The notes under the pieces: generated by a model
Databases searched by the model: none
What the model saw: the letters and a program-made list of their open reading frames with translations, nothing else
What the model was told of the DNA's origin: nothing
Program-made: the position numbers and the translations under genes
Shown here: in pieces, positions 1 to 64,000 of the stretch
Position numbering within the stretch: the first letter of the stretch is position 1
How the letters are laid out: each line of letters starts with the position of its first letter
Source of the DNA: an uncultured Clostridia bacterium
GTDB taxonomy: Bacteria; Acidobacteriota; Aminicenantia; UBA2199
DNA: 64,000 bases
Direction of reading: 5' to 3'
NCBI GenBank assembly: GCA_964502145.1
Contig: CAZCVI010000002.1
Coordinates: 117,383-181,382, forward strand

Positions 1-1
1 C

Positions 2-277
2 TTAAAACAACTGGAGAAGGCAGCAGCCGATAAAGACTTACTGCGCCAATTAGAGTTAGAGGAAATGGCCTATCGAGAATATGACAGTACAATCGGCATG
101 TTGGAGAGAAAGTTAGGCGAAAAAGAGCAAGCCTTAAACGAAAAAAATCAAGCCTTAAACGAAAAAGAGCAGGCTTTGAACGAAAAAGATCAGGAGCTCA
201 ACGAAAATAAACGTATGATTGAAGAGAAAAATCAATACATTGCAGAACTCTTAAAAAAGCTGGAAAAAGAAAAATAG
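2..277 (+). CDS. 3' end of a 5'-truncated Rpn/YhgA-like (PD-(D/E)XK, TIGR01784-type) nuclease/transposase-like paralog. The coiled-coil tail carries 3 extra ALNEKxQ heptads.
   Basis: The frame is open from the window edge. nt 1-277 are near-identical to nt 1111-1326 of the downstream gene, except for a 63-bp (3 x 21 bp) in-frame insertion. The stop codon is at 275-277. Confidence 0.5.
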   Translation, partial: LKQLEKAAADKDLLRQLELEEMAYREYDSTIGMLERKLGEKEQALNEKNQALNEKEQALNEKDQELNENKRMIEEKNQYIAELLKKLEKEK

Positions 278-387
278 TAAAAAGAGAAAGGCAGGAATGT
301 CTAATACTGGAAAAGATGCGTTTTGTTTATGCGCTTACGCCAGCTTGAAATTCAGGAATACCTGTCGCCAGGGGCACATTTTTTTCC

Positions 388-1326
388 ATGGATCATGGAA
401 AAAAGTGGATTGGTGTTGACAAGCAGCATCAATTGGATTATTATTTAGATAGGAATCAGGAGGTTCTTTACATGTTGATCGCTAACCCCATTTATGACAC
501 TGTTTTTAAATATCTGATGGACAATGCTGAAATTGCCAGAGGAATAATCGCCACCATCATCGGGGAGAACATCGTTCATTTGGATTTACAGGCCCAGGAA
601 AGCCATGTCCAAGTAGAGGGCAGGTTAACCTTTTATCATCTTGATTTTATCGCCAAGATCAAGCAAAAAAACGGGGAATATAAAACCGTGTTGATTGAAC
701 TCCAAAAATCCAGTAACCCCACTGATATTATCCGGTTCCGACGCTACCTGGGCGAGCAATATAGAAAAGAAGAGGATATCTTGGCTGAATCTGGGACCAT
801 TACGAAAGAACCTTTACCCATAATCACCATTTACATTTTAGGTTATTTCTTATCCAAGACTTTGCCCGGGGTAATCAAGGTAAACCGGGTATATAAAGAT
901 TTATTAGGTGGCCAGGAAATTTTTGAGCGGAATGAGTTTATCGAGTGTTTAACCCATGATTCTTATGTCATCCAGATTCCCAGGTTACACTTAGAGATGA
1001 AAAACCGGTTGGAATATATCCTGTCGATATTCAAACAGGAGAGATTTATAGCGGATGATCACCGTTTGAAAGATTATATCTATGAAATCGACGATGAATT
1101 GATGAAAATGATCTTAAAACAACTGGAGAAGGCAGCAGCCGATAAAGACTTACTGCGCCAATTAGAGCTAGAGGAAATGGCCTATCGAGAATATGACAGT
1201 ACAATCGGCATGTTGGAAAGAAAGTTAGGCGAAAAAGAGCAAGAGCTCAACGAAAATAAACGCACGATTGAAGAGAAAAATCAATACATTGCAGAACTCT
1301 TAAAAAAGCTGGAAAAAGAAAAATAA
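388..1326 (+). CDS. Rpn-family recombination-promoting nuclease / putative transposase (YhgA-like, PD-(D/E)XK) with a C-terminal coiled coil
   Basis: DTVFKYLMDNAEIARGII, VLIELQKSSNPTDIIRFRRY and PLPIITIYILG match, from recall, the E. coli RpnA/YhgA blocks DAVFKQFLMHPETARDFL / VLIEHQSSPDKHMAFRLMRY / LPLVVPILFYQG. The tail is K/E-rich heptads. Confidence 0.7.
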   Translation: MDHGKKWIGVDKQHQLDYYLDRNQEVLYMLIANPIYDTVFKYLMDNAEIARGIIATIIGENIVHLDLQAQESHVQVEGRLTFYHLDFIAKIKQKNGEYKTVLIELQKSSNPTDIIRFRRYLGEQYRKEEDILAESGTITKEPLPIITIYILGYFLSKTLPGVIKVNRVYKDLLGGQEIFERNEFIECLTHDSYVIQIPRLHLEMKNRLEYILSIFKQERFIADDHRLKDYIYEIDDELMKMILKQLEKAAADKDLLRQLELEEMAYREYDSTIGMLERKLGEKEQELNENKRTIEEKNQYIAELLKKLEKEK

Positions 1327-1384
1327 TAGAAAAGTTGGAAGAAATTCCTTACAACATTCTAATTATACCACTATTGAAAAAGTT

Positions 1385-1431
1385 CCGCAAAACTTCTGAT
1401 CTTGATGTCTCCTATCTCAGAAGTTTTGCGG
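1385..1431. terminator. Bidirectional terminator-like hairpin between convergent genes
   Basis: A perfect 15-bp inverted repeat, ccgcaaaacttctga (1385-1399) and tcagaagttttgcgg (1417-1431), with a 17-nt loop. It lies between the + gene ending at 1326 and the - gene ending at 1453. Confidence 0.5.
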
Positions 1432-1452
1432 ATAATTCAGGCACCAGGATTG

Positions 1453-4400
1453 TTACTTAAAAACATCCTGGCTATCAGAGGCTGTGATATGGATTTCTAC
1501 TATATTCTTATAAGATCCACCCGCCCTATCTTTCACCACGAACACCAAGCGATACCTCCCCAGGAACCCAGGCCCTGGCGACCAATAAAAAGTCCGCTTA
1601 TCATTCACCACCGTGGAACCAACAGGCAATGGCTTTAACCCAGTAGGGGAGAGCCGATACCCCTGGATTTCCACACTGTTTTCTGGAAAGAAAATTTCCA
1701 CATGCTCCAGTTCCTTAAGCGTGATCTTACGCACTCCCTTTTCATCTGCAACAAGGGTTAGTGGTTCTCCATGGGTATTAAAACCAGTCCTGTATGTTAA
1801 CGATTCCAATACATCATTGGTTAGAACGCTGGAAGCATCCATGGCTTGGCTTGCTACCCTGGAACTGCCACTATTAAAGATAGTCATGTAACGACTACCA
1901 ATACCGTCTGTATTCCCTGCATTGTCCGTCACGGTCCACTGGATGGAATGCACCCCATTGGTATAACCGGTAGTGTTCAAATAAAAATACCCGACGGCAC
2001 CACCACTGTTGTTGTAACCAGGAAATAGAGTGCTAATGTCCTCACGGTAAAGATTGTAGGTGGGAGAACCAAGATTCACACCATCCACCCATACATTGAT
2101 AGTAGAACCATTGCTAGGGATGGTGTTGGGCAAGGGTGTTAATGCCCAACCCCAATTCAAAAAAGCACGACCAGAAGCTAAACCTCCCTGAGTCGGTGTA
2201 TCAATGGCACCAAACGGTTTGACGGCGTGGGCATTGTCCACGGTAATGGTTTTGGTGCCCAAGATGACCTCGTTACCTTCCTCATCCACAGCCACAGCAT
2301 AAAGGGTAAACGACCCATTGCCACCATTGGGGAGAAAGTTGGTCAGTAACATGTAACCCCAACCCGCCAAATAATTCTTGGGGTAATCAGGGTAAGTTAA
2401 TTCCACATCGGGCCTCATTCCTTCCACAAAGATGGCTTGACCAATATAAACCGGAGTGTTTTCCTCGCCACTAACCGGGGCGCGTTTGATATAAACCGCA
2501 TCCACCCCCACATCATCCAAAACCCAACCGGTTACGGCGATACTGCTCCTCACTGTAGCTCCTTCGGTGGGTGTTTCAAAAATACCGAAAGGGGAAGAAC
2601 TCCCTGACAAATTATTCACAGTCACGGCTATAGTCTGGGGCGAGTTGGCGGCATGATCATCGGATACTGTAATGGTACCACTGTAAGTACCAATACTCAA
2701 TCCGGTAGGATTCACACTCACGGTGATGCTTCCATTACCCGTGCCTGAAATGGGGGTTACGCTTAACCAACTGCGATCTGACGATGCGCTCCAAGATAAT
2801 GTACCAGTACCACTGCTGCCAATAAAAACCTGCTGCGCGGGAGTTACAGTACTCCCATTCACGGCACTAAAAAGAAGGGCGGCACGATTTAATTGGATCG
2901 TAATCCCAGAAATAACATTGGTAATAGTAAACACGGCATCACTACTATCGGTTATACCGGTATCAGTAGTGCTGCTGATTCGGATCAGACAAAACGTGGA
3001 CGGGGTGGCAGAGGGAACGAGCCAATTAAAATTGCCAGTATTGGTGGTCGAACTGGCCACAGTGCTCCAACTACTGCCATTATTTGACGAAAACTCGATT
3101 TTTACATTGGCTATCGTGCCACTGGAAGTCCAGGTAATAGCATGGGTAGAACCCAGCAACCAGATTTGCCCGCCATTGGGAGAGGTCAGGGTTAAACTGG
3201 AGACCGCACCACCATTTTCAGCAGCAAAATAATACTGCCCAAACCGATTGGACCAACCATGAACTTTTACCTCGGTATCGGGGTACACATTTGAATTGTA
3301 AGACGTGGGCGAGCGCAGTGAAGAATCCTCTATATAGAGATTCCCCGGCGATATCAAGAAATACCGAATATAATCCTGGAACGCAGGACGCATATAATTT
3401 CTGTAGGAGACTTCCCCGGTTTCCGTATAACAAAAGCCAGCGGCGTTCAGGGTCATAAACACGTAGGTCGGTTCACCATTGGTTTGCACCAAGAGAGAAC
3501 GGTCAACCATATAAGGCAGTTGCCGTGCCCGGTATTGACCGAGCTCATTGGTATCACCACCAAAAGTGATACTCATCAACCAGGTGGTCATACGCCGGAT
3601 TAACCCCAATAGGGAAGTGGCATAGGTATTATCACGACCCTTGAATACTTCAGCGTAAGCTTTAATTGCAGGTTCTAAGAAATAACAATTCATCAGGGGC
3701 TGCGATAAGTTAGGGTCATCATTGGCATACACATACCCATGACCGCCAGCAGCAGTCTCCCTGTCAAACACGCCTTTTAACACATCTTTGAGAGCTTGCT
3801 GGATGGTTTTAGTGCCATAATCACTAGTATGGAACGTAGCATTGGGATTCATACGCCATTGGGTCACCAGATTATCCACGATCCAGCCCGCAATACGGAT
3901 TTCATCGGTATCAATATAGCCATTGATGTTAAAGGATTCATACACATATTGCCGCATCCCCTCCACCAATTCATCGTAAATATCCTTGCCCCGGGGTTCA
4001 CCAGTGAGCAACCAATAGAGGGCATAACCCTGGACCCAGGTATGACTGGGACGGCCAGGACCAAAACAGTTGTCAGGGGAATCATTGGATGGACGGGTCT
4101 CCCAGTTCTTCTGATAATTATAGGCGGTGCCATTGGCGTTGGTATGGTAGATATCAAAATCTATTTCATGTTTGACAAACACACGGGCAGCGTCCAAGAA
4201 GGCCATATGGCCAGTGCGCATGAAATGCAAGAACATGCCGTACCCCCAGTCATAACTGTTCCCAGAATACACACCACAACCACCCCCCCATTGCAGGTCG
4301 CCATAATTGTTCCAACTGTTGATATCCTGGTACAGAGAACCCCAAACAGTGATACCCGTAGTGCCCGATGGGCTGACAACATCGGCCTGGATCACTTTGG

Positions 4401-5424
4401 ACCGTTGTAATTTTTCATAGAGGTCAAAATCGGCTTGCAGGGAAGTTTCAAAACCAGTCTTCGGCAGAGTGACCTGCCCCCAGGCACGGGTAGCGGCATA
4501 ATAGGCGGGTGTGGCCACAGCCAATGGCCGGGGCGTGGTATAACCGTCGGCTAACACACCGGTTGCAGTGTAACGACTCTCCCGTTTGACGGGACTACCA
4601 CTTTGGGGCACATCCAGTTCAAAGGTTTTTTCCACACCCTGACCAAACACATAACTTCCACCCTGGTTTAATAAGGGAACCCCAAACGTGGCACCACTCA
4701 AGGTCACGGCTGGACCCTGGGGATTATAGTTCCAGCCAAAGGAATTGTTGTTGCGAAGGGTGAACTGGGCACGGATGGAGGAGTGGTTTTTAAAAAAGAA
4801 GAACCGGGCGCGAAAACCCACCAGGGCGTTACTCAACCGCGTGCTGCCATTGTAAAAATTCCCTTCCACCCTGACAATGGTTTTTAGCGGGCCGGACTCT
4901 TCCACGGTCCATAACCCGCTACCGGGAACAGCCAGATAGGTAGTACCACCAGCAGTGACAGAGAAATTTTTTCCCGCTACTACCAGTTCGCTTTTATTAA
5001 AGGTAAAGCTGGTGGTCCCAGTATTCACGGTCAGGTTGGAACTTTGGTTGTTAACAATAATCCCGGTCACTGTAGCGGGTGTAGCCCCAGTGCGCAGGGT
5101 AAGGGAAACCGTATCGGTAGCCGGCAGGTCGAGTTGAAAATCCAACAGCAACCAACGAATACTACCATCGGGCCAAACAGCCAATGTACGAAATTGGCAG
5201 GGAATCTCGGTGCTGCCTTGCATAAGTTTGACTGTCGTGGTGCCTGTTTGAAGCCCCTCGGCAAAGGGAATACCGGAAGTGATAGGTTCTGCCGTTTTAG
5301 CCACCGCTTCCCGGTTGGTAACGGTCAAAGCCACATCCAAGGCTGCCAAAAAAAACGTGCAAGAACAAAATATCAGACAAAATACAAAAACCGCCATTAT
5401 CCTCTGTTTGTTCACATTTCTCAT
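1453..5424 (-). CDS. Large secreted multidomain protein (signal peptide; Ig-like/BACON-type beta-sandwich repeats; possible polysaccharide-acting or adhesin-like protein)
   Basis: A 1361-aa ORF. I prefer the start at ATG 5424 (MRNVNKQRIMAVFVFCLIFCSC...). A GGAGG lies 9 nt upstream and a hydrophobic signal/TM segment follows. ITWTSSG...VKIEFSSNNGSSW and SLSWSASS...GSITVSVNPTG repeats are typical of Ig-like/BACON-like domains. The catalytic family was not identified. Confidence 0.55.
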   Translation of the reverse strand: MRNVNKQRIMAVFVFCLIFCSCTFFLAALDVALTVTNREAVAKTAEPITSGIPFAEGLQTGTTTVKLMQGSTEIPCQFRTLAVWPDGSIRWLLLDFQLDLPATDTVSLTLRTGATPATVTGIIVNNQSSNLTVNTGTTSFTFNKSELVVAGKNFSVTAGGTTYLAVPGSGLWTVEESGPLKTIVRVEGNFYNGSTRLSNALVGFRARFFFFKNHSSIRAQFTLRNNNSFGWNYNPQGPAVTLSGATFGVPLLNQGGSYVFGQGVEKTFELDVPQSGSPVKRESRYTATGVLADGYTTPRPLAVATPAYYAATRAWGQVTLPKTGFETSLQADFDLYEKLQRSKVIQADVVSPSGTTGITVWGSLYQDINSWNNYGDLQWGGGCGVYSGNSYDWGYGMFLHFMRTGHMAFLDAARVFVKHEIDFDIYHTNANGTAYNYQKNWETRPSNDSPDNCFGPGRPSHTWVQGYALYWLLTGEPRGKDIYDELVEGMRQYVYESFNINGYIDTDEIRIAGWIVDNLVTQWRMNPNATFHTSDYGTKTIQQALKDVLKGVFDRETAAGGHGYVYANDDPNLSQPLMNCYFLEPAIKAYAEVFKGRDNTYATSLLGLIRRMTTWLMSITFGGDTNELGQYRARQLPYMVDRSLLVQTNGEPTYVFMTLNAAGFCYTETGEVSYRNYMRPAFQDYIRYFLISPGNLYIEDSSLRSPTSYNSNVYPDTEVKVHGWSNRFGQYYFAAENGGAVSSLTLTSPNGGQIWLLGSTHAITWTSSGTIANVKIEFSSNNGSSWSTVASSTTNTGNFNWLVPSATPSTFCLIRISSTTDTGITDSSDAVFTITNVISGITIQLNRAALLFSAVNGSTVTPAQQVFIGSSGTGTLSWSASSDRSWLSVTPISGTGNGSITVSVNPTGLSIGTYSGTITVSDDHAANSPQTIAVTVNNLSGSSSPFGIFETPTEGATVRSSIAVTGWVLDDVGVDAVYIKRAPVSGEENTPVYIGQAIFVEGMRPDVELTYPDYPKNYLAGWGYMLLTNFLPNGGNGSFTLYAVAVDEEGNEVILGTKTITVDNAHAVKPFGAIDTPTQGGLASGRAFLNWGWALTPLPNTIPSNGSTINVWVDGVNLGSPTYNLYREDISTLFPGYNNSGGAVGYFYLNTTGYTNGVHSIQWTVTDNAGNTDGIGSRYMTIFNSGSSRVASQAMDASSVLTNDVLESLTYRTGFNTHGEPLTLVADEKGVRKITLKELEHVEIFFPENSVEIQGYRLSPTGLKPLPVGSTVVNDKRTFYWSPGPGFLGRYRLVFVVKDRAGGSYKNIVEIHITASDSQDVFK

Positions 5425-5831
5425 TTTAACGCCCTCCGTAACGGCGTGTTTAATTCTTACTGGCACGATGCTATTCAAATAACCATTCAAATAATATGAC
5501 CTATAAGAAATTTTAAACATCAAACAAGCGAAAGTCAACCATTAATAAAAAAAAAGTAGGAAGGAAAAATAGAGAACTGTAACGAGAACAGTTGATAATG
5601 TTTTGCCTCTCATAAAATTGGAGTTTTCAAAAGTTTCCTTAGCATTATAATATAACTTGGAAGAAACCGCTGAGCGAAAAATACCATATTCATCCCACGC
5701 AATTGGTGAGGAGGAAAAAGCAGTTATTCGAAGGTGCGTCCGAAATATTCAATCGTAGTAACACCGGGCGAATCTACTGTGAACACAAGGAGGCTGTCCC
5801 CTCCCATCCTCCTGTAACCGTAAACAGTGAT

Positions 5832-7337
5832 TTAATACCGCACCCCTTTTTGGTATAACATCGCTTCGTAAGCAGCCATCACTTCGGCCCACTGGTCAAT
5901 AGGTATTTGGTGGGTAAATGGATTTCTTATCTCGAATACACCGGCTTCTCCCTCTTCTTTGTTAACATGAAGCAAGCTGGAGTCTGTATTTTTTAAAATA
6001 GCTTCTGCTTGCGTCTCTTGAGTCTTACGATTTTTAATCAATATCTTCTCTCCCCTTAAAACCGCGAGTGTATCATTTAAGGCACTTATTTTCAGAAAAT
6101 TGGCATGGAAAATATTCGGACCTTGGGTTATCTTATCTTGAAGTTTTGCAATTCTAAAATCTAAATCGAGATTCTTAAGTTGTTCCATCCAACCCTCTGG
6201 TTTCCCATTTATAAGATGATCCATTTTTTCTAATAGACTATATGTTTCTAAGTCCTCTTTATCGCTGGGAATATTCCCTTCTGCCAATTTTGGATAGTCA
6301 GTGGCATCAAATGCTTCTTTTAAAGTTGCTGGGAACAGACCTGCCGTTTTAGGATCAACTGTTGAGTCTTTTAAAGCACTTGTCCACAATTCTTGAATAT
6401 TGGCACGTGGTAATGCGTCGAGTATGTTTTTATCTATTATATCTTTTGTGGGGCTAAAAAAATCTTCCTGAGATCTCAAATACTTAAAGTATGAAACTCT
6501 TGGCACATTCACCAACGCCCTTATGGTTGATTTTAAGATGGATGGAAGTTCGGCTCCTAACTTTTTACTCAATATTTCCACTATATTATTATATAATTGG
6601 ATAGAGAATTGTTTGGCGTTGTCCAGGCAGGTATTGACGGTTTTTTCCTGTACTATTAGAACATGGTCTTCAAATGTAAAGCTATTGATTAAATCGAAAA
6701 TATCGAGGAAGGTTGAAGATGTCGCCTTGGTGGGGGAGACGTTTATTTGAAATGCACCTTGAGAACCTTCTTGGACTTGAAGGATTGGCCCTTGTCTATT
6801 ATTTACTTCAGCCCATTTTGCTTCTAACGCCATTAAGGGCATATCTTTTAAAAGCGATTTCCCTCTGATTTTGGCGATTTTTACAAAATCGGCCAGATAG
6901 GCGACCTGAAATGTGAGGCTCAGGGGATTCTCGGGCGGATATTGATCATGGAGCCCTGTGGCCAGTTCAAAAGTAGCATATTTTTTATTTGGAGCTTCGA
7001 GATGAATTTCTGTCTCTATTCCAGGTACGATAGCCCCTACTTTTTCGCCCTGGGATACACTAGTGCCAACATCATAATCCAATGTAGCCCCAACTACTTC
7101 TATTTCCGCCCCAATTTTTCTTTGTATTGAATTCGTTTGCTTGTTGGATAGATTCCCTTCTGTTGCTTCGGTTTCGCCGTCCAAATTTCCGGATGGCGTC
7201 ATAACCGTTTCTTCACCAAAAATAGGGGGATGGTGATTTGTTTTTTTATTATTTGCACTCTTTATCTGCTGGGCAACGGCTTCAGCAGCCGCCATACTTT
7301 TATTCTCATTCTTTGTCTTCATTGCTGCGGCATACAT
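5832..7337 (-). CDS. Hypothetical protein (501 aa) with a low-complexity N-terminus and no recognisable domain
   Basis: A long ORF with coherent codon usage. I could recognise no motifs by eye. Confidence 0.5.
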   Translation of the reverse strand: MYAAAMKTKNENKSMAAAEAVAQQIKSANNKKTNHHPPIFGEETVMTPSGNLDGETEATEGNLSNKQTNSIQRKIGAEIEVVGATLDYDVGTSVSQGEKVGAIVPGIETEIHLEAPNKKYATFELATGLHDQYPPENPLSLTFQVAYLADFVKIAKIRGKSLLKDMPLMALEAKWAEVNNRQGPILQVQEGSQGAFQINVSPTKATSSTFLDIFDLINSFTFEDHVLIVQEKTVNTCLDNAKQFSIQLYNNIVEILSKKLGAELPSILKSTIRALVNVPRVSYFKYLRSQEDFFSPTKDIIDKNILDALPRANIQELWTSALKDSTVDPKTAGLFPATLKEAFDATDYPKLAEGNIPSDKEDLETYSLLEKMDHLINGKPEGWMEQLKNLDLDFRIAKLQDKITQGPNIFHANFLKISALNDTLAVLRGEKILIKNRKTQETQAEAILKNTDSSLLHVNKEEGEAGVFEIRNPFTHQIPIDQWAEVMAAYEAMLYQKGVRY

Positions 7338-7616
7338 ATTTCTTTCCTCATTATTTCATCCATATTAATTCTAACACAAGAAATATAAAGAAACAAGGAG
7401 AATTACAGCCCTGGATTCCCCGCCAAATTTCTGGAAAGCTTCGACTTACAGAACCTTCTGGACCAACTGGACTTCCCAAAACCTTATAATTTTGTATAGC
7501 TTGTCCAGTATAAAGTATCGAATAGGCTGTTCGAGGCGCATTGTCCCTGGTTTCTTTTTCATATCCCTTTGTAGACTCCTGGTCATCCCACCATCCGACG
7601 AATCACGGTTCAGAAA

Positions 7617-7668
7617 CTGTCTCCCCCATTTTTCCAAGTAGAAAAACTGTGCCCAGTGCTTTACTTCA
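7617..7668. repeat. Left copy of a 52-bp direct repeat flanking a TA module
   Basis: ctgtctcccccatttttccaagtagaaaaactgtgCccagtgctttacttc. The same sequence with one mismatch recurs at 8408-8459. Confidence 0.8.
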
Positions 7669-7711
7669 TTTTTGATTTGACATTTTGTCGTTTATAAGCT
7701 ACCATTATACT

Positions 7712-8056
7712 ATGGCCAACACACAGAGGATTTTGAAAGTTTATATGGATTCCCGCGGTAAAGAGCCTTTTATTGAGTGGTTGGAATCGATAAAGGACCG
7801 TAAAAACAGAAGTAGGATTATTACTAGATTGGATCGTTTGGAAGTCGGTAATCCCGGTGATTCCCGCCATTTGGGTAATGGGTTGTTTGAACTACGCTTG
7901 GACTTTGGCCCCGGCTTTCGGATTTATTATGGTGAAGATGACGCGGTGATCCTAATTTTGCTGGTGGGTGGCGATAAAGGGACGCAATCCGCAGATATCA
8001 AAAAAGCCCAATCTTATTGGAAGAGGTATCAGGAGGAAAAAAATGAGAAATTTTAG
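7712..8056 (+). CDS. Type II toxin, RelE/HigB-like addiction-module killer protein (TIGR02683-like)
   Basis: MANTQRILKVYMDSRGKEPFIEWLESIKDRKNRSRIITRLDRLEVGNPGDSRHLGNGLFELRLDFGPGFRIYYGEDD is the characteristic killer-protein pattern. Its stop overlaps the antitoxin start. The upstream ATG at 7685 is less likely. Confidence 0.75.
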   Translation: MANTQRILKVYMDSRGKEPFIEWLESIKDRKNRSRIITRLDRLEVGNPGDSRHLGNGLFELRLDFGPGFRIYYGEDDAVILILLVGGDKGTQSADIKKAQSYWKRYQEEKNEKF

Positions 8057-8369
8057 AGATTATCTAAAAGATAAATTGGTCGATCAAGCAGAAGCAGTTT
8101 CTTATCTAAATGTCGCCCTGGAAGAGTATGAAAAAGATCACGATGCCGATGCTTTTTTGCTGGCACTACGTACAGTTACCGAGGCAAATGGCGGTATCTC
8201 TGAATTGGCAAAAAAAACCAATCTAAACAGGCAACACCTGTATCGGTCATTATCAAACAAAGGAAATCCCAGACTGATTACACTGGAAACAGTTTTGCAT
8301 GGACTGGGACTCCGGTTGTCTATTGTCCCTCTTGGAAACAAAAGTCTGGAGACGGAGCACAGAGTATAA
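8043..8369 (+). CDS. HTH (XRE-like) antitoxin / addiction-module antidote protein (TIGR02684-like)
   Basis: MRNFRDYLKDKLVDQAEAVSYLNVALEE...ISELAKKTNLNRQHLYRSLSNKGNPRLITLETVLHGLGLRLSIVP is the typical antidote HTH. It is translationally coupled to the toxin, with ATG at 8043 inside the toxin 3' end. Confidence 0.7.
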   Translation: MRNFRDYLKDKLVDQAEAVSYLNVALEEYEKDHDADAFLLALRTVTEANGGISELAKKTNLNRQHLYRSLSNKGNPRLITLETVLHGLGLRLSIVPLGNKSLETEHRV

Positions 8370-8407
8370 ATTTCCTGGCTGTTTCTTCCATCAAGTAGGG
8401 GCTTGAG

Positions 8408-8459
8408 CTGTCTCCCCCATTTTTCCAAGTAGAAAAACTGTGGCCAGTGCTTTACTTCT
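8408..8459. repeat. Right copy of the 52-bp direct repeat
   Basis: ctgtctcccccatttttccaagtagaaaaactgtgGccagtgctttacttc. It is followed at 8449-8498 by a perfect 15-bp inverted repeat (tttacttctttactt / aagtaaagaagtaaa). Confidence 0.8.
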
Positions 8460-8652
8460 TTACTTTATATTTGTTCAATTGCAAGAAGTAAAGAAGTAAA
8501 ACACCGTCCCCTTTTTTGGCCAAGGAATCAATAAATGGCAAATTAAAAGTGCTTCAGCGGGAACCGTATCACCTTTTTTGATCACGTTTTGGCCTTACCA
8601 ATGACATAAATTTTCATACCACCTTTCCTTTATCAAAACAGTCACGTTCACA

Positions 8653-8997
8653 CTATAATGAGAGTACTTTCTTTATGCCCTGTTCGACTTTTTTAAGATA
8701 TTTGGTACCAATTTTCCCGACGAATTCTGTCAATACCTCTTTATCAATGGTAATCAATTGGGAAACGTTTATGACTGAATCCTTTGTTAACGCGGACTCT
8801 TCTTTCTTTAAAAAAACGTTCCCAGGAGCTTCGGCCAATCTAAGATTGCTGGTTATAACCACCACCACAACTGTATTGATTTTACTCCTGTTAAAGGTAT
8901 CGGCCTGCATGACCAGCACAGGTCGTCTGTACCCGGGACCTGAACCTGAGGGTAAATCCAAATCAGCCCACCAAATGGACCCCCGCTCAATTACCAT
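8653..8997 (-). CDS. mazF: MazF/PemK-family type II toxin (endoribonuclease)
   Basis: RGSIWWADLDLPSGSGPGYRRPVLVMQADTFN...VVVVVITSN is the MazF/Kid/PemK signature. Confidence 0.75.
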   Translation of the reverse strand: MVIERGSIWWADLDLPSGSGPGYRRPVLVMQADTFNRSKINTVVVVVITSNLRLAEAPGNVFLKKEESALTKDSVINVSQLITIDKEVLTEFVGKIGTKYLKKVEQGIKKVLSL

Positions 8998-9233
8998 TCT
9001 TCTTTTTGCACTATTTTCAACTGTGCCTGATAAAGCCCTTTATCCATTACCGAGGGATTCGTTTGATCTTCATACAATGCATTTAACTGCTGTGTTACAT
9101 TTTCCTCTTTTTTATCCTTCAGATACTCTTCTATTGCCCTCGCATAAAATTCACTGCGAGTTACCTTTAATTGGTGGGCGATTTTCTCGGCCAATGCAAA
9201 TATATTATCCGGTATGTATACTGCTGTTTTCAT
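8991..9233 (-). CDS. Ribbon-helix-helix antitoxin (MazE/CopG-like)
   Basis: An 80-aa protein, MKTAVYIPDNIFALAEKIAHQLKVTRSEFYARAIEEYL, is RHH-like. It overlaps the MazF start by 7 nt and sits upstream in the same operon. Confidence 0.65.
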   Translation of the reverse strand: MKTAVYIPDNIFALAEKIAHQLKVTRSEFYARAIEEYLKDKKEENVTQQLNALYEDQTNPSVMDKGLYQAQLKIVQKEEW

Positions 9234-9449
9234 GCTTAAAGTATAATCCCAATAGAGGCGAATGTCAAATAAAAAACTTCCCCACGTACCGATGGAAATT
9301 AAGAGGTTAGTTGCGCCAAACTAAGCCCAGGAATTTGGGACATGTCAGTGATTCTCATTATTCTCGTTATTCTTTTTCCTCCCATTCTTCGCATTTTGTC
9401 CTAGGGATTTCCAAACTTTTGGTGGTTGTTCCAGGTGAAACTACAAAAC

Positions 9450-9485
9450 TTGCAGATAAAAGTTGCGTATATTATAGTGCTGATT
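9450..9485 (+). promoter_or_regulatory. Candidate sigma70-like promoter for the flotillin gene
   Basis: TTGCAG-N17-TATAGT. A second possible extended -10, TAGTATAAT, lies near 9494-9502. A GGAGG RBS is present before ATG 9537. Confidence 0.35.
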
Positions 9486-9536
9486 CTAATGCCTAGTATA
9501 ATATATACTTTTAAAAACGAAATGGAGGTTATAAAT

Positions 9537-11594
9537 ATGGAACTATCTTTTATGATTGCAGGTGGTGTGGGAGTTTTTGTTTTTCTCCTGGTGATTGCAT
9601 CCTTCACTAATATTGGCCCGACCCAGGTGGGGTTAGTGATGAAACGGTTCTCTTTAAAAAAGCTTCCTGGAGATAACCCAATCGCGTTTAATGGGGAAGC
9701 GGGATATCAAGCCAAATTGCTAATGCCAGGGTTGCGTTGGAAGTTTATATTGTTATATCAAGTACGAAAATTCCCCTGGGTGCAAGTACCAGCGGGGGAA
9801 ATCGGCGTGATGATATCCCAGATCGGGGCTGCACTCCCTATCGGTGCCAAATCGGCGTTTTATAAAAACGAGTTCGGGAACTTCTCCGACTTAAAGAATT
9901 TTATCTCCCAAGGCGGCCAAAAAGGTGTGCAACGCCCCGTGCTACCTCCGGGAACATTAATTCCTTTTCATCCGGTGGCGTTCCTGGTAATTACCGCTAA
10001 ACAGGTGTATGGCGTACCAGTAGACCCAGAACTGGTCAGATTGGAAGCCAGAACGGGGCGCTTAATGCCCCAATCTTTTGGTCTTGAACCAGACCAATTA
10101 AAACTGGTGATGATCCAACCGGCACCGCATGGCGAAGGCAGTGAATTGATTGATATGGTGGGTATTGTCACTACCTTGGAAGGAGACCCATTGCCTTCTG
10201 GTGCCATTGCCAGCCGCTTGAATGATTTTTACGATATCCAGGAACTGGAAGACGCAGGCAAAGATGATTCCGCCTTAATCGAAGTCCTGCTGGGTAGTAA
10301 AAATGGCTTGCATAACAATTACCAGGATTATCAGGCTTTCTTGGAAAACGGCGGACGCATCGGATTGCAACATGACCCGTTGTTGTATGGTGCATACGCA
10401 TTGAATCCGTTCCTGGTTCGGGTGGAACGTATGCCCATGCTGGTGGTGAAACAGGGTGAAGTGGCTGTTATTAAAGGGTATGTGGGCTTGCCCACCAAGG
10501 ATACTTCGGGTGATAAGTTCAAGTATGGGTCCCTGGTACGACCTGGCCACCGCGGCATCTGGCAAGAACCGTTACGAACAGGTAAATTCGCTATCAATCC
10601 TCGCTGTTACCAACCCGTGATTGTATCCACGGCTATCCTAACATTGAATTGGGCAGAAGCAGTTTCGCGGGCCCATAACTTGGACCGGCAATTATGTCAA
10701 ATTGAAGCTAAAAGTAATGAAGGATTTGTCTTTAGAATTGATCTGCAAGTGCAGATACATGTGGCCGATACCCATACACCACGGGTGATTTCCATGGTAG
10801 GAACAATGGAAAATCTGGTCAACGAAGTATTGCAAGCAGCAGTAGGAAACCACTTCCGCGATAAATTACAAAGTATGCCCGCGGTTGATTTTATTAAGAA
10901 GAGACAGGAAGTTCAAGAACAAGCGCTTATCCATGTCCGGGATCATCTGGCTTTATATCAGGTGGAAACCCGTGGGGTTTATATTCAAGATGTGGTGTTA
11001 CCCAAAGAGTTGGTCAAGGTGTTAACAGAGCGAGAAATCGCCAATCAGAACATCGAAACCTTCAAAAAAGAAAAAGAAGCAGAAGATCAACGCATCGCCA
11101 AACAGCAGGCCATGGGTACGGCAGACATGCAGTTGGCATTAGCCAAGTCGCAGGTGGAAGTGGAAATCAACACCAACCGGGCCAAAGCCCGCAAAGCAGA
11201 AGCGGATGGTGAAGCCACATACATCGAGAAAACGGGTGCGGCGCATGGTGCCAAAATACGTGCGGTAGGGTTGGCTCGTGCCGAAGGTTACGAGGCACAG
11301 GTCAAAGCGTTGGGGCAAATTCCCACGGCATTAGTTAATGCGATTAATGCTCTGTCTGAAGGCAATATGAAGATCATACCCGATGTTTTAGTCACTGGCG
11401 GTTCAGGTTCTCTGGAAGGTTTGGCTGCGACCCTAATAAAAAAATTCACCCCTAAAGCAGAATATCCCGTGGAAGAGAAGCAAAAAAGCGAAGAAATAAT
11501 GGCCAGAACAGCCGATAGGGCTGAAGATAAAGCCATGGAAGATATCGCTTGGTCAGTAAGACCAGAATTCCCAGAGGAAGTACCCACCGTATAA
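9537..11594 (+). CDS. Flotillin-like SPFH/band-7 domain membrane protein
   Basis: Start at MELSFMIAGGVGVFVFLLVIASF, an N-terminal TM helix. The GGAGG RBS sits 7-11 nt upstream. An SPFH core is followed by a long Ala/Glu/Lys-rich coiled coil (KEKEAEDQRIAKQQAMGTADMQLALAKSQVEVEINTNRAKARKAEADGEA), typical of YqiK/flotillin. The ORF-track start at 9426 lacks an RBS. Confidence 0.65.
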   Translation: MELSFMIAGGVGVFVFLLVIASFTNIGPTQVGLVMKRFSLKKLPGDNPIAFNGEAGYQAKLLMPGLRWKFILLYQVRKFPWVQVPAGEIGVMISQIGAALPIGAKSAFYKNEFGNFSDLKNFISQGGQKGVQRPVLPPGTLIPFHPVAFLVITAKQVYGVPVDPELVRLEARTGRLMPQSFGLEPDQLKLVMIQPAPHGEGSELIDMVGIVTTLEGDPLPSGAIASRLNDFYDIQELEDAGKDDSALIEVLLGSKNGLHNNYQDYQAFLENGGRIGLQHDPLLYGAYALNPFLVRVERMPMLVVKQGEVAVIKGYVGLPTKDTSGDKFKYGSLVRPGHRGIWQEPLRTGKFAINPRCYQPVIVSTAILTLNWAEAVSRAHNLDRQLCQIEAKSNEGFVFRIDLQVQIHVADTHTPRVISMVGTMENLVNEVLQAAVGNHFRDKLQSMPAVDFIKKRQEVQEQALIHVRDHLALYQVETRGVYIQDVVLPKELVKVLTEREIANQNIETFKKEKEAEDQRIAKQQAMGTADMQLALAKSQVEVEINTNRAKARKAEADGEATYIEKTGAAHGAKIRAVGLARAEGYEAQVKALGQIPTALVNAINALSEGNMKIIPDVLVTGGSGSLEGLAATLIKKFTPKAEYPVEEKQKSEEIMARTADRAEDKAMEDIAWSVRPEFPEEVPTV

Positions 11595-11924
11595 GTAAAA
11601 ATGGTTCAGAGTAAAGGGGCGGTCTTTTGATAAGGTCGCCCCTGTACCTGCACAGATTCCCCGCAGTTGGAGTCTGTTCCGTTTGCGTCATTTTTTCTTA
11701 CCGCCTAAGATTCACCATCGTATATCTATCGGCATACCTTTTTTTAAGAATCTAATCGTGGATTTAGGAAAAAAGTCAATGCCGTCGCGTGAAAAACAGA
11801 AGAAATTAACCCGTTGAAATAACAGGTGGAAATACATGTAATTCAGGTTTGTTTATTGGCATGATCTAAGGCAAAACAAGAAAACAATGCCTGAAAATCT
11901 AGAATAAATATTCATAAAATTTGC

Positions 11925-11960
11925 TTGACTGTTTTTTTTTGCTATGCTACTATTATTTTT
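11925..11960 (+). promoter_or_regulatory. Candidate promoter of the RiPP-like operon
   Basis: TTGACT-N18 (containing T10)-TACTAT in the AT-rich intergenic region, about 120 bp upstream of the first ORF. Confidence 0.3.
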
Positions 11961-12004
11961 AACCTCTTAAACAAAAACCTAGGTAAAATAAATTGGGTGA
12001 AATA

Positions 12005-12082
12005 ATGCAAGTTAAAAAAAGAGTTGTCAGGCAATGGGAAAACTTTTTCCAGACGACAATTTTCTCGGGTATGTGTAAATGA
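12005..12082 (+). CDS. 25-aa small ORF (MQVKKRVVRQWENFFQTTIFSGMCK) overlapping the rSAM start (ATGA). Possible small precursor/leader-like peptide or an upstream coupling ORF.
   Basis: A GGTGA lies 6 nt upstream of the ATG. Its stop TGA overlaps the ATG of the 12079 gene. Cys is at the C-terminus. Confidence 0.25.
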   Translation: MQVKKRVVRQWENFFQTTIFSGMCK

Positions 12083-13923
12083 TCGAAGCCAACGAAGTCA
12101 AAAAGCACCTCCTTTCCGTTTTAAAAGGTGAGTCGCTCCTGCTGATTGTTCCACCTTTTGTTAATACGCGGACTCCCATCATGGGTCCTCATATCCTGCA
12201 AACCATTGCCCAACAGCAGGGTTATGCAGTAGATATTCTATATGTGAATCTTCTGCTGGCCTCACTCATTGGTACCCAGTTGGTCGAAAGCATCAGCTAC
12301 GGTCAACCTTTTCGTTTATTAGGCGAGCGTTTATTTGCCCGTAGCGCCTATGGATTACCACCATTGGGAAAATTTCCAGAACTCTGTTTGGACGCGGTGA
12401 AATCGGTGTTCGGCGATAAAGAAGAATATCCCATGGAAGCCTTTGAATACAAGTATTATGAGACAACCGATTTCCAAGCCGATACGTACCACCACCTGGA
12501 AAATATCTGCTATGATCTGGTAACAGAGATATCAGAAACCATTGCGGGTATGAATTATCAGATGGTGGGTTGTTCGAGTAACTGGGAACAAAACAATTGC
12601 TCCATCGCCTTGATCAATGCGATCAAAAAACGTCGACCCGACATTATTACCTTGATGGGCGGCTCCAACTGCGAGGGGGAAATGGCAGAAGGAATTGCTT
12701 CACTCAGCCACTCTATTGATTATATCTTTTCCGGGGAGAGCGATCTTACCTTCCCTGACTTCTTAAAAAAACATAAAGCTGGCCAATTACCCTCGAACCG
12801 GATTATCGTGGGCGAACCGGTTACTGACCTGGATAATATCCCGCTCCCCTGTTATGATAGTTATTTCCAACAATCGCGTTGTTTTTTCGGCGCTCAGCCC
12901 AGCGGAGAAAATATCCTGGCCTATGAAACCAGCCGCGGTTGCTGGTGGGGACAATGTACCTTTTGCGGGCAAAATGGCAAACGGAGCCGTTTTCGCCCCA
13001 AAGCTGCCAAGAAAGTCGCTGCTGAATTGGGTGAAATGAATCGCCAGTACCCGGATAAACGCATTCTGCTCATAGATAAAGTGATGCCCATCTCTATCTA
13101 CAACGAACTGCTCCCCTTGTTAGAGCAAAACGGAGTGACAGCACCCATGAGCTGTGAACACCGGCCAGACCTATCCTTTCAAGAACTGCTGGACTTAAAA
13201 AAAGCCAATGTGAATATCATCAAGTTCGGTATTGAAACGCTGTCCAGCGGATTATTAAAACTAATGAATAAAGGCGTGATTGCCGCGCAGAATATTTCTC
13301 TACTTCGCCATGCTGCGGCCTGCGGCGTGCTAATCGATTGGAATATGCTGTGGGGGTTCCCCAATGACAGGTTAGAACACTACCAGGAGATATTGGAACT
13401 GCTGCCTTTACTCCATCATCTCTGTCCCCCTGCGGTATTTCGTCACCTTAGTTTGGATCGCTTTTCTCCTTATTTCGAGAAGCCCCAGAAATATAATATC
13501 CGTAACCTCCGTCCCTGGGCGGTGAACGATATGGTTTACCCGGAGTGGGCAGATATGGAGAAACTAGCTTACCGCTTCATCGGCGATTATCCCAGTGACT
13601 CTCACGACCACCCAGAAATAATCGGCGCCATCTCCCGAGAAGTGGAAAACTGGCAAGCTTCCAGAAAAGATGCCAAGTTGCATCTGAAGGCTGTCGGTTA
13701 TCATTATATTCTCCAAGATACCCGGAAAATAAAAGCGGGCTGCAAACCCCAATTACTGGATGAAGAACAAGCCAGGGCCGTGATGACACCATCCGCCTAC
13801 AAGACTTCAAGCGGACAAGAATGGGCGGTGACTGAAAAACTGGGGGTAGTGGTGGATGGTTTGTACGTTCCCCTGGTGACCGCTTCCCCAGAATTATTAT
13901 TACACTTTATGGAGGAATCATGA
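12079..13923 (+). CDS. B12-binding-domain / radical SAM protein (class-B-like) with a non-canonical CX4CX2C cluster motif
   Basis: The N-terminal LLLIVPPFVNTRTPIMGPHILQTIAQQQGYAVDILYVNL ... IITLMGGSNCEGEMAEGIASL...IFSGESD reads as a B12-binding fold (GGxxxxxGE(G)E). The core SRGCWWGQCTFCGQNG is followed by TIM-barrel-like elements. Confidence 0.5.
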   Translation: MIEANEVKKHLLSVLKGESLLLIVPPFVNTRTPIMGPHILQTIAQQQGYAVDILYVNLLLASLIGTQLVESISYGQPFRLLGERLFARSAYGLPPLGKFPELCLDAVKSVFGDKEEYPMEAFEYKYYETTDFQADTYHHLENICYDLVTEISETIAGMNYQMVGCSSNWEQNNCSIALINAIKKRRPDIITLMGGSNCEGEMAEGIASLSHSIDYIFSGESDLTFPDFLKKHKAGQLPSNRIIVGEPVTDLDNIPLPCYDSYFQQSRCFFGAQPSGENILAYETSRGCWWGQCTFCGQNGKRSRFRPKAAKKVAAELGEMNRQYPDKRILLIDKVMPISIYNELLPLLEQNGVTAPMSCEHRPDLSFQELLDLKKANVNIIKFGIETLSSGLLKLMNKGVIAAQNISLLRHAAACGVLIDWNMLWGFPNDRLEHYQEILELLPLLHHLCPPAVFRHLSLDRFSPYFEKPQKYNIRNLRPWAVNDMVYPEWADMEKLAYRFIGDYPSDSHDHPEIIGAISREVENWQASRKDAKLHLKAVGYHYILQDTRKIKAGCKPQLLDEEQARAVMTPSAYKTSSGQEWAVTEKLGVVVDGLYVPLVTASPELLLHFMEES

Positions 13924-13950
13924 CTCCTCTAAAGAGCTGAAAAAACTACC

Positions 13951-16215
13951 ATGTTAGAAAATCCTATACTGAAACCCTGTTACGGTGCCGAATGTATCGA
14001 CACCGATCACGTCTTGTTAATATCGGAAAAAGACAATGTCTTATTAACCGGGAAACTTTACAACCTGGTACTGTCTGAAATTTGTGGCAGCACGCTTTCG
14101 TTGGCTGAAGTGGTGGACCGATTGCGTGGAAAACTTTCTGAAATGGAAATCTATTTAGCGCTGGAATCTCTGGAAAAGAAAGGGTACATCACTGAAGCTG
14201 CACCAGCACTACCACCAGAAACCTCTGCTTATTGGAGCAGCCAGGGGATGGAGATCAATCGGTTTCTCACGGTTTTGCAGGAAAAGACCATTACCCTTAC
14301 ATCTGTTGGTTCCCTTGCAACCGAATTATTTAGTCAGGCATTCGCTTTAACTGGCCTTAAATGCAGTGAAACCGGGGCGTTGCATGTTTATATTACCGAT
14401 GATTACCAGCGCCATCAGTTTGCCACCATCAATCAGGACGCTCTAAAAACCGGGCAGCCCTGGATGCTGGTTAAACCGGTGGGTGTGGAACTGTGGGTGG
14501 GGCCGATTTTCCTGCCAGGACAAACGGGTTGTTGGGAATGCTTGAAACAGCGCTTGGATATGAACCGTCCTGTAGATGCGTTTTACAAGACCCAGAAAAA
14601 CACCCGTCATCACCTATCTCTTCCCGCTGCTTTTTCCCCGCTTTCCTGGCAAATTGCCGCCAATATGACCGCGCTGGAGATAACCAAATGGCTTTATGCC
14701 GGGCATAATGAGCGGTTGGACGGCAAACTTATTTCTTTTGATACAGCGACCATGAACACCCAATCCCATGTACTGGTCAAACGCCCCCAATGCTCCTCCT
14801 GCGGCGAACCCGGTTATTTACGCGCAGAATCCCTTCCCATTATTCCGGTGCGACGATCGTCTTGCAGTGTGACCGCATTGGGTGGCTACCGCGAAGTAGA
14901 CCCCGAAGCTACTATTGAAAAATACCAGCATCACGTTAGCCCTATTACCGGAGTGATGCCGAAACTGGAACCGTATTACCATGTCAAAGGCACACCATTA
15001 TATAACTACTCTTCGGGTCGCAATATTGCACTGCGCAGTAAATCGTTATTCTGGTTGAACCAGCATCTCCGTAGCGGCAATGGCGGCAAAGGAAAAAATT
15101 GGACCCAGGCCAAAGTCGGGGCATTGTGCGAGGCGGTGGAACGGTATTGTTTCACCTATCACGGTGACGAACCCCATATCACCACCAGTTTAAAGAATTT
15201 AGATGGCAAGGGCATCCATCCCAATACCTGCATGAATTTTAGTGACACCCAATACCAGAATAGGGTAGAGAGTAACCGGAACTGCGGTAAATTTTATTCC
15301 ATGGTGCCTATTCCCTTTGATTCTGCCCGCGAAATGGATTGGACCGCCGTGTATTCGTTGACCCACCAGATGTTCAAGTATCTGCCCTCCTGTTTTTGTT
15401 ATGCCCAATATCCGGCTGAAGATGAATTAAATCTTTTTTCCTATCCAGACAGTAATGGGTGTGCCGCTGGGAATTCCATTGAAGAAGCCATATTACAGGG
15501 TTTTCTCGAACTCGTTGAACGAGATGCTGTGGCATTATGGTGGTACAATATGCCCCGCCGAACCGCCGTGGACCTCTCTAGTTTTAACGAACCTTATTTT
15601 TTACAATTAATAGACTATTATCAGTCATTACAACGAAGTCTTTATGTATTGGATTTAACCTCTGATTTAAACATTCCCACCTTTGGCGCTGTGTCTCATC
15701 AGCTAGATGGTGGCACACAGGATATTATTTTCGGCTTTGGTTCCCACGTGGACGCCCGGATCGCATTGGAAAGAGCACTGGTAGAATTAAACCAACTTTT
15801 ACCCATCGTTGATGGTCCCGAAGTTGATAGAGCCAAAGGGAAATATTTGACCCAGGATAATAACTTTCTCCATTGGTTAAAAACCGCGACCATGGAAAAT
15901 CAACCCTATTTAGCGCCCCAGCAAGACATCGCTCCCAAAACCGCAACGGATTACCCCCAGTTATGTGAACCCACCATCTATGATAGTCTGATGTTCTGTG
16001 TAAATACAGCAGCTCAACACGGCTTGGAAACATTGGTACTTGATTTGACCCGCCCCGACATCGGGCTTAGCGTCGTCAAGATCGTTGTGCCTGGTTTAAG
16101 GCATTTCTGGCAACGTTTGGCACCTGGACGATTGTATGATGTCCCCGTTCAGATTGGCTGGCTGGCTACCCCCCTCCATGAAGCCCAGTTAAATCCCATG
16201 CCTTTATTTATATAA
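13951..16215 (+). CDS. Fused E1-like (ThiF/MoeB-like) + YcaO cyclodehydratase (RiPP azoline/amidine-forming enzyme, PatD/TruD-like)
   Basis: The N-terminal half has CxxC...CxxC (GCWECLKQR ... PQCSSCGEPG), a typical E1-like Zn tetrathiolate. The YcaO signature is GNGGKGKNWTQAKVGALCEAVERYC (ExxER). Size (754 aa) and the two-domain order match cyanobactin/TOMM heterocyclases. Confidence 0.7.
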   Translation: MLENPILKPCYGAECIDTDHVLLISEKDNVLLTGKLYNLVLSEICGSTLSLAEVVDRLRGKLSEMEIYLALESLEKKGYITEAAPALPPETSAYWSSQGMEINRFLTVLQEKTITLTSVGSLATELFSQAFALTGLKCSETGALHVYITDDYQRHQFATINQDALKTGQPWMLVKPVGVELWVGPIFLPGQTGCWECLKQRLDMNRPVDAFYKTQKNTRHHLSLPAAFSPLSWQIAANMTALEITKWLYAGHNERLDGKLISFDTATMNTQSHVLVKRPQCSSCGEPGYLRAESLPIIPVRRSSCSVTALGGYREVDPEATIEKYQHHVSPITGVMPKLEPYYHVKGTPLYNYSSGRNIALRSKSLFWLNQHLRSGNGGKGKNWTQAKVGALCEAVERYCFTYHGDEPHITTSLKNLDGKGIHPNTCMNFSDTQYQNRVESNRNCGKFYSMVPIPFDSAREMDWTAVYSLTHQMFKYLPSCFCYAQYPAEDELNLFSYPDSNGCAAGNSIEEAILQGFLELVERDAVALWWYNMPRRTAVDLSSFNEPYFLQLIDYYQSLQRSLYVLDLTSDLNIPTFGAVSHQLDGGTQDIIFGFGSHVDARIALERALVELNQLLPIVDGPEVDRAKGKYLTQDNNFLHWLKTATMENQPYLAPQQDIAPKTATDYPQLCEPTIYDSLMFCVNTAAQHGLETLVLDLTRPDIGLSVVKIVVPGLRHFWQRLAPGRLYDVPVQIGWLATPLHEAQLNPMPLFI

Positions 16216-16322
16216 ATAAGGATCGTAGATCATGTTGTGTACTATTTTCAACGTATTATCCAATAACTTTGGCGTAACACATAAGAAAAATAAAATATAA
16301 ACCAAACAAAGGAGATTTAGCC

Positions 16323-16820
16323 ATGAAAGAGAAAAATTTTACGATTACCGAAAACACGAAACCGCAGGATGTAAAAAAAATCAGGGACATTTATACCAAT
16401 TACCTGAGAGTCATGCTCAAGTGTGCTGAAGACCAAGCTTATTTTGTAGAATTTCAGAAGAACACCCGTGATATCCTGGTCAATGAAGTAGGGATGACCA
16501 TCCCGGAAGGAGTCCCAATTGTTCTTGATGACAATGTAAGATGGGCATCACTGGTCTTAAATGCAAAAGGTGCCGATGGTAGCAATTATGTGGTAAAAGA
16601 AATGGAACTGGGTATCAAAGCCTATGAAACTTGGGCTGATGGAGAACTTGAAGCGTCTATTACCCAACTTACCCATGAAGCCTGCGTTGAAGTTGATATT
16701 AAAGCCGAATTCAAGAATTTTACACCAGCAATTCGTATCCCATTTATTGATGTAACCAAGGATTTACTGGGTGAAATTAGCTTTAATAAGAAGACTGAAA
16801 TCGTTTTAACTTGTTGCTAG
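16323..16820 (+). CDS. NHLP-type (nitrile-hydratase-leader-like) RiPP precursor, 165 aa, C-terminus ...EIVLTCC
   Basis: An AGGAGA RBS is present. ...YFVEFQKNTRDILVNEVGMTIPEGVPIVLDDNVRWASLVLN matches the NHLP consensus (...F...L..NP...L.eE.G..lPeGV.v.V.EEn.....LVLP). A Cys-Cys terminal dipeptide is present. Confidence 0.6.
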   Translation: MKEKNFTITENTKPQDVKKIRDIYTNYLRVMLKCAEDQAYFVEFQKNTRDILVNEVGMTIPEGVPIVLDDNVRWASLVLNAKGADGSNYVVKEMELGIKAYETWADGELEASITQLTHEACVEVDIKAEFKNFTPAIRIPFIDVTKDLLGEISFNKKTEIVLTCC

Positions 16821-16834
16821 CCGTTGTTGATTTA

Positions 16835-16870
16835 GTGGGCTTCCCGGTTTTTTTTTATCAGGAAGCCCAC
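16835..16870 (+). terminator. Terminator-like hairpin after the precursor gene
   Basis: gtgggcttcc ... ggaagcccac is a perfect 10-bp stem. The T9 tract is inside the loop rather than after the stem. Confidence 0.45.
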
Positions 16871-16970
16871 TGCGGACTCTGTAAAAAGAAGACTTTTATT
16901 AAACGTGGCTCTTGTTTGGGCATTGACTGATCTTAATTAATAATTTATACTTTAGTATACTTTTTATATT

Positions 16971-17020
16971 ATACTTATTTTCGTGTACTTATTTTCGTGT
17001 ACTTATTTTGTTGTATTTAT
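16971..17020. repeat. Degenerate 13-14-bp tandem repeat (tacttattttcgtg x ~4) upstream of the kinase gene
   Basis: tacttattttcgtg tacttattttcgtg tacttattttgttg tatttattagtg, read directly from the sequence. Confidence 0.6.
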
Positions 17021-17060
17021 TAGTGTATTTTTCTGTAGAAGAACTTTTACGAGGTGAAAT

Positions 17061-20000
17061 ATGAAAATTGCAGATTATTTTGTACTGGAGACGCTGTCAC
17101 ACGGACCAAGAGTTACCGTTTATAAAGCAAAAAAAGAAAACAATACTACCTCTGTTGTCTTAAAGGTCACCGAAAAAAAAACAGCCGAGAAACTTGATAT
17201 TGTTCGCTCCCTGGAACATGAATACCAATACATCAAGCAGGTGGATTCCGACTTTGTGATCAAAGGGATTCACTGGCAAGAGGAAAAAGAGGTTGCTTTT
17301 ATCGTATTGGAAGATATTGATGCTCAATCACTTAAACACTTCATCAAGGAGAAACAGCTCTCTATCCCACAGTTTTTGGACCTCGCCAAAAAGATTGTCG
17401 ATGGACTGGCAGCCATACACAGACAAAACATCATTCATAAAGATATCAATCCATCCAATATCATATGGAATCCAGAAACCGGTGGCCTAAAGATAATCGA
17501 TTTTAATATCGCCTCTAAATTCGATTTAAAATTGTCCTACCTGGGCAACCCGGAAAAACTTAAAGGCACCCTCGCTTATATCTCCCCGGAACAAACCGGT
17601 CGCATGAATCGGCGGGTGGACCAACGAACCGATCTCTATTCCCTGGGTGTCACTTTTTATGAAATGCTGACAGGCAAACTGCCCTTCGACTCAAACCAAC
17701 CCATGGAAATCGTTTATGCCCACTTGGCCAAAGAACCCCAATCCCCGCACCTACTAAATGAAGCTATCCCGGAAATTATTTCCCGGATCATCCACAAATT
17801 AATGGCCAAAAACCCAGAAGATCGCTATCAATCCGCTGAAGGCTTAAAATATGATCTGGAAAAATGTGCTCTATCACACCCGCAAACCTTTGCCCTGGGC
17901 GAAAATGATTACTCTGGCAAACTCCAAATCCCGGAAAAACTTTATGGACGTGAAGAAGAATTAGAACAACTTTTAGCAGTGTACCATCGTGTCAGTCAAG
18001 GCAACAAAGAAATGATCCTGGTGTCCGGATTCTCCGGTTCTGGGAAAACCACTTTGGTGAATGAAATTCATAAATCTATTGCCAAGGACCGGGGCTATTA
18101 TATCAGTGGAAAATTTGATCAGCTTCAACGCACGATTCCCTATTTTGCTTTTATCCAGGCACTTAACCAGTTCTGCCAGTTACTGCTGACTGAAAAACAG
18201 GAAGTGTTGAACCTATGGAAAGTAACTATCTTAAATGCCGTTGGCAAACTGGGGAGAATTCTGACCGATATTATCCCCCAATTGGAAGCTGTGATCGGGA
18301 ACCAACCGGAAGTTCCCGAAGTCAACGGTGACGATGCCAAAAAACGGTTTAATTATGTGTTTTTATGTTTTTTAAATGCCGTGGCCACTGTGGAGCATCC
18401 CCTGGTCATGTTTATCGATGATCTACAGTGGGCCGATCTGGCCTCCTTGAGCTTGCTGCAATTGATCATGGAAGACCGGAAAAGTTGCTATATATTCTTG
18501 ATAGGCGCTTACCGGGATAATGAAGTATCCCTCTCCCATCCCTTGATAACCACTCTGGCGGAATTAAAAAAACAAGCTATCCCCATCCATACTATTCCCG
18601 TTAAAAATCTCTCCCGGCAAAATGTGTCGGCGTTGCTAGTGGATACGTTTAAGACCCCAAGGAACAAAAACCAGGAGGAATTGGACGCATTGACCACTTT
18701 GATCTATCAAAAAACACAGGGTAATGCTTTTTTTACCCTTCAATTTATTGAAAACCTTTTTAAGGAAAACCTATTGTCGTTTGATTTTAAGAAATCCAGG
18801 TGGATATGGGATATCAAAAATATCGAAAAACAGAACATTACCGACAACGTGGTGGCATTACTGGTCAAAAAAATTAAAACATTGCCGGAAAAGACCCAGG
18901 AAGTTTTAAAACTGGCCGCCGCTATTGGCAATACCTTTGAATCGCCAACCTTGTCCGTTATTTCCGGGGCAACGGAAGCAGCCCATCGCCAAGCTTTGGA
19001 ACCCTCGTTGGCGGAACATCTGGTCTATCCCATAGATATAGGTATTTACAAATTTGTTCATGACCGTATTCACCAGGCTATCTACTCCATGGTACCCGAT
19101 GAAGACAAAAAACATTTGCATCTCAAAATCGGCAGATTACTGCTGGAAACATTTGACCTCCAGGATACATCAACACTTTCAAAAGAGACGGATCAGCGAA
19201 TTTTTGATACTGTTAACCATTTGAATATCGGAATTGACCTGATCATTGATGAACGGGAAAGAATTCATTTGGCCACACTGAACCTTAAAGCCGCTAAACA
19301 TGCCCGGGTAGCTGCCGCTTTTTCTATCGGTGTCGTGTATGTACGGACTGCCATACGTTTATTACCAGACAATAGCTGGCAGCAGCATTACGATCTGACT
19401 CTGTCCGTGTACAACGAGGCTGTGCTCGCCTCCTACTTATTCTTAAACCTAGCGGAGATGGAAAAATATGTTGAAATCATATTGTCCTCCACGCAAAATA
19501 TTTTACATCGCTCGGTGGCGTATGAATACCGCCTTTTGAGTTTAATCGGACAGAATAAATCCCAACAGGCCGTTGAAGCAATCTTAACCATTTTTAACCT
19601 TCTGGGAGTGACTATTCCCCCCGAACCCAGTGGTCCAGAAACAATGGCCATATTTGGAGAAGTTCAAACCATGTTAACCAGTATGAATCAGGAGACGATT
19701 GCCAATCTTCCCCTGATGACAGACGAAGCGAAATTGCAAGTGTTACGCCTTTTTTATATGGCTGGCCTTTCCTTTATGCATGGCCGTCCAACGGCATGGC
19801 CCTATGTGATCAGTAAAATGATCCATCTTATACTCACTTATGGCTTGACAGCGGAAACTCCCTATGTGATATCTCTTTATGGTGTGATCAAGGTTGTTAT
19901 GGGTGATTTTCCCAGTGCCTACCAATTGGGAGAAATGGCAGGGGAATTATTGGCCCGGGGTATCGGTAATCAAGCCATCCAGGTCAGAACCATCGGCATT

Positions 20001-22337
20001 ATCTGTTTTTATCTGCGGGGGTATAGAACCCATTTTAAAAAAATAGCCAAGGAGATGATGGATACCTACTCCCTGTGCATGGAAGTGGGTGATTTTGAAT
20101 ATGCGGGATATTCATTGGGCAATTACCTCTGGTGCCTCAATCGTACAGATACCCCGTTGGAAGAGGCATATCAGAAAGCATTGAATTGCCGGGAAACAGT
20201 CCTACAATTAAAACAACCCCTTCCGATACCACCCATATTCATTGAAATTACCATTTGCGAGAATTATCTCGGCAAAGCGGTTGATCCGGCTGTTTTGGCT
20301 ATCAACTATGATGAACTTTTTAAAAACCTACCGATTGGTTCTACTGGAATATTTAGTTGTGGGGCCAATATAAAACAAGCGATATTATTCTTCTTTTTTG
20401 AGCGGTACGATAACGTTTTGGAGTTAATGGTTTCAACTGAAAACCAATATAATGCCTTGAATATGCCGCTTACCTATTTTAGAAGCGATATCCACTTTTA
20501 TTTTACCCTGATCTATATTGAACTTTATACACGCAGTGAATCGGAAAGTGAAAAAGAAATCTGTATTACTAAGATAAACGAGAATAGAACTATTATGAAA
20601 CAGTTGGCTGAATTCGGCCCGGTAAATTTTCTGCATAAGTATTACTTGTTGGAAGCTGAATATGGCAGGGTTACCGGTAACAATAATCAAGCGCCAGAGT
20701 TCTATGACAAAGCCATAGAAACGGCTTATGAAAACGAATATATCAACGAGGCGGCCCTAGCCAACGAACTGGCCGCAAAATATTATATCCGGGAAAACCG
20801 CCGCAAATTCGCCACCTTCTACTTCATGGAAGCACGAAACTGTTATGTCCGGTGGGGCGCACTGGCAAAAGTCAAGCATTTGGATGACAACTATCCCAAA
20901 TACTTGAGTCTTGGACTCCCCGATTCTTCCTTGAGCCGCTCCTCCCTCTCCAGTACTTCAACCGGAACCGCTGGCGATTTCCTGGATGTCAAGAGTATCA
21001 TCAAAGCGTCGCAAACCCTGTCTGGTGAAGTTCAGTTAAAAAGCTTGTTGGAAAAATTAATGCAGATATTGATTGAGAATGCCGGGGCCCAAAAAAGTAT
21101 CTTGATCGAAAATAATGGCGGACGCTTGCTCATTCAAGCAGAAGGTAATACCAATGGTGTATCCGGTATTTTGCATGAGCTGCCAGTGGACGAGTCGGAT
21201 AAAATACCATTGTCCATCATCCATTATGTGGCCCACAGTAAACGGCAATTGGTTTTTGATAACCTATCTACAGACCCCAATTATACGACCGACGAATATA
21301 TCCAAAAAAATCAGCCCAAATCCGTGGTGTGTTTTCCCATCTTAAGTAAGGGGGAAGTTTCTGCCATTGTTTATTTGGAAAACAATCTGGTGGAAGGTGT
21401 ATTTACTCCAGCCCGGTTGGAAGTGCTCAATATGCTTTCGTCGCAAATCGCCATTTCAGTGGAAAATACCCATCTGTATGAGACGCTTGAAGAAAAAGTA
21501 AGGCAGCGTACTATTGCATTGCAAAAAGCACATCAAGAACTGGAGAAGAATCATAAAGAACTGGCGGAAAGTCATAGGAAAATCAATGACAGCGTGAACT
21601 ATGCCAGCAAGATACAAGAGGCGGTTTTACCCGGCGAGGAAATCCTCAACACCCTTCTTCCCCAACACTTTGTCTTCTATCGGCCCTGCTCGGTGGTCAG
21701 CGGTGATTTTTATTGGATCAAACCGGTGGGACAAAAAATAGTGGTGGCTACTGCCGACTGTACTGGCCACGGGATTCCCGGTGCCTTGCTAAGTATGCTG
21801 GGCATGACCTTTCTGAGCGAAATCGTGCCCCACCTGGCCGAACAAAACCAACTGAGCGCGGCCAATGTACTGGACCAATTACGCCAAAAAGTCAAAATCT
21901 CCTTGAAACAAGAAGGAAAGGTTCGTCAACAAAGAGATGGGATGGATATTGCGCTGTGCATCATCGATCCTGCGGATAAGCAATTGCAATATGCCGGTGC
22001 TTATAATCCGTTTTACTTGATCAAGGATAATCATCTTCTGGAAACAAAAGCAGACACCATGCCCATTGGTTTTTCCACCAAAGAACGCCCCTTTACCAAT
22101 CATGATGTCAGGTTTGAAAACGGGAGTATGGTTTACCTTTTCTCCGATGGGTACGCCGATCAAAACGGTGAGGATGGCGAGGTGAATTTTAGCAGGGTGA
22201 AATTTAAGAAATTGTTGACGGAAATCAGCAGGGAACCGGTAGCCAAACAAAAAGAAGTGTTAATCCAACGCTTCGAGCAATGGCGGGGTGACCTGCCACA
22301 ACGTGACGATGTCCTGGTCCTGGGAATAAGACTATAA
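17061..22337 (+). CDS. Multidomain signalling protein: N-terminal Ser/Thr-kinase-like domain (degenerate motifs), P-loop (STAND/AAA-like) NTPase, helical/TPR-like region, GAF domain, C-terminal PP2C/SpoIIE phosphatase
   Basis: Kinase-like: VVLKV, HKDINPSNI (vs HRDLKPEN), IIDFNIASKF (DFN vs DFG) and YISPEQ. P-loop: VSGFSGSGKTTLVNE. PP2C: FYRPCSVVSGDFYWI...ATADCTGHGIPGALLSML...DGMDIALCII...LFSDGYADQ. The RBS is GAGGTG. Confidence 0.65.
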   Translation: MKIADYFVLETLSHGPRVTVYKAKKENNTTSVVLKVTEKKTAEKLDIVRSLEHEYQYIKQVDSDFVIKGIHWQEEKEVAFIVLEDIDAQSLKHFIKEKQLSIPQFLDLAKKIVDGLAAIHRQNIIHKDINPSNIIWNPETGGLKIIDFNIASKFDLKLSYLGNPEKLKGTLAYISPEQTGRMNRRVDQRTDLYSLGVTFYEMLTGKLPFDSNQPMEIVYAHLAKEPQSPHLLNEAIPEIISRIIHKLMAKNPEDRYQSAEGLKYDLEKCALSHPQTFALGENDYSGKLQIPEKLYGREEELEQLLAVYHRVSQGNKEMILVSGFSGSGKTTLVNEIHKSIAKDRGYYISGKFDQLQRTIPYFAFIQALNQFCQLLLTEKQEVLNLWKVTILNAVGKLGRILTDIIPQLEAVIGNQPEVPEVNGDDAKKRFNYVFLCFLNAVATVEHPLVMFIDDLQWADLASLSLLQLIMEDRKSCYIFLIGAYRDNEVSLSHPLITTLAELKKQAIPIHTIPVKNLSRQNVSALLVDTFKTPRNKNQEELDALTTLIYQKTQGNAFFTLQFIENLFKENLLSFDFKKSRWIWDIKNIEKQNITDNVVALLVKKIKTLPEKTQEVLKLAAAIGNTFESPTLSVISGATEAAHRQALEPSLAEHLVYPIDIGIYKFVHDRIHQAIYSMVPDEDKKHLHLKIGRLLLETFDLQDTSTLSKETDQRIFDTVNHLNIGIDLIIDERERIHLATLNLKAAKHARVAAAFSIGVVYVRTAIRLLPDNSWQQHYDLTLSVYNEAVLASYLFLNLAEMEKYVEIILSSTQNILHRSVAYEYRLLSLIGQNKSQQAVEAILTIFNLLGVTIPPEPSGPETMAIFGEVQTMLTSMNQETIANLPLMTDEAKLQVLRLFYMAGLSFMHGRPTAWPYVISKMIHLILTYGLTAETPYVISLYGVIKVVMGDFPSAYQLGEMAGELLARGIGNQAIQVRTIGIICFYLRGYRTHFKKIAKEMMDTYSLCMEVGDFEYAGYSLGNYLWCLNRTDTPLEEAYQKALNCRETVLQLKQPLPIPPIFIEITICENYLGKAVDPAVLAINYDELFKNLPIGSTGIFSCGANIKQAILFFFFERYDNVLELMVSTENQYNALNMPLTYFRSDIHFYFTLIYIELYTRSESESEKEICITKINENRTIMKQLAEFGPVNFLHKYYLLEAEYGRVTGNNNQAPEFYDKAIETAYENEYINEAALANELAAKYYIRENRRKFATFYFMEARNCYVRWGALAKVKHLDDNYPKYLSLGLPDSSLSRSSLSSTSTGTAGDFLDVKSIIKASQTLSGEVQLKSLLEKLMQILIENAGAQKSILIENNGGRLLIQAEGNTNGVSGILHELPVDESDKIPLSIIHYVAHSKRQLVFDNLSTDPNYTTDEYIQKNQPKSVVCFPILSKGEVSAIVYLENNLVEGVFTPARLEVLNMLSSQIAISVENTHLYETLEEKVRQRTIALQKAHQELEKNHKELAESHRKINDSVNYASKIQEAVLPGEEILNTLLPQHFVFYRPCSVVSGDFYWIKPVGQKIVVATADCTGHGIPGALLSMLGMTFLSEIVPHLAEQNQLSAANVLDQLRQKVKISLKQEGKVRQQRDGMDIALCIIDPADKQLQYAGAYNPFYLIKDNHLLETKADTMPIGFSTKERPFTNHDVRFENGSMVYLFSDGYADQNGEDGEVNFSRVKFKKLLTEISREPVAKQKEVLIQRFEQWRGDLPQRDDVLVLGIRL

Positions 22338-22350
22338 AATGGCCATAAAA

Positions 22351-22375
22351 AGGAGGCACATAGCCTCCTTTTTAT
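22351..22375. terminator. Bidirectional rho-independent terminator
   Basis: aggaggc-acata-gcctcct followed by TTTTT. On the other strand it is preceded by AAAA. It sits between convergent genes. Confidence 0.75.
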
Positions 22376-22381
22376 GTTTGA

Positions 22382-22633
22382 TTATTTAATTTTTTTCCTT
22401 TCCGCATTGTTTTTTAATGCATTGGCAATAATCCATTCTTGCTTTTGTTGATTGGCATCTTCAATGGTTCGGTACTTAAAAACTCCGTGAGGAAAATTCG
22501 GAGGACAAAGACGATTGGCTAAATCCCAGAGTTTAACTACCTGTTTATAGTATTCTTCGTCGGGGTCAAAGCACCAGAGGGCTCTTTCAGCCTCTTGAAA
22601 ATCTTTAAACTTTTGAATTGCCATTTGGGTCAT
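22382..22633 (-). CDS. Small hypothetical protein (83 aa), co-operonic with a nucleotidyltransferase
   Basis: Overlaps the upstream gene end by 29 nt. No recognised motif. Confidence 0.4.
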   Translation of the reverse strand: MTQMAIQKFKDFQEAERALWCFDPDEEYYKQVVKLWDLANRLCPPNFPHGVFKYRTIEDANQQKQEWIIANALKNNAERKKIK

Positions 22634-23099
22634 CCCCCTTTTGTCTCATAAGCTCATATAAAAAGAAGGCATCCCTTTTATCTTCAGATCGAAGAGTATC
22701 TTTTTTTAGTTTGAAAAGAGTCTGCGCTGTGGCCACATTTATTGGAATTTCATCAAAAGTCATAATCTCATATTCCAGATCATCATATGTCGCAAACTCT
22801 CCTAATCTGGCCATAATATCTATATAAAACCCATCTGGAGCGCCATATCGAATTACTGAATACTGATTTAATTCCTCAAAGGTAATATCAAAGATACATT
22901 CATCTTGAAAAACGTCATCTAGTGCTTTTTGAAGCTTCTTGATATTTTCGGAATTCATTTTTACAAATATATCAATATCCTGAGTAAGACGAGGTAAACC
23001 ATGGAGAATAACTGCAAATCCTCCGATTAGGATGTAGTCCACCTTTTCTTTACCTAGAGCTTTAAGTACTTTCAAAAATTTCTCGAATAATTCTGTCAT
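22605..23099 (-). CDS. Nucleotidyltransferase-fold protein (minimal NTase, GG...DIDI motif)
   Basis: VDYILIGGFAVILHGLPRLTQDIDIFV shows the NTase hG[GS]...DxD pattern. Confidence 0.5.
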   Translation of the reverse strand: MTELFEKFLKVLKALGKEKVDYILIGGFAVILHGLPRLTQDIDIFVKMNSENIKKLQKALDDVFQDECIFDITFEELNQYSVIRYGAPDGFYIDIMARLGEFATYDDLEYEIMTFDEIPINVATAQTLFKLKKDTLRSEDKRDAFFLYELMRQKGDDPNGNSKV

Positions 23100-23204
23100 C
23101 TTTATTATCCTTATAGAAGATTTATAACAGATAAGAAATGAAAAATCAATCCCCAGCTTCCCAAGGTTGACCGCTGGTGGTAAAAAAATTATTTTTAATC
23201 CATT

Positions 23205-25769
23205 TTAATCCACGGTAATTGACTTGCTGACGTTTTTGGGGACGTCGGGGTGGACGCCGTGGTTTTCCACGTGGCATTTGTTGAGGTATTTCATCTTGGT
23301 CACGGACATTTTCATGGCCAATAATTGTAATACCAGTGCAGCCACAAAAACGAAAATCTGGCGGTCGCCGGTTTTGGGTAGTTCGATATATTGGGAGTAG
23401 TATTTTTCAAAACCCGAGGGTTTGCCTGCCACTGCTTTTCTTAGTTCGTCGTCGTCCTCGGCAATCAGGATGATGTCGGCGCCACGTATTTTATGGGTGT
23501 GAATCTGGGTGATCGTGATGCGTTTGTCCCGTTCATCTGGCGGGCATAAAAAGATCAACGGGTAAGTGGAGAAATAGGATTCCACAGAAATGGTATTGCG
23601 ATAATCTTCCAGTATTTCGCGGAGGCGTAATTTATCGTTGCCGTTAGCGTGGGCCAGGGAGTCCAGCGGTACCTGGTCATCCAAACGCTGCAATTTGAAA
23701 CTCTTGGCGATATTGAGAAATTCATAGATGGCTGGTCGGCTGGAAGGGTCCATTTCCAAATATTGCATGATTTTTTCAAAGGATTCCAACATATCGGTAT
23801 GCAGGTGTTCCATATCGCGGAGCGAGAAAATAGTATTTTTACCCAGGATCGTATTGGGCCCATGTTTGAATTCTGCCGCGTCATATCCTTCCGTGTGGTT
23901 GAGTACTACTTCCCTGATCTTTAGTGCCCCCTCTTTGGAAAGCCCTTCCATGGAGGTGCCCAGAATATGCAGGGAGGGTCTTAAGAATATCTTTAATGCC
24001 AGAGTGCTGATTTCATGGTCGGTGTGGGCCAGAGTAAAGTCCATATAATACTTGATTTTGGCCATTTTTTTGCAAACCGTGGCCTCATTTTCTTTAATAC
24101 TGGCGGCCAAGATATAAAACAGGGCGATCTGGCTGATAAAAGATTTGGTAGCAGCCACGGCGATTTCTGGACCGCACATGACGGGCAGGTAAAAATCCGA
24201 TTTCTCTTGTGGCAGGGTGGAATTCTCATTGTTGACAATGGAGAAAAGCAAAATTTTTTTATCGTACATTTTGCGGATATCATTGAAGATGTCTACGAGG
24301 TCCTTGGTTTCACCGGATTGACTGACGCCAATTACCATATCTTTCTCGGACAGTGATTGGAGGTAAAGTGAACGGAACATGCCGGGTATGGCAGGAATAA
24401 TGGGAATACTGGCCATGGTGTTAAAAAAATACCCGCCTACCAGCGCGGCGTGGGCAGAAGTGCCGGAAGCAACAACAAAAATTCGGCTACCGTTGGTAGC
24501 AATCTTTTTAAAGAAGTCGATCACCTGGTTTTTGAAACGAATGATCATCCGTTTCTTTTTCCAGATGAGCATCAGGTCCAGAATAAACAGTTCGGGGAAG
24601 TAACTTTCATTGATGCCCAGTATCTCGTTTAATAGGGCCGCTTCTTCTGAAGTAAAACCATGGGATTGAAAGCGTTTGCGGATATGGTGGTTGTTTTTGA
24701 AGATGTCAGCGGACACGGTTTTGAACGTTTCGCTGGCCAGGATGGTTTCGAATTCTGTTTTCAGGCGGGGCAGATCGAAAATGTCGTAGAGTTTCAGCAG
24801 AGTGTAGAGCAGTTCGCGACAACTGTCCAATTTATTTTCGAAGACCTCGAAAAAGGGTTTTTCTTCTTCATCGTTAAAGTAGTATTTGACCAATTGATCG
24901 ATATTCTGGGAGGCGGTGAAAATTTCTTGTTCCATGAAGTAGTGGTATTTGGGGGCGAGGGCGATATCGGAGATATTGAGGCGGCTACGGGTGAGGGCCG
25001 GGGTAAATTCCTGGTTGTCGGTCAGCCCGAAGACGCGGTAGGAGGTGCTGGTGAAGTACATGCCCTGACCTTCGGTCAGAGGGATGAGGAACCGGGTTTT
25101 AGCGAGTATAGAGGTAAGGTCAGAACTGACCACGATAAATTCACCTCCGGCATCCTGGCCTTTGCCCGCGTAGAGCGAGGAACCCGATTTAATGGCAAAT
25201 ATGCCGGTAATATCCGGGGCGGTAATGCAAGCGGCATAGGAACCATCGGCCATTTCGCCAGCTTTACGGATGGCTTGCATGAATAGGTTGACGCGTTCTT
25301 TTTCGCTGGTGTTTTTGCCAGGAGAATCGGCGATTAAGCGGGCATAGAAGTGTTCTATCAGGTGTACGAGCATTTCGCCGTCGTTATCTGACACGACTTG
25401 GTGTCCGGTTTCGAGTAAGAACTCTTTGAGGGAATCGGTATTGGAGAGGTTGCCGTTATGGCCGCCCACGAGGTGGGTTTTGCAATTAACGTCGTGGGGT
25501 TGGGCGTTTTCGTCGGTGACGGAGCCGTAGGTAGCCCAGCGTACTTGGCCGATGAAGCGAATACCGGACATTTTGTCCATTTCCAGGTCGATGGTGACGC
25601 GGGAGGGGGCGCCGACTTTTTTCTTTAATTGGATGGTGCCGTCTTTTTTAATGAATGCACCGCCGGTGGAATCATAGCCCCGGTACTCTAATTTTTTCAA
25701 TAAAAAAACACCCTCATTGCCGAGGTTTTCATTGTGTTTACCATATATAATCGAAACTATTCCGCACAT
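23205..25769 (-). CDS. GlmS-like glutamine-fructose-6-phosphate amidotransferase paralog (class II Ntn glutaminase + 2 SIS domains) with a ~240-aa internal extension
   Basis: The N-terminal MCGIV Cys1 is the Ntn nucleophile. SIS motifs are VVASGTSAHAALV and GVSQSGETKDLVD. The 854 aa compare with about 610 for canonical GlmS. Confidence 0.55.
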   Translation of the reverse strand: MCGIVSIIYGKHNENLGNEGVFLLKKLEYRGYDSTGGAFIKKDGTIQLKKKVGAPSRVTIDLEMDKMSGIRFIGQVRWATYGSVTDENAQPHDVNCKTHLVGGHNGNLSNTDSLKEFLLETGHQVVSDNDGEMLVHLIEHFYARLIADSPGKNTSEKERVNLFMQAIRKAGEMADGSYAACITAPDITGIFAIKSGSSLYAGKGQDAGGEFIVVSSDLTSILAKTRFLIPLTEGQGMYFTSTSYRVFGLTDNQEFTPALTRSRLNISDIALAPKYHYFMEQEIFTASQNIDQLVKYYFNDEEEKPFFEVFENKLDSCRELLYTLLKLYDIFDLPRLKTEFETILASETFKTVSADIFKNNHHIRKRFQSHGFTSEEAALLNEILGINESYFPELFILDLMLIWKKKRMIIRFKNQVIDFFKKIATNGSRIFVVASGTSAHAALVGGYFFNTMASIPIIPAIPGMFRSLYLQSLSEKDMVIGVSQSGETKDLVDIFNDIRKMYDKKILLFSIVNNENSTLPQEKSDFYLPVMCGPEIAVAATKSFISQIALFYILAASIKENEATVCKKMAKIKYYMDFTLAHTDHEISTLALKIFLRPSLHILGTSMEGLSKEGALKIREVVLNHTEGYDAAEFKHGPNTILGKNTIFSLRDMEHLHTDMLESFEKIMQYLEMDPSSRPAIYEFLNIAKSFKLQRLDDQVPLDSLAHANGNDKLRLREILEDYRNTISVESYFSTYPLIFLCPPDERDKRITITQIHTHKIRGADIILIAEDDDELRKAVAGKPSGFEKYYSQYIELPKTGDRQIFVFVAALVLQLLAMKMSVTKMKYLNKCHVENHGVHPDVPKNVSKSITVD

Positions 25770-25866
25770 GTGAATCTCCTTTTTTACTGTGAAAGTATTA
25801 TTGTACCAGTAAATGATGTTATTGAAAAGAGTTATTCTTAAAAGAGTACTTACTGGATATACGGTA

Positions 25867-26997
25867 CTATCTGGGTAAATTTAGCGTGAATGACATTTCT
25901 GCCAGTTCTTCGCCATTGATGATGATGGAAATCTTATGCTGGCCGGGGTAGTGTTTGCGGGTGGAGTAGTCTTGGAAGGAGTGTTTGCGTTTGAAGGGGT
26001 GAGTGCCGGGTAGGTAGGTGTTTTCGGTGATTTTGAAGACTTTTTTGGATAATTTGCCATTGGCTTTCATAAAATAGAGGCCGTATTCAAGGCGGACGTT
26101 ACTTTCTGTTTTTTCTGTTAGGATTAGATCGAAGGAGAAGGTGAGGGGTTCGCCGATGGCGAGGATTTCTTGATCCAGTTTGAGGTTTTCCACGTTCATT
26201 TGGGTGGTAGTGCCGAAGCCGAAGAATTTCATGGCTCGTTTATTGCCCGCTTTCATCATGGAGCGACAGGCGTGTTTGATGATGGCGTCGGTGTTTTTAT
26301 TATGGCCGTACCATTTTTCACTGATATCTAAGAGCAGTTCGGGGTTATCTTTGGAGATATCGTTGAGGTTATTGGCGACACTGCGACGTACATCTTCGGA
26401 GGGGTCATTTTTTAATTTTTCCAAGATGGGTAGGATTGGGGCGGGATCTTTCTTGAATTTGGGTAAAGCCATCGCCCAGGGGAGCCGTGGTCGGCAGCCT
26501 TCGCTGGCGAGGCGGCGCACACGGGGATTCTCATTGGTGGCAAAAGCCAACATGTAACCCAGTGCTTTCTTGGGGTCGCGATCTAAAAATGGGCGGACGG
26601 CAAATTCGGAAGAGGAATAACCGGTGAATACTTCAAGCGCTTGAAAAGACAGGTCCCACTCTTCTTCCATGCCGTACAGTTCCACAAAATCGGGTAATGA
26701 CATGGCTTCAAAGCCTTTTACATAAGGTGCGGCTTCTTTTAGAATTGCGACTGCTTGCATGTAGGATGGGGGGAGGGTGTGGTGTAAGCATTGGGTGGTG
26801 TGGCGCATTTTTGCTTTTAATTCCAACGCTTCCCAGCCGGGATAGTGGATCAGTTCAAGAAACCGCTCCTTATCAAATGGGGGGTAGAACCGTTTCATAA
26901 TATCTGCCATTGCATTCATAGAATCTTGGGTGAAAAAGATTTTCTTTAATTGTTCAGCCATATTTAAAAACTCCTTTTTTTTAATCTGTATCATCAT
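25867..26997 (-). CDS. DNA alkylation repair protein (AlkD/AlkC-like HEAT-repeat family)
   Basis: NENPRVRRLASEGCRPRLPW and ...DPSEDVRRSVANNL are the characteristic HEAT-repeat alkylation-repair motifs. Confidence 0.55.
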   Translation of the reverse strand: MMIQIKKKEFLNMAEQLKKIFFTQDSMNAMADIMKRFYPPFDKERFLELIHYPGWEALELKAKMRHTTQCLHHTLPPSYMQAVAILKEAAPYVKGFEAMSLPDFVELYGMEEEWDLSFQALEVFTGYSSSEFAVRPFLDRDPKKALGYMLAFATNENPRVRRLASEGCRPRLPWAMALPKFKKDPAPILPILEKLKNDPSEDVRRSVANNLNDISKDNPELLLDISEKWYGHNKNTDAIIKHACRSMMKAGNKRAMKFFGFGTTTQMNVENLKLDQEILAIGEPLTFSFDLILTEKTESNVRLEYGLYFMKANGKLSKKVFKITENTYLPGTHPFKRKHSFQDYSTRKHYPGQHKISIIINGEELAEMSFTLNLPR

Positions 26998-27011
26998 TTT
27001 AATCTGTGTAA

Positions 27012-27665
27012 TCAGTGGACTTTTTTTTCAATCTTTTTTGTATGTTTTCCTTGGCATGAGGATTTAAGCAGACAATGGCGGCAATCCGGTGTTTGGGGTT
27101 TGCAGATTTTATGGGTGAAATCGAGGATGGCAAAGAGGAACGTACCGGGTTCTTTGGTGTTGAAGAGTTCTTTGGCCAAGTGGATGATTTGTTTTTTACG
27201 GGGGATGTCGCCGGTTAGGTTTAGGCCGTGGTAACGATTAATGAAGCGGGCGATGTTGCTGTCTATGGCGTGTTCGGGTTTGTTGAAGCAGATGGACAGA
27301 ATAGCGCCGGCAGTGTAGTGGCCAATACCGGGGATTTTTAATAAATCGCGGCGGATGTCGGGGAATTCACCGTCGAATTGTTCCACCACATATTGGGCGG
27401 CTTCGATGAGCTGGGTACTGCGGCAGTGGAGACCGAGATGTTCGGTAACGCTTTTGATTTCGGTTTCGTTAGCATAGGCGAGGGCTTCGACCACGGGGTA
27501 TTTTTGGATGAAGGCTTGGTAAATAGTAGCGGCTTGTTCAGCACGGGTGCGGCGTAACAGGAATTCGGCAATCATGATGAAATAGGGGTTACTATAATTC
27601 CGCCAGGGGAACTCTCTTCTGTGTTTGGCAAACCAGTTGAATATTTTACGATGCATGTTAATCAT
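27012..27665 (-). CDS. HhH-GPD base-excision DNA glycosylase (endonuclease III / MutY-like) with a C-terminal 4Fe-4S cluster loop
   Basis: FPWR near the N-terminus, an HhH with a GIG motif (LLKIPGIGHYTAGAI), and CKPQTPDCRHCLLKSSC (Cx6Cx2Cx5C). Confidence 0.65.
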   Translation of the reverse strand: MINMHRKIFNWFAKHRREFPWRNYSNPYFIMIAEFLLRRTRAEQAATIYQAFIQKYPVVEALAYANETEIKSVTEHLGLHCRSTQLIEAAQYVVEQFDGEFPDIRRDLLKIPGIGHYTAGAILSICFNKPEHAIDSNIARFINRYHGLNLTGDIPRKKQIIHLAKELFNTKEPGTFLFAILDFTHKICKPQTPDCRHCLLKSSCQGKHTKKIEKKVH

Positions 27666-27813
27666 AGAAATAGGGTTCGCTGCTGCTTTTTTGGGTTATC
27701 ATGCGAGTATTTTAAAGGAAAGCAGCCAAAAAAGCAAGGGAATTAATAATTCTGGATTTACCTTCTATTTGTTTTCCTCTTGACTTTACGGGGAATTATC
27801 TTTATAGTTTCTT

Positions 27814-29202
27814 TTGATAAATAATTTTAATGAAGGATATGACATGCCTGAAACAAATAATGAACCAAGATTCACGTGCGATTGGATTTTTAATATACTG
27901 GTGGTCTTAAGCGACGGGAAAGTGGTGTGCGGGTGCGCGGACCCTTATGGTCAGAGACCTCTGGGCCATTTACAGGAAAAGGGAATCTACGAGATTTGGA
28001 ATTCTGAGCCAGTGAAACAAATCCGCCGGGATTTGAACGCGGGACATGCCGATTTCTGCGGTCCCTGCGGTTTGAAACGGTTCCTCAAAGAAAACGAAAC
28101 GCTACCACAAGCACCGGAACACCTGGACGTATTACCCCGACTATTTTTGGAACCGACGGTGTTATGCAACCTGAACTGCTTCAAAGCGGTGTGCAGCAAA
28201 GAAGCGGATATCTTAAAATCGCGCACACGGACTATTTTTCCGGTTGAAGAATTTAAAAGTCTTTTAGATCAAGTGTGGGAGAAACTGATCCGCTTGGATT
28301 TTTTTAACTACGGCGACCCTTTTGTTCATCCACAAGCGGCGGAAATGATGGCTTATATTAAAGAAAAATACAGGCATATCTATCTGTATGTGAGTACGAA
28401 CGGATTGATGCTGGATGAAGAGAAAATAAAAATTCTGGCGGCTTCGGGGGTGGATGAGATTACATTTTCGGTGGATGGGGTAGATCAGGAATCGTATGGT
28501 CACTACCGACAGGGCGGGGATTTTAATAAAGTGCTGGGGCTGATGGCCAAAATGGTAGCGGAGCGAAATAAAATAGGTCGCGAAGTGCCTTTTATTAACT
28601 GGCGTTATATTCTGTTTAATTGGAACGATTCCGTTGCGCAGATGAAACGGGCGAAAAAACTGGCGGCCAAAATCGGCGTCGATCGTTTTACCTGGGAAAT
28701 CACGGATCACCCAGTAGAAGGGAAATCGGAAAAATACCAGATCGGCACGGAGGCATGGAAAAAGATATATTATGAAATCTGGGATACGAGCCAAATTGGC
28801 AACGTGGTGAAAAAGAATCGTTTCATGGCAAAAATAAAGGTCTTGTCTGGACGGGTGGATATGGCGGTTGGGGGTGACGCTGTGAATGTCCGGGTGCAAG
28901 TGAAAAACAAGGGGGGCGCACTGTGGCGGAAAGTAACGTGGTCGGGTCGTAGACTGGTTCGCCTGGGCGCACAATGGTATGACAGGGATAAAAAACTGCT
29001 GGACCTGAATTATGCACGGGTGTTTTTAAATAAAGACTTGGGTTATCGGAAAAAAGATATCTTAACGATCACGTTACCGCCATTATCGCAACCTGGGGAG
29101 TATTTTCTGAAGTTTGATATGGTTTCGGAGGGCAATGATTGGTTTGAAAACGGGGGCTCGCCAGTGGTGTGGGTGCCGTTTAGGGTTTATGCGGGGGGGT
29201 AA
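27814..29202 (+). CDS. Radical SAM-like protein with an N-terminal SPASM/twitch-like Cys motif and an atypical Cx3Cx4C core motif
   Basis: The N-terminus LSDGKVVCGCADPYGQRPLGHLQEKGIYEIWNS...FCGPCG resembles the end of a SPASM domain. It is followed by LEPTVLCNLNCFKAVC and DFFNYGDPFVHP / YVSTNG elements. Confidence 0.45.
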   Translation: MINNFNEGYDMPETNNEPRFTCDWIFNILVVLSDGKVVCGCADPYGQRPLGHLQEKGIYEIWNSEPVKQIRRDLNAGHADFCGPCGLKRFLKENETLPQAPEHLDVLPRLFLEPTVLCNLNCFKAVCSKEADILKSRTRTIFPVEEFKSLLDQVWEKLIRLDFFNYGDPFVHPQAAEMMAYIKEKYRHIYLYVSTNGLMLDEEKIKILAASGVDEITFSVDGVDQESYGHYRQGGDFNKVLGLMAKMVAERNKIGREVPFINWRYILFNWNDSVAQMKRAKKLAAKIGVDRFTWEITDHPVEGKSEKYQIGTEAWKKIYYEIWDTSQIGNVVKKNRFMAKIKVLSGRVDMAVGGDAVNVRVQVKNKGGALWRKVTWSGRRLVRLGAQWYDRDKKLLDLNYARVFLNKDLGYRKKDILTITLPPLSQPGEYFLKFDMVSEGNDWFENGGSPVVWVPFRVYAGG

Positions 29203-29256
29203 TGGGAGGAATGGGAAGTATGGGAATTATGGGAGTTATGGGAAGAATGGGATATT
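29203..29256. repeat. 9-bp tandem repeat array (aatgggaRK x 6). Its reverse complement is the same repeat family found in-frame in the NRPS A domains.
   Basis: aatgggagg aatgggaag tatgggaat tatgggagt tatgggaag aatgggata. The reverse complement contains the 26-nt string actcccataattcccatacttcccat, identical to nt 54118-54143. Confidence 0.8.
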
Positions 29257-29356
29257 TAGAACTATTTCTGAAAACACTGAATTTTATTAAAATAAGCTTG
29301 TAAGATTTTTAAATATTTTATATGATATCAGGGTAAATAATGAATTGGAGGTTGTT

Positions 29357-30148
29357 ATGGATTTAAAAATTAAAGGAAAAGTGGCGGTAGTCACGGCTTG
29401 CAGTAAGGGGTTGGGTTTTGCTGTGGCTGAAGCTCTGGCTGCAGAAGGGGTGAACCTGGCGATTTGTTCGCGGAATAAAGAAAAAATCGCGGAAGTGGCC
29501 GATTACCTGCGTGCGATGTATGAAGTAGACGTGCTGCACGATGTCTGCGATGTGACGGATAATGAGGGTATTGTGGCTTTTAAAGAGAAGGTGATCGAGC
29601 GTTTTAAAACCTGCGATATTCTGTTTACGAATGCGGGCGGCCCGAAACCAGGGAAAATTGAGGATTTTACAGGCGCGGATTTTAAAAAAGCCATTGATTT
29701 GAATCTGATGAGCACGATTAATTTGATATATGCTTTTTTGCCTTATATGAAACAACAAAAGTGGGGCCGGATCTTGGCTTTGACTTCTATCTCGGTGAAA
29801 CAACCAATTCCAACGCTGGTGCTTTCCAATGTATCGCGGGCTGGGGTGGTGGCGTTTATCAAGAGTTTGGCCCGGGAAGTGGCACCCCTTAATATCACGG
29901 CCAATACAATCGCCCCGGGGTACTTGATGACGGAACGGGTGAAAGACCTCCTGGAAGTGAAAGCAAAAAACGAGGGGATTACCTACGAACAAGCCAGAAC
30001 GGGAACAATTGAACTGATCCCGGTACATAAAATCGGGGCACCCCAGGACCTGGGGGCATTATGCGCCTTCCTGGCCTCGGAACATGCTTCCTATATCACG
30101 GGGGGAACACATCTGATTGACGGGGGAATGTATGGTGGTTTGATGTGA
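29357..30148 (+). CDS. Short-chain dehydrogenase/reductase (SDR, 3-oxoacyl-ACP-reductase-like)
   Basis: A GGAGG RBS, then MDLKIKGKVAVVTACSKGLGFAVAEALAAEGVNLAICSRN (a TGxxxGxG-like motif) ... NAGG, and a catalytic YxxxK-type region. Confidence 0.7.
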   Translation: MDLKIKGKVAVVTACSKGLGFAVAEALAAEGVNLAICSRNKEKIAEVADYLRAMYEVDVLHDVCDVTDNEGIVAFKEKVIERFKTCDILFTNAGGPKPGKIEDFTGADFKKAIDLNLMSTINLIYAFLPYMKQQKWGRILALTSISVKQPIPTLVLSNVSRAGVVAFIKSLAREVAPLNITANTIAPGYLMTERVKDLLEVKAKNEGITYEQARTGTIELIPVHKIGAPQDLGALCAFLASEHASYITGGTHLIDGGMYGGLM

Positions 30149-30152
30149 CAAC

Positions 30153-30224
30153 AGCGGGCAACGGGGCTCGAACCCGTAGCATCCAGCTTGGGAAGCTGAT
30201 ACTCTACCATTGAGTTATGCCCGC
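30153..30224 (-). tRNA. tRNA-Gly (anticodon CCC)
   Basis: The reverse complement reads GCGGGCA-TA-ACTC-AATGGTA-GAGT-A-TCAGC-TTCCCAA-GCTGA-TGCTA-CGGGT-TCGAGCC-CCGTT-GCCCGCT. It shows a cloverleaf with a GGTTCGAGCC T-arm. CCA is not encoded. Confidence 0.8.
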
Positions 30225-30561
30225 ACTGTTGAAAAATAGTATTTTATAAAAAAAATCATTGAAATGCAATAGGTTCGCGCATTTTTTTTGCATTTTATTT
30301 TTTTAGAAAGGGTCTGCAAGAATAGATAGTGAAGGGAAGTGATTGTAGGGATGGTTCAAAATGGGTGTATAAAAAAAAGGCAGGCTGACGAATGAACCAT
30401 CGACTCATGTATTTCAAACGTCAGTCTGCATTTAACGGACTTTTATGTCGGTGTTACACTAACACCATGTTTTCATACCATATATTATATATAAAAATGG
30501 CGAATTTTCAATTTATTTTTTTTAATATATAATGTAAGAAAACTGTGAAGTACTTGAATAC

Positions 30562-31173
30562 TTAGATGACACCTGCCTTTTTGAGGTATGCGATGACGGT
30601 TTCCACTTCTTGGTCAATGGTGTGGGTATCGGCGTCAAGTATGATCTCGGCGCGTAATGGTTCTTCGTAAGGGGCGGAAATACCGGTAAACTCTTTGATC
30701 TCGCCATTCTTGGCTTTTTTATACAGTCCTTTGGGGTCTCGTTGTTCGCAGGTATCTATGGACGCTTTGACATAAATTTCGATAAAGCGACCAGCCCCGA
30801 GGAGTTCTCTGCCAAAATCGCGGTCTTTGCGATAAGGGGAAATAAAGGCGGTGGTGGTAATGACGCCCGCATCGGCGAACAGGTTACCTACTTCTGCAAT
30901 ACGACGGATATTCTCTTCGCGATCAGCGGGGGAAAAACCGAGGTTCTTGTTGAGACCGTGACGGATATTGTCGCCATCCAGTACATAGGTTAATTTACCG
31001 ATTTGATGCAGCCGGGCAGTCACCTCGTTGGCAATAGTGGATTTGCCACTGGCGGAAAGTCCGGTAAACCATAATAATACGCCTTTTTGTTTGAGAAGGG
31101 CTTCACGCTCTTCACGACTTACTTTGTGCTCGTGCCAAGTGATGTGGGTGGCTTTCTGAAAATTGCTATTCAT
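30562..31173 (-). CDS. cysC: Adenylylsulfate (APS) kinase
   Basis: [23 protein letters not shown]-loop, followed by conserved ...[17 protein letters not shown]... Confidence 0.85.
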
Positions 31174-31299
31174 TGCTGTACTTATCCTCCAAAGGGTGAT
31201 GTTGTGTTTTCTTTTTTGTTTTCTTTTTATTATTATTTTATTTTAAACAATAAAAGGTAACGATAGCAAATTATTGGCATAAATGCAAGGAATTTGTGC

Positions 31300-31345
31300 G
31301 GAAAAAAATGTGGACGATATGGACAGTATGGACGATATGGACGAT
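31300..31345. repeat. 9-bp tandem repeat array (tatggacRa x ~5), related to the repeat family at 29203
   Basis: tggacgata tggacagta tggacgata tggacgatg. A further related array (gtccaYatc) lies at 37786-37815. Confidence 0.6.
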
Positions 31346-31358
31346 GGGGATGGTGAAT

Positions 31359-32006
31359 TTATTCTAGAGAGGGGGATTTGACTTTGAGAGAGAGGGTGTT
31401 TTTCTGGTCGATCATCATTAATTCGAGGTTTAGAACTTTGGCAATATAATGGAAGGTTTTGGGGGTGAAGAAGGAGATGTGGGTGGCATCGCGGCGATAC
31501 CACCACTGGAAGAATTGTGCAGCCACGGGAGTTTGCAGGGGATGGAATAGGGTCATAATGGCCAATATGCCACCGGGATTGAGCAATTCTTTTAATAAGG
31601 TGAGTGTCTCAAAGGGATTTTTGAGATGTTCCAGTACCTCGGTACAGGTGATGAGATCATAGGTGTGCCCAAAATATATTTTTTCCGGGGCAAAGTAGGG
31701 GTCATAGACGTGTACGTCGTATCCTCTTTTTTTTAAGAGTGAGGCCAACACAGGGCCAGGACCGCTACCGAAATCAAGGGCGGTTTGGATGTGGGGGTGG
31801 AAAGGGTGAATGCTTTTTGCTATGAACTGTTCTAACATGGACACGTATCCACATTCTTCGACAGTATTTATATGTTGGAGATATCTTTGCCGTTCTTGTT
31901 CGGGAGGAAGTATTTTTGACTCTGCAATGGCAATAAAATAGCACTTGGGGCAGAAATAGTAATAAAGGATAGGGCACAACGGCCCGGCACAAATTTTACA
32001 GCCCAT
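31359..32006 (-). CDS. Class I SAM-dependent methyltransferase with an N-terminal Cys-rich (zinc-ribbon-like) segment
   Basis: MGCKICAGPLCP...FCPKC, then a motif-I-like LDFGSGPGPVLASLLKKRGYDVHVYD and a post-I/II GGILAIM. Confidence 0.55.
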   Translation of the reverse strand: MGCKICAGPLCPILYYYFCPKCYFIAIAESKILPPEQERQRYLQHINTVEECGYVSMLEQFIAKSIHPFHPHIQTALDFGSGPGPVLASLLKKRGYDVHVYDPYFAPEKIYFGHTYDLITCTEVLEHLKNPFETLTLLKELLNPGGILAIMTLFHPLQTPVAAQFFQWWYRRDATHISFFTPKTFHYIAKVLNLELMMIDQKNTLSLKVKSPSLE

Positions 32007-32019
32007 CAGGGGGAATTTA

Positions 32020-32490
32020 TTACTCCTTTATAAAGGGTGGAAGTTCTTTATAACTCTTCTGGGTCAGAAAGAGACTGCTGTCATAGTAATATTTATCCGC
32101 TTCTTTAACGAGAATGATGACAAAAATTTCACCACCGACTTTTTTCACCATGCCAGCCATTCCGTCTTTACCTTCAAAGGTAGTCATCAGGCGGAACTCA
32201 GTGACGTCAATGATGTCCTTGGCATTGGCCTTGTATTTGGTAAAAATGCGATCCATATCGGCTGGGTTCTGGGAGATTATGGCTTGGTATTCACTCCGTT
32301 TTTCTTCGGGCATTAGCGCGATGATGGTGGTATAGTCACTGGTTTGGAGTGCTAAAAGGATTGCCTTGGTCACGGCATTGGGATCGGCTTGATCCACTTC
32401 GGCAGCCTGTAAAAGAGAATAAAAACCGTAAAATCCCAACGCCAAGAAGCATACAATATAAATACATCGGCTGGTTGCTTTAAGCATCAA
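32020..32490 (-). CDS. Small secreted/lipoprotein-like hypothetical protein
   Basis: A 156-aa protein with an N-terminal hydrophobic signal (CIYIVCFLALGFYGFYSLLQAAEV). Confidence 0.45.
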   Translation of the reverse strand: MMLKATSRCIYIVCFLALGFYGFYSLLQAAEVDQADPNAVTKAILLALQTSDYTTIIALMPEEKRSEYQAIISQNPADMDRIFTKYKANAKDIIDVTEFRLMTTFEGKDGMAGMVKKVGGEIFVIILVKEADKYYYDSSLFLTQKSYKELPPFIKE

Positions 32491-32685
32491 ATCCTCCTAA
32501 AAGCTTTTATTCTTCATCTTCCACTGTTCTTGGCTTTCTCCTGCGATACTAACCGATTTTATAATATTATATCATACCAGCTTATTAAAAAAAAAACAAG
32601 TAGAAAAACAGCCTAAATTCACTGCCGTGTTAAAAAAAATTATGGTTTCGAGATTATGGCAGTGAATTTAGGCAGTAGAAAGTAT

Positions 32686-34866
32686 TTATTTGATATTCAT
32701 TTCGGTTATGAGGTGTCCGGCGCCAGCGAATTTATCGAGGAACCAGAGAATATACCGAATATCAACGCCGATGGAACGACTGTATTTTTCATCCCAGCCA
32801 AAATCGTTGATCGTGGCTTCATACACGCGGTCGAAATTAAGGCCGATCAATTGACCCCAGGCATTTAAAACGGGGCTTCCCGAATTGCCGCCGGTGGTGT
32901 CCATATTAAAAAGGATGTTAACGGGAACATCTTTTAATCCGGGATGCATAAACATACCGTATTCTTTGTTTTTGGAGAGGTTCAGCAATCGTTCGGGGGC
33001 GATATAGGGGGGCAGGCCGGTATTTTTTTCTACTACGCCGCTTAGAGTGGTAAATGGTTTGTAATACACGGCATCGGCGGGAGAATAGCCGCGAATATGA
33101 CCATAAGTTAATCGTAACGTGCTGTTGGCATCAGGAATAAAGTGGGTGCCTTTAAACTCTTTTTTGACATCGATCAATTGCGCGGATAATTCATCAAGTA
33201 TTCCTTTTTGTTGTTCCTCTTTATTTTTCTTATTTTGGAACGTCGGATAGAGCGCGGCAGCCAGTCGGAGGAAGGGATCATCGATTTGCTGTAATTCGAG
33301 GGTGCTCTTGGAGAATAAACCGATGAGGTAATCGTTTTCATAGAGCTTTGAAGTGCTGTAGGCTTTTTCTATGAAGGAATCGACAGCTTTTTCCACTTCC
33401 ACTTCAACACCTTCTTTTCTGGCCAGGATAAGTTCTTCCACGGCAGGCACGCGATAGGGGACGGGCATGGTAGCGGCTCTCATCAAGACCGCTTTTAAGA
33501 TGATTTTATCGGCTGCGGGCACATAGTTTCGTAAACCCAGGGTCATGAATTGTTTGGTGCGGTCGAAATTACGCTCCATATATTCGGATTCACGGTCGGT
33601 GTCTTTCTTTTTTAATTCGATAGAGGCTTCATATACGGTATACGCATTGGCTAACATGGCACTGCTACGATTGAAGAATTGCAGCAGGAGGTCATAATTG
33701 GCGTCCTTGCGTTTTTCGCTGTAAAGCTCTTTAAGCCGTTCCAAGACTGTGCCGTATTTTTGCTGGCGTTTGGGATCGGCATTGATAAAGGCCAACATCT
33801 CTTTTTCTTCTTGTTGTTTTTTTTCGGTCAGTTTCAGGGCTTTTAGTGCTTTTAACTGGCCTTTATAGGATTTCATGGTATTCCACAAGCCTTTCAGTTG
33901 CGGGGCCAATTTGATCTCTGTGTCACGGTCTTTTTTGCTCAGTTCTTCCAGCACGTGGATGTTCCAACTGAATAATTCGACGACGTATGGTTTGCGTATT
34001 TCTTCTTCGAAAGCGTAAAAATAGGAGGAGCGATGTCTGAAAGTCGAGCCGGGGTAGCCAAGAATAAACACGAAATCTTCTTCTTTGACTCCTTCTGGGG
34101 CCACTTGGAGGTATTTTTTAGGGTGGAAGGGGATATTTTTTTCCGAGTATTCAGCGGAGGAACCATCTGGGGCGACATAGGCTCTCATGAAGGTAAAATC
34201 GCCGGTATGTCTGGGCCACATCCAGTTATCGAGTTCGCCACCGTATTCACCGATACTACGGGGTGGGGCATACACGAGGCGGATGTCTTTTAAATAGGTA
34301 TAGATAAATAATATGTAGGTTTTACCCTGGAACATCTCGGCGACTTCGGCGCGGCGACCGGGTAATTTTTTCTCTGTGAGCACGACCATATCTTTGATTG
34401 TTTTTTCAATGGCTTTGGTACGTTCTGCATAGGTCATTTTTTTCTTGATGGCTTTTAAGATGTCTTGGGAGACATCCTGGTAGGATTCGATTAAACGAAC
34501 AGTGTATCCTTTGGCGGGTAATTCGGTGGCGCGTTCCATGGCGGTAAAACCGGTGAGCATATAATCTTTATCCTGGGTGGTGACGGATTGAATAGCGCGA
34601 AAGGCGCAATGGTAATTGGTTAGTATTAAACCCTCGGGTGACACAAAGGAGGCGGTACAGCCGCTTAAATTAATAATGCCATCAATCACGCTGACGCCAG
34701 CGGGATTGTACAGCTCCTTGGAATCGAGTTGAAAGCCAAGGACTTTGAGGTCCAGTTTACTTATTTCACTCAATGGGATCATGCCCTCTTCAGAATAAAG
34801 GGCGAGGGGTAACGAACAGCAAAGCAACAGGATTGCTGCGAATAGAATACATCTTTTTAATGTCAT
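32686..34866 (-). CDS. S46-family dipeptidyl-peptidase (DPP7/DPP11-like serine peptidase), secreted
   Basis: A signal peptide. GCTASFVSPEGLILTNYHCAF is the catalytic His region, and TTGGNSGSPVLNAWGQLIGLNFD is the catalytic Ser motif GxSGSP. Confidence 0.75.
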   Translation of the reverse strand: MTLKRCILFAAILLLCCSLPLALYSEEGMIPLSEISKLDLKVLGFQLDSKELYNPAGVSVIDGIINLSGCTASFVSPEGLILTNYHCAFRAIQSVTTQDKDYMLTGFTAMERATELPAKGYTVRLIESYQDVSQDILKAIKKKMTYAERTKAIEKTIKDMVVLTEKKLPGRRAEVAEMFQGKTYILFIYTYLKDIRLVYAPPRSIGEYGGELDNWMWPRHTGDFTFMRAYVAPDGSSAEYSEKNIPFHPKKYLQVAPEGVKEEDFVFILGYPGSTFRHRSSYFYAFEEEIRKPYVVELFSWNIHVLEELSKKDRDTEIKLAPQLKGLWNTMKSYKGQLKALKALKLTEKKQQEEKEMLAFINADPKRQQKYGTVLERLKELYSEKRKDANYDLLLQFFNRSSAMLANAYTVYEASIELKKKDTDRESEYMERNFDRTKQFMTLGLRNYVPAADKIILKAVLMRAATMPVPYRVPAVEELILARKEGVEVEVEKAVDSFIEKAYSTSKLYENDYLIGLFSKSTLELQQIDDPFLRLAAALYPTFQNKKNKEEQQKGILDELSAQLIDVKKEFKGTHFIPDANSTLRLTYGHIRGYSPADAVYYKPFTTLSGVVEKNTGLPPYIAPERLLNLSKNKEYGMFMHPGLKDVPVNILFNMDTTGGNSGSPVLNAWGQLIGLNFDRVYEATINDFGWDEKYSRSIGVDIRYILWFLDKFAGAGHLITEMNIK

Positions 34867-34935
34867 GGGAAATTCTCCTAATCTGTTTTGTTATTAAACG
34901 ACTAAATAAAAATTATTTTACCGGATTTGCTCGTA

Positions 34936-37266
34936 TTAGTCAATTGTTTGGTTATTGGGTTGGGCTTTTATTTCGAGGTAAAGACTCTGCAAAATATCCT
35001 TGATGATGCGGTAAAAAGAGAATGGAAAGACAAAGGTGCGGACATTATAGGCTTTGAATTCGGCGAATCCCTCGGATTTGTCTAAAAAGAGGTAGATGCG
35101 TTGGGGCAGGGTCAGGCCACGGAGAAGAAATTCGCGTAACATTTCGGGGTCGCAGAGCAGGATATCCATTTCTTTCATCTGGGGCTCGTTGTATACGACC
35201 ACTGTATCCAGTGTCGTTTCGGCTAGGGATTCGAGTAGTGCGGCGGTTAATTGCCGGTGGTGGAAATTTAATAGAATGCGTGGCGCGGTGGGCTCCAAAA
35301 ACTGGGAAAAGGGGATTTTATCCTGGTTTAACATTGCCTCGTTTCCGGGTACTTTCTTCTGGATAATAGGGGCCAGCATCTGGGCGATATGGGGGAACCG
35401 TGTGAAAAATCGCATCCAATCGCCCAGGTTGATGTGACTGCATGTAGTAAACGCATGGGCGAGATAGTCGTTGAGCAGTTCTTTTTTCATGACCAGTGTC
35501 ATGCGATGCTCGATGATGGCTCGTTCCAAGAGTTCAAAATCAAAGTCCTGGGATTGGATTAATCGTTTCAAGGCTGTGAACCCCTCTTCTATGCGCTTGA
35601 ATTCCAGGAACATATCATGGAAACTGGTTTTTATGCGTCGTAGTTCGCCTTTTTCCTGGGGGGTGAGGTTGGTTTCCCGTTTGGTTATAAAAAGGGACAA
35701 TGATTCGTTGATATTGTGGTAGGTGTCGATATCCAGGGTTTTTATGTATTTGAAGATGTTCAGAAACAGCAGGGTTAATTCGAGATTGTTGGCATTGATG
35801 ATCTTGGCAAACAATTTGGCAATGAACTCTTTGTCCTTAAAATTGAAGATCAGTTCCATGGGTATTATTTTTTCGATCAGTTGCAGGTATTTTTTGGTTT
35901 TGGAGACTGCCAGGTCTTCTACCACGATTTTTTCTAACAGGCGTTTGACTGTGGTTACTGGGAACAATTGGGATATGGTGTCAAAGTAGTCCTGGCCCAT
36001 AAAAAAGAATTCCCGTTCCCGTTCGGGGTCAAACAAGAGGTCTTTAACTTTAAACTCGTAATTCTCTTTTACTTTTGTCAGCAGTAGTTCTTTGAGGCGG
36101 TAGGTATCGGACAAAAAAATATTTTTGACCAATTCTACCAGATCGGGTACATCGTTATAGGGGAGGAAGCGCACAATGATGGCTTGGTCCTCGAAAGAAA
36201 GGGTAAAAAAGTGGTGGACAAAATAATCCAAGCCCTCTTTGAGGGAGAGGAGGGTACGGATGATTGATTCGTTAAGGGGTTCTTTTGCCCTGTAGAGGGT
36301 GAAAAGGAAGGGCGAGGCGACATCGTTTCCAGCCAGTTCTTCGATGATCGTGGGGCGTAGTTTTTCATCATCCGAATAGGTGGCTTCGATAAAGGAGATG
36401 ATTTCATCTTTTTTGCTTTTGCAGATCATGGCCAGTAGGAGTTGTCGCACGCGGATATCGCGGACATGGGCGAACTTTTCTTGTAAATTTCCAAGTTGTT
36501 CTTCCATGATAAATTGGTAGCGGGTGAGGTATTGTTTGAAATGATGGGTGAGCAGGTACAGTTCATCGCATTCTGGGGCGGTGATGCAGGGAATCTGGTG
36601 GAATCGGGTTTCGTAGAATCCTAAAATCTCGTTATCGTGGAAAATATCGCCGGTGATGCAGAGGATTTCAAAGGCGCCGTTTTGGATGAGTGGGTCCGGG
36701 CTGTTGAGGAATTTGGTGAACACGGTGACGTGTTCGGGGGTGAGGATACGTCGTAATATATCGAGGGCGATTTTAAAGGATTTGGGGTTCTTCTGGCCTT
36801 CCAGGAAACGGGGCATGAGGGCCAGGATGGGGTTATTTTCCTTGATGCGGCTGATTTCGGCGTTGATTGTGCTCAAGAGCATCGGATTATTTATCTTTTG
36901 CAGGGTTTGATTTAGAATGTTGAGGGCGGAGCGGTCGTTAAATTTTGAAACGGAGATGATCGCTTCTTGTTGGAGGCGGGAGTGTTGCACCGTGTCGATG
37001 ATTTTTTTCAAGGCAAACAGGAAGGATGGGCATCGCAGGTAACCGGCGACGCGGATAATTTCCATGCGTAAATCTGGGACCAGTGAGGAATCGTTTAACA
37101 GGCTGATCATTAATTCTTCGGCGGGCTTTTCGCCTTCTTTGACCAGGTTTTCAAGGGCCATGCGGAATTCCATTCCTTTGAATTGACTGGCATGGGTTAC
37201 AAGTGTTTTGATCTTTTCTAATATTGTATTTTTTTCGTCCATTGGTTTTATTATAGCAAAAATCAA
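34936..37266 (-). CDS. Large alpha-helical (HEAT/ARM-like) hypothetical protein, divergent from the NRPS gene
   Basis: A 776-aa ORF. No catalytic motif recognised. Confidence 0.45.
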   Translation of the reverse strand: MIFAIIKPMDEKNTILEKIKTLVTHASQFKGMEFRMALENLVKEGEKPAEELMISLLNDSSLVPDLRMEIIRVAGYLRCPSFLFALKKIIDTVQHSRLQQEAIISVSKFNDRSALNILNQTLQKINNPMLLSTINAEISRIKENNPILALMPRFLEGQKNPKSFKIALDILRRILTPEHVTVFTKFLNSPDPLIQNGAFEILCITGDIFHDNEILGFYETRFHQIPCITAPECDELYLLTHHFKQYLTRYQFIMEEQLGNLQEKFAHVRDIRVRQLLLAMICKSKKDEIISFIEATYSDDEKLRPTIIEELAGNDVASPFLFTLYRAKEPLNESIIRTLLSLKEGLDYFVHHFFTLSFEDQAIIVRFLPYNDVPDLVELVKNIFLSDTYRLKELLLTKVKENYEFKVKDLLFDPEREREFFFMGQDYFDTISQLFPVTTVKRLLEKIVVEDLAVSKTKKYLQLIEKIIPMELIFNFKDKEFIAKLFAKIINANNLELTLLFLNIFKYIKTLDIDTYHNINESLSLFITKRETNLTPQEKGELRRIKTSFHDMFLEFKRIEEGFTALKRLIQSQDFDFELLERAIIEHRMTLVMKKELLNDYLAHAFTTCSHINLGDWMRFFTRFPHIAQMLAPIIQKKVPGNEAMLNQDKIPFSQFLEPTAPRILLNFHHRQLTAALLESLAETTLDTVVVYNEPQMKEMDILLCDPEMLREFLLRGLTLPQRIYLFLDKSEGFAEFKAYNVRTFVFPFSFYRIIKDILQSLYLEIKAQPNNQTID

Positions 37267-37372
37267 ATTGTTTTAGAATCATCTGGAAAAAATATAAATT
37301 CCTCTTAATTCGGAACTGTTCGGGTAAGATGATCGATGAGTACGATATTCATCGTGATTGCAGAAAACAAAG

Positions 37373-37700
37373 GGGGGGGGGCTTAAGTGGTGAAAATATG
37401 TTTCGTCCGTTGGGTTTTTGTAATTATTTATAGAACTGTCTATCTTTTTGTAGAATTATCTATCTTTTTGTAGAATTTTCCTGTTTTTCGTAGAATTTTT
37501 TGGTTTTAGAGACAAATTTCTAATTTCAGTTACAATTTTTTAATAATTTTTAAAAAATTGCGGTTACAGGGACAATTTTTTAAAAATTCCTTGAAAATTG
37601 TAGTGGTGCGGAGAAAATTGTAGCCATGGGGACTTTTTTTTAAATATTTTTGAAAACATGCACCTACAGGTCCAATTTTGTAGGCAGGGAGTTTGTAGGC
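37373..37700. promoter_or_regulatory. Divergent intergenic control region upstream of the NRPS gene: G9 homopolymer and iterated short direct repeats
   Basis: A G9 tract at 37373-37381. tctatctttttgtagaatt x2 (+1 degenerate) at 37434-37500. gaaaattgtag x2 at 37596-37625. tttgtaggcag x2 at 37677-37705. Confidence 0.4.
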
Positions 37701-38070
37701 AGTGTTTACATATTTGGATGGCTATTGTAGATGCGACATCTTGTCGCATTGATAAAGGCATAAAGCAAAATAGATACGGTCCACTTAGTCCATATCGTCC
37801 ACATCGTCCACAACGATTTCAACAATGTGGCGGTGGATTTAGGAAAATAGTGAGGTGTTTGAAAAAATATTACTATGTGGTATAATGCGTGTTGAATCAG
37901 ATTGCTATGATTCTGATATGAATCAGATTGAATTTCAAACACACACACATGTTGATAAGAAAAATGCGTGTCCCATAAGAGGCGGAAGCCTACCTAAATA
38001 TAGTGCCACTGTTTCCAGCACTATTTCAAAACCAATTTCCCAATAATTAAAGGTCTCTCCGGGTGATAAA

Positions 38071-41000
38071 ATGAGTCAATTAGAAAGAAAGAAAATTGCG
38101 GATATTCTGATGTTAACGCATTTGCAAGAAGGGATTCTATTTCACTATCTGCAAGAACCCAAAAGCGCGCAGTATTTTGAACAATTAAGCCTGGAAATCT
38201 CGGGGGAGATCAATCTGGAACTATTCAAAACCGCATGGCATACGGTCATCCAAACCAATGAGATGCTGCGCACTGTATTCCGCTGGGAAAAAATGGAGAA
38301 ACCAACCCAGATTATCTTAAAAGAACATACCTGCGACATCACTTTTTACGACCTGACAGATGAAGCGACAAACAGGCAAAAATCCCGGCTGCAAGAGATT
38401 AAAGACAAGGATAAACAAACACCCTTTGACTTGCAAGAAGTGCCCATGCGAATTATGTTGTGCAAGCTAGGGACACACGATTATGAAATGATCATCAGCA
38501 ACCACCATATCATCTATGATGGCTGGAGCAACGGGATCATTCTGAAGGAATTCTTCAGGGCATACTATGGGCTAAGCGCGGGAAAACCTGCGCTCCTCCC
38601 GGACAAACCCTCTTTCAAAGAATTTATCAAATGGCTTCAAAACGAGGATAAATACGAAAAGGATAAACAAAAAGCGTTTTGGCGCGATTATCTAGCAGGT
38701 TTAGACGGTCAGACGGAATTACCGCTAAAAAACATAAAAAATAGAAAAAACACTGGCTCCAAGCAGGTAGAACACTATTCACTGGTTCTTGAACCGGAGT
38801 TAAAAGAGAGGTTGGAGGCGTTTGCCAAAACCAAGCGGTTCACTTTGGCCGGGGTGTTCTACACTGTCTGGGGGTTATTGCTACACCAGTATTGCAACAG
38901 CCAGGATGTTCTGTTTGGCACAACTGTAGCCGGTCGTTCCGCACGGATAAAAGGCATAGAAGAGATGGTGGGGCTGTTTATCAATACGATTCCATTACGA
39001 ATCCAAACGACTCCTGGTGAAAAAATGGTGGCGGTGGTCAGCGGCGTGGATCACGCGTTACAGGCCCGTGAACTTTTTGAGAATACACCGTTGTTGGATA
39101 TCAGAAATTACAGTGGCTTGTCTGGTTATGTATCGCTGTTTGATACGTTGGTAGTGATTGAGAATTATCCATTGGATAGTCGTTTACTGCCCGAAGAAAG
39201 CGGGTTGTCAGTTCATGCTTTTACTATTGCTGAAATGACCCATTATGATTTAACCGTGGGCATTGTGCTTTTTAATGAGATAGCCGTCACGTTTTCCTAT
39301 AACCCGGAATTATTCGCCCAGGAAATGATTGCCCATTTGGCCGGGCATTTTTTGTCTCTGGTACAGATGATTATAGAAAACGGCGAACAGGACATTTGCG
39401 CCATAGAAATAATCTCCCCTGAAGAAAAGCACCGCGTATTATATGAATTTAATAATACCGCCGCAGAATACCCATCAAACAAAACGATTCCCCAATTATT
39501 CATGGAACAATCCGCCCGGACCCCAGACTACATCGCCCTTATCTGGGAAAAAAGCGGGGCGTGCCATATATCCTATGCCGAATTAAATGAACTATCCAAC
39601 CGTCTGGCCTATTGGTTGCAAACAGAAGGCATTAGGCCCGATACTATCGTGGCTATAATGGTAAATCGTTCCATTGAAATGATTGTGGGCCTCATGGGTA
39701 TTTTAAAAGCCGGTGCCGCCTATTTACCGATTAACCCGGAATACCCGGCTGAACGAATTCAATTTATGCTGCAAGACAGCACCGCAAAAATCGTGCTCAC
39801 CGAACCAATCATCCAAGCAACCACTTCCCATATTCCCATTCCTCCCATAATTCCCATAATTCCCATTCCTCCCATAACTCCCAGTAATTTAGCCTATGTA
39901 ATATACACTTCCGGCACCACCGGCAAACCCAAAGGCGTTTTAGTAGAACATCAAAATGCCGTTAATGTGGTGTGCTGGTTAGGGCGAAAATATCAATTAA
40001 ACCCCGATACCCATATTATCTTGATGTCCGATTATACCTTTGATGCCAGTATTGATCAAATCTTCGGTGCCTTGTTGCATGGTGCCTCTCTTTATATCGC
40101 CAGTAAAGAGTTCATGTTGGATATGGATGCTTTACGCCATTACATCAATAAAAATCGGATCAATTTTATTAATTTTGTGCCGCTAGTGCTCAATGAATTG
40201 CTGGGCTATCGGGAGAAATTGCCCAGCTTAAACACCGTGATTTCCGGTGCAGAGCGGTTGGACGATACTATCAAAGATAATATCCTGAAGCGCGGCTATC
40301 ATTTATATAATCATTATGGTCCCACAGAAACCACGGTGGAGACACTGGTCTTCACTTGTACAGACGCTCCAGTTTACCTGGGGAAACCCATAGCCAATAC
40401 AAAAATTTATATACTTGATCAATGGGAACATATCGTTCCAATCGGCGTACCTGGAGAATTGTATATTGCCGGGGCCGGATTGGCCAGGGGGTATTTGAAC
40501 CGGTCCGATTTAACGGCGGAGAAATTCGTGGCCACACCCCATGGTGTAGAGAATGACCCTGTATCTCGAACCTATCGAACCGGGGACCTGGGGTGTTGGC
40601 TGCCCGATGGAAATATTGCGTTTCTGGGACGCATTGATCAGCAGGTTAAGATCCGGGGGTTCCGTGTTGAACTGGGAGAAATCGAAGCACAATTGCGCAC
40701 TTTCCCGGAAATAAAGCAGGTCGTGGTGAGCGCAAAAGAAGATAACCGTGGTGATAAAACGCTTTGTGCCTATATTGTATCCCGGCAGCTTTCTACAGGC
40801 CCCACTGCCCCCCTTGACCCAGCCGTGCTAACCACCTATTTAGCCGGTATCTTACCCGATTACATGATTCCCGCCTATTATGTCCAGTTGGCAGAAATTC
40901 CCCTGTTGCCCAATGGCAAAGTGGACCGCAAGAACTTGCCTGAGCCTGTTTTTATTGCCACCCAAGCATACCAGGAACCACGGCATGAACTGGATCGCAG

Positions 41001-44000
41001 ATTGCAAACGATATGGACGAGCGTTTTATTTGGAAACGTGCTTTCAGAAGATTCATCCGCACCACCACCTAAACCCATCGGGATTGATGATAATTTCTTT
41101 CATATGGGCGGACACTCCCTGAAGATCATGAATATGGCAGCTAAAATTCACAAGGAGTTGAACCTGGAAATACCAGTGCAAGAACTATTCACCCATCCCA
41201 CTATCCGGGTTTTGGCCAATTATATAAACACGCGGGAACACACTAAAAATATCACTAAAAATAACTTTGCAGAGATCGCCGCTATTGAAGTAAAAGAATA
41301 CTATCCACTCTCTTCGGCCCAGAAAAGAGTTTATATTTTATACCTCATGGAAACCGATAGCATCAATTACAACATGCACGAGGTATTCCGCCTGGAAGGG
41401 GAACTGGACGTGGGCCGCTTGGAAAAAAGCTTTACCCAATTGATTCGCAGACACGAAAGCTTAAGAACTTCCTTTTTCTTACTCCATGATGAACCGGTCC
41501 AGAAGATTGTGGCCGCCAGTGATGTACCATTCGCCAGCGAATTTTTTGATCCAAACGAAAAAGACACCCTGGTCGAACCTGCCCTAAACGACACCGCGTT
41601 AATGGAAAATACCACTGTTTATGACATCAACCAGCGTTTTTTAAGACCCTTTGATTTGACTCAAGCGCCCCTGTTCCGCGTCGGGCTTATTAAAATCGCC
41701 AAGAACAGCCATATCTTGATGGCAGGAATGCACCATATTATTTCCGATGGCATATCAATTGACCTATTTATCACTGATTTTGTCGCCCTCTACCGTGGCC
41801 AGAACTTACCCCCCTTGCCCATTCAATACAAAGAGTATGCCCACTGGCAGCACCAGAAAAAAGCGCAGGGCGCCTTTAATAGCCAACGCTCCTACTGGTT
41901 GCATGAATTTGCCGGTGAGCTTCCCGTATTAACCATGCCCTATGATTTCCCCAGGCCAGCCGTGCAGAGTTTTGCCGGCGACAAATATTATTTTAACCTC
42001 CCCGCATACGAAACCAAAACGTTAATAAAACGGTGCCAGGAAGAAGCGGTGACTCTTTTTATGATGCTCAGCGCTATCTATTATGTGATGCTGTGGAAAC
42101 TGAGCGGTGCCGAAGAGATCGTGGTGGGAAGCCCCACGGCTGGACGCAGACACGCTGATCTGGAATCCATTTTAGGAATGTTTGTCAACACCCTGGCAGT
42201 AAAAACCAGCCCTGCCAAGGAAACACGCTTCAAACCCTTTTTGGCACAAGTCAAACAAAAGAACCTGGCAGCTTTTGAAAACCAGGAGTACCAATTTGAT
42301 GATCTGGTGGAGGAACTATTACCCGCACGGGATTTAGGTCGCAACCCGTTATTCGACATGATGTTCATCTTGCAAAATATGACCGGCACAACTAACACGG
42401 CGATAAATATTCCGGGCTTAAAAATAACCCGCCTTCCTTTTGAAACGCATATCGCGCCTTTTGATTTTTACCTCATGGCTGAAGAACGACAGGAGTCTAT
42501 CTATTTTACCGTGGGTTATTGCACCAAATTGTTTACGCTGGAAACCGTGCGTCGGTTCATGGGGTATTACCGAGAAATTCTGGCCACAGTGGTCACCCAA
42601 CCCGAGGTGGAACTGGCACGTATAGACATATTATCCCCGGCAGAGAAACGCCAATTAGTGCAGGAATTTAATAATACCCAACGACCGTACCCACAGGGTC
42701 AAACCATTCCGCAATGGTTTGCAGAGCAGGCCGCACGAACCCCAGAAGCCATTGCCGTGGTAGGGGAGGGGGTCATCACCTATCGGGAATTAAATCAACG
42801 GGCCAATCAATTGGCCCACCTGTTGCGACAAAAAGGAGTGGCCCCAGATACCATTGTTGCCCTCTTTATGTTTCGTTCTATCCAGATGGTTGTTGGTATC
42901 CTCGGCATATTAAAAGCGGGCGGCGCTTATTTGCCGATCAACCCCGTGTATCCTGGGCAACGTGTGTTGTCTATCCTGGAAGATAGCGGTGGCAATTATT
43001 TTATAAGCGATGAAAAAACATCCCGCCCTCTTTCTTTTACCGGTTTACAGCGTTTGGATGTGCCCGAAGTGACGCCCCTGGTTACAGCCAAACGACCCCA
43101 GATCACAAATTTTGATAGCTTGCCCCATCCCGATCGTACATTGATTGATTACAGCAAATATCATCGTTATATTGGTATTGCACCCGCCAAATACACCGTC
43201 AGTATCCAGGCCACTCGCGGCTGCCCGTATCAATGTGCCTACTGCCATAAAATATGGCCCAAAACACATGTCATGCGGCGGGCTGAAGATATATTCGCCG
43301 AGATTAGCGCCTGCTATCAGGCGGGGGTGAAACGATTTGTATTTATCGACGATGTCTTCAACCTCAATAAAAAGAACAGCGGCCAATTATTTCAAACCCT
43401 GATCGACCACCACTATGATGTGCAGCTCTTTTTTCCCAACGGGTTACGCGGCGATATCCTGACCCCCGATTTTATTGACCTCATGATTGAAGCAGGCACT
43501 GTTAATATTGATCTGGCCCTGGAAACGGCCTCGCCCCGCTTGCAGAAACTGATCAATAAACAATTGAACCTGGAAAAATTCGCGGCCAACGTCCATTATA
43601 TCACCCAGAAACATCCCCATGTCGTGTTGGAGATGGAGATGATGATTGGCTTTCCCACGGAAACGGAAGCGGAAGCTTTACAAACCCTGGAATTATTGCA
43701 GAGTTTTAAATGGGTCCATTTCCCCAACCTGAATATCCTCAAAATTTATCCCAATACTGACATGGCCCAACTGGCAATTGAAAACGGGGTCAGTCGTAAA
43801 TTGATTCATTCCTCCACCACCCTTGCATTCCATGAGTTGCCAGAAACACTCCCTTTTTCAAAAGATTTTGTCCGGGAGTATCAGGCACGCTTTACCAACC
43901 AGTATTTTCTTTCCCAGGAACGGTTGCGCCATGTATTAAAACAGCAGGTCAAGAGCTTCACCGCCGATGAGCTCGTGCAAAAGTACGACAGTTATTTACC

Positions 44001-47000
44001 CGTGGAGATCAAGTCTTTTGCCGATATTCTCAAGTGTGCTGACATCTCCAGCGCTGCATTGGGGCCCATTGAATTTATTCCCGAAGCCCGCTTTGCCGCT
44101 CCCGATTTTAACCAGCGGATCAAGGCTTTTTTCCCCTCCCGCCCCAGCTCGGAAAATGCTTTTCGTCTCTTGTTTCTTGACCTGTCGCAATCCTTTCGCG
44201 CCGATATGGGCCATACCCTTTACGATGTCGGAGCCGAACCCTTGGGGTTGATGTATCTCGCCTCCTATCTCCAAGAACAACTCGGCCCACACGTTCGGGT
44301 CAAAGTGTTGAAGTCGCGCATTGATTTTGATAGTTATGCCCAATTGCAAGAACAGATCACGTTGTTCCAGCCCCATTTAATTGGTCTGCGCACCCTATCC
44401 TTGTACAAGGATTTTTTTCATCGCACTGTTTCCCTGTTGCGGCAATGGGGCATTACCGCGCCTATTATTGCTGGTGGACCCTATGCCACCAGCGATTACA
44501 AACAAATGCTCCAGGACCCACACATCCATCTCGCCGTGCTGGGAGAAGGAGAAGCCACTACCCTCCATCTGGTTAAAGAGATGATGACCAAAAACAATAC
44601 CTGGCCCGCCGACGACGTATTGGAAACCATTCCCGGTCTCGCCTTTATTCGCCAATCAGAGCGAATGTTAACCACCGCCCCCCAGCGGCAGGTGCTCTTG
44701 TTGGACCAGATTTCTGGTCCATTGGCCCACTTTCCCACCACCAATCCCCAGAACGTCAATCACCCCGGTGATTTGCTATATTTGATCTCCACTTCCGGGT
44801 CTACCGGGAAACCCAAGAGCGTGATGGTCGAGCATCGCACCCTGGTTAATTTGCTGCATTTTCAATTCCATCATACAGCCATCCATTTTTCCCGTGTCTT
44901 GCAATTTGCCGCCATCGGGTTTGATGTCTCCGTGCAAGAGATTTTTTCTGCCTTACTCGCCGGTGGCACTTTATATCTTCCTGACGAAGATATGAAAAGC
45001 GATGTGCCCCGGTTGTTCCAGTTTATCCAGCAGAACCAGATCGAAATTCTGTTTCTGCCTCCTGCATTTTTGAATTTTGTTTTTTCTGACCCCGACTATA
45101 TCCCATTATTTCCCGACTGTGTGCGCCATATTATAGCTGCTGGCGAACAATTGATCGTGAACGAGGCGTTACGATTGTTCCTGAAGCAGCGGCACGTGTA
45201 TCTCCATAATCATTATGGCCCCTCTGAGACCCATGTTGTCACCACCTTGACCATGGATCCCACCCAGGAAATCCCCCATTTCCCCGGTATTGGCAGCCCC
45301 GTATCCAACACCGGCATTTATATCTTGGATAGCCAAAGCAATCTTTTGCCCCTGGGTGTTAGCGGCGAATTAAACATTGGCGGTATCCAGGTCGGGCGTG
45401 GTTATTTGGGTAATGTGGCGTTGACTGCCGAGAAGTTTGTGCCGAATCCCTTTGTCCCCGGTGATCGCTTGTATCGCACCGGTGATATGGCCCGATGGTG
45501 GTCAAATGGGAGTATTCAGTTCTTGGGACGCTTGGATTTCCAGATCAAAATCAGGGGTTTTCGTATTGAACCCGGTGAAATCGAGGGACAATTAAAAAAA
45601 CACCCGGATATTAAAGAAACAATTGTCCTGGCTCTGGCAGATAATAAGGGCGAGCTCTATCTGGTGGCTTATGTAGTGTTACAGCCGCAGACTACCATGC
45701 CCCTCTTACGGGAATTTTTATTGAACCGATTGCCGGATTATATGGTTCCCGCCCATTTTATCCCTCTGGCACGAATTCCCTTGAACGCCAGCGGGAAAGT
45801 CGACCGTCATGCGTTACCACCACCGGAAAATACACCGGGAAACGGGCATGTAGCACCACGGGACCCCATGGAAAAAAAATTGGCCGCTATCTGGTGTACC
45901 GTGTTGGGGAAAGATGTTGCCCAAGATACAGTCAGTATTGATGATAATTTTTTTCAAATGGGTGGGCACTCCTTAAAAGCCACCGCCCTCACCTCCAGGC
46001 TAGCCAAAGAGTTTCATGTTAAAGTGCCCCTCGTGGAGATTTTTAAAGAGCCCACCATCCGGGGCCTTTCCGGTTATATTGCCCATTCTATGGTGGAGCA
46101 ATACGCTGGCATAACTCCTGTAGAAGAGCAGGAATACTACCCCTTATCGTCAGCGCAGAAACGATTGCACTTTTTACAACAAATGGATAAAGCGGGAACC
46201 ACCTATCATCTGACTAGTAACTGGCTGTTGGAAGGTGTTGTCGCTAAAAACCACCTGGAACAATCGCTGCTAAAACTGCTACAACGCCATGAGAGTTTAC
46301 GCACTTCCTTTGATATCATAGCCGAAGAACCCGTGCAAATCATCCACCCGAAATTAGCATTTGTTATTGAAGATGAACATGCTACCATGGATTCTTTCCT
46401 GCGTCCATTTGCATTATCACATGCCCCGTTGCTGCGCGTCGGATTGGTAAAAATAGCAGCCGAAAAGTTTCTCTTACTCGTGGATATGCATCATATTATT
46501 TCCGATGGGTTGTCCATGGATATTCTGAGCCGTGAATTCACCGCTCTTTTGGCAGGCGTAGAACTCCCCCCATTACGTCTCCAATACAAGGATTATGCCG
46601 CGTGGCAGAGTTCTGAAAAAGAGAGCCCCCACTTCCGTCAACAAGAATTATTTTGGCAGCAAGAGTTTAGCGGCGCCATACCCGTGCTCGATTTGCCCGT
46701 TGATTATAGCAGACCACCCGTTCAAAGTTTCGCCGGGGCATCACTTCCTTTTGCCCTATCTCGTGATAGCGTTGTTTCCTTGCAAGCCATAGCAGTAGAA
46801 GCCAGTGCCACAATGTACATGGTGCTGCTCACATGTTATACTATCTTTTTAGCTAAAATGAGCAACCAGGAAGATATTGTCATTGGCACACCCATTGCCG
46901 GTCGCAGGCATGCAGACCTGGAGAAAATTATCGGGATGTTTGTCAACACATTGGTGTTGCGGAACTATCCGGTAGCGGAGAAAAAATTCAGCGATTTCCT

Positions 47001-50000
47001 GGCTGAGGTCAAAGAGAGAACATTAAAAGCATTTGAAAACCAGGAGTACCCGTATGAAGATTTGGTAGACAAAGTCACGATCACCCGTGACGTCTGTCGC
47101 AATCCCTTATTTGATACCATGTTTGTATTGCAAAATGCCACCCCACCACCCGTGGACATTCCCGGCTTAAAAATAGCGCCCGTGCCGCAGGAAAACAAAA
47201 CCGCCAAATTTGATCTGACTCTAACAGCAGTGGAAACCCCGGAAAAAATAGAATTGAACTTCGAGTACTGTACTAAATTATTTAAAAAGGAATCCATCCA
47301 CCGGTTTATCACCTATTTTACCAATATCATCGACTCCGTTCTGGCAGACCCCTTCATTGTCTTGGGTCAGATTCCCCTGCTCTCCCCAGCACAACGAGAG
47401 CAACTGCTGGTGGAGATCAACGCACCCGCCATCCGCTATCCTAATTTCAAGACCATTCAGGGTTTATTCGCCGAGCAGGTCAAAAAAACGCCGGATCGGC
47501 CAGCACTAACCGGTATCAGGTATGATCAAGCAGAAACTCACCTGACTTACCGGCAATTGGACCAGCTTTCCCGACAGTTGGCCCACCAGTTAACGGGTAG
47601 GGGATTGGGTCCTAACAAGCGAGCAGCCATAATGGTAGGCCGAAACGTGGAAATGATTATTGCCATTCTTGGAATTATTCAGGCCGGGGCCGCGTATGTT
47701 CCCTTGGACCCCCAGGCCCCTGTCGAACGATTGCACTATGTATTGGCTGATTGTGGCGCAGAATTATTATTAACCTTCCGCCCATTGGCTGCACGATTGG
47801 CTCCCGCCATAGATACACTTTACCTGGAAGAGTTTACCACCCTCCCTGCCACCCCTCCCGATGCCGTTCTCTCCGGTCATCCTGATGATCTCGCCTATAT
47901 TATATATACATCCGGCTCAACCGGTAGGCCCAAAGGTGTTCCTATTTGCCACCGCAATGTATCGCCCTTATTGTTTTGGGGGTATCGGTACTTAGGGATT
48001 TGTCGTCTAGATCGTGTTATCCAGAGTCCCTCCTATTATTTCGACTGGTCTGTCTGGGAGATATTTATTACCCTTACCAGCGGGGCCCATTTGGTAATGA
48101 TTAGCGAGGAGCTTGTACTTGATCCCCCGGCGTTGGTGGAATTTATCCGGCAGCACGCCATTACCACCCTGCACATCACCCCCACCCAGTTAAGTTATCT
48201 CGTGAATAGCAGACGCCCTATGCTCTCGTTGCACCATCTCTGTATTGGCGCCGAGAAATTAACCTATGATCTTGTAGCCCGTGCTCTTCCCCTGCTTGCA
48301 ACCGATTGCCGGATTTACAATATGTACGGTCCCACCGAAGCCACCATCATTTCCGCTGTGGCCGAGATTGACCGTGAGCAAATTCCGTTCTATCTCAAAC
48401 TGCCCAGTATCCCTATTGGTCACACCATCGCCAATACCACCCTGTTCGTATTGGATCATTCTATGAACCCCTGTCCCATCCATGTTGTTGGTGAACTGTA
48501 CATTGCCGGGGATGCCTTGGCCCGTGGTTATCTCAATGATCCAGAAAAGACCGTAGCCAGTTTCGTCACCAATCCCTTTGCCGAGATTTGCGGTCCCTAC
48601 CTCTACAAAACCGGTGATCGCGTTCGTCGCCTGGAGGATGGCAGCATTCTCTTTTTAGGTCGCGCCGATGATCAGGTAAAAATACGCGGCTATCGCATCG
48701 AGTTGGGGGAAATTGAGAACTGGCTGCTACACTATCCACACGTCAAAGATGCTCTCGTGCTGGTCAAAGCGGATCATCTACAGGAGAAATATTTATGTGC
48801 CTATGTGGCGTGTCCCATTGAATTGGATACCGCCGAATTAAGGGATTTCCTCGCCGCCAGACTTCCCGCCTATATGATCCCCGCCCATTTTATCACGCTT
48901 GAACATATGCCCCTCAACCCCAATGGCAAAGTCGATAAAAAACGCCTGCCCCTCCCTGAAATGCAAACAAGCCCACAAGTCGTCGCCCCCAAAAACGATC
49001 TGGAAAAAACCATCCTCTCTATCTGGCAAGACGTACTTGGACTCGACCACGTAGGCACCACGGATAATTATTTTGAACGGGGTGGCAATTCCATGAATAT
49101 CGTTAAAGTCAGTCACCGTTTAAAAAGTGTATTGAACCGCGATATCCCCGTGATGGACCTGTTCCGTTACCCCACCATCAAAACCCTGGCCGCTTACCTC
49201 AACCAGAGCCCCGGCCATGTCCCTTTCACCCCGTCGGAGATAGGGGAGTCCCTCCTACTTAATCAACCCGAAATACCCCGACATGAGAGTGTTTCTACCA
49301 CTCCCGCGATTGCCGTGATTGGTATGGCCGGAAGGTTGCCCGGTGCGAACACTATTTCCGCATTCTGGAACAATCTCAAGCATGGTGTCGAATCCATTGC
49401 TTTTTTCTCCCCCGCAGAATTCGCAGACAACGGGGGTGATCCCCGGTCCGTGAACCTGCCCAATTATGTTAAAACCCGCTGTGACTTGCAAGATATCCAG
49501 TATTTTGACAGTTCATTTTTTGGGTACACCCCCGTGGAAGCCGAAATAATAGACCCCCAGATGCGCCTATTTCATGAATGTGTCTGGGAAGCTTTTGAAG
49601 ATGCCGGTTATGAGTCCGGTTCTTATGCCGGTCGTATCGGGCTTTATTCCGGTGGGGAATCCAGTTCTTTCTGGGAAACATTAACCTCTTTATCCCAGAT
49701 TGGTCAGTTGATGAATCCCTTGATTCTGGGCAATTTAAATAATAAAGATTACCTCAGTTCCCGTATTGCCTATAAATTTAATTTACGCGGGCCATCCGTC
49801 ACCATGAACACCGCTTGTTCCACCTCACTTGTCGCCATTCATTTTGCTGTTCAGGGTTTGCTCAACCGCGAGTGTGAGATCGCCCTGGCCGGTGGCGTGC
49901 GGGTCATGCTGCCCGGAAAAACCGGCTATCTCTATCAAGAGGGTATGATTCAATCCCCAGATGGTCATTGCCGTGCCTTTGATGCCAGGGCCAATGGCAC

Positions 50001-53000
50001 CGTGGGTGGCGATGGCGTCGGTGTTGTAGTCTTAAAAACTCTGGCACGGGCCCAGGTGGATGGCGATCATATTTATGCTGTCATCAAAGGTTCTGCCATT
50101 AATAATGATGGTATTGGCAAAGTAGGTTACCATGCCCCCAGCATCAATGGTCAGGCTGCCGCCATTCGCGCCGCGTGTGCCAATGCTGCCATTGATCCCG
50201 GTAGTATCGGTTATATTGAAACCCATGGGACCGGCACCCAGTTGGGGGACACCGTGGAGATAGAGGCATTAAAACTCGTTTTTAACGCCCTCGTCTTGCC
50301 CCAGCATAAAAATACCTGCGCTATCGGGTCAGTCAAAACCAATTTTGGTCACCTGGGCAGTGCCGCCGGGGTGGCTGGATTCATTAAGACCGTATTGACC
50401 TTAAAACACCGCCTCATTCCACCCAGCTTGCACTTTGAACGCCCCAACCCGAAGATTGATTTTGAAAACAGCCCCTTTTACGTCAACACCCAATTAACCC
50501 CGTGGCCCTCCACCCTTCTTCCCGCGCGGGCCAGTGTCAGTTCCTTTGGCATAGGCGGCACCAACGCCCATATTATTTTGGAAGCCGTGGCCCCTACCAG
50601 CCCCGCATTCCCCGCCAGCGCCCGTCCCGATCAATTGCTATTATTATCCGCCCGCACCCCCGCTGCCCTGCACACCATGTCCGTCAATCTGCTGGAGTAT
50701 TTAAAAGAAAACCCGGTGCTTTCCCTGGCCGATGTGGCCTACACCTTGCAAGTGGGCAGAAAGCGTATGGCAATCAGGAGAAAGCTGGTATGTTCCACTT
50801 CCGCCCAGGTGATTGACCAGCTTGCTGCTTCCGGGCCCGCCCATGTCGGCGCTTACACCGCCTTGGTCGCCGATGAAGATAGGAAAGTTATATTTATGTT
50901 CCCTGGTCTTGGTGCGCAGCACGTTAATATGGGGCGCGGGCTTTATCACACCGAACCCATCTTCCGCGATGTGATGGACCGTTGTTTTGCTATATTAAAA
51001 GACCTGTACCCCGTGGACATAAAAGAAATTCTGTACCCTGCCGGGGAAATCTCGCCGGCATCAAACAGCCAATTCCACTCCTTTGAAGTCGAGCAACTCG
51101 TGTTGTTTGTGTTTGAATATGCCTTGGCCAGACTCATTTTGTCGTGGGGCATTCAGCCCCATGCCATGATCGGTTACAGTTTTGGCGAGTATGTGGCCGC
51201 CTGTTTAGCCGGGGTGTTTCGCTTGCAGGATATCTTAAAGTTGCTGGTCGTCCGTGGGCGGCTCATTTCCCAGCTTCCCGCCGGTGCCATGTTAAGTGTT
51301 CCCCTGCCAGTGGAAGCCGTGCAGCCTTTTCTTCCCGCCGAATTATCCATCGCCATAGACAACCGTTCCTCCTGCGTAGTTTCCGGGCCCGCCCAGGCCG
51401 TGGCTTCCTTTGCTCAGCAGATGAAAGCCAAGAAGCTCTTGTGTCCGCCCTTTGAATCCCCCTTTGCCGCGCATTCGTCGCAGTTGGACCCCATATTGGC
51501 GGAGTTTCACAAGGAAGTCGCTACAATTTCCCTCCAGACCCCGCAAATACCCTATATTTCAACCTGTACTGGCACATGGATCACTGTTGCCGACGCGCAG
51601 TCCCCAGAGTATTGGGTCAAACAACTCAGGTCCACCGTTTATTTTGTCCGCGGTATTCATCAGATTATAGAAGGGGTCTCCCCGGTATTTCTAGAAATGG
51701 GCCCCGGACGCGACATGAGTGCCCTGGTGAACCGTGAGATCACCGCTAAAACCGGCATACAGACCATGAACCTCCTCCGTCATCGCGGTTCCTTAAAAGA
51801 GCGCACCGATGAAGATTACTTGCTGGATAAAATCGGTCGCTTATGGTTGTATGGCGTGAATATAGACTGGCAAGCCTATCATTCCGGCCAGAGACGAAGT
51901 CGTCTCTCATTGCCTACCTATCCCTTTGAGAAAAAGCGGGCCTGGAAAATTATGGAAAATTATCACGCCGGTCAATATTCCTATCTACCCGGCGCCCCCG
52001 GTGCGCCAGAGAGTTCGCACCCGGCCCAAGGAACACCTCTGGCAGAAACACCGGGTGATCATTGGACACAAGAGCCCCCCCATCTCGAATGGAATGCTAG
52101 GCCGCAACTTTCCACCTCATATGTCGCTCCCCGCGATGAGGTGCAACAAGTCCTGCTTGATATCTGGCAGCATTTTTTTGGTATTCAAGAGATCGGTATC
52201 ACCGATGATTTTTTTGAATTGGGTGGCGATTCATTAAAAGCCACCACCCTGTTATCCACCCTGCACAAGGAAGCCAATATACTCGTCCCCCTCACTTATT
52301 TCTTCGATAATCCTACCATTGAAAAAATCGCCGCTTATGCCATAACCAGTGAAAATGACGCAGACCCAGGCGAAAAAGAGTTCCATGCCATCCAACTTTT
52401 GGAACAGAAAGAGTATTACCCCCTCTCTTCCGCGCAAAAGCGCATGACCTTTTTTCAGCAGTTGGACCAGACCAGTATCGGATACAACCTGGTGCTGGCA
52501 AACACCATCCAGGGCAATCTGGATACCCTAAAACTGGCCGCCATATTCACCAAACTAAGCGCACGGCACGAGATTTTGCGTACCTCTATTGAAGAGATAC
52601 AGGGTGAAACCGTCCAAAGAATTCATCCACATATTGCTGCCACACTGATCACCGGTCATGGAGAGTCCCCCGAAGTATTTATCGCCCAGTTCATCCGTCC
52701 CTTTGATTTAGCCCGTGCCCCCCTCATGCGGGTCGGGTTGTTGTCTATGGCCGAGCAGCAGTATTTATTAATCGTCGACATGCATCATATCATCTCTGAT
52801 GGCACGTCATTGGCCGTATTGATCGGAGAGTTTTTGGCTCTGTATCAGGAAAAAGAGTTGCCTGTTCTGTTGTTGCAGTATAAAGATTACGCTGTCTGGC
52901 AGAACCAGGAAATGGCCGGTGGGTTGTTTGTTTCGCAGCGGGATTACTGGATAAAGACATTTGCCGGTGAAGTTCCCGTGCTTGAATTGCCTTATGATTG

Positions 53001-56000
53001 TATCAGGCCGTTGGATCGCACCTATGCTGGCGATCTGTTGGCCTTTGAAATTGATCGTGCAGAGACTTCGGCGTTAAATCATTTCGCCAGTCAGCAGGGG
53101 GTCACATTGTACATGGTGTTGCTCTGCTTAACCACTATCCTTTTAGCCAAGTTAAGTGGTCAGGAAACCGTGGTCGTAGGAACTCCCATTGCCGGTCGTA
53201 CCCATGCGGACCTGGGCCGGATTATCGGCATGTTTGTCAATACCCTGGCCATGAAGAATGAACCCAATGGCCAAAAAACTATCCAGGAATTTTTAAAGGA
53301 AGTCAAAGAAAACACCTTGAGTGCTTTTGCCAACCAGAACTACCAGTATGAAGAACTGGTCGAGCACCTGCCCATAGATCGCAGTCTAGGCCATAACCCC
53401 TTGTTTGACACCCTGTTGGTCTTGCAAAACATGGCTCTGCCCAATATCAATATTCCCGAATTGACCTTAACACCCTATCCGTATCATACCGGTTTGGTAA
53501 ATTTTGATTTGACTTTCCTGTGTGTTGAAACCCCAGCTACCCTCTCGTTCACCCTTGAATACAGTACAGAACTCTTTAAAAAAGAAACCGCCCAACGCTT
53601 TATCGGTTTTTTCAAAAAGATATTAACCACCGTATTGGCGCACCCCGAAGGAAAAATATCCCAGATCGAGATAATATCCCAGCCAGAAAAAACCCAGATT
53701 TTATATGATTTCAACAACACCACCGTTACATACCCGGCCAACCAAACCCTTCCCCAATTATTTTCCGACCAAGCCGCACGAACCCCAGACCATATCGCCA
53801 TTATTGGTCCCACCCTGGCTCTAACCCACTGCCAATTAACCTACTCCCAATTAAACGAAGCATCCAATCGCCTCGCCCATTGGTTACTTTCCACTGGCGT
53901 CCGTCCCAATACCATCGTCGCCATCATGATCGAACGTTCCATTGAATTGATCATCGGCATTATCGGCATATTAGAATCCGGTGCCGCCTATCTTCCCATC
54001 GATCCCCAATACCCCGAGGAGCGAAAACAATATATACTAGCAGACAGCAATACAACCCTCATCCTAACCCAACACTCCATCCAACAAGCCATTCCCATCA
54101 CTCCCATCACTCCCAACACTCCCATAATTCCCATACTTCCCATCACTCCCATAAATCTCGCCTATATCATCTACACTTCCGGTTCCACCGGCAGACCCAA
54201 GGGCGTCATGGTAGACCATCACAGCATCGCCAACACCTTGTATTACCGCTGCCAGGAATATCGTATCGTGCCCAGTGATCGTGTACTCCAATTGTTTTCC
54301 TTTGCTTTTGATGGATTTCTCACCTCTTGTTTTACCCCCCTGCTTTCTGGCGCATCTGTCGTGCAGTTAAGCCAGGAGGACATAAAAGATATCTTCCGTA
54401 TCAAAGAGATGATTGTCGCCCAACGAATCACCCACTTTATCGCTGTCCCGTCCCTGTACCGCTCTTTATTGGAAGTCGCCACTGCCCTTGAGTTATCCCA
54501 CCTAAAAATCGTAACCCTTGCCGGTGAGCAGGTGCCCCCCGACCTCGTGGTAAAAAGTAAGTCTTTAAACCCCTTGTTGGAATTGGTCAATGAGTACGGT
54601 CCCACCGAGAGCAGTGTCCTGACCTCCATACACAGAAACCTCGAACCCGGTGCCATTATTTCCATCGGTAAACCCATAGCCAATACCCGGATTTATATTC
54701 TTGATCAAGATGATCATGTTGCCCCCATCGGGTTACCCGGTCAACTCGTTATATCTGGTCTTGGTTTGGCCCGCGGGTATCTCAATAATCCCCAACTCAC
54801 CGCCGCTACATTTTTCTCTTTAGCCCATTCAGCCACCTTCGCCACCCTCTCACCAAAACTCTATAAGAGCGGTGATTTGGCCCGCTGGTTGCCAGATGGA
54901 AACATAGAGTTCCTCGGTCGCATTGATCAGCAGGTTAAAATCCGTGGCTTCCGTATTGAATTGGGCGAGATCGAAAACCAACTGCTTCGCCATCCCCAGA
55001 TCAAAGAGGCAGTAGTGGATGTTAGAACCGAAAACAGCGGCGATCACTATTTATGCGCTTATATTGTCACCCAGGGCGAATGGGACATCTCCCAGGCAAG
55101 AGAATATCTGGCCAAGACCTTACCCGATTACATGATTCCCGCGCATTTTGTCGCCTTGGAGAAAATCCCCTTGTCCCCCACTGGCAAGATTCTACGTTCA
55201 GCCTTACCCCAACCGCAATTAAAAAGCGCGGCCCAGTACGTGCCCCCCCGCAATGACATAGAACAACAATTGGTAGAGATATGGACCGAGATTTTGGGCA
55301 GTGATCCATTGTTTGCCTCTTTTTTACATCCCTCTATAGGCATTGATGATAACTTTTTCCATCTCGGTGGGCACTCCTTAAAAGCCATGACCATGGTCAC
55401 CAAGCTCCATAAAGCCCTAAATGTTAAAGTGCCCTTGGTGGAAGTCTTTAAAACCTTGACCATCAGGAAACTGGCCGCCTATATTTTAGGTTTAAAAAAA
55501 GAGTTATACACCGCCATCCAACCCGCTGAAACCAGAGAGTATTATGACTTATCCTCTGCCCAGCGCCGGTTTTATATCTTGCAGCAAATGGAGCTGGACA
55601 GTTTTGCCTACAACAATTTTTCCGTCATGGTTTTGGACGGATTATTTGATAAAGAGAAATTTGGCCACGCGTTAAACCAATTGATCGCCAGACATGACAG
55701 TTTAAGAACCTCTTTTGAATTAATCGGAGGTGAACCTTTCCAAAAGATACATCAACAAGTAGTCGCGGAAATCGCTTATTTTGATTTCACCCCTCCCGGA
55801 AAAAGTCAGCTCTTAGAATCCACCATCCAACATTTTAACCGTCCTTTTGATTTATCTCATGCCCCCTTGCTCAGGTTCGGCATTATTCTCGTGGAGCAGC
55901 AAAAATCCTTGTTGCTGTTAAGCCTCCACCATATCATCAGTGACGGCACATCCATCGGCACCTTTATGAACGAGTTAATTTATTTATACCTGGGCCGAGA

Positions 56001-56889
56001 ACTCCCACCCCTGCGATTGCAATATCACGATTTCTCCCAGTGGCAAAAAAACCTCCTGGTTTCCGGGGCATTAAAGACCCAGGAAGAATACTGGTTAAAA
56101 GTTTTTGCCGGGGAACTGCCCGTTCTTGAAATGCCCACCGATTACCCCAGACCAGCCGTGCAAAGTTTTGCCGGTCACAGTATCGATTTCTTTCTGGAGG
56201 AAGATGTCGCCCGGCAGTTGGAAACCCTGGTGAAAGAAACTGGCACCACGTTATATATTTTGTTATTGGCCCTGTACAGTATCTTGTTAAGCAAATTTAC
56301 CGGGCAGAAAGACATCATCATCGGCTCTCCTATTGCCGGGCGCAACCACGCTGATTTAGAAGGGCTGATCGGGTTATTCATTGAGACCATCGTGATCCGC
56401 TGTTTTCCCCTCGGAGATAAACCCTTTTTGGAATTCTTGGCAGAGGTGAAAAGCAATACCTTTAATGCCTATGAGAACCAGGGTTATCCCTTCGGGGAAT
56501 TATTAAAGCACGTGGGCACCCAGCAGTGGGATGGCAGTCGGAACCCCTTGTTTGATGCCATGTTAATTGTTCAGAATGTCACCCAGGATTTTAAAGTGAT
56601 GTTATTGGAAGATGTAAAGATCAGCCCTTATGTGGCCAGTGACCACCGGGTCTCTAAAATGGATATTACCCTGGAGGTCATCGAAGCCCCCGGCAGAATT
56701 CATTGTAACCTGGAATACTGTACCGCGCTATTCACACACGAGACCATGGCAGCCTTTATCGCTTCTTTTCAGAAAATCGTGGCCATTGTTTTAGAAAATA
56801 ATAACATAAGATTGCAAGACATCCAATTGTCCCATGAATTAAAAGGTGCCACCGCCTCTATTTACGATGACGCCGAAATAGAGTTTTAA
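38071..56889 (+). CDS. Hybrid NRPS-PKS megasynthetase (6272 aa): C-A-T-C-A(rSAM/B12-interrupted)-T-C-A-T-KS-AT-ACP-C-A-T-C
   Basis: A GGTGA RBS. Condensation domains have HHxxxDG at 38503, 41737, 46492, 52789 and 55927. A-domain motifs YTSGTTGKPKG are at 39903, 44783, 47908 and 54172, with PxGKxDR ends. T-domain motifs GGHSL/GGNSM are at 41104, 45961, 49081 and 55366. KS motifs are NTACSTSL (49807), HGTGT and NFGH. AT has GYSFGE (51171). ACP has GGDSL (52222). The protein ends in a C domain. Confidence 0.9.
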   Translation: MSQLERKKIADILMLTHLQEGILFHYLQEPKSAQYFEQLSLEISGEINLELFKTAWHTVIQTNEMLRTVFRWEKMEKPTQIILKEHTCDITFYDLTDEATNRQKSRLQEIKDKDKQTPFDLQEVPMRIMLCKLGTHDYEMIISNHHIIYDGWSNGIILKEFFRAYYGLSAGKPALLPDKPSFKEFIKWLQNEDKYEKDKQKAFWRDYLAGLDGQTELPLKNIKNRKNTGSKQVEHYSLVLEPELKERLEAFAKTKRFTLAGVFYTVWGLLLHQYCNSQDVLFGTTVAGRSARIKGIEEMVGLFINTIPLRIQTTPGEKMVAVVSGVDHALQARELFENTPLLDIRNYSGLSGYVSLFDTLVVIENYPLDSRLLPEESGLSVHAFTIAEMTHYDLTVGIVLFNEIAVTFSYNPELFAQEMIAHLAGHFLSLVQMIIENGEQDICAIEIISPEEKHRVLYEFNNTAAEYPSNKTIPQLFMEQSARTPDYIALIWEKSGACHISYAELNELSNRLAYWLQTEGIRPDTIVAIMVNRSIEMIVGLMGILKAGAAYLPINPEYPAERIQFMLQDSTAKIVLTEPIIQATTSHIPIPPIIPIIPIPPITPSNLAYVIYTSGTTGKPKGVLVEHQNAVNVVCWLGRKYQLNPDTHIILMSDYTFDASIDQIFGALLHGASLYIASKEFMLDMDALRHYINKNRINFINFVPLVLNELLGYREKLPSLNTVISGAERLDDTIKDNILKRGYHLYNHYGPTETTVETLVFTCTDAPVYLGKPIANTKIYILDQWEHIVPIGVPGELYIAGAGLARGYLNRSDLTAEKFVATPHGVENDPVSRTYRTGDLGCWLPDGNIAFLGRIDQQVKIRGFRVELGEIEAQLRTFPEIKQVVVSAKEDNRGDKTLCAYIVSRQLSTGPTAPLDPAVLTTYLAGILPDYMIPAYYVQLAEIPLLPNGKVDRKNLPEPVFIATQAYQEPRHELDRRLQTIWTSVLFGNVLSEDSSAPPPKPIGIDDNFFHMGGHSLKIMNMAAKIHKELNLEIPVQELFTHPTIRVLANYINTREHTKNITKNNFAEIAAIEVKEYYPLSSAQKRVYILYLMETDSINYNMHEVFRLEGELDVGRLEKSFTQLIRRHESLRTSFFLLHDEPVQKIVAASDVPFASEFFDPNEKDTLVEPALNDTALMENTTVYDINQRFLRPFDLTQAPLFRVGLIKIAKNSHILMAGMHHIISDGISIDLFITDFVALYRGQNLPPLPIQYKEYAHWQHQKKAQGAFNSQRSYWLHEFAGELPVLTMPYDFPRPAVQSFAGDKYYFNLPAYETKTLIKRCQEEAVTLFMMLSAIYYVMLWKLSGAEEIVVGSPTAGRRHADLESILGMFVNTLAVKTSPAKETRFKPFLAQVKQKNLAAFENQEYQFDDLVEELLPARDLGRNPLFDMMFILQNMTGTTNTAINIPGLKITRLPFETHIAPFDFYLMAEERQESIYFTVGYCTKLFTLETVRRFMGYYREILATVVTQPEVELARIDILSPAEKRQLVQEFNNTQRPYPQGQTIPQWFAEQAARTPEAIAVVGEGVITYRELNQRANQLAHLLRQKGVAPDTIVALFMFRSIQMVVGILGILKAGGAYLPINPVYPGQRVLSILEDSGGNYFISDEKTSRPLSFTGLQRLDVPEVTPLVTAKRPQITNFDSLPHPDRTLIDYSKYHRYIGIAPAKYTVSIQATRGCPYQCAYCHKIWPKTHVMRRAEDIFAEISACYQAGVKRFVFIDDVFNLNKKNSGQLFQTLIDHHYDVQLFFPNGLRGDILTPDFIDLMIEAGTVNIDLALETASPRLQKLINKQLNLEKFAANVHYITQKHPHVVLEMEMMIGFPTETEAEALQTLELLQSFKWVHFPNLNILKIYPNTDMAQLAIENGVSRKLIHSSTTLAFHELPETLPFSKDFVREYQARFTNQYFLSQERLRHVLKQQVKSFTADELVQKYDSYLPVEIKSFADILKCADISSAALGPIEFIPEARFAAPDFNQRIKAFFPSRPSSENAFRLLFLDLSQSFRADMGHTLYDVGAEPLGLMYLASYLQEQLGPHVRVKVLKSRIDFDSYAQLQEQITLFQPHLIGLRTLSLYKDFFHRTVSLLRQWGITAPIIAGGPYATSDYKQMLQDPHIHLAVLGEGEATTLHLVKEMMTKNNTWPADDVLETIPGLAFIRQSERMLTTAPQRQVLLLDQISGPLAHFPTTNPQNVNHPGDLLYLISTSGSTGKPKSVMVEHRTLVNLLHFQFHHTAIHFSRVLQFAAIGFDVSVQEIFSALLAGGTLYLPDEDMKSDVPRLFQFIQQNQIEILFLPPAFLNFVFSDPDYIPLFPDCVRHIIAAGEQLIVNEALRLFLKQRHVYLHNHYGPSETHVVTTLTMDPTQEIPHFPGIGSPVSNTGIYILDSQSNLLPLGVSGELNIGGIQVGRGYLGNVALTAEKFVPNPFVPGDRLYRTGDMARWWSNGSIQFLGRLDFQIKIRGFRIEPGEIEGQLKKHPDIKETIVLALADNKGELYLVAYVVLQPQTTMPLLREFLLNRLPDYMVPAHFIPLARIPLNASGKVDRHALPPPENTPGNGHVAPRDPMEKKLAAIWCTVLGKDVAQDTVSIDDNFFQMGGHSLKATALTSRLAKEFHVKVPLVEIFKEPTIRGLSGYIAHSMVEQYAGITPVEEQEYYPLSSAQKRLHFLQQMDKAGTTYHLTSNWLLEGVVAKNHLEQSLLKLLQRHESLRTSFDIIAEEPVQIIHPKLAFVIEDEHATMDSFLRPFALSHAPLLRVGLVKIAAEKFLLLVDMHHIISDGLSMDILSREFTALLAGVELPPLRLQYKDYAAWQSSEKESPHFRQQELFWQQEFSGAIPVLDLPVDYSRPPVQSFAGASLPFALSRDSVVSLQAIAVEASATMYMVLLTCYTIFLAKMSNQEDIVIGTPIAGRRHADLEKIIGMFVNTLVLRNYPVAEKKFSDFLAEVKERTLKAFENQEYPYEDLVDKVTITRDVCRNPLFDTMFVLQNATPPPVDIPGLKIAPVPQENKTAKFDLTLTAVETPEKIELNFEYCTKLFKKESIHRFITYFTNIIDSVLADPFIVLGQIPLLSPAQREQLLVEINAPAIRYPNFKTIQGLFAEQVKKTPDRPALTGIRYDQAETHLTYRQLDQLSRQLAHQLTGRGLGPNKRAAIMVGRNVEMIIAILGIIQAGAAYVPLDPQAPVERLHYVLADCGAELLLTFRPLAARLAPAIDTLYLEEFTTLPATPPDAVLSGHPDDLAYIIYTSGSTGRPKGVPICHRNVSPLLFWGYRYLGICRLDRVIQSPSYYFDWSVWEIFITLTSGAHLVMISEELVLDPPALVEFIRQHAITTLHITPTQLSYLVNSRRPMLSLHHLCIGAEKLTYDLVARALPLLATDCRIYNMYGPTEATIISAVAEIDREQIPFYLKLPSIPIGHTIANTTLFVLDHSMNPCPIHVVGELYIAGDALARGYLNDPEKTVASFVTNPFAEICGPYLYKTGDRVRRLEDGSILFLGRADDQVKIRGYRIELGEIENWLLHYPHVKDALVLVKADHLQEKYLCAYVACPIELDTAELRDFLAARLPAYMIPAHFITLEHMPLNPNGKVDKKRLPLPEMQTSPQVVAPKNDLEKTILSIWQDVLGLDHVGTTDNYFERGGNSMNIVKVSHRLKSVLNRDIPVMDLFRYPTIKTLAAYLNQSPGHVPFTPSEIGESLLLNQPEIPRHESVSTTPAIAVIGMAGRLPGANTISAFWNNLKHGVESIAFFSPAEFADNGGDPRSVNLPNYVKTRCDLQDIQYFDSSFFGYTPVEAEIIDPQMRLFHECVWEAFEDAGYESGSYAGRIGLYSGGESSSFWETLTSLSQIGQLMNPLILGNLNNKDYLSSRIAYKFNLRGPSVTMNTACSTSLVAIHFAVQGLLNRECEIALAGGVRVMLPGKTGYLYQEGMIQSPDGHCRAFDARANGTVGGDGVGVVVLKTLARAQVDGDHIYAVIKGSAINNDGIGKVGYHAPSINGQAAAIRAACANAAIDPGSIGYIETHGTGTQLGDTVEIEALKLVFNALVLPQHKNTCAIGSVKTNFGHLGSAAGVAGFIKTVLTLKHRLIPPSLHFERPNPKIDFENSPFYVNTQLTPWPSTLLPARASVSSFGIGGTNAHIILEAVAPTSPAFPASARPDQLLLLSARTPAALHTMSVNLLEYLKENPVLSLADVAYTLQVGRKRMAIRRKLVCSTSAQVIDQLAASGPAHVGAYTALVADEDRKVIFMFPGLGAQHVNMGRGLYHTEPIFRDVMDRCFAILKDLYPVDIKEILYPAGEISPASNSQFHSFEVEQLVLFVFEYALARLILSWGIQPHAMIGYSFGEYVAACLAGVFRLQDILKLLVVRGRLISQLPAGAMLSVPLPVEAVQPFLPAELSIAIDNRSSCVVSGPAQAVASFAQQMKAKKLLCPPFESPFAAHSSQLDPILAEFHKEVATISLQTPQIPYISTCTGTWITVADAQSPEYWVKQLRSTVYFVRGIHQIIEGVSPVFLEMGPGRDMSALVNREITAKTGIQTMNLLRHRGSLKERTDEDYLLDKIGRLWLYGVNIDWQAYHSGQRRSRLSLPTYPFEKKRAWKIMENYHAGQYSYLPGAPGAPESSHPAQGTPLAETPGDHWTQEPPHLEWNARPQLSTSYVAPRDEVQQVLLDIWQHFFGIQEIGITDDFFELGGDSLKATTLLSTLHKEANILVPLTYFFDNPTIEKIAAYAITSENDADPGEKEFHAIQLLEQKEYYPLSSAQKRMTFFQQLDQTSIGYNLVLANTIQGNLDTLKLAAIFTKLSARHEILRTSIEEIQGETVQRIHPHIAATLITGHGESPEVFIAQFIRPFDLARAPLMRVGLLSMAEQQYLLIVDMHHIISDGTSLAVLIGEFLALYQEKELPVLLLQYKDYAVWQNQEMAGGLFVSQRDYWIKTFAGEVPVLELPYDCIRPLDRTYAGDLLAFEIDRAETSALNHFASQQGVTLYMVLLCLTTILLAKLSGQETVVVGTPIAGRTHADLGRIIGMFVNTLAMKNEPNGQKTIQEFLKEVKENTLSAFANQNYQYEELVEHLPIDRSLGHNPLFDTLLVLQNMALPNINIPELTLTPYPYHTGLVNFDLTFLCVETPATLSFTLEYSTELFKKETAQRFIGFFKKILTTVLAHPEGKISQIEIISQPEKTQILYDFNNTTVTYPANQTLPQLFSDQAARTPDHIAIIGPTLALTHCQLTYSQLNEASNRLAHWLLSTGVRPNTIVAIMIERSIELIIGIIGILESGAAYLPIDPQYPEERKQYILADSNTTLILTQHSIQQAIPITPITPNTPIIPILPITPINLAYIIYTSGSTGRPKGVMVDHHSIANTLYYRCQEYRIVPSDRVLQLFSFAFDGFLTSCFTPLLSGASVVQLSQEDIKDIFRIKEMIVAQRITHFIAVPSLYRSLLEVATALELSHLKIVTLAGEQVPPDLVVKSKSLNPLLELVNEYGPTESSVLTSIHRNLEPGAIISIGKPIANTRIYILDQDDHVAPIGLPGQLVISGLGLARGYLNNPQLTAATFFSLAHSATFATLSPKLYKSGDLARWLPDGNIEFLGRIDQQVKIRGFRIELGEIENQLLRHPQIKEAVVDVRTENSGDHYLCAYIVTQGEWDISQAREYLAKTLPDYMIPAHFVALEKIPLSPTGKILRSALPQPQLKSAAQYVPPRNDIEQQLVEIWTEILGSDPLFASFLHPSIGIDDNFFHLGGHSLKAMTMVTKLHKALNVKVPLVEVFKTLTIRKLAAYILGLKKELYTAIQPAETREYYDLSSAQRRFYILQQMELDSFAYNNFSVMVLDGLFDKEKFGHALNQLIARHDSLRTSFELIGGEPFQKIHQQVVAEIAYFDFTPPGKSQLLESTIQHFNRPFDLSHAPLLRFGIILVEQQKSLLLLSLHHIISDGTSIGTFMNELIYLYLGRELPPLRLQYHDFSQWQKNLLVSGALKTQEEYWLKVFAGELPVLEMPTDYPRPAVQSFAGHSIDFFLEEDVARQLETLVKETGTTLYILLLALYSILLSKFTGQKDIIIGSPIAGRNHADLEGLIGLFIETIVIRCFPLGDKPFLEFLAEVKSNTFNAYENQGYPFGELLKHVGTQQWDGSRNPLFDAMLIVQNVTQDFKVMLLEDVKISPYVASDHRVSKMDITLEVIEAPGRIHCNLEYCTALFTHETMAAFIASFQKIVAIVLENNNIRLQDIQLSHELKGATASIYDDAEIEF
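43010..44760 (+). other. Insert within the module-2 A domain (between core motifs A2 and A3): radical SAM core followed by a cobalamin-binding-like domain
   Basis: A2 LKAGGAYLPIN at 42910-42945. Then TRGCPYQCAYCHK (CxxxCxxC, 43222-43245) with GVKRFVFIDD / NIDLALETAS rSAM-like elements. Then LLFLDLSQ...YLASYL...PHLIGLRTLS...APIIAGGPYATS...LAVLGEGE (44465-44552). Then A3 LISTSGSTGKPKS at 44783. Confidence 0.7.
49304..52340 (+). other. Embedded PKS module KS-AT-ACP within gene 1
   Basis: KS 49304-~50590, AT ~50880-51790 and ACP ~52150-52340. Confidence 0.85.
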
Positions 56890-56891
56890 CA

Positions 56892-59800
56892 ATGTCTAAA
56901 GGAAAAGAAACCATGAGAAAACAAACCAATGCCCCCTCCAAACTAGCTTTTGTTTTTCCCGGAATTGGTTCTTTATGGAAACAAATGGGCCTTCGCTTAT
57001 TACAAGAAGACGTTTTTCGCACGACGATCCAGGAATGCGATGAGGCCTTTCGTTTGAATCCCTCAGTCGCTTGGTCAATTGTAGAAGAGATCAACGCCCC
57101 GGTAGCGCTTTCAAGAATCGAAGATATCTGTATCGGTTATCCCTGCGGCTTGGCTATTGAGATAGCCTTAACCGCCTTATTAAAAAGCCGTGGTATCCTC
57201 CCCCATGCTGTAATCGGTCACAGTGGTGGCGAAATTCCCGCGGCTTATGCCGCAGGCATTCTGAATTTACCCGATGCCTTTCGCGCTATCTGGGGTCACT
57301 ATATGGAAATGAGCAAAAGAAACAACGCGGTCAACATGGCCTATATCGGCTTGCCCGTAACCAAAGTGGCGCAAACCATACAACTCCACCACGCCCAATC
57401 CCGCATATTCATCGCCGCTGTAAACAGTCCTAAATCCACCATCATCTCCGGTCACACAGACGCCATTAAACCCCTGCTGGAATCTCTCGCCAAAGAAAAA
57501 GTATTTTGCCGCATCTTGGACACCCTGGGCGCGTTTCATTCTCCGATCATGGAAGAGAATAGAACGGAAATTTATACCCGCTTAAAAGACATCCAAGCCA
57601 AAGAAGCCACCATCCCCTTTTACTCCTCCCTGTTAGGCAAATTGGGACACGATAATCTTGCGCTACCCTTGTACTGCACCAATCTGATGATACAACCCGT
57701 GTTGTTTGCCGATGGCATTCAAGCCCTGATTAAAGATGGCTATACCACCTTTTTAGAGATCAGCCCCCATCCCGTTCTTTCCAGAAATATCCAGGAAATA
57801 CTCGAAGCATGCAACCTAGAGAACGCACAGGTTCTGCCAACCTTAAAACGCGATGAGGACGACAAAAGAATGTTCGCAGAATGTCTCGACCATCTTGCCA
57901 CAGCCCACCCCGCATCACACACTTTCTTTTCGTCCCCGCCACCCACCATTGACCCCGCCCAAAAGAAAGCCTTTATCGTAACAACAATCACCCAATCCAT
58001 CCAGGACCTTTTAAAATGCCCCCCTGTTTCCCCTGTGGATGTCTACCTCGGTTTTTTTGATATGGGCTTTGATAGCATGAAAGCATTACAATTTAAAGAT
58101 ATATTATCCCAACGACTCGGTTTATCTCTCCCCGTGACCTTGATCTTTGATTATCCTGATATTCATTCCCTGAGCCACTATTTACTCTCCAGATTTACCC
58201 TATCAACCCCTGCCACAGAGGACAATAACCCGCTCCTTGAAACCAGTACAGAACCCATCGCCATCGTTGGCATGGCGTGTCGTTTTCCTGGTGGTGCCAA
58301 TACCCTCGATACCTTCTGGGACCTATTAAAAAACGGGCGGGATACCGTAAGCGATATCCCCGAGGAGCGTTGGAATGGTCAGATGTATTATTCTCCAGAG
58401 ATCACACCCGGAAAAACCAACACCCACCGGGGAAATTTTATTTCTGGTATTGATATCACCACCTTTGACGCCAATTTTTTCAAGATTTCACCCAAGGAAG
58501 CCAGAGCATTGGACCCCCAGCATCGGCTTCTTTTAGAAGTAACTGTTGAAGCTTTGGAAAATGCCGCCATTCCGCTGTTAAGTATCAGAGATAAACAAGT
58601 CGGCGTGTTTATCGGCATATGTTCCGATGATTATAAATTAGCCCACCTCCATGCCGCCGATTTAACCCACATGGATGCATACGCCGCCTCTGGTTCCATG
58701 CTTGGACCCGCCGCGGGCAGGATATCTTATTTCCTTGGGCTCAGAGGACCATCCCTGTCCGTTGATACCGCGTGCTCTTCTGCCCTGACCGCCCTTCATT
58801 ATGCAGTGTTATCGCTCCGCCACCGTGAATGTGAGACCGTCATCACCGGTGGCGTAAACTGTTTGTTATCCCCTAATATGTTCGTGTATTTGAGCCAGCT
58901 CAATACCTTGTCCCAAGATGGGACATGTAAAACCTTTGATGAAAAAGCCGATGGTTTTGGTAGGGGAGAAGGGTGTGGCGTTTTAGTATTAAAGCGCTTG
59001 TCCGATGCCCGGCGCGACAACGATAATATCTGGGCCATTATCCAGGGTTCCGCCGTGAACCACGATGGCGCCAGTGCCGGTTTCACCGCTCCCAATGGCG
59101 TCGCCCAGCAAGAAGTGATCCAAAAAGCCCTGTTAGATGCCCGTGTTTCCCCTGCCAGTGTCGATTATATTGAAACCCATGGAGCAGGCACGCCACTGGG
59201 CGACCCCATCGAAATACAAGCTATAGCGGAAGTATACGGTAAAAATCGGGCCCAAGATGTGCCCCTTCTCGTGGGCGCTGTAAAAACAAATATCGGACAC
59301 TTGGAAGCTGCCGCTGGCGTAGCTGGAATGATCAAAACCATCCTCTCCTTACATCACCACATCATCCCCCCTCACCTCCATGTCTCCCACCCCAACCCCC
59401 AGATCAACTGGGAACAGATCCCGGTAAAAATAAATACCGGTTTAACCCCCTGGTTCCCCCGTGAGCAACCCAGGCGTGCCGCCATCAGCGGTTTTGGCTT
59501 CAGCGGAACCAATGCCCACGTGATTATTCAAGAACCACCCCTTTGGGCAGATGAAACCAACACCACATCAGACCCATATCCCGTTCATATGTTGAATTTA
59601 TCCGCCAAAACCCCCCGTGCCTTAAACGAATTGGCCCGGTTATACACGGACTATCTTTCCAATCCATCTTTGCCTGATTTAGGCGATATATGTTATACTG
59701 CTGCCACCGGTCGTTCTCATTTTTCTTTTAGATATTCCGCCGTGGGCAAAGATGTTTCTGAAATCAAGCATAAGCTCGAATACTTCCTGGCCAATCAAAC

Positions 59801-62800
59801 CAATCATTCCACTGTCACCCAAGATAAAAACGAGCTGAATAAAAAAATCGCTTTCCTTTTCACCGGGCAGGGGTCGCAGTATGTTGGCATGGGCAAAGAG
59901 TTATACCATGCCGAACCCATATTTAAAGCCGCCTTAACCACCTGCGACCAACTCTTCCAAAAAGTACTGGACCTATCCATCATCGAATTATTGTATGCCC
60001 CCCTATCTACCGATGAGATCGTCGCCCAAGCCATTCATGCCCAACCCATTATTTTTGCCATCCAATATGCCCTGGTCAAACTCTGGCAATCCTGGGGCAT
60101 AGAACCCGCCCTGGTTATCGGACACAGCATCGGCGAATATGCCGCCGCGTGTACCGCTGGCGTTTTTAGCTTGGAAGATGCCGTCAAACTCGTGGCCATC
60201 CGGGGTCGATTAATGCAATCCGTCAGCCAATCCGGGCGCATGGCCGGTATTCTAACCTCCGAGGAAAACGCCCGCGCCTTTATCGCCCCCTATCAAAACG
60301 ACGTGTCCATCGCTGCTGTTAATGCCCCTGAAAATGTCACCATCTCCGGTAGCCTAGAATCCATAAACAACGTGTTGGCCCATGTTAAACAGGCAAAAAT
60401 TTTTATCGAACAACTTCCTATTTCCCATGCCTTTCATTCCGTGCTCATGGAACCCTATGTAGAGTCATTCAGTCGCGAAATCGCTGGAATTGTGTTCTCC
60501 CCCCCACAATTACCTTTCATTTCAACCGTTACCGGTTTACCCGCCCACCAAGAAATAACCCAGCCCCAGTATTGGGCGCAGCATTTTTGCCGTACCGTGC
60601 GCTATTATGACAGTATCACCTTGGCTCACACCCAGGGCGTCCAAATTTTTCTCGAAATCGGCGGCACTGCCACCCTAACAGGGCTCGCCGCCCAGTGTTT
60701 GCCCGCCACAAATGCCCTTTTTATTCCTTCCTTGCGAAAAGGAAAGTCTGCCTGCCAACAACTATTAACCAGTCTCTCCCAATTGTATACCCACGGCATA
60801 AATATCCAGTGGCAAAAATTTTATCACCCCTTTCAGTATAAAAAAGTAATCCTTCCCAACACCCCTTTTTTGCGTGAAAGGTTCTGGATGGATAACCTTC
60901 TTCCAGTCTTACCCACCCAGAAAAATGAATTAGTACAACCTATACCAGAGGAAATCGTGATCGAGGACACTAATAATATGGAAAATACAGCACACATTCT
61001 TATTGAAATAAAAGAGATGGTTCATACTATTTCCGGTTTGCGCCCCGAAGCGCTTGATGATGATTCCGAATTGTTTGCCATGGGACTCGATTCATTGATG
61101 ATGACCGAGTTACGGCGCAAAATAACCGGCCAGTATGGCATAGATATTTCTCTGAATGAATTTTTCATGGAATTAACCACCCTGCACAAAATAGCCCGAC
61201 ATCTCCAGCATAAGTTCCACCCCCTGGCAAAGAAAACGGCAGTCACCCCCCAGTTTATAGATACAATGACTATTCCAGCCCCGCAGGCAGGTGAAACCAT
61301 GCCTGTTTCCACCATGGAACGTATCCTGACGCAACAAATGGAGGCCATGAAAGAGCACTCTTTACGGATCTCCGATTTAGCGTTAAAACAATTGGAAGCC
61401 CTAAAGAATCTGCAGGTTCCCGTTCCTCCAGTTCCCCCCGTGGTCGCTCCTACTGTTGTAGCCGAACCTATCACCAAACCCCTTCACTTTTCCGCTACCG
61501 CCGATCTGCGCCAGCGCGGTTTGACCCTGCGGCAGCAGGAGCACTTGGATAGACTTATACAGCGTTATACCGCGCGCACCCATTCCTCCAAAGAACAGAC
61601 CCGCCACGACCGCGACGTCCTCGCCGATAGTAAAGGGACAGTCGGGTTTAATCTTGCCACCAAGGAAATGTTGTACCCCCTCATTGGCAAGTCTGCCAAA
61701 GGCTCCCGTATCTGGGATATTGATGGTAATGAATACGTCGACATCACCATGGGCTTTGGCGTCTATCTGTTTGGTCATCATCCCGAATTTCTCAAGAAAG
61801 CCTTCCGTGAACATCACGAAGATGCACCCGAATTAGGCCCCCGTTCCCCCTGGGTGGGCAAGGCCGCTGCTTTAATTGCGCAATTCACCCGTTTGGAACG
61901 TGTCGCTTTTGCCAATACCGGCACTGAAGCTGTCATGACCGCTATTCGTCTCGCCCGTGCCGCGACCGGACGCACCAAAATCGCCATGTTTTCCCGTTCT
62001 TACCACGGCCATTCCGATGGCACCCTGGCTGTCTCCACCATACGTAACGGTCAACTTTTTTCCGAACCCGTTTCACCCGGAATTCCCCATAGTGTTGTCC
62101 AGGAAACGATTGTTTTGGATTACCTCGAACCCCACGCCCTGGAGATTATCCGCCAACAGGGGCCCCAACTGGCTGCCGTGCTGGTTGAACCCGTGCAAAG
62201 CCGGTATCCCGATGTCAACCCCGCCCCATTTCTCCACGAATTAAGACGTATCACCCGGGAAACAGGTTGCCTGTTGATATTTGATGAAATGATTACCGGG
62301 TTCCGTATTCATCCTGGTGGCGCCCAGGCGTATTTTAATGTTGAGGCCGATATCTGTGTCTATGGAAAAATTATCGGTGGCGGTTTACCTATCGGTGTCA
62401 TTGCCGGGAAAGCCCACTATATGGATCACATCGACGGCGGTACCTGGGACTATGGCGATACCTCGTACCCTGCCGTGGAAAGAACCTTTTTCGGCGGCAC
62501 ATTCTGCCAGTACCACCAGGCCATGTTGGCCGCTACTACGGTTTTAGAATACCTCCAAGACCAGGGCCCCCAATTGCAACACCAATTGAATCTCAAAACA
62601 AAACAATTGGCCGATACACTCAATACTTATTTTGAAGAAAACAATATCACCATCCGTGTGCTTTATTTTGGTTCCATTTTCCGTTTCGAAATCCAGGGTG
62701 GTCTCGATTTATTTTACTTTCATATGTTGGAAAAAGGCGTGTACATCTGGGAGTGGCGTAATTGTTTCCTTTCTACCGCCCATACCCAGGAAGACCTGGA

Positions 62801-64000
62801 TCATATTTTTCGCGCCGTCAAAGAGACCGTGACCGAACTGGAACAAGGCGGTTTTTCCCTCCATAGCGGGCACTCCGCCACCTCCCAATCACATTCCGGG
62901 GACTACTATCCCATGTCCTCCGTGCAAAAACGATTGTTTGTGTTGAGTCAATCCCAGGAAGGGGACCGCGCCTACCATGTGCCTATTGCCGTGCAAATCG
63001 AGGGCCCAGTAAATATTGAAAAATTCCAGGCCATTTTCAAAGAGTTATTCCTGCGCCACGAGATATTTCGTACTGGCTTGGAAATAAAAGAGGAGCAGTG
63101 GGTGCAACATGTTTATCCAGTCGATGAAGTGGCATTTTCTATCCGTCATGTTAACATTAAAGAAACCGATATCAATACATTATTGGCAGAGCTGTTACGT
63201 CCCTTTGATCTATCCAAGCCCCCATTGTTACGTGCCACCATGGGTGAAATTTCTCCCACTCGCTTCGTATTCATTTTAAATTTCCATCACACCGTGATCG
63301 ATGGCGCTTCATTTACCCTCTTTATGCAAGACTTTTTCAATCTTTATAACCACCATCCGCTTCCCCCCGTCAAGATGCAGTATAAAGAATACACCCAGTG
63401 GGAACAACAGTACCTAAAGTCACCCGATTTTAAAGCCCAGGAGGAATATTGGTTGCACCAATTGGGCGGTGAACTCCCCCTGCTGGAATTACCCACCGAT
63501 TTTCCCAGGCCGCCCATTTTAGACTTTGAAGGCGATGTCTTCCGCTTTAAAATCCAGATTGATAAAGTCGACAGGGTGAAAGCACTGGCCAAAAAAACGG
63601 GTTCCAGTTTGAACATGCTGCTACTGGCTATATATAATGTACTCCTCTTTAAATTGACCCAGCAAGAAGACATGCTCGTGGGCATCCCCGCCAGTGTCAT
63701 CTGGAATGAGCAATTCGAGCGCACCGTCGGCATGTGTACCAATACCCTCGTCATCCGCAATTGTCCCGCCGGGAATAAACCCTTCACCCGCTTTTTAAAA
63801 GAAGTGAAAACCAATTGTTTACAAGCCTACTCCCACCAGGAATACCCCTATGAAGAATTGGTCAGTAAATTCCCAGGCAAACGAGATATTAGTCACAACC
63901 CGTTTGTGGATGTGATGTTTGTCTATGAAAACGGTAACAGTCGCTTATATGATCTGGCTGATCTGACCGTTACCCCCCGTGATATCAACGTGGGCGCCTC
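56892..64000 (+). CDS. PKS/NRPS hybrid protein, 3'-truncated by the window: AT-ACP-KS-AT-ACP-aminotransferase(PLP, class III)-C...
   Basis: An open frame to the window end. It is not in the ORF track because no stop falls in the window. The start is at 56892 (MSKGKET) or 56913 (MRKQT). AT motifs GHSGGE (57216) and GAFHS. ACP GFDSM (58063). KS DTACSSAL (58764), HGAGT and NIGH. AT GHSIGE (60121) and AFHS. ACP MGLDSL (61081). A GSA-aminotransferase-like domain has GKIIGGGLP (62364). The C domain has HHTVIDG (63285). Confidence 0.85.
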   Translation, partial: MSKGKETMRKQTNAPSKLAFVFPGIGSLWKQMGLRLLQEDVFRTTIQECDEAFRLNPSVAWSIVEEINAPVALSRIEDICIGYPCGLAIEIALTALLKSRGILPHAVIGHSGGEIPAAYAAGILNLPDAFRAIWGHYMEMSKRNNAVNMAYIGLPVTKVAQTIQLHHAQSRIFIAAVNSPKSTIISGHTDAIKPLLESLAKEKVFCRILDTLGAFHSPIMEENRTEIYTRLKDIQAKEATIPFYSSLLGKLGHDNLALPLYCTNLMIQPVLFADGIQALIKDGYTTFLEISPHPVLSRNIQEILEACNLENAQVLPTLKRDEDDKRMFAECLDHLATAHPASHTFFSSPPPTIDPAQKKAFIVTTITQSIQDLLKCPPVSPVDVYLGFFDMGFDSMKALQFKDILSQRLGLSLPVTLIFDYPDIHSLSHYLLSRFTLSTPATEDNNPLLETSTEPIAIVGMACRFPGGANTLDTFWDLLKNGRDTVSDIPEERWNGQMYYSPEITPGKTNTHRGNFISGIDITTFDANFFKISPKEARALDPQHRLLLEVTVEALENAAIPLLSIRDKQVGVFIGICSDDYKLAHLHAADLTHMDAYAASGSMLGPAAGRISYFLGLRGPSLSVDTACSSALTALHYAVLSLRHRECETVITGGVNCLLSPNMFVYLSQLNTLSQDGTCKTFDEKADGFGRGEGCGVLVLKRLSDARRDNDNIWAIIQGSAVNHDGASAGFTAPNGVAQQEVIQKALLDARVSPASVDYIETHGAGTPLGDPIEIQAIAEVYGKNRAQDVPLLVGAVKTNIGHLEAAAGVAGMIKTILSLHHHIIPPHLHVSHPNPQINWEQIPVKINTGLTPWFPREQPRRAAISGFGFSGTNAHVIIQEPPLWADETNTTSDPYPVHMLNLSAKTPRALNELARLYTDYLSNPSLPDLGDICYTAATGRSHFSFRYSAVGKDVSEIKHKLEYFLANQTNHSTVTQDKNELNKKIAFLFTGQGSQYVGMGKELYHAEPIFKAALTTCDQLFQKVLDLSIIELLYAPLSTDEIVAQAIHAQPIIFAIQYALVKLWQSWGIEPALVIGHSIGEYAAACTAGVFSLEDAVKLVAIRGRLMQSVSQSGRMAGILTSEENARAFIAPYQNDVSIAAVNAPENVTISGSLESINNVLAHVKQAKIFIEQLPISHAFHSVLMEPYVESFSREIAGIVFSPPQLPFISTVTGLPAHQEITQPQYWAQHFCRTVRYYDSITLAHTQGVQIFLEIGGTATLTGLAAQCLPATNALFIPSLRKGKSACQQLLTSLSQLYTHGINIQWQKFYHPFQYKKVILPNTPFLRERFWMDNLLPVLPTQKNELVQPIPEEIVIEDTNNMENTAHILIEIKEMVHTISGLRPEALDDDSELFAMGLDSLMMTELRRKITGQYGIDISLNEFFMELTTLHKIARHLQHKFHPLAKKTAVTPQFIDTMTIPAPQAGETMPVSTMERILTQQMEAMKEHSLRISDLALKQLEALKNLQVPVPPVPPVVAPTVVAEPITKPLHFSATADLRQRGLTLRQQEHLDRLIQRYTARTHSSKEQTRHDRDVLADSKGTVGFNLATKEMLYPLIGKSAKGSRIWDIDGNEYVDITMGFGVYLFGHHPEFLKKAFREHHEDAPELGPRSPWVGKAAALIAQFTRLERVAFANTGTEAVMTAIRLARAATGRTKIAMFSRSYHGHSDGTLAVSTIRNGQLFSEPVSPGIPHSVVQETIVLDYLEPHALEIIRQQGPQLAAVLVEPVQSRYPDVNPAPFLHELRRITRETGCLLIFDEMITGFRIHPGGAQAYFNVEADICVYGKIIGGGLPIGVIAGKAHYMDHIDGGTWDYGDTSYPAVERTFFGGTFCQYHQAMLAATTVLEYLQDQGPQLQHQLNLKTKQLADTLNTYFEENNITIRVLYFGSIFRFEIQGGLDLFYFHMLEKGVYIWEWRNCFLSTAHTQEDLDHIFRAVKETVTELEQGGFSLHSGHSATSQSHSGDYYPMSSVQKRLFVLSQSQEGDRAYHVPIAVQIEGPVNIEKFQAIFKELFLRHEIFRTGLEIKEEQWVQHVYPVDEVAFSIRHVNIKETDINTLLAELLRPFDLSKPPLLRATMGEISPTRFVFILNFHHTVIDGASFTLFMQDFFNLYNHHPLPPVKMQYKEYTQWEQQYLKSPDFKAQEEYWLHQLGGELPLLELPTDFPRPPILDFEGDVFRFKIQIDKVDRVKALAKKTGSSLNMLLLAIYNVLLFKLTQQEDMLVGIPASVIWNEQFERTVGMCTNTLVIRNCPAGNKPFTRFLKEVKTNCLQAYSHQEYPYEELVSKFPGKRDISHNPFVDVMFVYENGNSRLYDLADLTVTPRDINVGA
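61380..62840 (+). other. Aminotransferase (AMT) domain, class III PLP-dependent (glutamate-1-semialdehyde-aminomutase-like), as in MycA/ItuA/McyE beta-amination modules
   Basis: GFNLATKEMLYPLIGKSAKGSRIWDIDGNEYVDITMGFG...ANTGTEAVMTAIRLARAATGR...DEMITGFRIHPGGAQ...YGKIIGGGLPIGV. Confidence 0.7.

Follow-up and report, generated by a model that had tools for sequence, protein, structure and literature searches.

Two of the four adenylation (A) domains of a hybrid NRPS/PKS gene, A1 and A4, contain a stretch rich in proline and isoleucine just before core motif a3, and this raises the question of whether the enzyme requires such a peptide or whether a DNA repeat has been translated there. The gene lies in a stretch of 64,000 nucleotides from an uncultured, probably Aminicenantes-like bacterium; the whole stretch was analysed and is here called the window. 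A preliminary description had stated that in-frame 9-nt arrays between motifs a2 and a3 encode these stretches, and Tandem Repeats Finder (TRF) and translation confirm both. The features discussed are collected in Table 1.

Table 1. Arrays, A-domain loops and the NRPS/PKS gene in the window, with the basis of each assignment.
Feature	Coordinates	Strand	Basis	Remarks
NRPS/PKS hybrid gene	38110..56889	+	Pfam, motif positions, exact protein on record	6259 aa in public assemblies
TCCCATNNN nonamer array, A domain 1	39826..39883	+	TRF, sequence, translation	(P-I-x)n = HIPIPPIIPIIPIPPITPS
TCCCATNNN nonamer array, A domain 4	54093..54152	+	TRF, sequence, translation	A1 frame; IPITPITPNTPIIPILPITPI
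TCCCATNNN array, non-coding	29201..29255	-	TRF, sequence	+ strand reads ATGGGANNN
A1 motif a2 (GAAYLPIN) to a3 (LAYVIYTSGTTG)	39712..39924	+	motif positions	spacing 56 aa; usual pre-a3 strand missing
A4 motif a2 (GAAYLPID) to a3 (LAYIIYTSGSTG)	53980..54192	+	motif positions	spacing 56 aa
A2 motif a2 to a3	42919..44808	+	Pfam, motif positions	~620 aa with Radical_SAM and B12-binding insert
TGGACGATA x3.9, intergenic	31311..31345	+	TRF	14 nt past stop of minus-strand methyltransferase gene
GTCCACATC x3.8 (reverse complement of TGGACGATA)	37779..37812	-	TRF	divergent region upstream of NRPS

The 64 kb hold three arrays of the TCCCATNNN nonamer, one intergenic and two coding, for which TRF gives a period of 9 and 5.8-6.7 copies; a second nonamer adds two intergenic arrays. 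The A1 array (6.6 copies) is read in the NRPS frame, adjoins its a3 motif on the 5' side and has a higher-order period of 27 nt at 92% match. The A4 array (6.7 copies) also precedes a3. The intergenic array had been described as the reverse complement of the coding unit, which holds at 29201-29255, and it starts within the TAA stop of an rSAM/SPASM gene. The string TCCCATNNNTCCCAT has 13 matches in the window against 0.02 expected, all of them confined to these three arrays. No inverted repeat or hairpin was found in the TCCCATNNN arrays of the window, which have a single orientation, and no REP/BIME-like mosaic of palindromes and conserved spacers was seen around the window arrays.

The unit consists of a TCCCAT hexamer followed by a variable triplet. 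The hexamer is unchanged at 101 of 102 positions, and G is never present in the triplet. In the coding arrays proline is encoded by CCC in 13 of 15 cases and threonine by ACT in five of five (15% in the remainder of the NRPS gene), while the x codon of P-I-x always ends in T, compared with 26% T at third positions overall. Because the hexamer is invariant, the triplets are G-free and synonymous positions are frozen, the repeat is defined as a DNA unit common to coding and non-coding sites. A 26-nt string, ACTCCCATAATTCCCATACTTCCCAT, is shared exactly between the intergenic array and nt 54118-54143, as had been noted before. This identity has p = 0.008 under shuffling of unit order and p = 3e-4 with uniform triplets, but p = 0.11 if the triplets come from the pooled repertoire; once a common unit is granted, it is only moderately informative. 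As a source of triplet variation, DGR-type adenine mutagenesis was considered and ruled out, because the A of CAT never varies.

The position of the arrays within the A domain was then compared with that in homologues. The a2-a3 spacing of 56 aa in A1 and A4 compares with a median of 68 (n = 97 homologues). The repeat had been said to colonise an insertion-tolerant loop; this spacing points to replacement rather than a net insertion, the array apparently taking the place of the usual strand-loop segment with no net lengthening. In an alignment of A1 with LgrA, the array lies at the loop before a3, and a gap of ~9 residues covers the strand CDIIDV. The AlphaFold model of A1 has a mean pLDDT of 91, and the array, a coil at pLDDT 53-63, is the sole low-confidence stretch in its core. 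The A1 and A4 loops contain 19-21 residues of low-complexity coil, and no Pfam domain was found in either. A2 is interrupted by rSAM and B12-binding domains. Because its Radical_SAM and B12-binding Pfam matches fall between a2 (aa 1617) and a3 (aa 2241), the insert lies in the inter-motif region equivalent to that of A1 and A4, where the preliminary description had placed it. The same description called the a2-a3 loop a permissive hotspot. The low-confidence coil, the A2 insert, the published use of this site for interruption and the presence of other arrays in five relatives all bear this out.

These relatives carry quite different repeats. At the DNA level, five related A-domain genes have other 6-, 7- or 9-nt arrays in the a2-a3 loop, and two of the five also in the a6-a7 loop (P0056 and P0095). 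Among the homologue loop peptides at a2-a3, (TTCATCA)n encodes FHHSSFIIHHSS, (CCTYAA)n encodes STSTLTSTLT and (ATAGGACCT)n encodes IGPIGPIGPI. The Aminicenantes relative L128 has SEVSEV..THPTHL, encoded by inverted GTGAGTGAG/ACTCACCYT nonamers, in two of its A domains. Judged from these sequences, the peptide at the a2-a3 site is not conserved among homologues. In a syntenic Aminicenantes relative, the orthologous methyltransferase/APS-kinase spacer is occupied by a succession of differing short arrays that likewise begin at the stop codon, and the host lineage appears to be repeat-rich.

In the a1-a3 segment, A1 and A4 are each other's nearest relatives, and they diverge sharply just past a3. 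Their third-position identity falls from 0.7-0.8 within the array to 0.45-0.65 on either side of it and ~0.3 after a3. Given this relationship, one acquisition that then spread within the gene by copying or gene conversion would be as likely as two acquisitions. Of the earlier proposal that the repeat colonised the loop, a unit of DNA common to both coding and non-coding sites stands, but not two separate colonisations, since copying fits equally well; propagation in this genome, which was also proposed, would rest on three arrays in 64 kb. Identity to the nearest homologues is at most 53%, and these have other sequences in the loop. No true orthologue was identified, nor any without the array, and the insertion or replacement event is therefore putative. 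Protein queries with the A1 region and the A4 loop gave no PI-type loops in other A domains; because these queries returned only short or fragmentary proteins and no self match, they may have overlooked long NRPS orthologues.

Taken together, our results make it probable that the Pro/Ile stretches are a translated tandem DNA repeat, a tolerated passenger in a permissive A-domain loop that is changed by slippage or recombination and whose peptide sequence has no required function. Slipped-strand mispairing or unequal recombination would generate and alter the arrays at the DNA level, and the 27-nt period in A1 may be the trace of a three-unit block duplication. Because the unit equals three codons and this strand and frame are stop-free, expansions and contractions would keep the 19-kb frame open. 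The NRPS protein forms a singleton cluster, with no copy-number variant on record. The (P-I-x)n peptide would serve as an unstructured connector from the post-a2 strand to the a3-bearing strand, standing in for the canonical strand-loop segment without an increase in length. The array would be tolerated because the A-domain core is permissive in its structure at the a2-a3 surface; this region accepts the ~620-aa insert of module 2 as well as the methyltransferase domains of known interrupted A domains. There may have been two acquisitions, or a single one in an ancestral a1-a3 segment from which modules later received copies. Some selection on the peptide or on the length of the loop is possible, because the arrays share strand and frame and the two loops have the identical length of 56 aa. 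The hexamer is also strictly kept in the non-coding array, unlike what neutral decay would give, and this hints at an extra constraint outside the slippage account.

Arrays at 31300-31345 and 37786-37815 had been described as related to the coding unit. Their unit differs (TGGACGATA/GTCCACATC), their spans are 31311-31345 and 37779-37812, and their relation to TCCCATNNN goes no further than a looser core and joint presence in other contigs. The 29201 and 31311 arrays both adjoin gene ends. A likeness of the TGGAC/GTCCACA family to DnaA boxes was set aside, as it amounts to only 7-8 matches in 9 with zero spacing.

Beyond the window, genome contigs were scanned for TCCCATNNN x3 and metagenome contigs for TCCCATHMY x4, and counts refer to the matches listed. 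No contig of the source organism was among them. The TCCCATNNN-type arrays listed come from many phyla, and inverted pairs of them are frequent. None of at least ~140 metagenome TCCCAT arrays among the matches listed has an a3 motif beside it, so the TCCCATNNN unit is probably rare in A domains. In one contig, L142, related nonamers build a repeated mosaic of ~260 bp with conserved unique spacers, and this element folds at -105 kcal/mol (z = -5.9). Of other nonamer arrays in array-bearing contigs, 44% have related cores, which were chosen post hoc, against 10-13% expected. From these observations one could tentatively propose, though we find it doubtful, that TCCCATNNN and its kin (cores GTCCAC/ATGGAC, ACCCAT, CCCCAT and TCCTAT) form an undescribed cross-phylum nonamer superfamily, mobile or kept by a binding function, which builds hairpin-like intergenic mosaics of ~260 bp in some bacteria. 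Its members would have repeatedly entered A-domain loops (before a1, a2-a3 and a6-a7) of Aminicenantes/Acidobacteria-type genomes, where they are translated and may give homology tracts for module exchange.

It is unlikely, on the whole, that the array has a function of its own as nucleic acid and that the peptide is a by-product. ATGGGA/TCCCAT would then be a recurring site to which a protein or RNA partner binds, and the copy in the NRPS message would be regulatory, for example through polarity or pausing in the 19-kb transcript by means of an unstructured, C-rich and G-free stretch. An invariant hexamer with a varying 3-nt spacer in coding and non-coding copies is consistent with this, as are the coding arrays themselves, which are G-free and unstructured as RNA (MFE 0 kcal/mol). 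The spread of one unit across phyla with its inverted pairs, the L142 mosaic and the excess of related cores point the same way. However, those cores were picked after inspection of the data, and in nonamer arrays that had not been seeded, 5 of 29 were contiguous versus 3.5 expected, which does not support core-plus-spacer as a general architecture. In the sole direction of transcription that is annotated, the intergenic copy reads AUGGGA, in contrast to UCCCAU in the coding copies, and unrelated units occupy the equivalent loops in relatives. Rfam found a single tRNA in the window, no family at the arrays and no match in 20 array-bearing loci.

Selection of the Pro/Ile peptide as a stiff hydrophobic spacer for a clade of A domains with short loops, the likeness to the intergenic array being coincidental or secondary, is distinctly improbable. 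It would account for the common frame and P-I-x pattern of A1 and A4, for loops of identical length, and for a structural segment that was replaced, not added to. It does not account for frozen synonymous positions, nor for the hexamer and the G-free triplet set in non-coding DNA with 26 nt of identity. The nearest homologues, moreover, have wholly different low-complexity peptides in the loop, and AlphaFold assigns the segment no structure.

The intergenic array could itself be coding, as the (MGx)6 core of a 33-aa RiPP precursor (29202-29303) that is TAATG-coupled to the upstream rSAM/SPASM enzyme. If this were true, the coding and supposedly non-coding copies would not be comparable. The 33-aa ORF is called in three assemblies, the variable triplet is codon-aligned in its frame, and the rSAM/SPASM protein falls outside any specific NCBIfam family. 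However, ORF calls on such arrays are to be expected because the units contain ATG, and a similar 32-aa ORF is called on an unrelated TGGAC array. Glycine is always encoded by GGA, no protein family matches the ORF, and the arrays of other units in the syntenic relative likewise start at a stop codon yet encode no such peptide. On the minus strand, an (S-H-x)n ORF across the 29201 array is absent. We regard a precursor peptide at this site as very improbable.

That the arrays are assembly or sequencing artefacts, which the preliminary description had named as a circumstance that would weaken its claim, is hardly credible: that repeats are generally fragile in short-read assemblies speaks for it and nothing more, while the A1, 29201, 31311 and 37779 arrays are base-for-base equal in three contigs, from two ENA assemblies with k141 contig names and one JGI assembly (100% identical over 17-20 kb, all from one population), every array is under 70 nt and so shorter than a read, and the 6259-aa protein keeps an open frame.

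A translated passenger repeat, our preferred reading of the Pro/Ile stretches, has consequences in several directions. For NRPS engineering, the arrays would amount to a natural linker scan that marks the stretch before a3 and, in relatives, the a6-a7 and pre-a1 loops. At these sites, which are known positions of tailoring domains, the A-domain core appears to tolerate low-complexity sequence of any kind and can even do without a canonical strand. For genome biology, tandem repeats of an uncultured lineage would spill from intergenic DNA into catalytic domains with a 19-kb frame unbroken. The wider nonamer class, with its conserved hexamer, is a lead in its own right; it has no entry in the Rfam release searched, and a description of such arrays was not found in the literature searched with the unit strings.

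Interrupted adenylation domains, reportedly treated by Labby in 2015, are the closest comparison for the location of the arrays. The a2-a3 and a6-a7 regions are the natural sites of embedded domains in such enzymes (Lundy et al. 2020, PMC8341866). The same sites are used here, a2-a3 in A1, A4 and A2 and a6-a7 in relatives, but A1 and A4 have a short coil and no embedded domain, and A2 alone is truly interrupted. Its rSAM/B12 insert is outside the M-domain families catalogued in PMC8341866, and the term 'radical SAM' is absent from the text of that paper.

Among repeats found within genes, the arrays resemble two classes. Rickettsia palindromic elements (RPEs), which Ogata et al. are said to have presented in 2000 as selfish repeats in frame inside protein-coding genes, are palindromic units of 100-150 bp. 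They are likewise dispersed between genes and in frame inside them, and are translated as an extra or replacement peptide at a tolerant surface site. The window arrays, in contrast, are tandem 9-nt repeats of a single orientation that are unable to fold, and the inverted nonamer pairs of L128, the sole case here of a palindromic unit able to fold into a hairpin, are nearer to RPEs than they are. Coding minisatellites or VNTRs usually lie in bacterial surface or contingency genes and are demonstrably polymorphic. They share with the NRPS arrays units that are a multiple of 3 nt, frameshift-free expansion and contraction, and repetitive linkers. Their hosts are surface proteins, whereas the host here is a cytoplasmic megasynthase sequenced from one population.

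Direct repeats of the heptamer TAACTGA have been described in Beggiatoaceae, Cyanobacteria and Bacteroidetes (MacGregor 2015, PMC4679880). Like the cyanobacterial STRR heptamers, they are short, mostly intergenic, often placed over the upstream stop codon, patchy across phyla and at times found in ORFs at the protein periphery, features that in large part recall the arrays of the window. The sequences are unrelated, however, and an exact heptamer differs from the TCCCATNNN unit of 9 nt with its variable triplet. With a unit of 9 nt, in contrast to the heptamer, the frame is preserved however many copies there are, and arrays can therefore lie in the middle of a catalytic domain.

The NRPS/PKS gene at 38110-56889 encodes a 6259-residue protein with four adenylation domains (A1-A4). 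In A1 and A4, a tandemly repeated nonamer, TCCCAT followed by a variable triplet, is read as (P-I-x)n. The same unit recurs between genes, in an array that starts inside the TAA stop codon of an rSAM/SPASM gene. All three arrays lie where the preliminary description had put them (the intergenic one at 29203-29256), and the 26-nt string it reported as common to the intergenic array and 54118-54143 is exact. The two-unit pattern TCCCATNNNTCCCAT has 13 matches in the window against 0.02 expected, confined to these three arrays. Assembly error is excluded, because two ENA assemblies and a JGI assembly have contigs that match the window at 100% identity across 17-20 kb, a stretch that takes in the A1 array, the intergenic array and both arrays of a second nonamer family. 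The window's arrays are unstructured on folding.

Repeat arrays, A-domain motifs and neighbouring features of the window, with arrays in related A domains and in a lake metagenome contig
Feature	Location	Strand	Unit or content
A1 array	39826-39883	+	NRPS frame ...TSH IPIPPIIPIIPIPPITPS then NLAYVIYTSGTTG
A4 array	54093-54152	+	NRPS frame ...QQA IPITPITPNTPIIPILPITPI then NLAYIIYTSGSTG
Intergenic array	29201-29255	-	plus strand (ATGGGANNN)6, reverse complement of A1/A4 unit
Second-family arrays	31311-31345 (+), 37779-37812 (-)		TGGACGATA and GTCCACATC, mutual reverse complements
A1 motifs	a2 aa 548, a3 aa 607
A2 motifs	a2 aa 1617, a3 aa 2241
A3 motifs	a2 aa 3206, a3 aa 3280
A4 motifs	a2 aa 5304, a3 aa 5363
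Public gene-call ORF	29202-29303	+	33 aa, MGGMGSMGIMGVMGRMGYLELF...
Public gene-call ORF	31283-31381	+	32 aa
Seven-G run	29193-29199		immediately before rSAM/SPASM stop codon and array
A/T-rich 20-nt tandem repeats	37427-37559		divergent region upstream of NRPS; TTTGTAGAATTTTCTATCTT x3.7 and relatives
14-nt repeat	16972-17021		x3.6, just upstream of 1758-aa Ser/Thr kinase gene
P0056 / L128 (Aminicenantes)	a2-a3 loop of two A domains		(GTGAGTGAG)n then inverted (ACTCACCYT)n, encoding SEVSEV...THPTHL
P0056 / L128	a6-a7 loop		inverted heptamer pair
P0095 / L127 (Acidobacteria)	a2-a3		(TTCATCA)x4.6; more arrays before a1 and in a6-a7
P0027 / L254 (JGI metagenome contig)	a2-a3		(CCTYAA)x5.5
P0242 / L255 (NCBI MAG contig)	a2-a3		(ATAGGACCT)x3.4, encoding IGPIGPIGPI
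P0242 / L255 (GCA_975906015.1)	918-952, 1027-1533		(ACCCATAGG)x3.9 where A-domain ORF stops, restarting 85 nt later
L142 mosaic element, three copies	7370-7612, 8470-8740, 9640-9850

When the 17 units in register are compared, 101 of the 102 positions of the hexamer TCCCAT are unchanged; the triplet after it occurs in eight variants, all free of G. Read in the NRPS frame, the hexamer supplies a codon's third base, then a full Pro codon, then two of the three bases for Ile, and synonymous sites are frozen within the arrays. Of the 15 Pro codons 13 are CCC, all five Thr codons are ACT (15% in the remaining gene), and every x codon has T as its last base, where the overall share of T at third positions is 26%. 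At the protein level A1 and A4 share only 47% identity, yet their third-position identity inside the arrays, 0.7-0.8, is the highest of the whole alignment. These hexamer, codon and third-position data are not accounted for by selection on the protein for a Pro/Ile linker. The hexamer constraint is shown for the window's arrays only, since core-plus-spacer architecture as a general rule tested negative in nonamer arrays not seeded by the search pattern.

From 24000 to 64000 the window has a strong strand-linked GC skew, the coding strand being richer in C than in G for genes on both strands (+0.2 to +0.27 over minus-strand genes at 24-38 kb, -0.07 to -0.2 over plus-strand genes at 38-64 kb). 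The G-free TCCCAT orientation agrees with the coding-strand bias of the NRPS.

Motifs a2 and a3, which bracket the array, are 56 aa apart in A1 and A4 alike, where the median spacing of 97 homologues is 68, and the PI stretch is not an added insertion. Alignment to the solved LgrA A domain matches the array to the loop HDPDSYSENTNNLPHVN; about nine LgrA residues, the strand preceding that loop among them, have no counterpart in A1. In an AlphaFold2 model of A1 on a 78-sequence alignment (mean pLDDT 91, pTM 0.90), residues 111-133, which correspond to the array, are modelled as coil and are the only weak stretch within the domain core (block means 53 and 63, with pLDDT <50 at residues 115-118). 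In module 2 (42919-44808), the A domain is interrupted at a2-a3 by ~620 aa. Its Radical_SAM and B12-binding matches both fall between a2 and a3, and therefore the earlier statement that this insert occupies the same inter-motif region as the arrays is correct. A catalogue of interrupting methyltransferase families is without a radical SAM/B12 type, 'radical SAM' being absent from its text (PMC8341866).

The S46 peptidase encoded beside the NRPS is closest, among named relatives, to proteins of Candidatus Aminicenantes MAGs (58-66% identity); judged by this one protein, the window would probably derive from an Aminicenantes-like member of the Acidobacteriota. The nearest A-domain homologues are at most 53% identical and include a short-loop subset with low-complexity loops. 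We examined the DNA of five of these, and arrays were found at a2-a3 and a6-a7, regions at which A domains are interrupted by methyltransferase domains (PMC8341866). The units in L255 share one loose nonamer family with those of the window; the (ACCCATAGG) array of L255 may mark a split or inactivated NRPS gene, or a sequencing error in a short contig. In the methyltransferase/APS-kinase spacer of a syntenic relative (L253), three heptamer arrays and one decamer array run from the stop codon on, where the orthologous spacer of the window has a TGGACGATA array instead. In 22 kb around housekeeping genes of another Aminicenantes genome, the sole 7-10-nt tandem repeat is one two-copy 9-mer. The lineage comes across as one in which short tandem arrays abound, with some lodged in permissive loops of megasynthases.

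The loop had been described as colonised by the repeat. The arrays are in frame in A1 and A4, but a single acquisition followed by copying fits as well. A1 and A4 have the most similar a1-a2 segments of the four domains (58% aa, 68% nt, 51% third-position identity), A1-A2 being second; past a3, in the specificity-conferring stretch, divergence is complete and no pair is closer than another. Given this closeness and the fall in A1-A4 nucleotide identity from ~0.8 to ~0.4 within ~10-20 codons past a3 (39481-41040 versus 53734-55290), the array may go back to a single ancestral a1-a3 segment, which duplication or gene conversion would have carried to another module. Two independent acquisitions would fit our comparison equally well. 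The sharp fall would itself suit recombination, or exchange of a sub-domain, with its boundary just downstream of the arrays.

Among the matches listed from genome and metagenome contig collections, TCCCAT-type arrays of 3-15 units occur in MAGs of Planctomycetota, Verrucomicrobiota, Acidobacteriota, Bacteroidales and others, and in sediment, peat, lake and gut metagenomes. Some are Gly/Met-rich coding repeats of the ordinary kind. By a crude ORF heuristic many of the rest appear intergenic, and many form inverted pairs, in which an ATGGGA array is followed after a spacer by a TCCCAT array with non-complementary triplets; such pairs were also seen in contigs L004, L027, L032, L133, L146, L205, L226 and L250. 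None of ~140 arrays sampled from metagenomes has an a3 motif beside it, so the TCCCAT unit is unusual within an A domain. In 1.47 Mb flanking the listed matches, 46 of 104 further nonamer arrays hold a related core, against 10-13% expected, the cores (CCCAT, TCCAT, TCCAC, CCTAT, CCCAC, CCCAG) having been picked after inspection of the data. L142, a Trout Bog Lake metagenome contig, carries in successive intergenic regions three copies of a ~260-bp mosaic element, laid out as [ATGGGK]n [ATGGAC]n [TCCCAT]n [MCCCAT]n with conserved unique spacers and folding into a long imperfect hairpin (-105 kcal/mol, z=-5.9). Rfam holds no family matching the nonamer arrays or this element, and literature string searches for the repeat units gave no match. 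As for the window's 9-bp arrays near 31300 and 37786, previously called related, they are real but have a different unit; the one support for kinship is that second-family-like units are contiguous with TCCCAT units in L142 and L158, with the exact unit ATGGACGAT in L197.

Taken together, the arrays are probably a genome-resident, DNA-level tandem repeat that is translated as a predicted disordered connector in a permissive A-domain loop and would be tolerated there as a passenger. It is unlikely that the array is a functional nucleic-acid element, a role to which hexamer invariance and the cross-phylum mosaic elements lend some support, given that coding and non-coding copies have opposite transcript orientations and that relatives bear unrelated units. 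Protein-level selection on the Pro/Ile peptide is more doubtful still: the codon data contradict it, as does the variety of peptides found at the a2-a3 site. That the 33-aa (MGx)6 ORF on the intergenic array is a RiPP precursor is highly improbable, as this ORF, which overlaps the rSAM/SPASM stop as TAATG, resembles a gene-caller by-product because an ORF is also called on the TGGAC array. Public calls place ORFs exactly on both intergenic nonamer arrays, and both are probably by-products of the ATG within the unit.

A +1/-1 slip at the seven-G run would give the rSAM/SPASM enzyme a C-terminal (MGx)n or other repetitive extension. A second, ribosomal-peptide pathway lies upstream of the NRPS (12079-16215), where a RiPP-maturation radical SAM C-methyltransferase (TIGR03975, 437 bits) adjoins a fused TOMM-type YcaO cyclodehydratase (TIGR03604 + TIGR03882). 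The 20-nt and 14-nt repeats may be promoter-region repeats.

The closest analogues include the Rickettsia palindromic elements, selfish repeats that insert in frame. Also close are two kinds of short direct repeat, TAACTGA and STRR; they are intergenic, abut stop codons, lie occasionally at the periphery of ORFs and are patchily distributed across phyla (PMC4679880). Interrupted A domains use the same sites as the arrays. In contrast to all of these, the window's unit is 9 nt with a free triplet, and its array lies amid the core of a catalytic domain, where it replaces a canonical structural segment.
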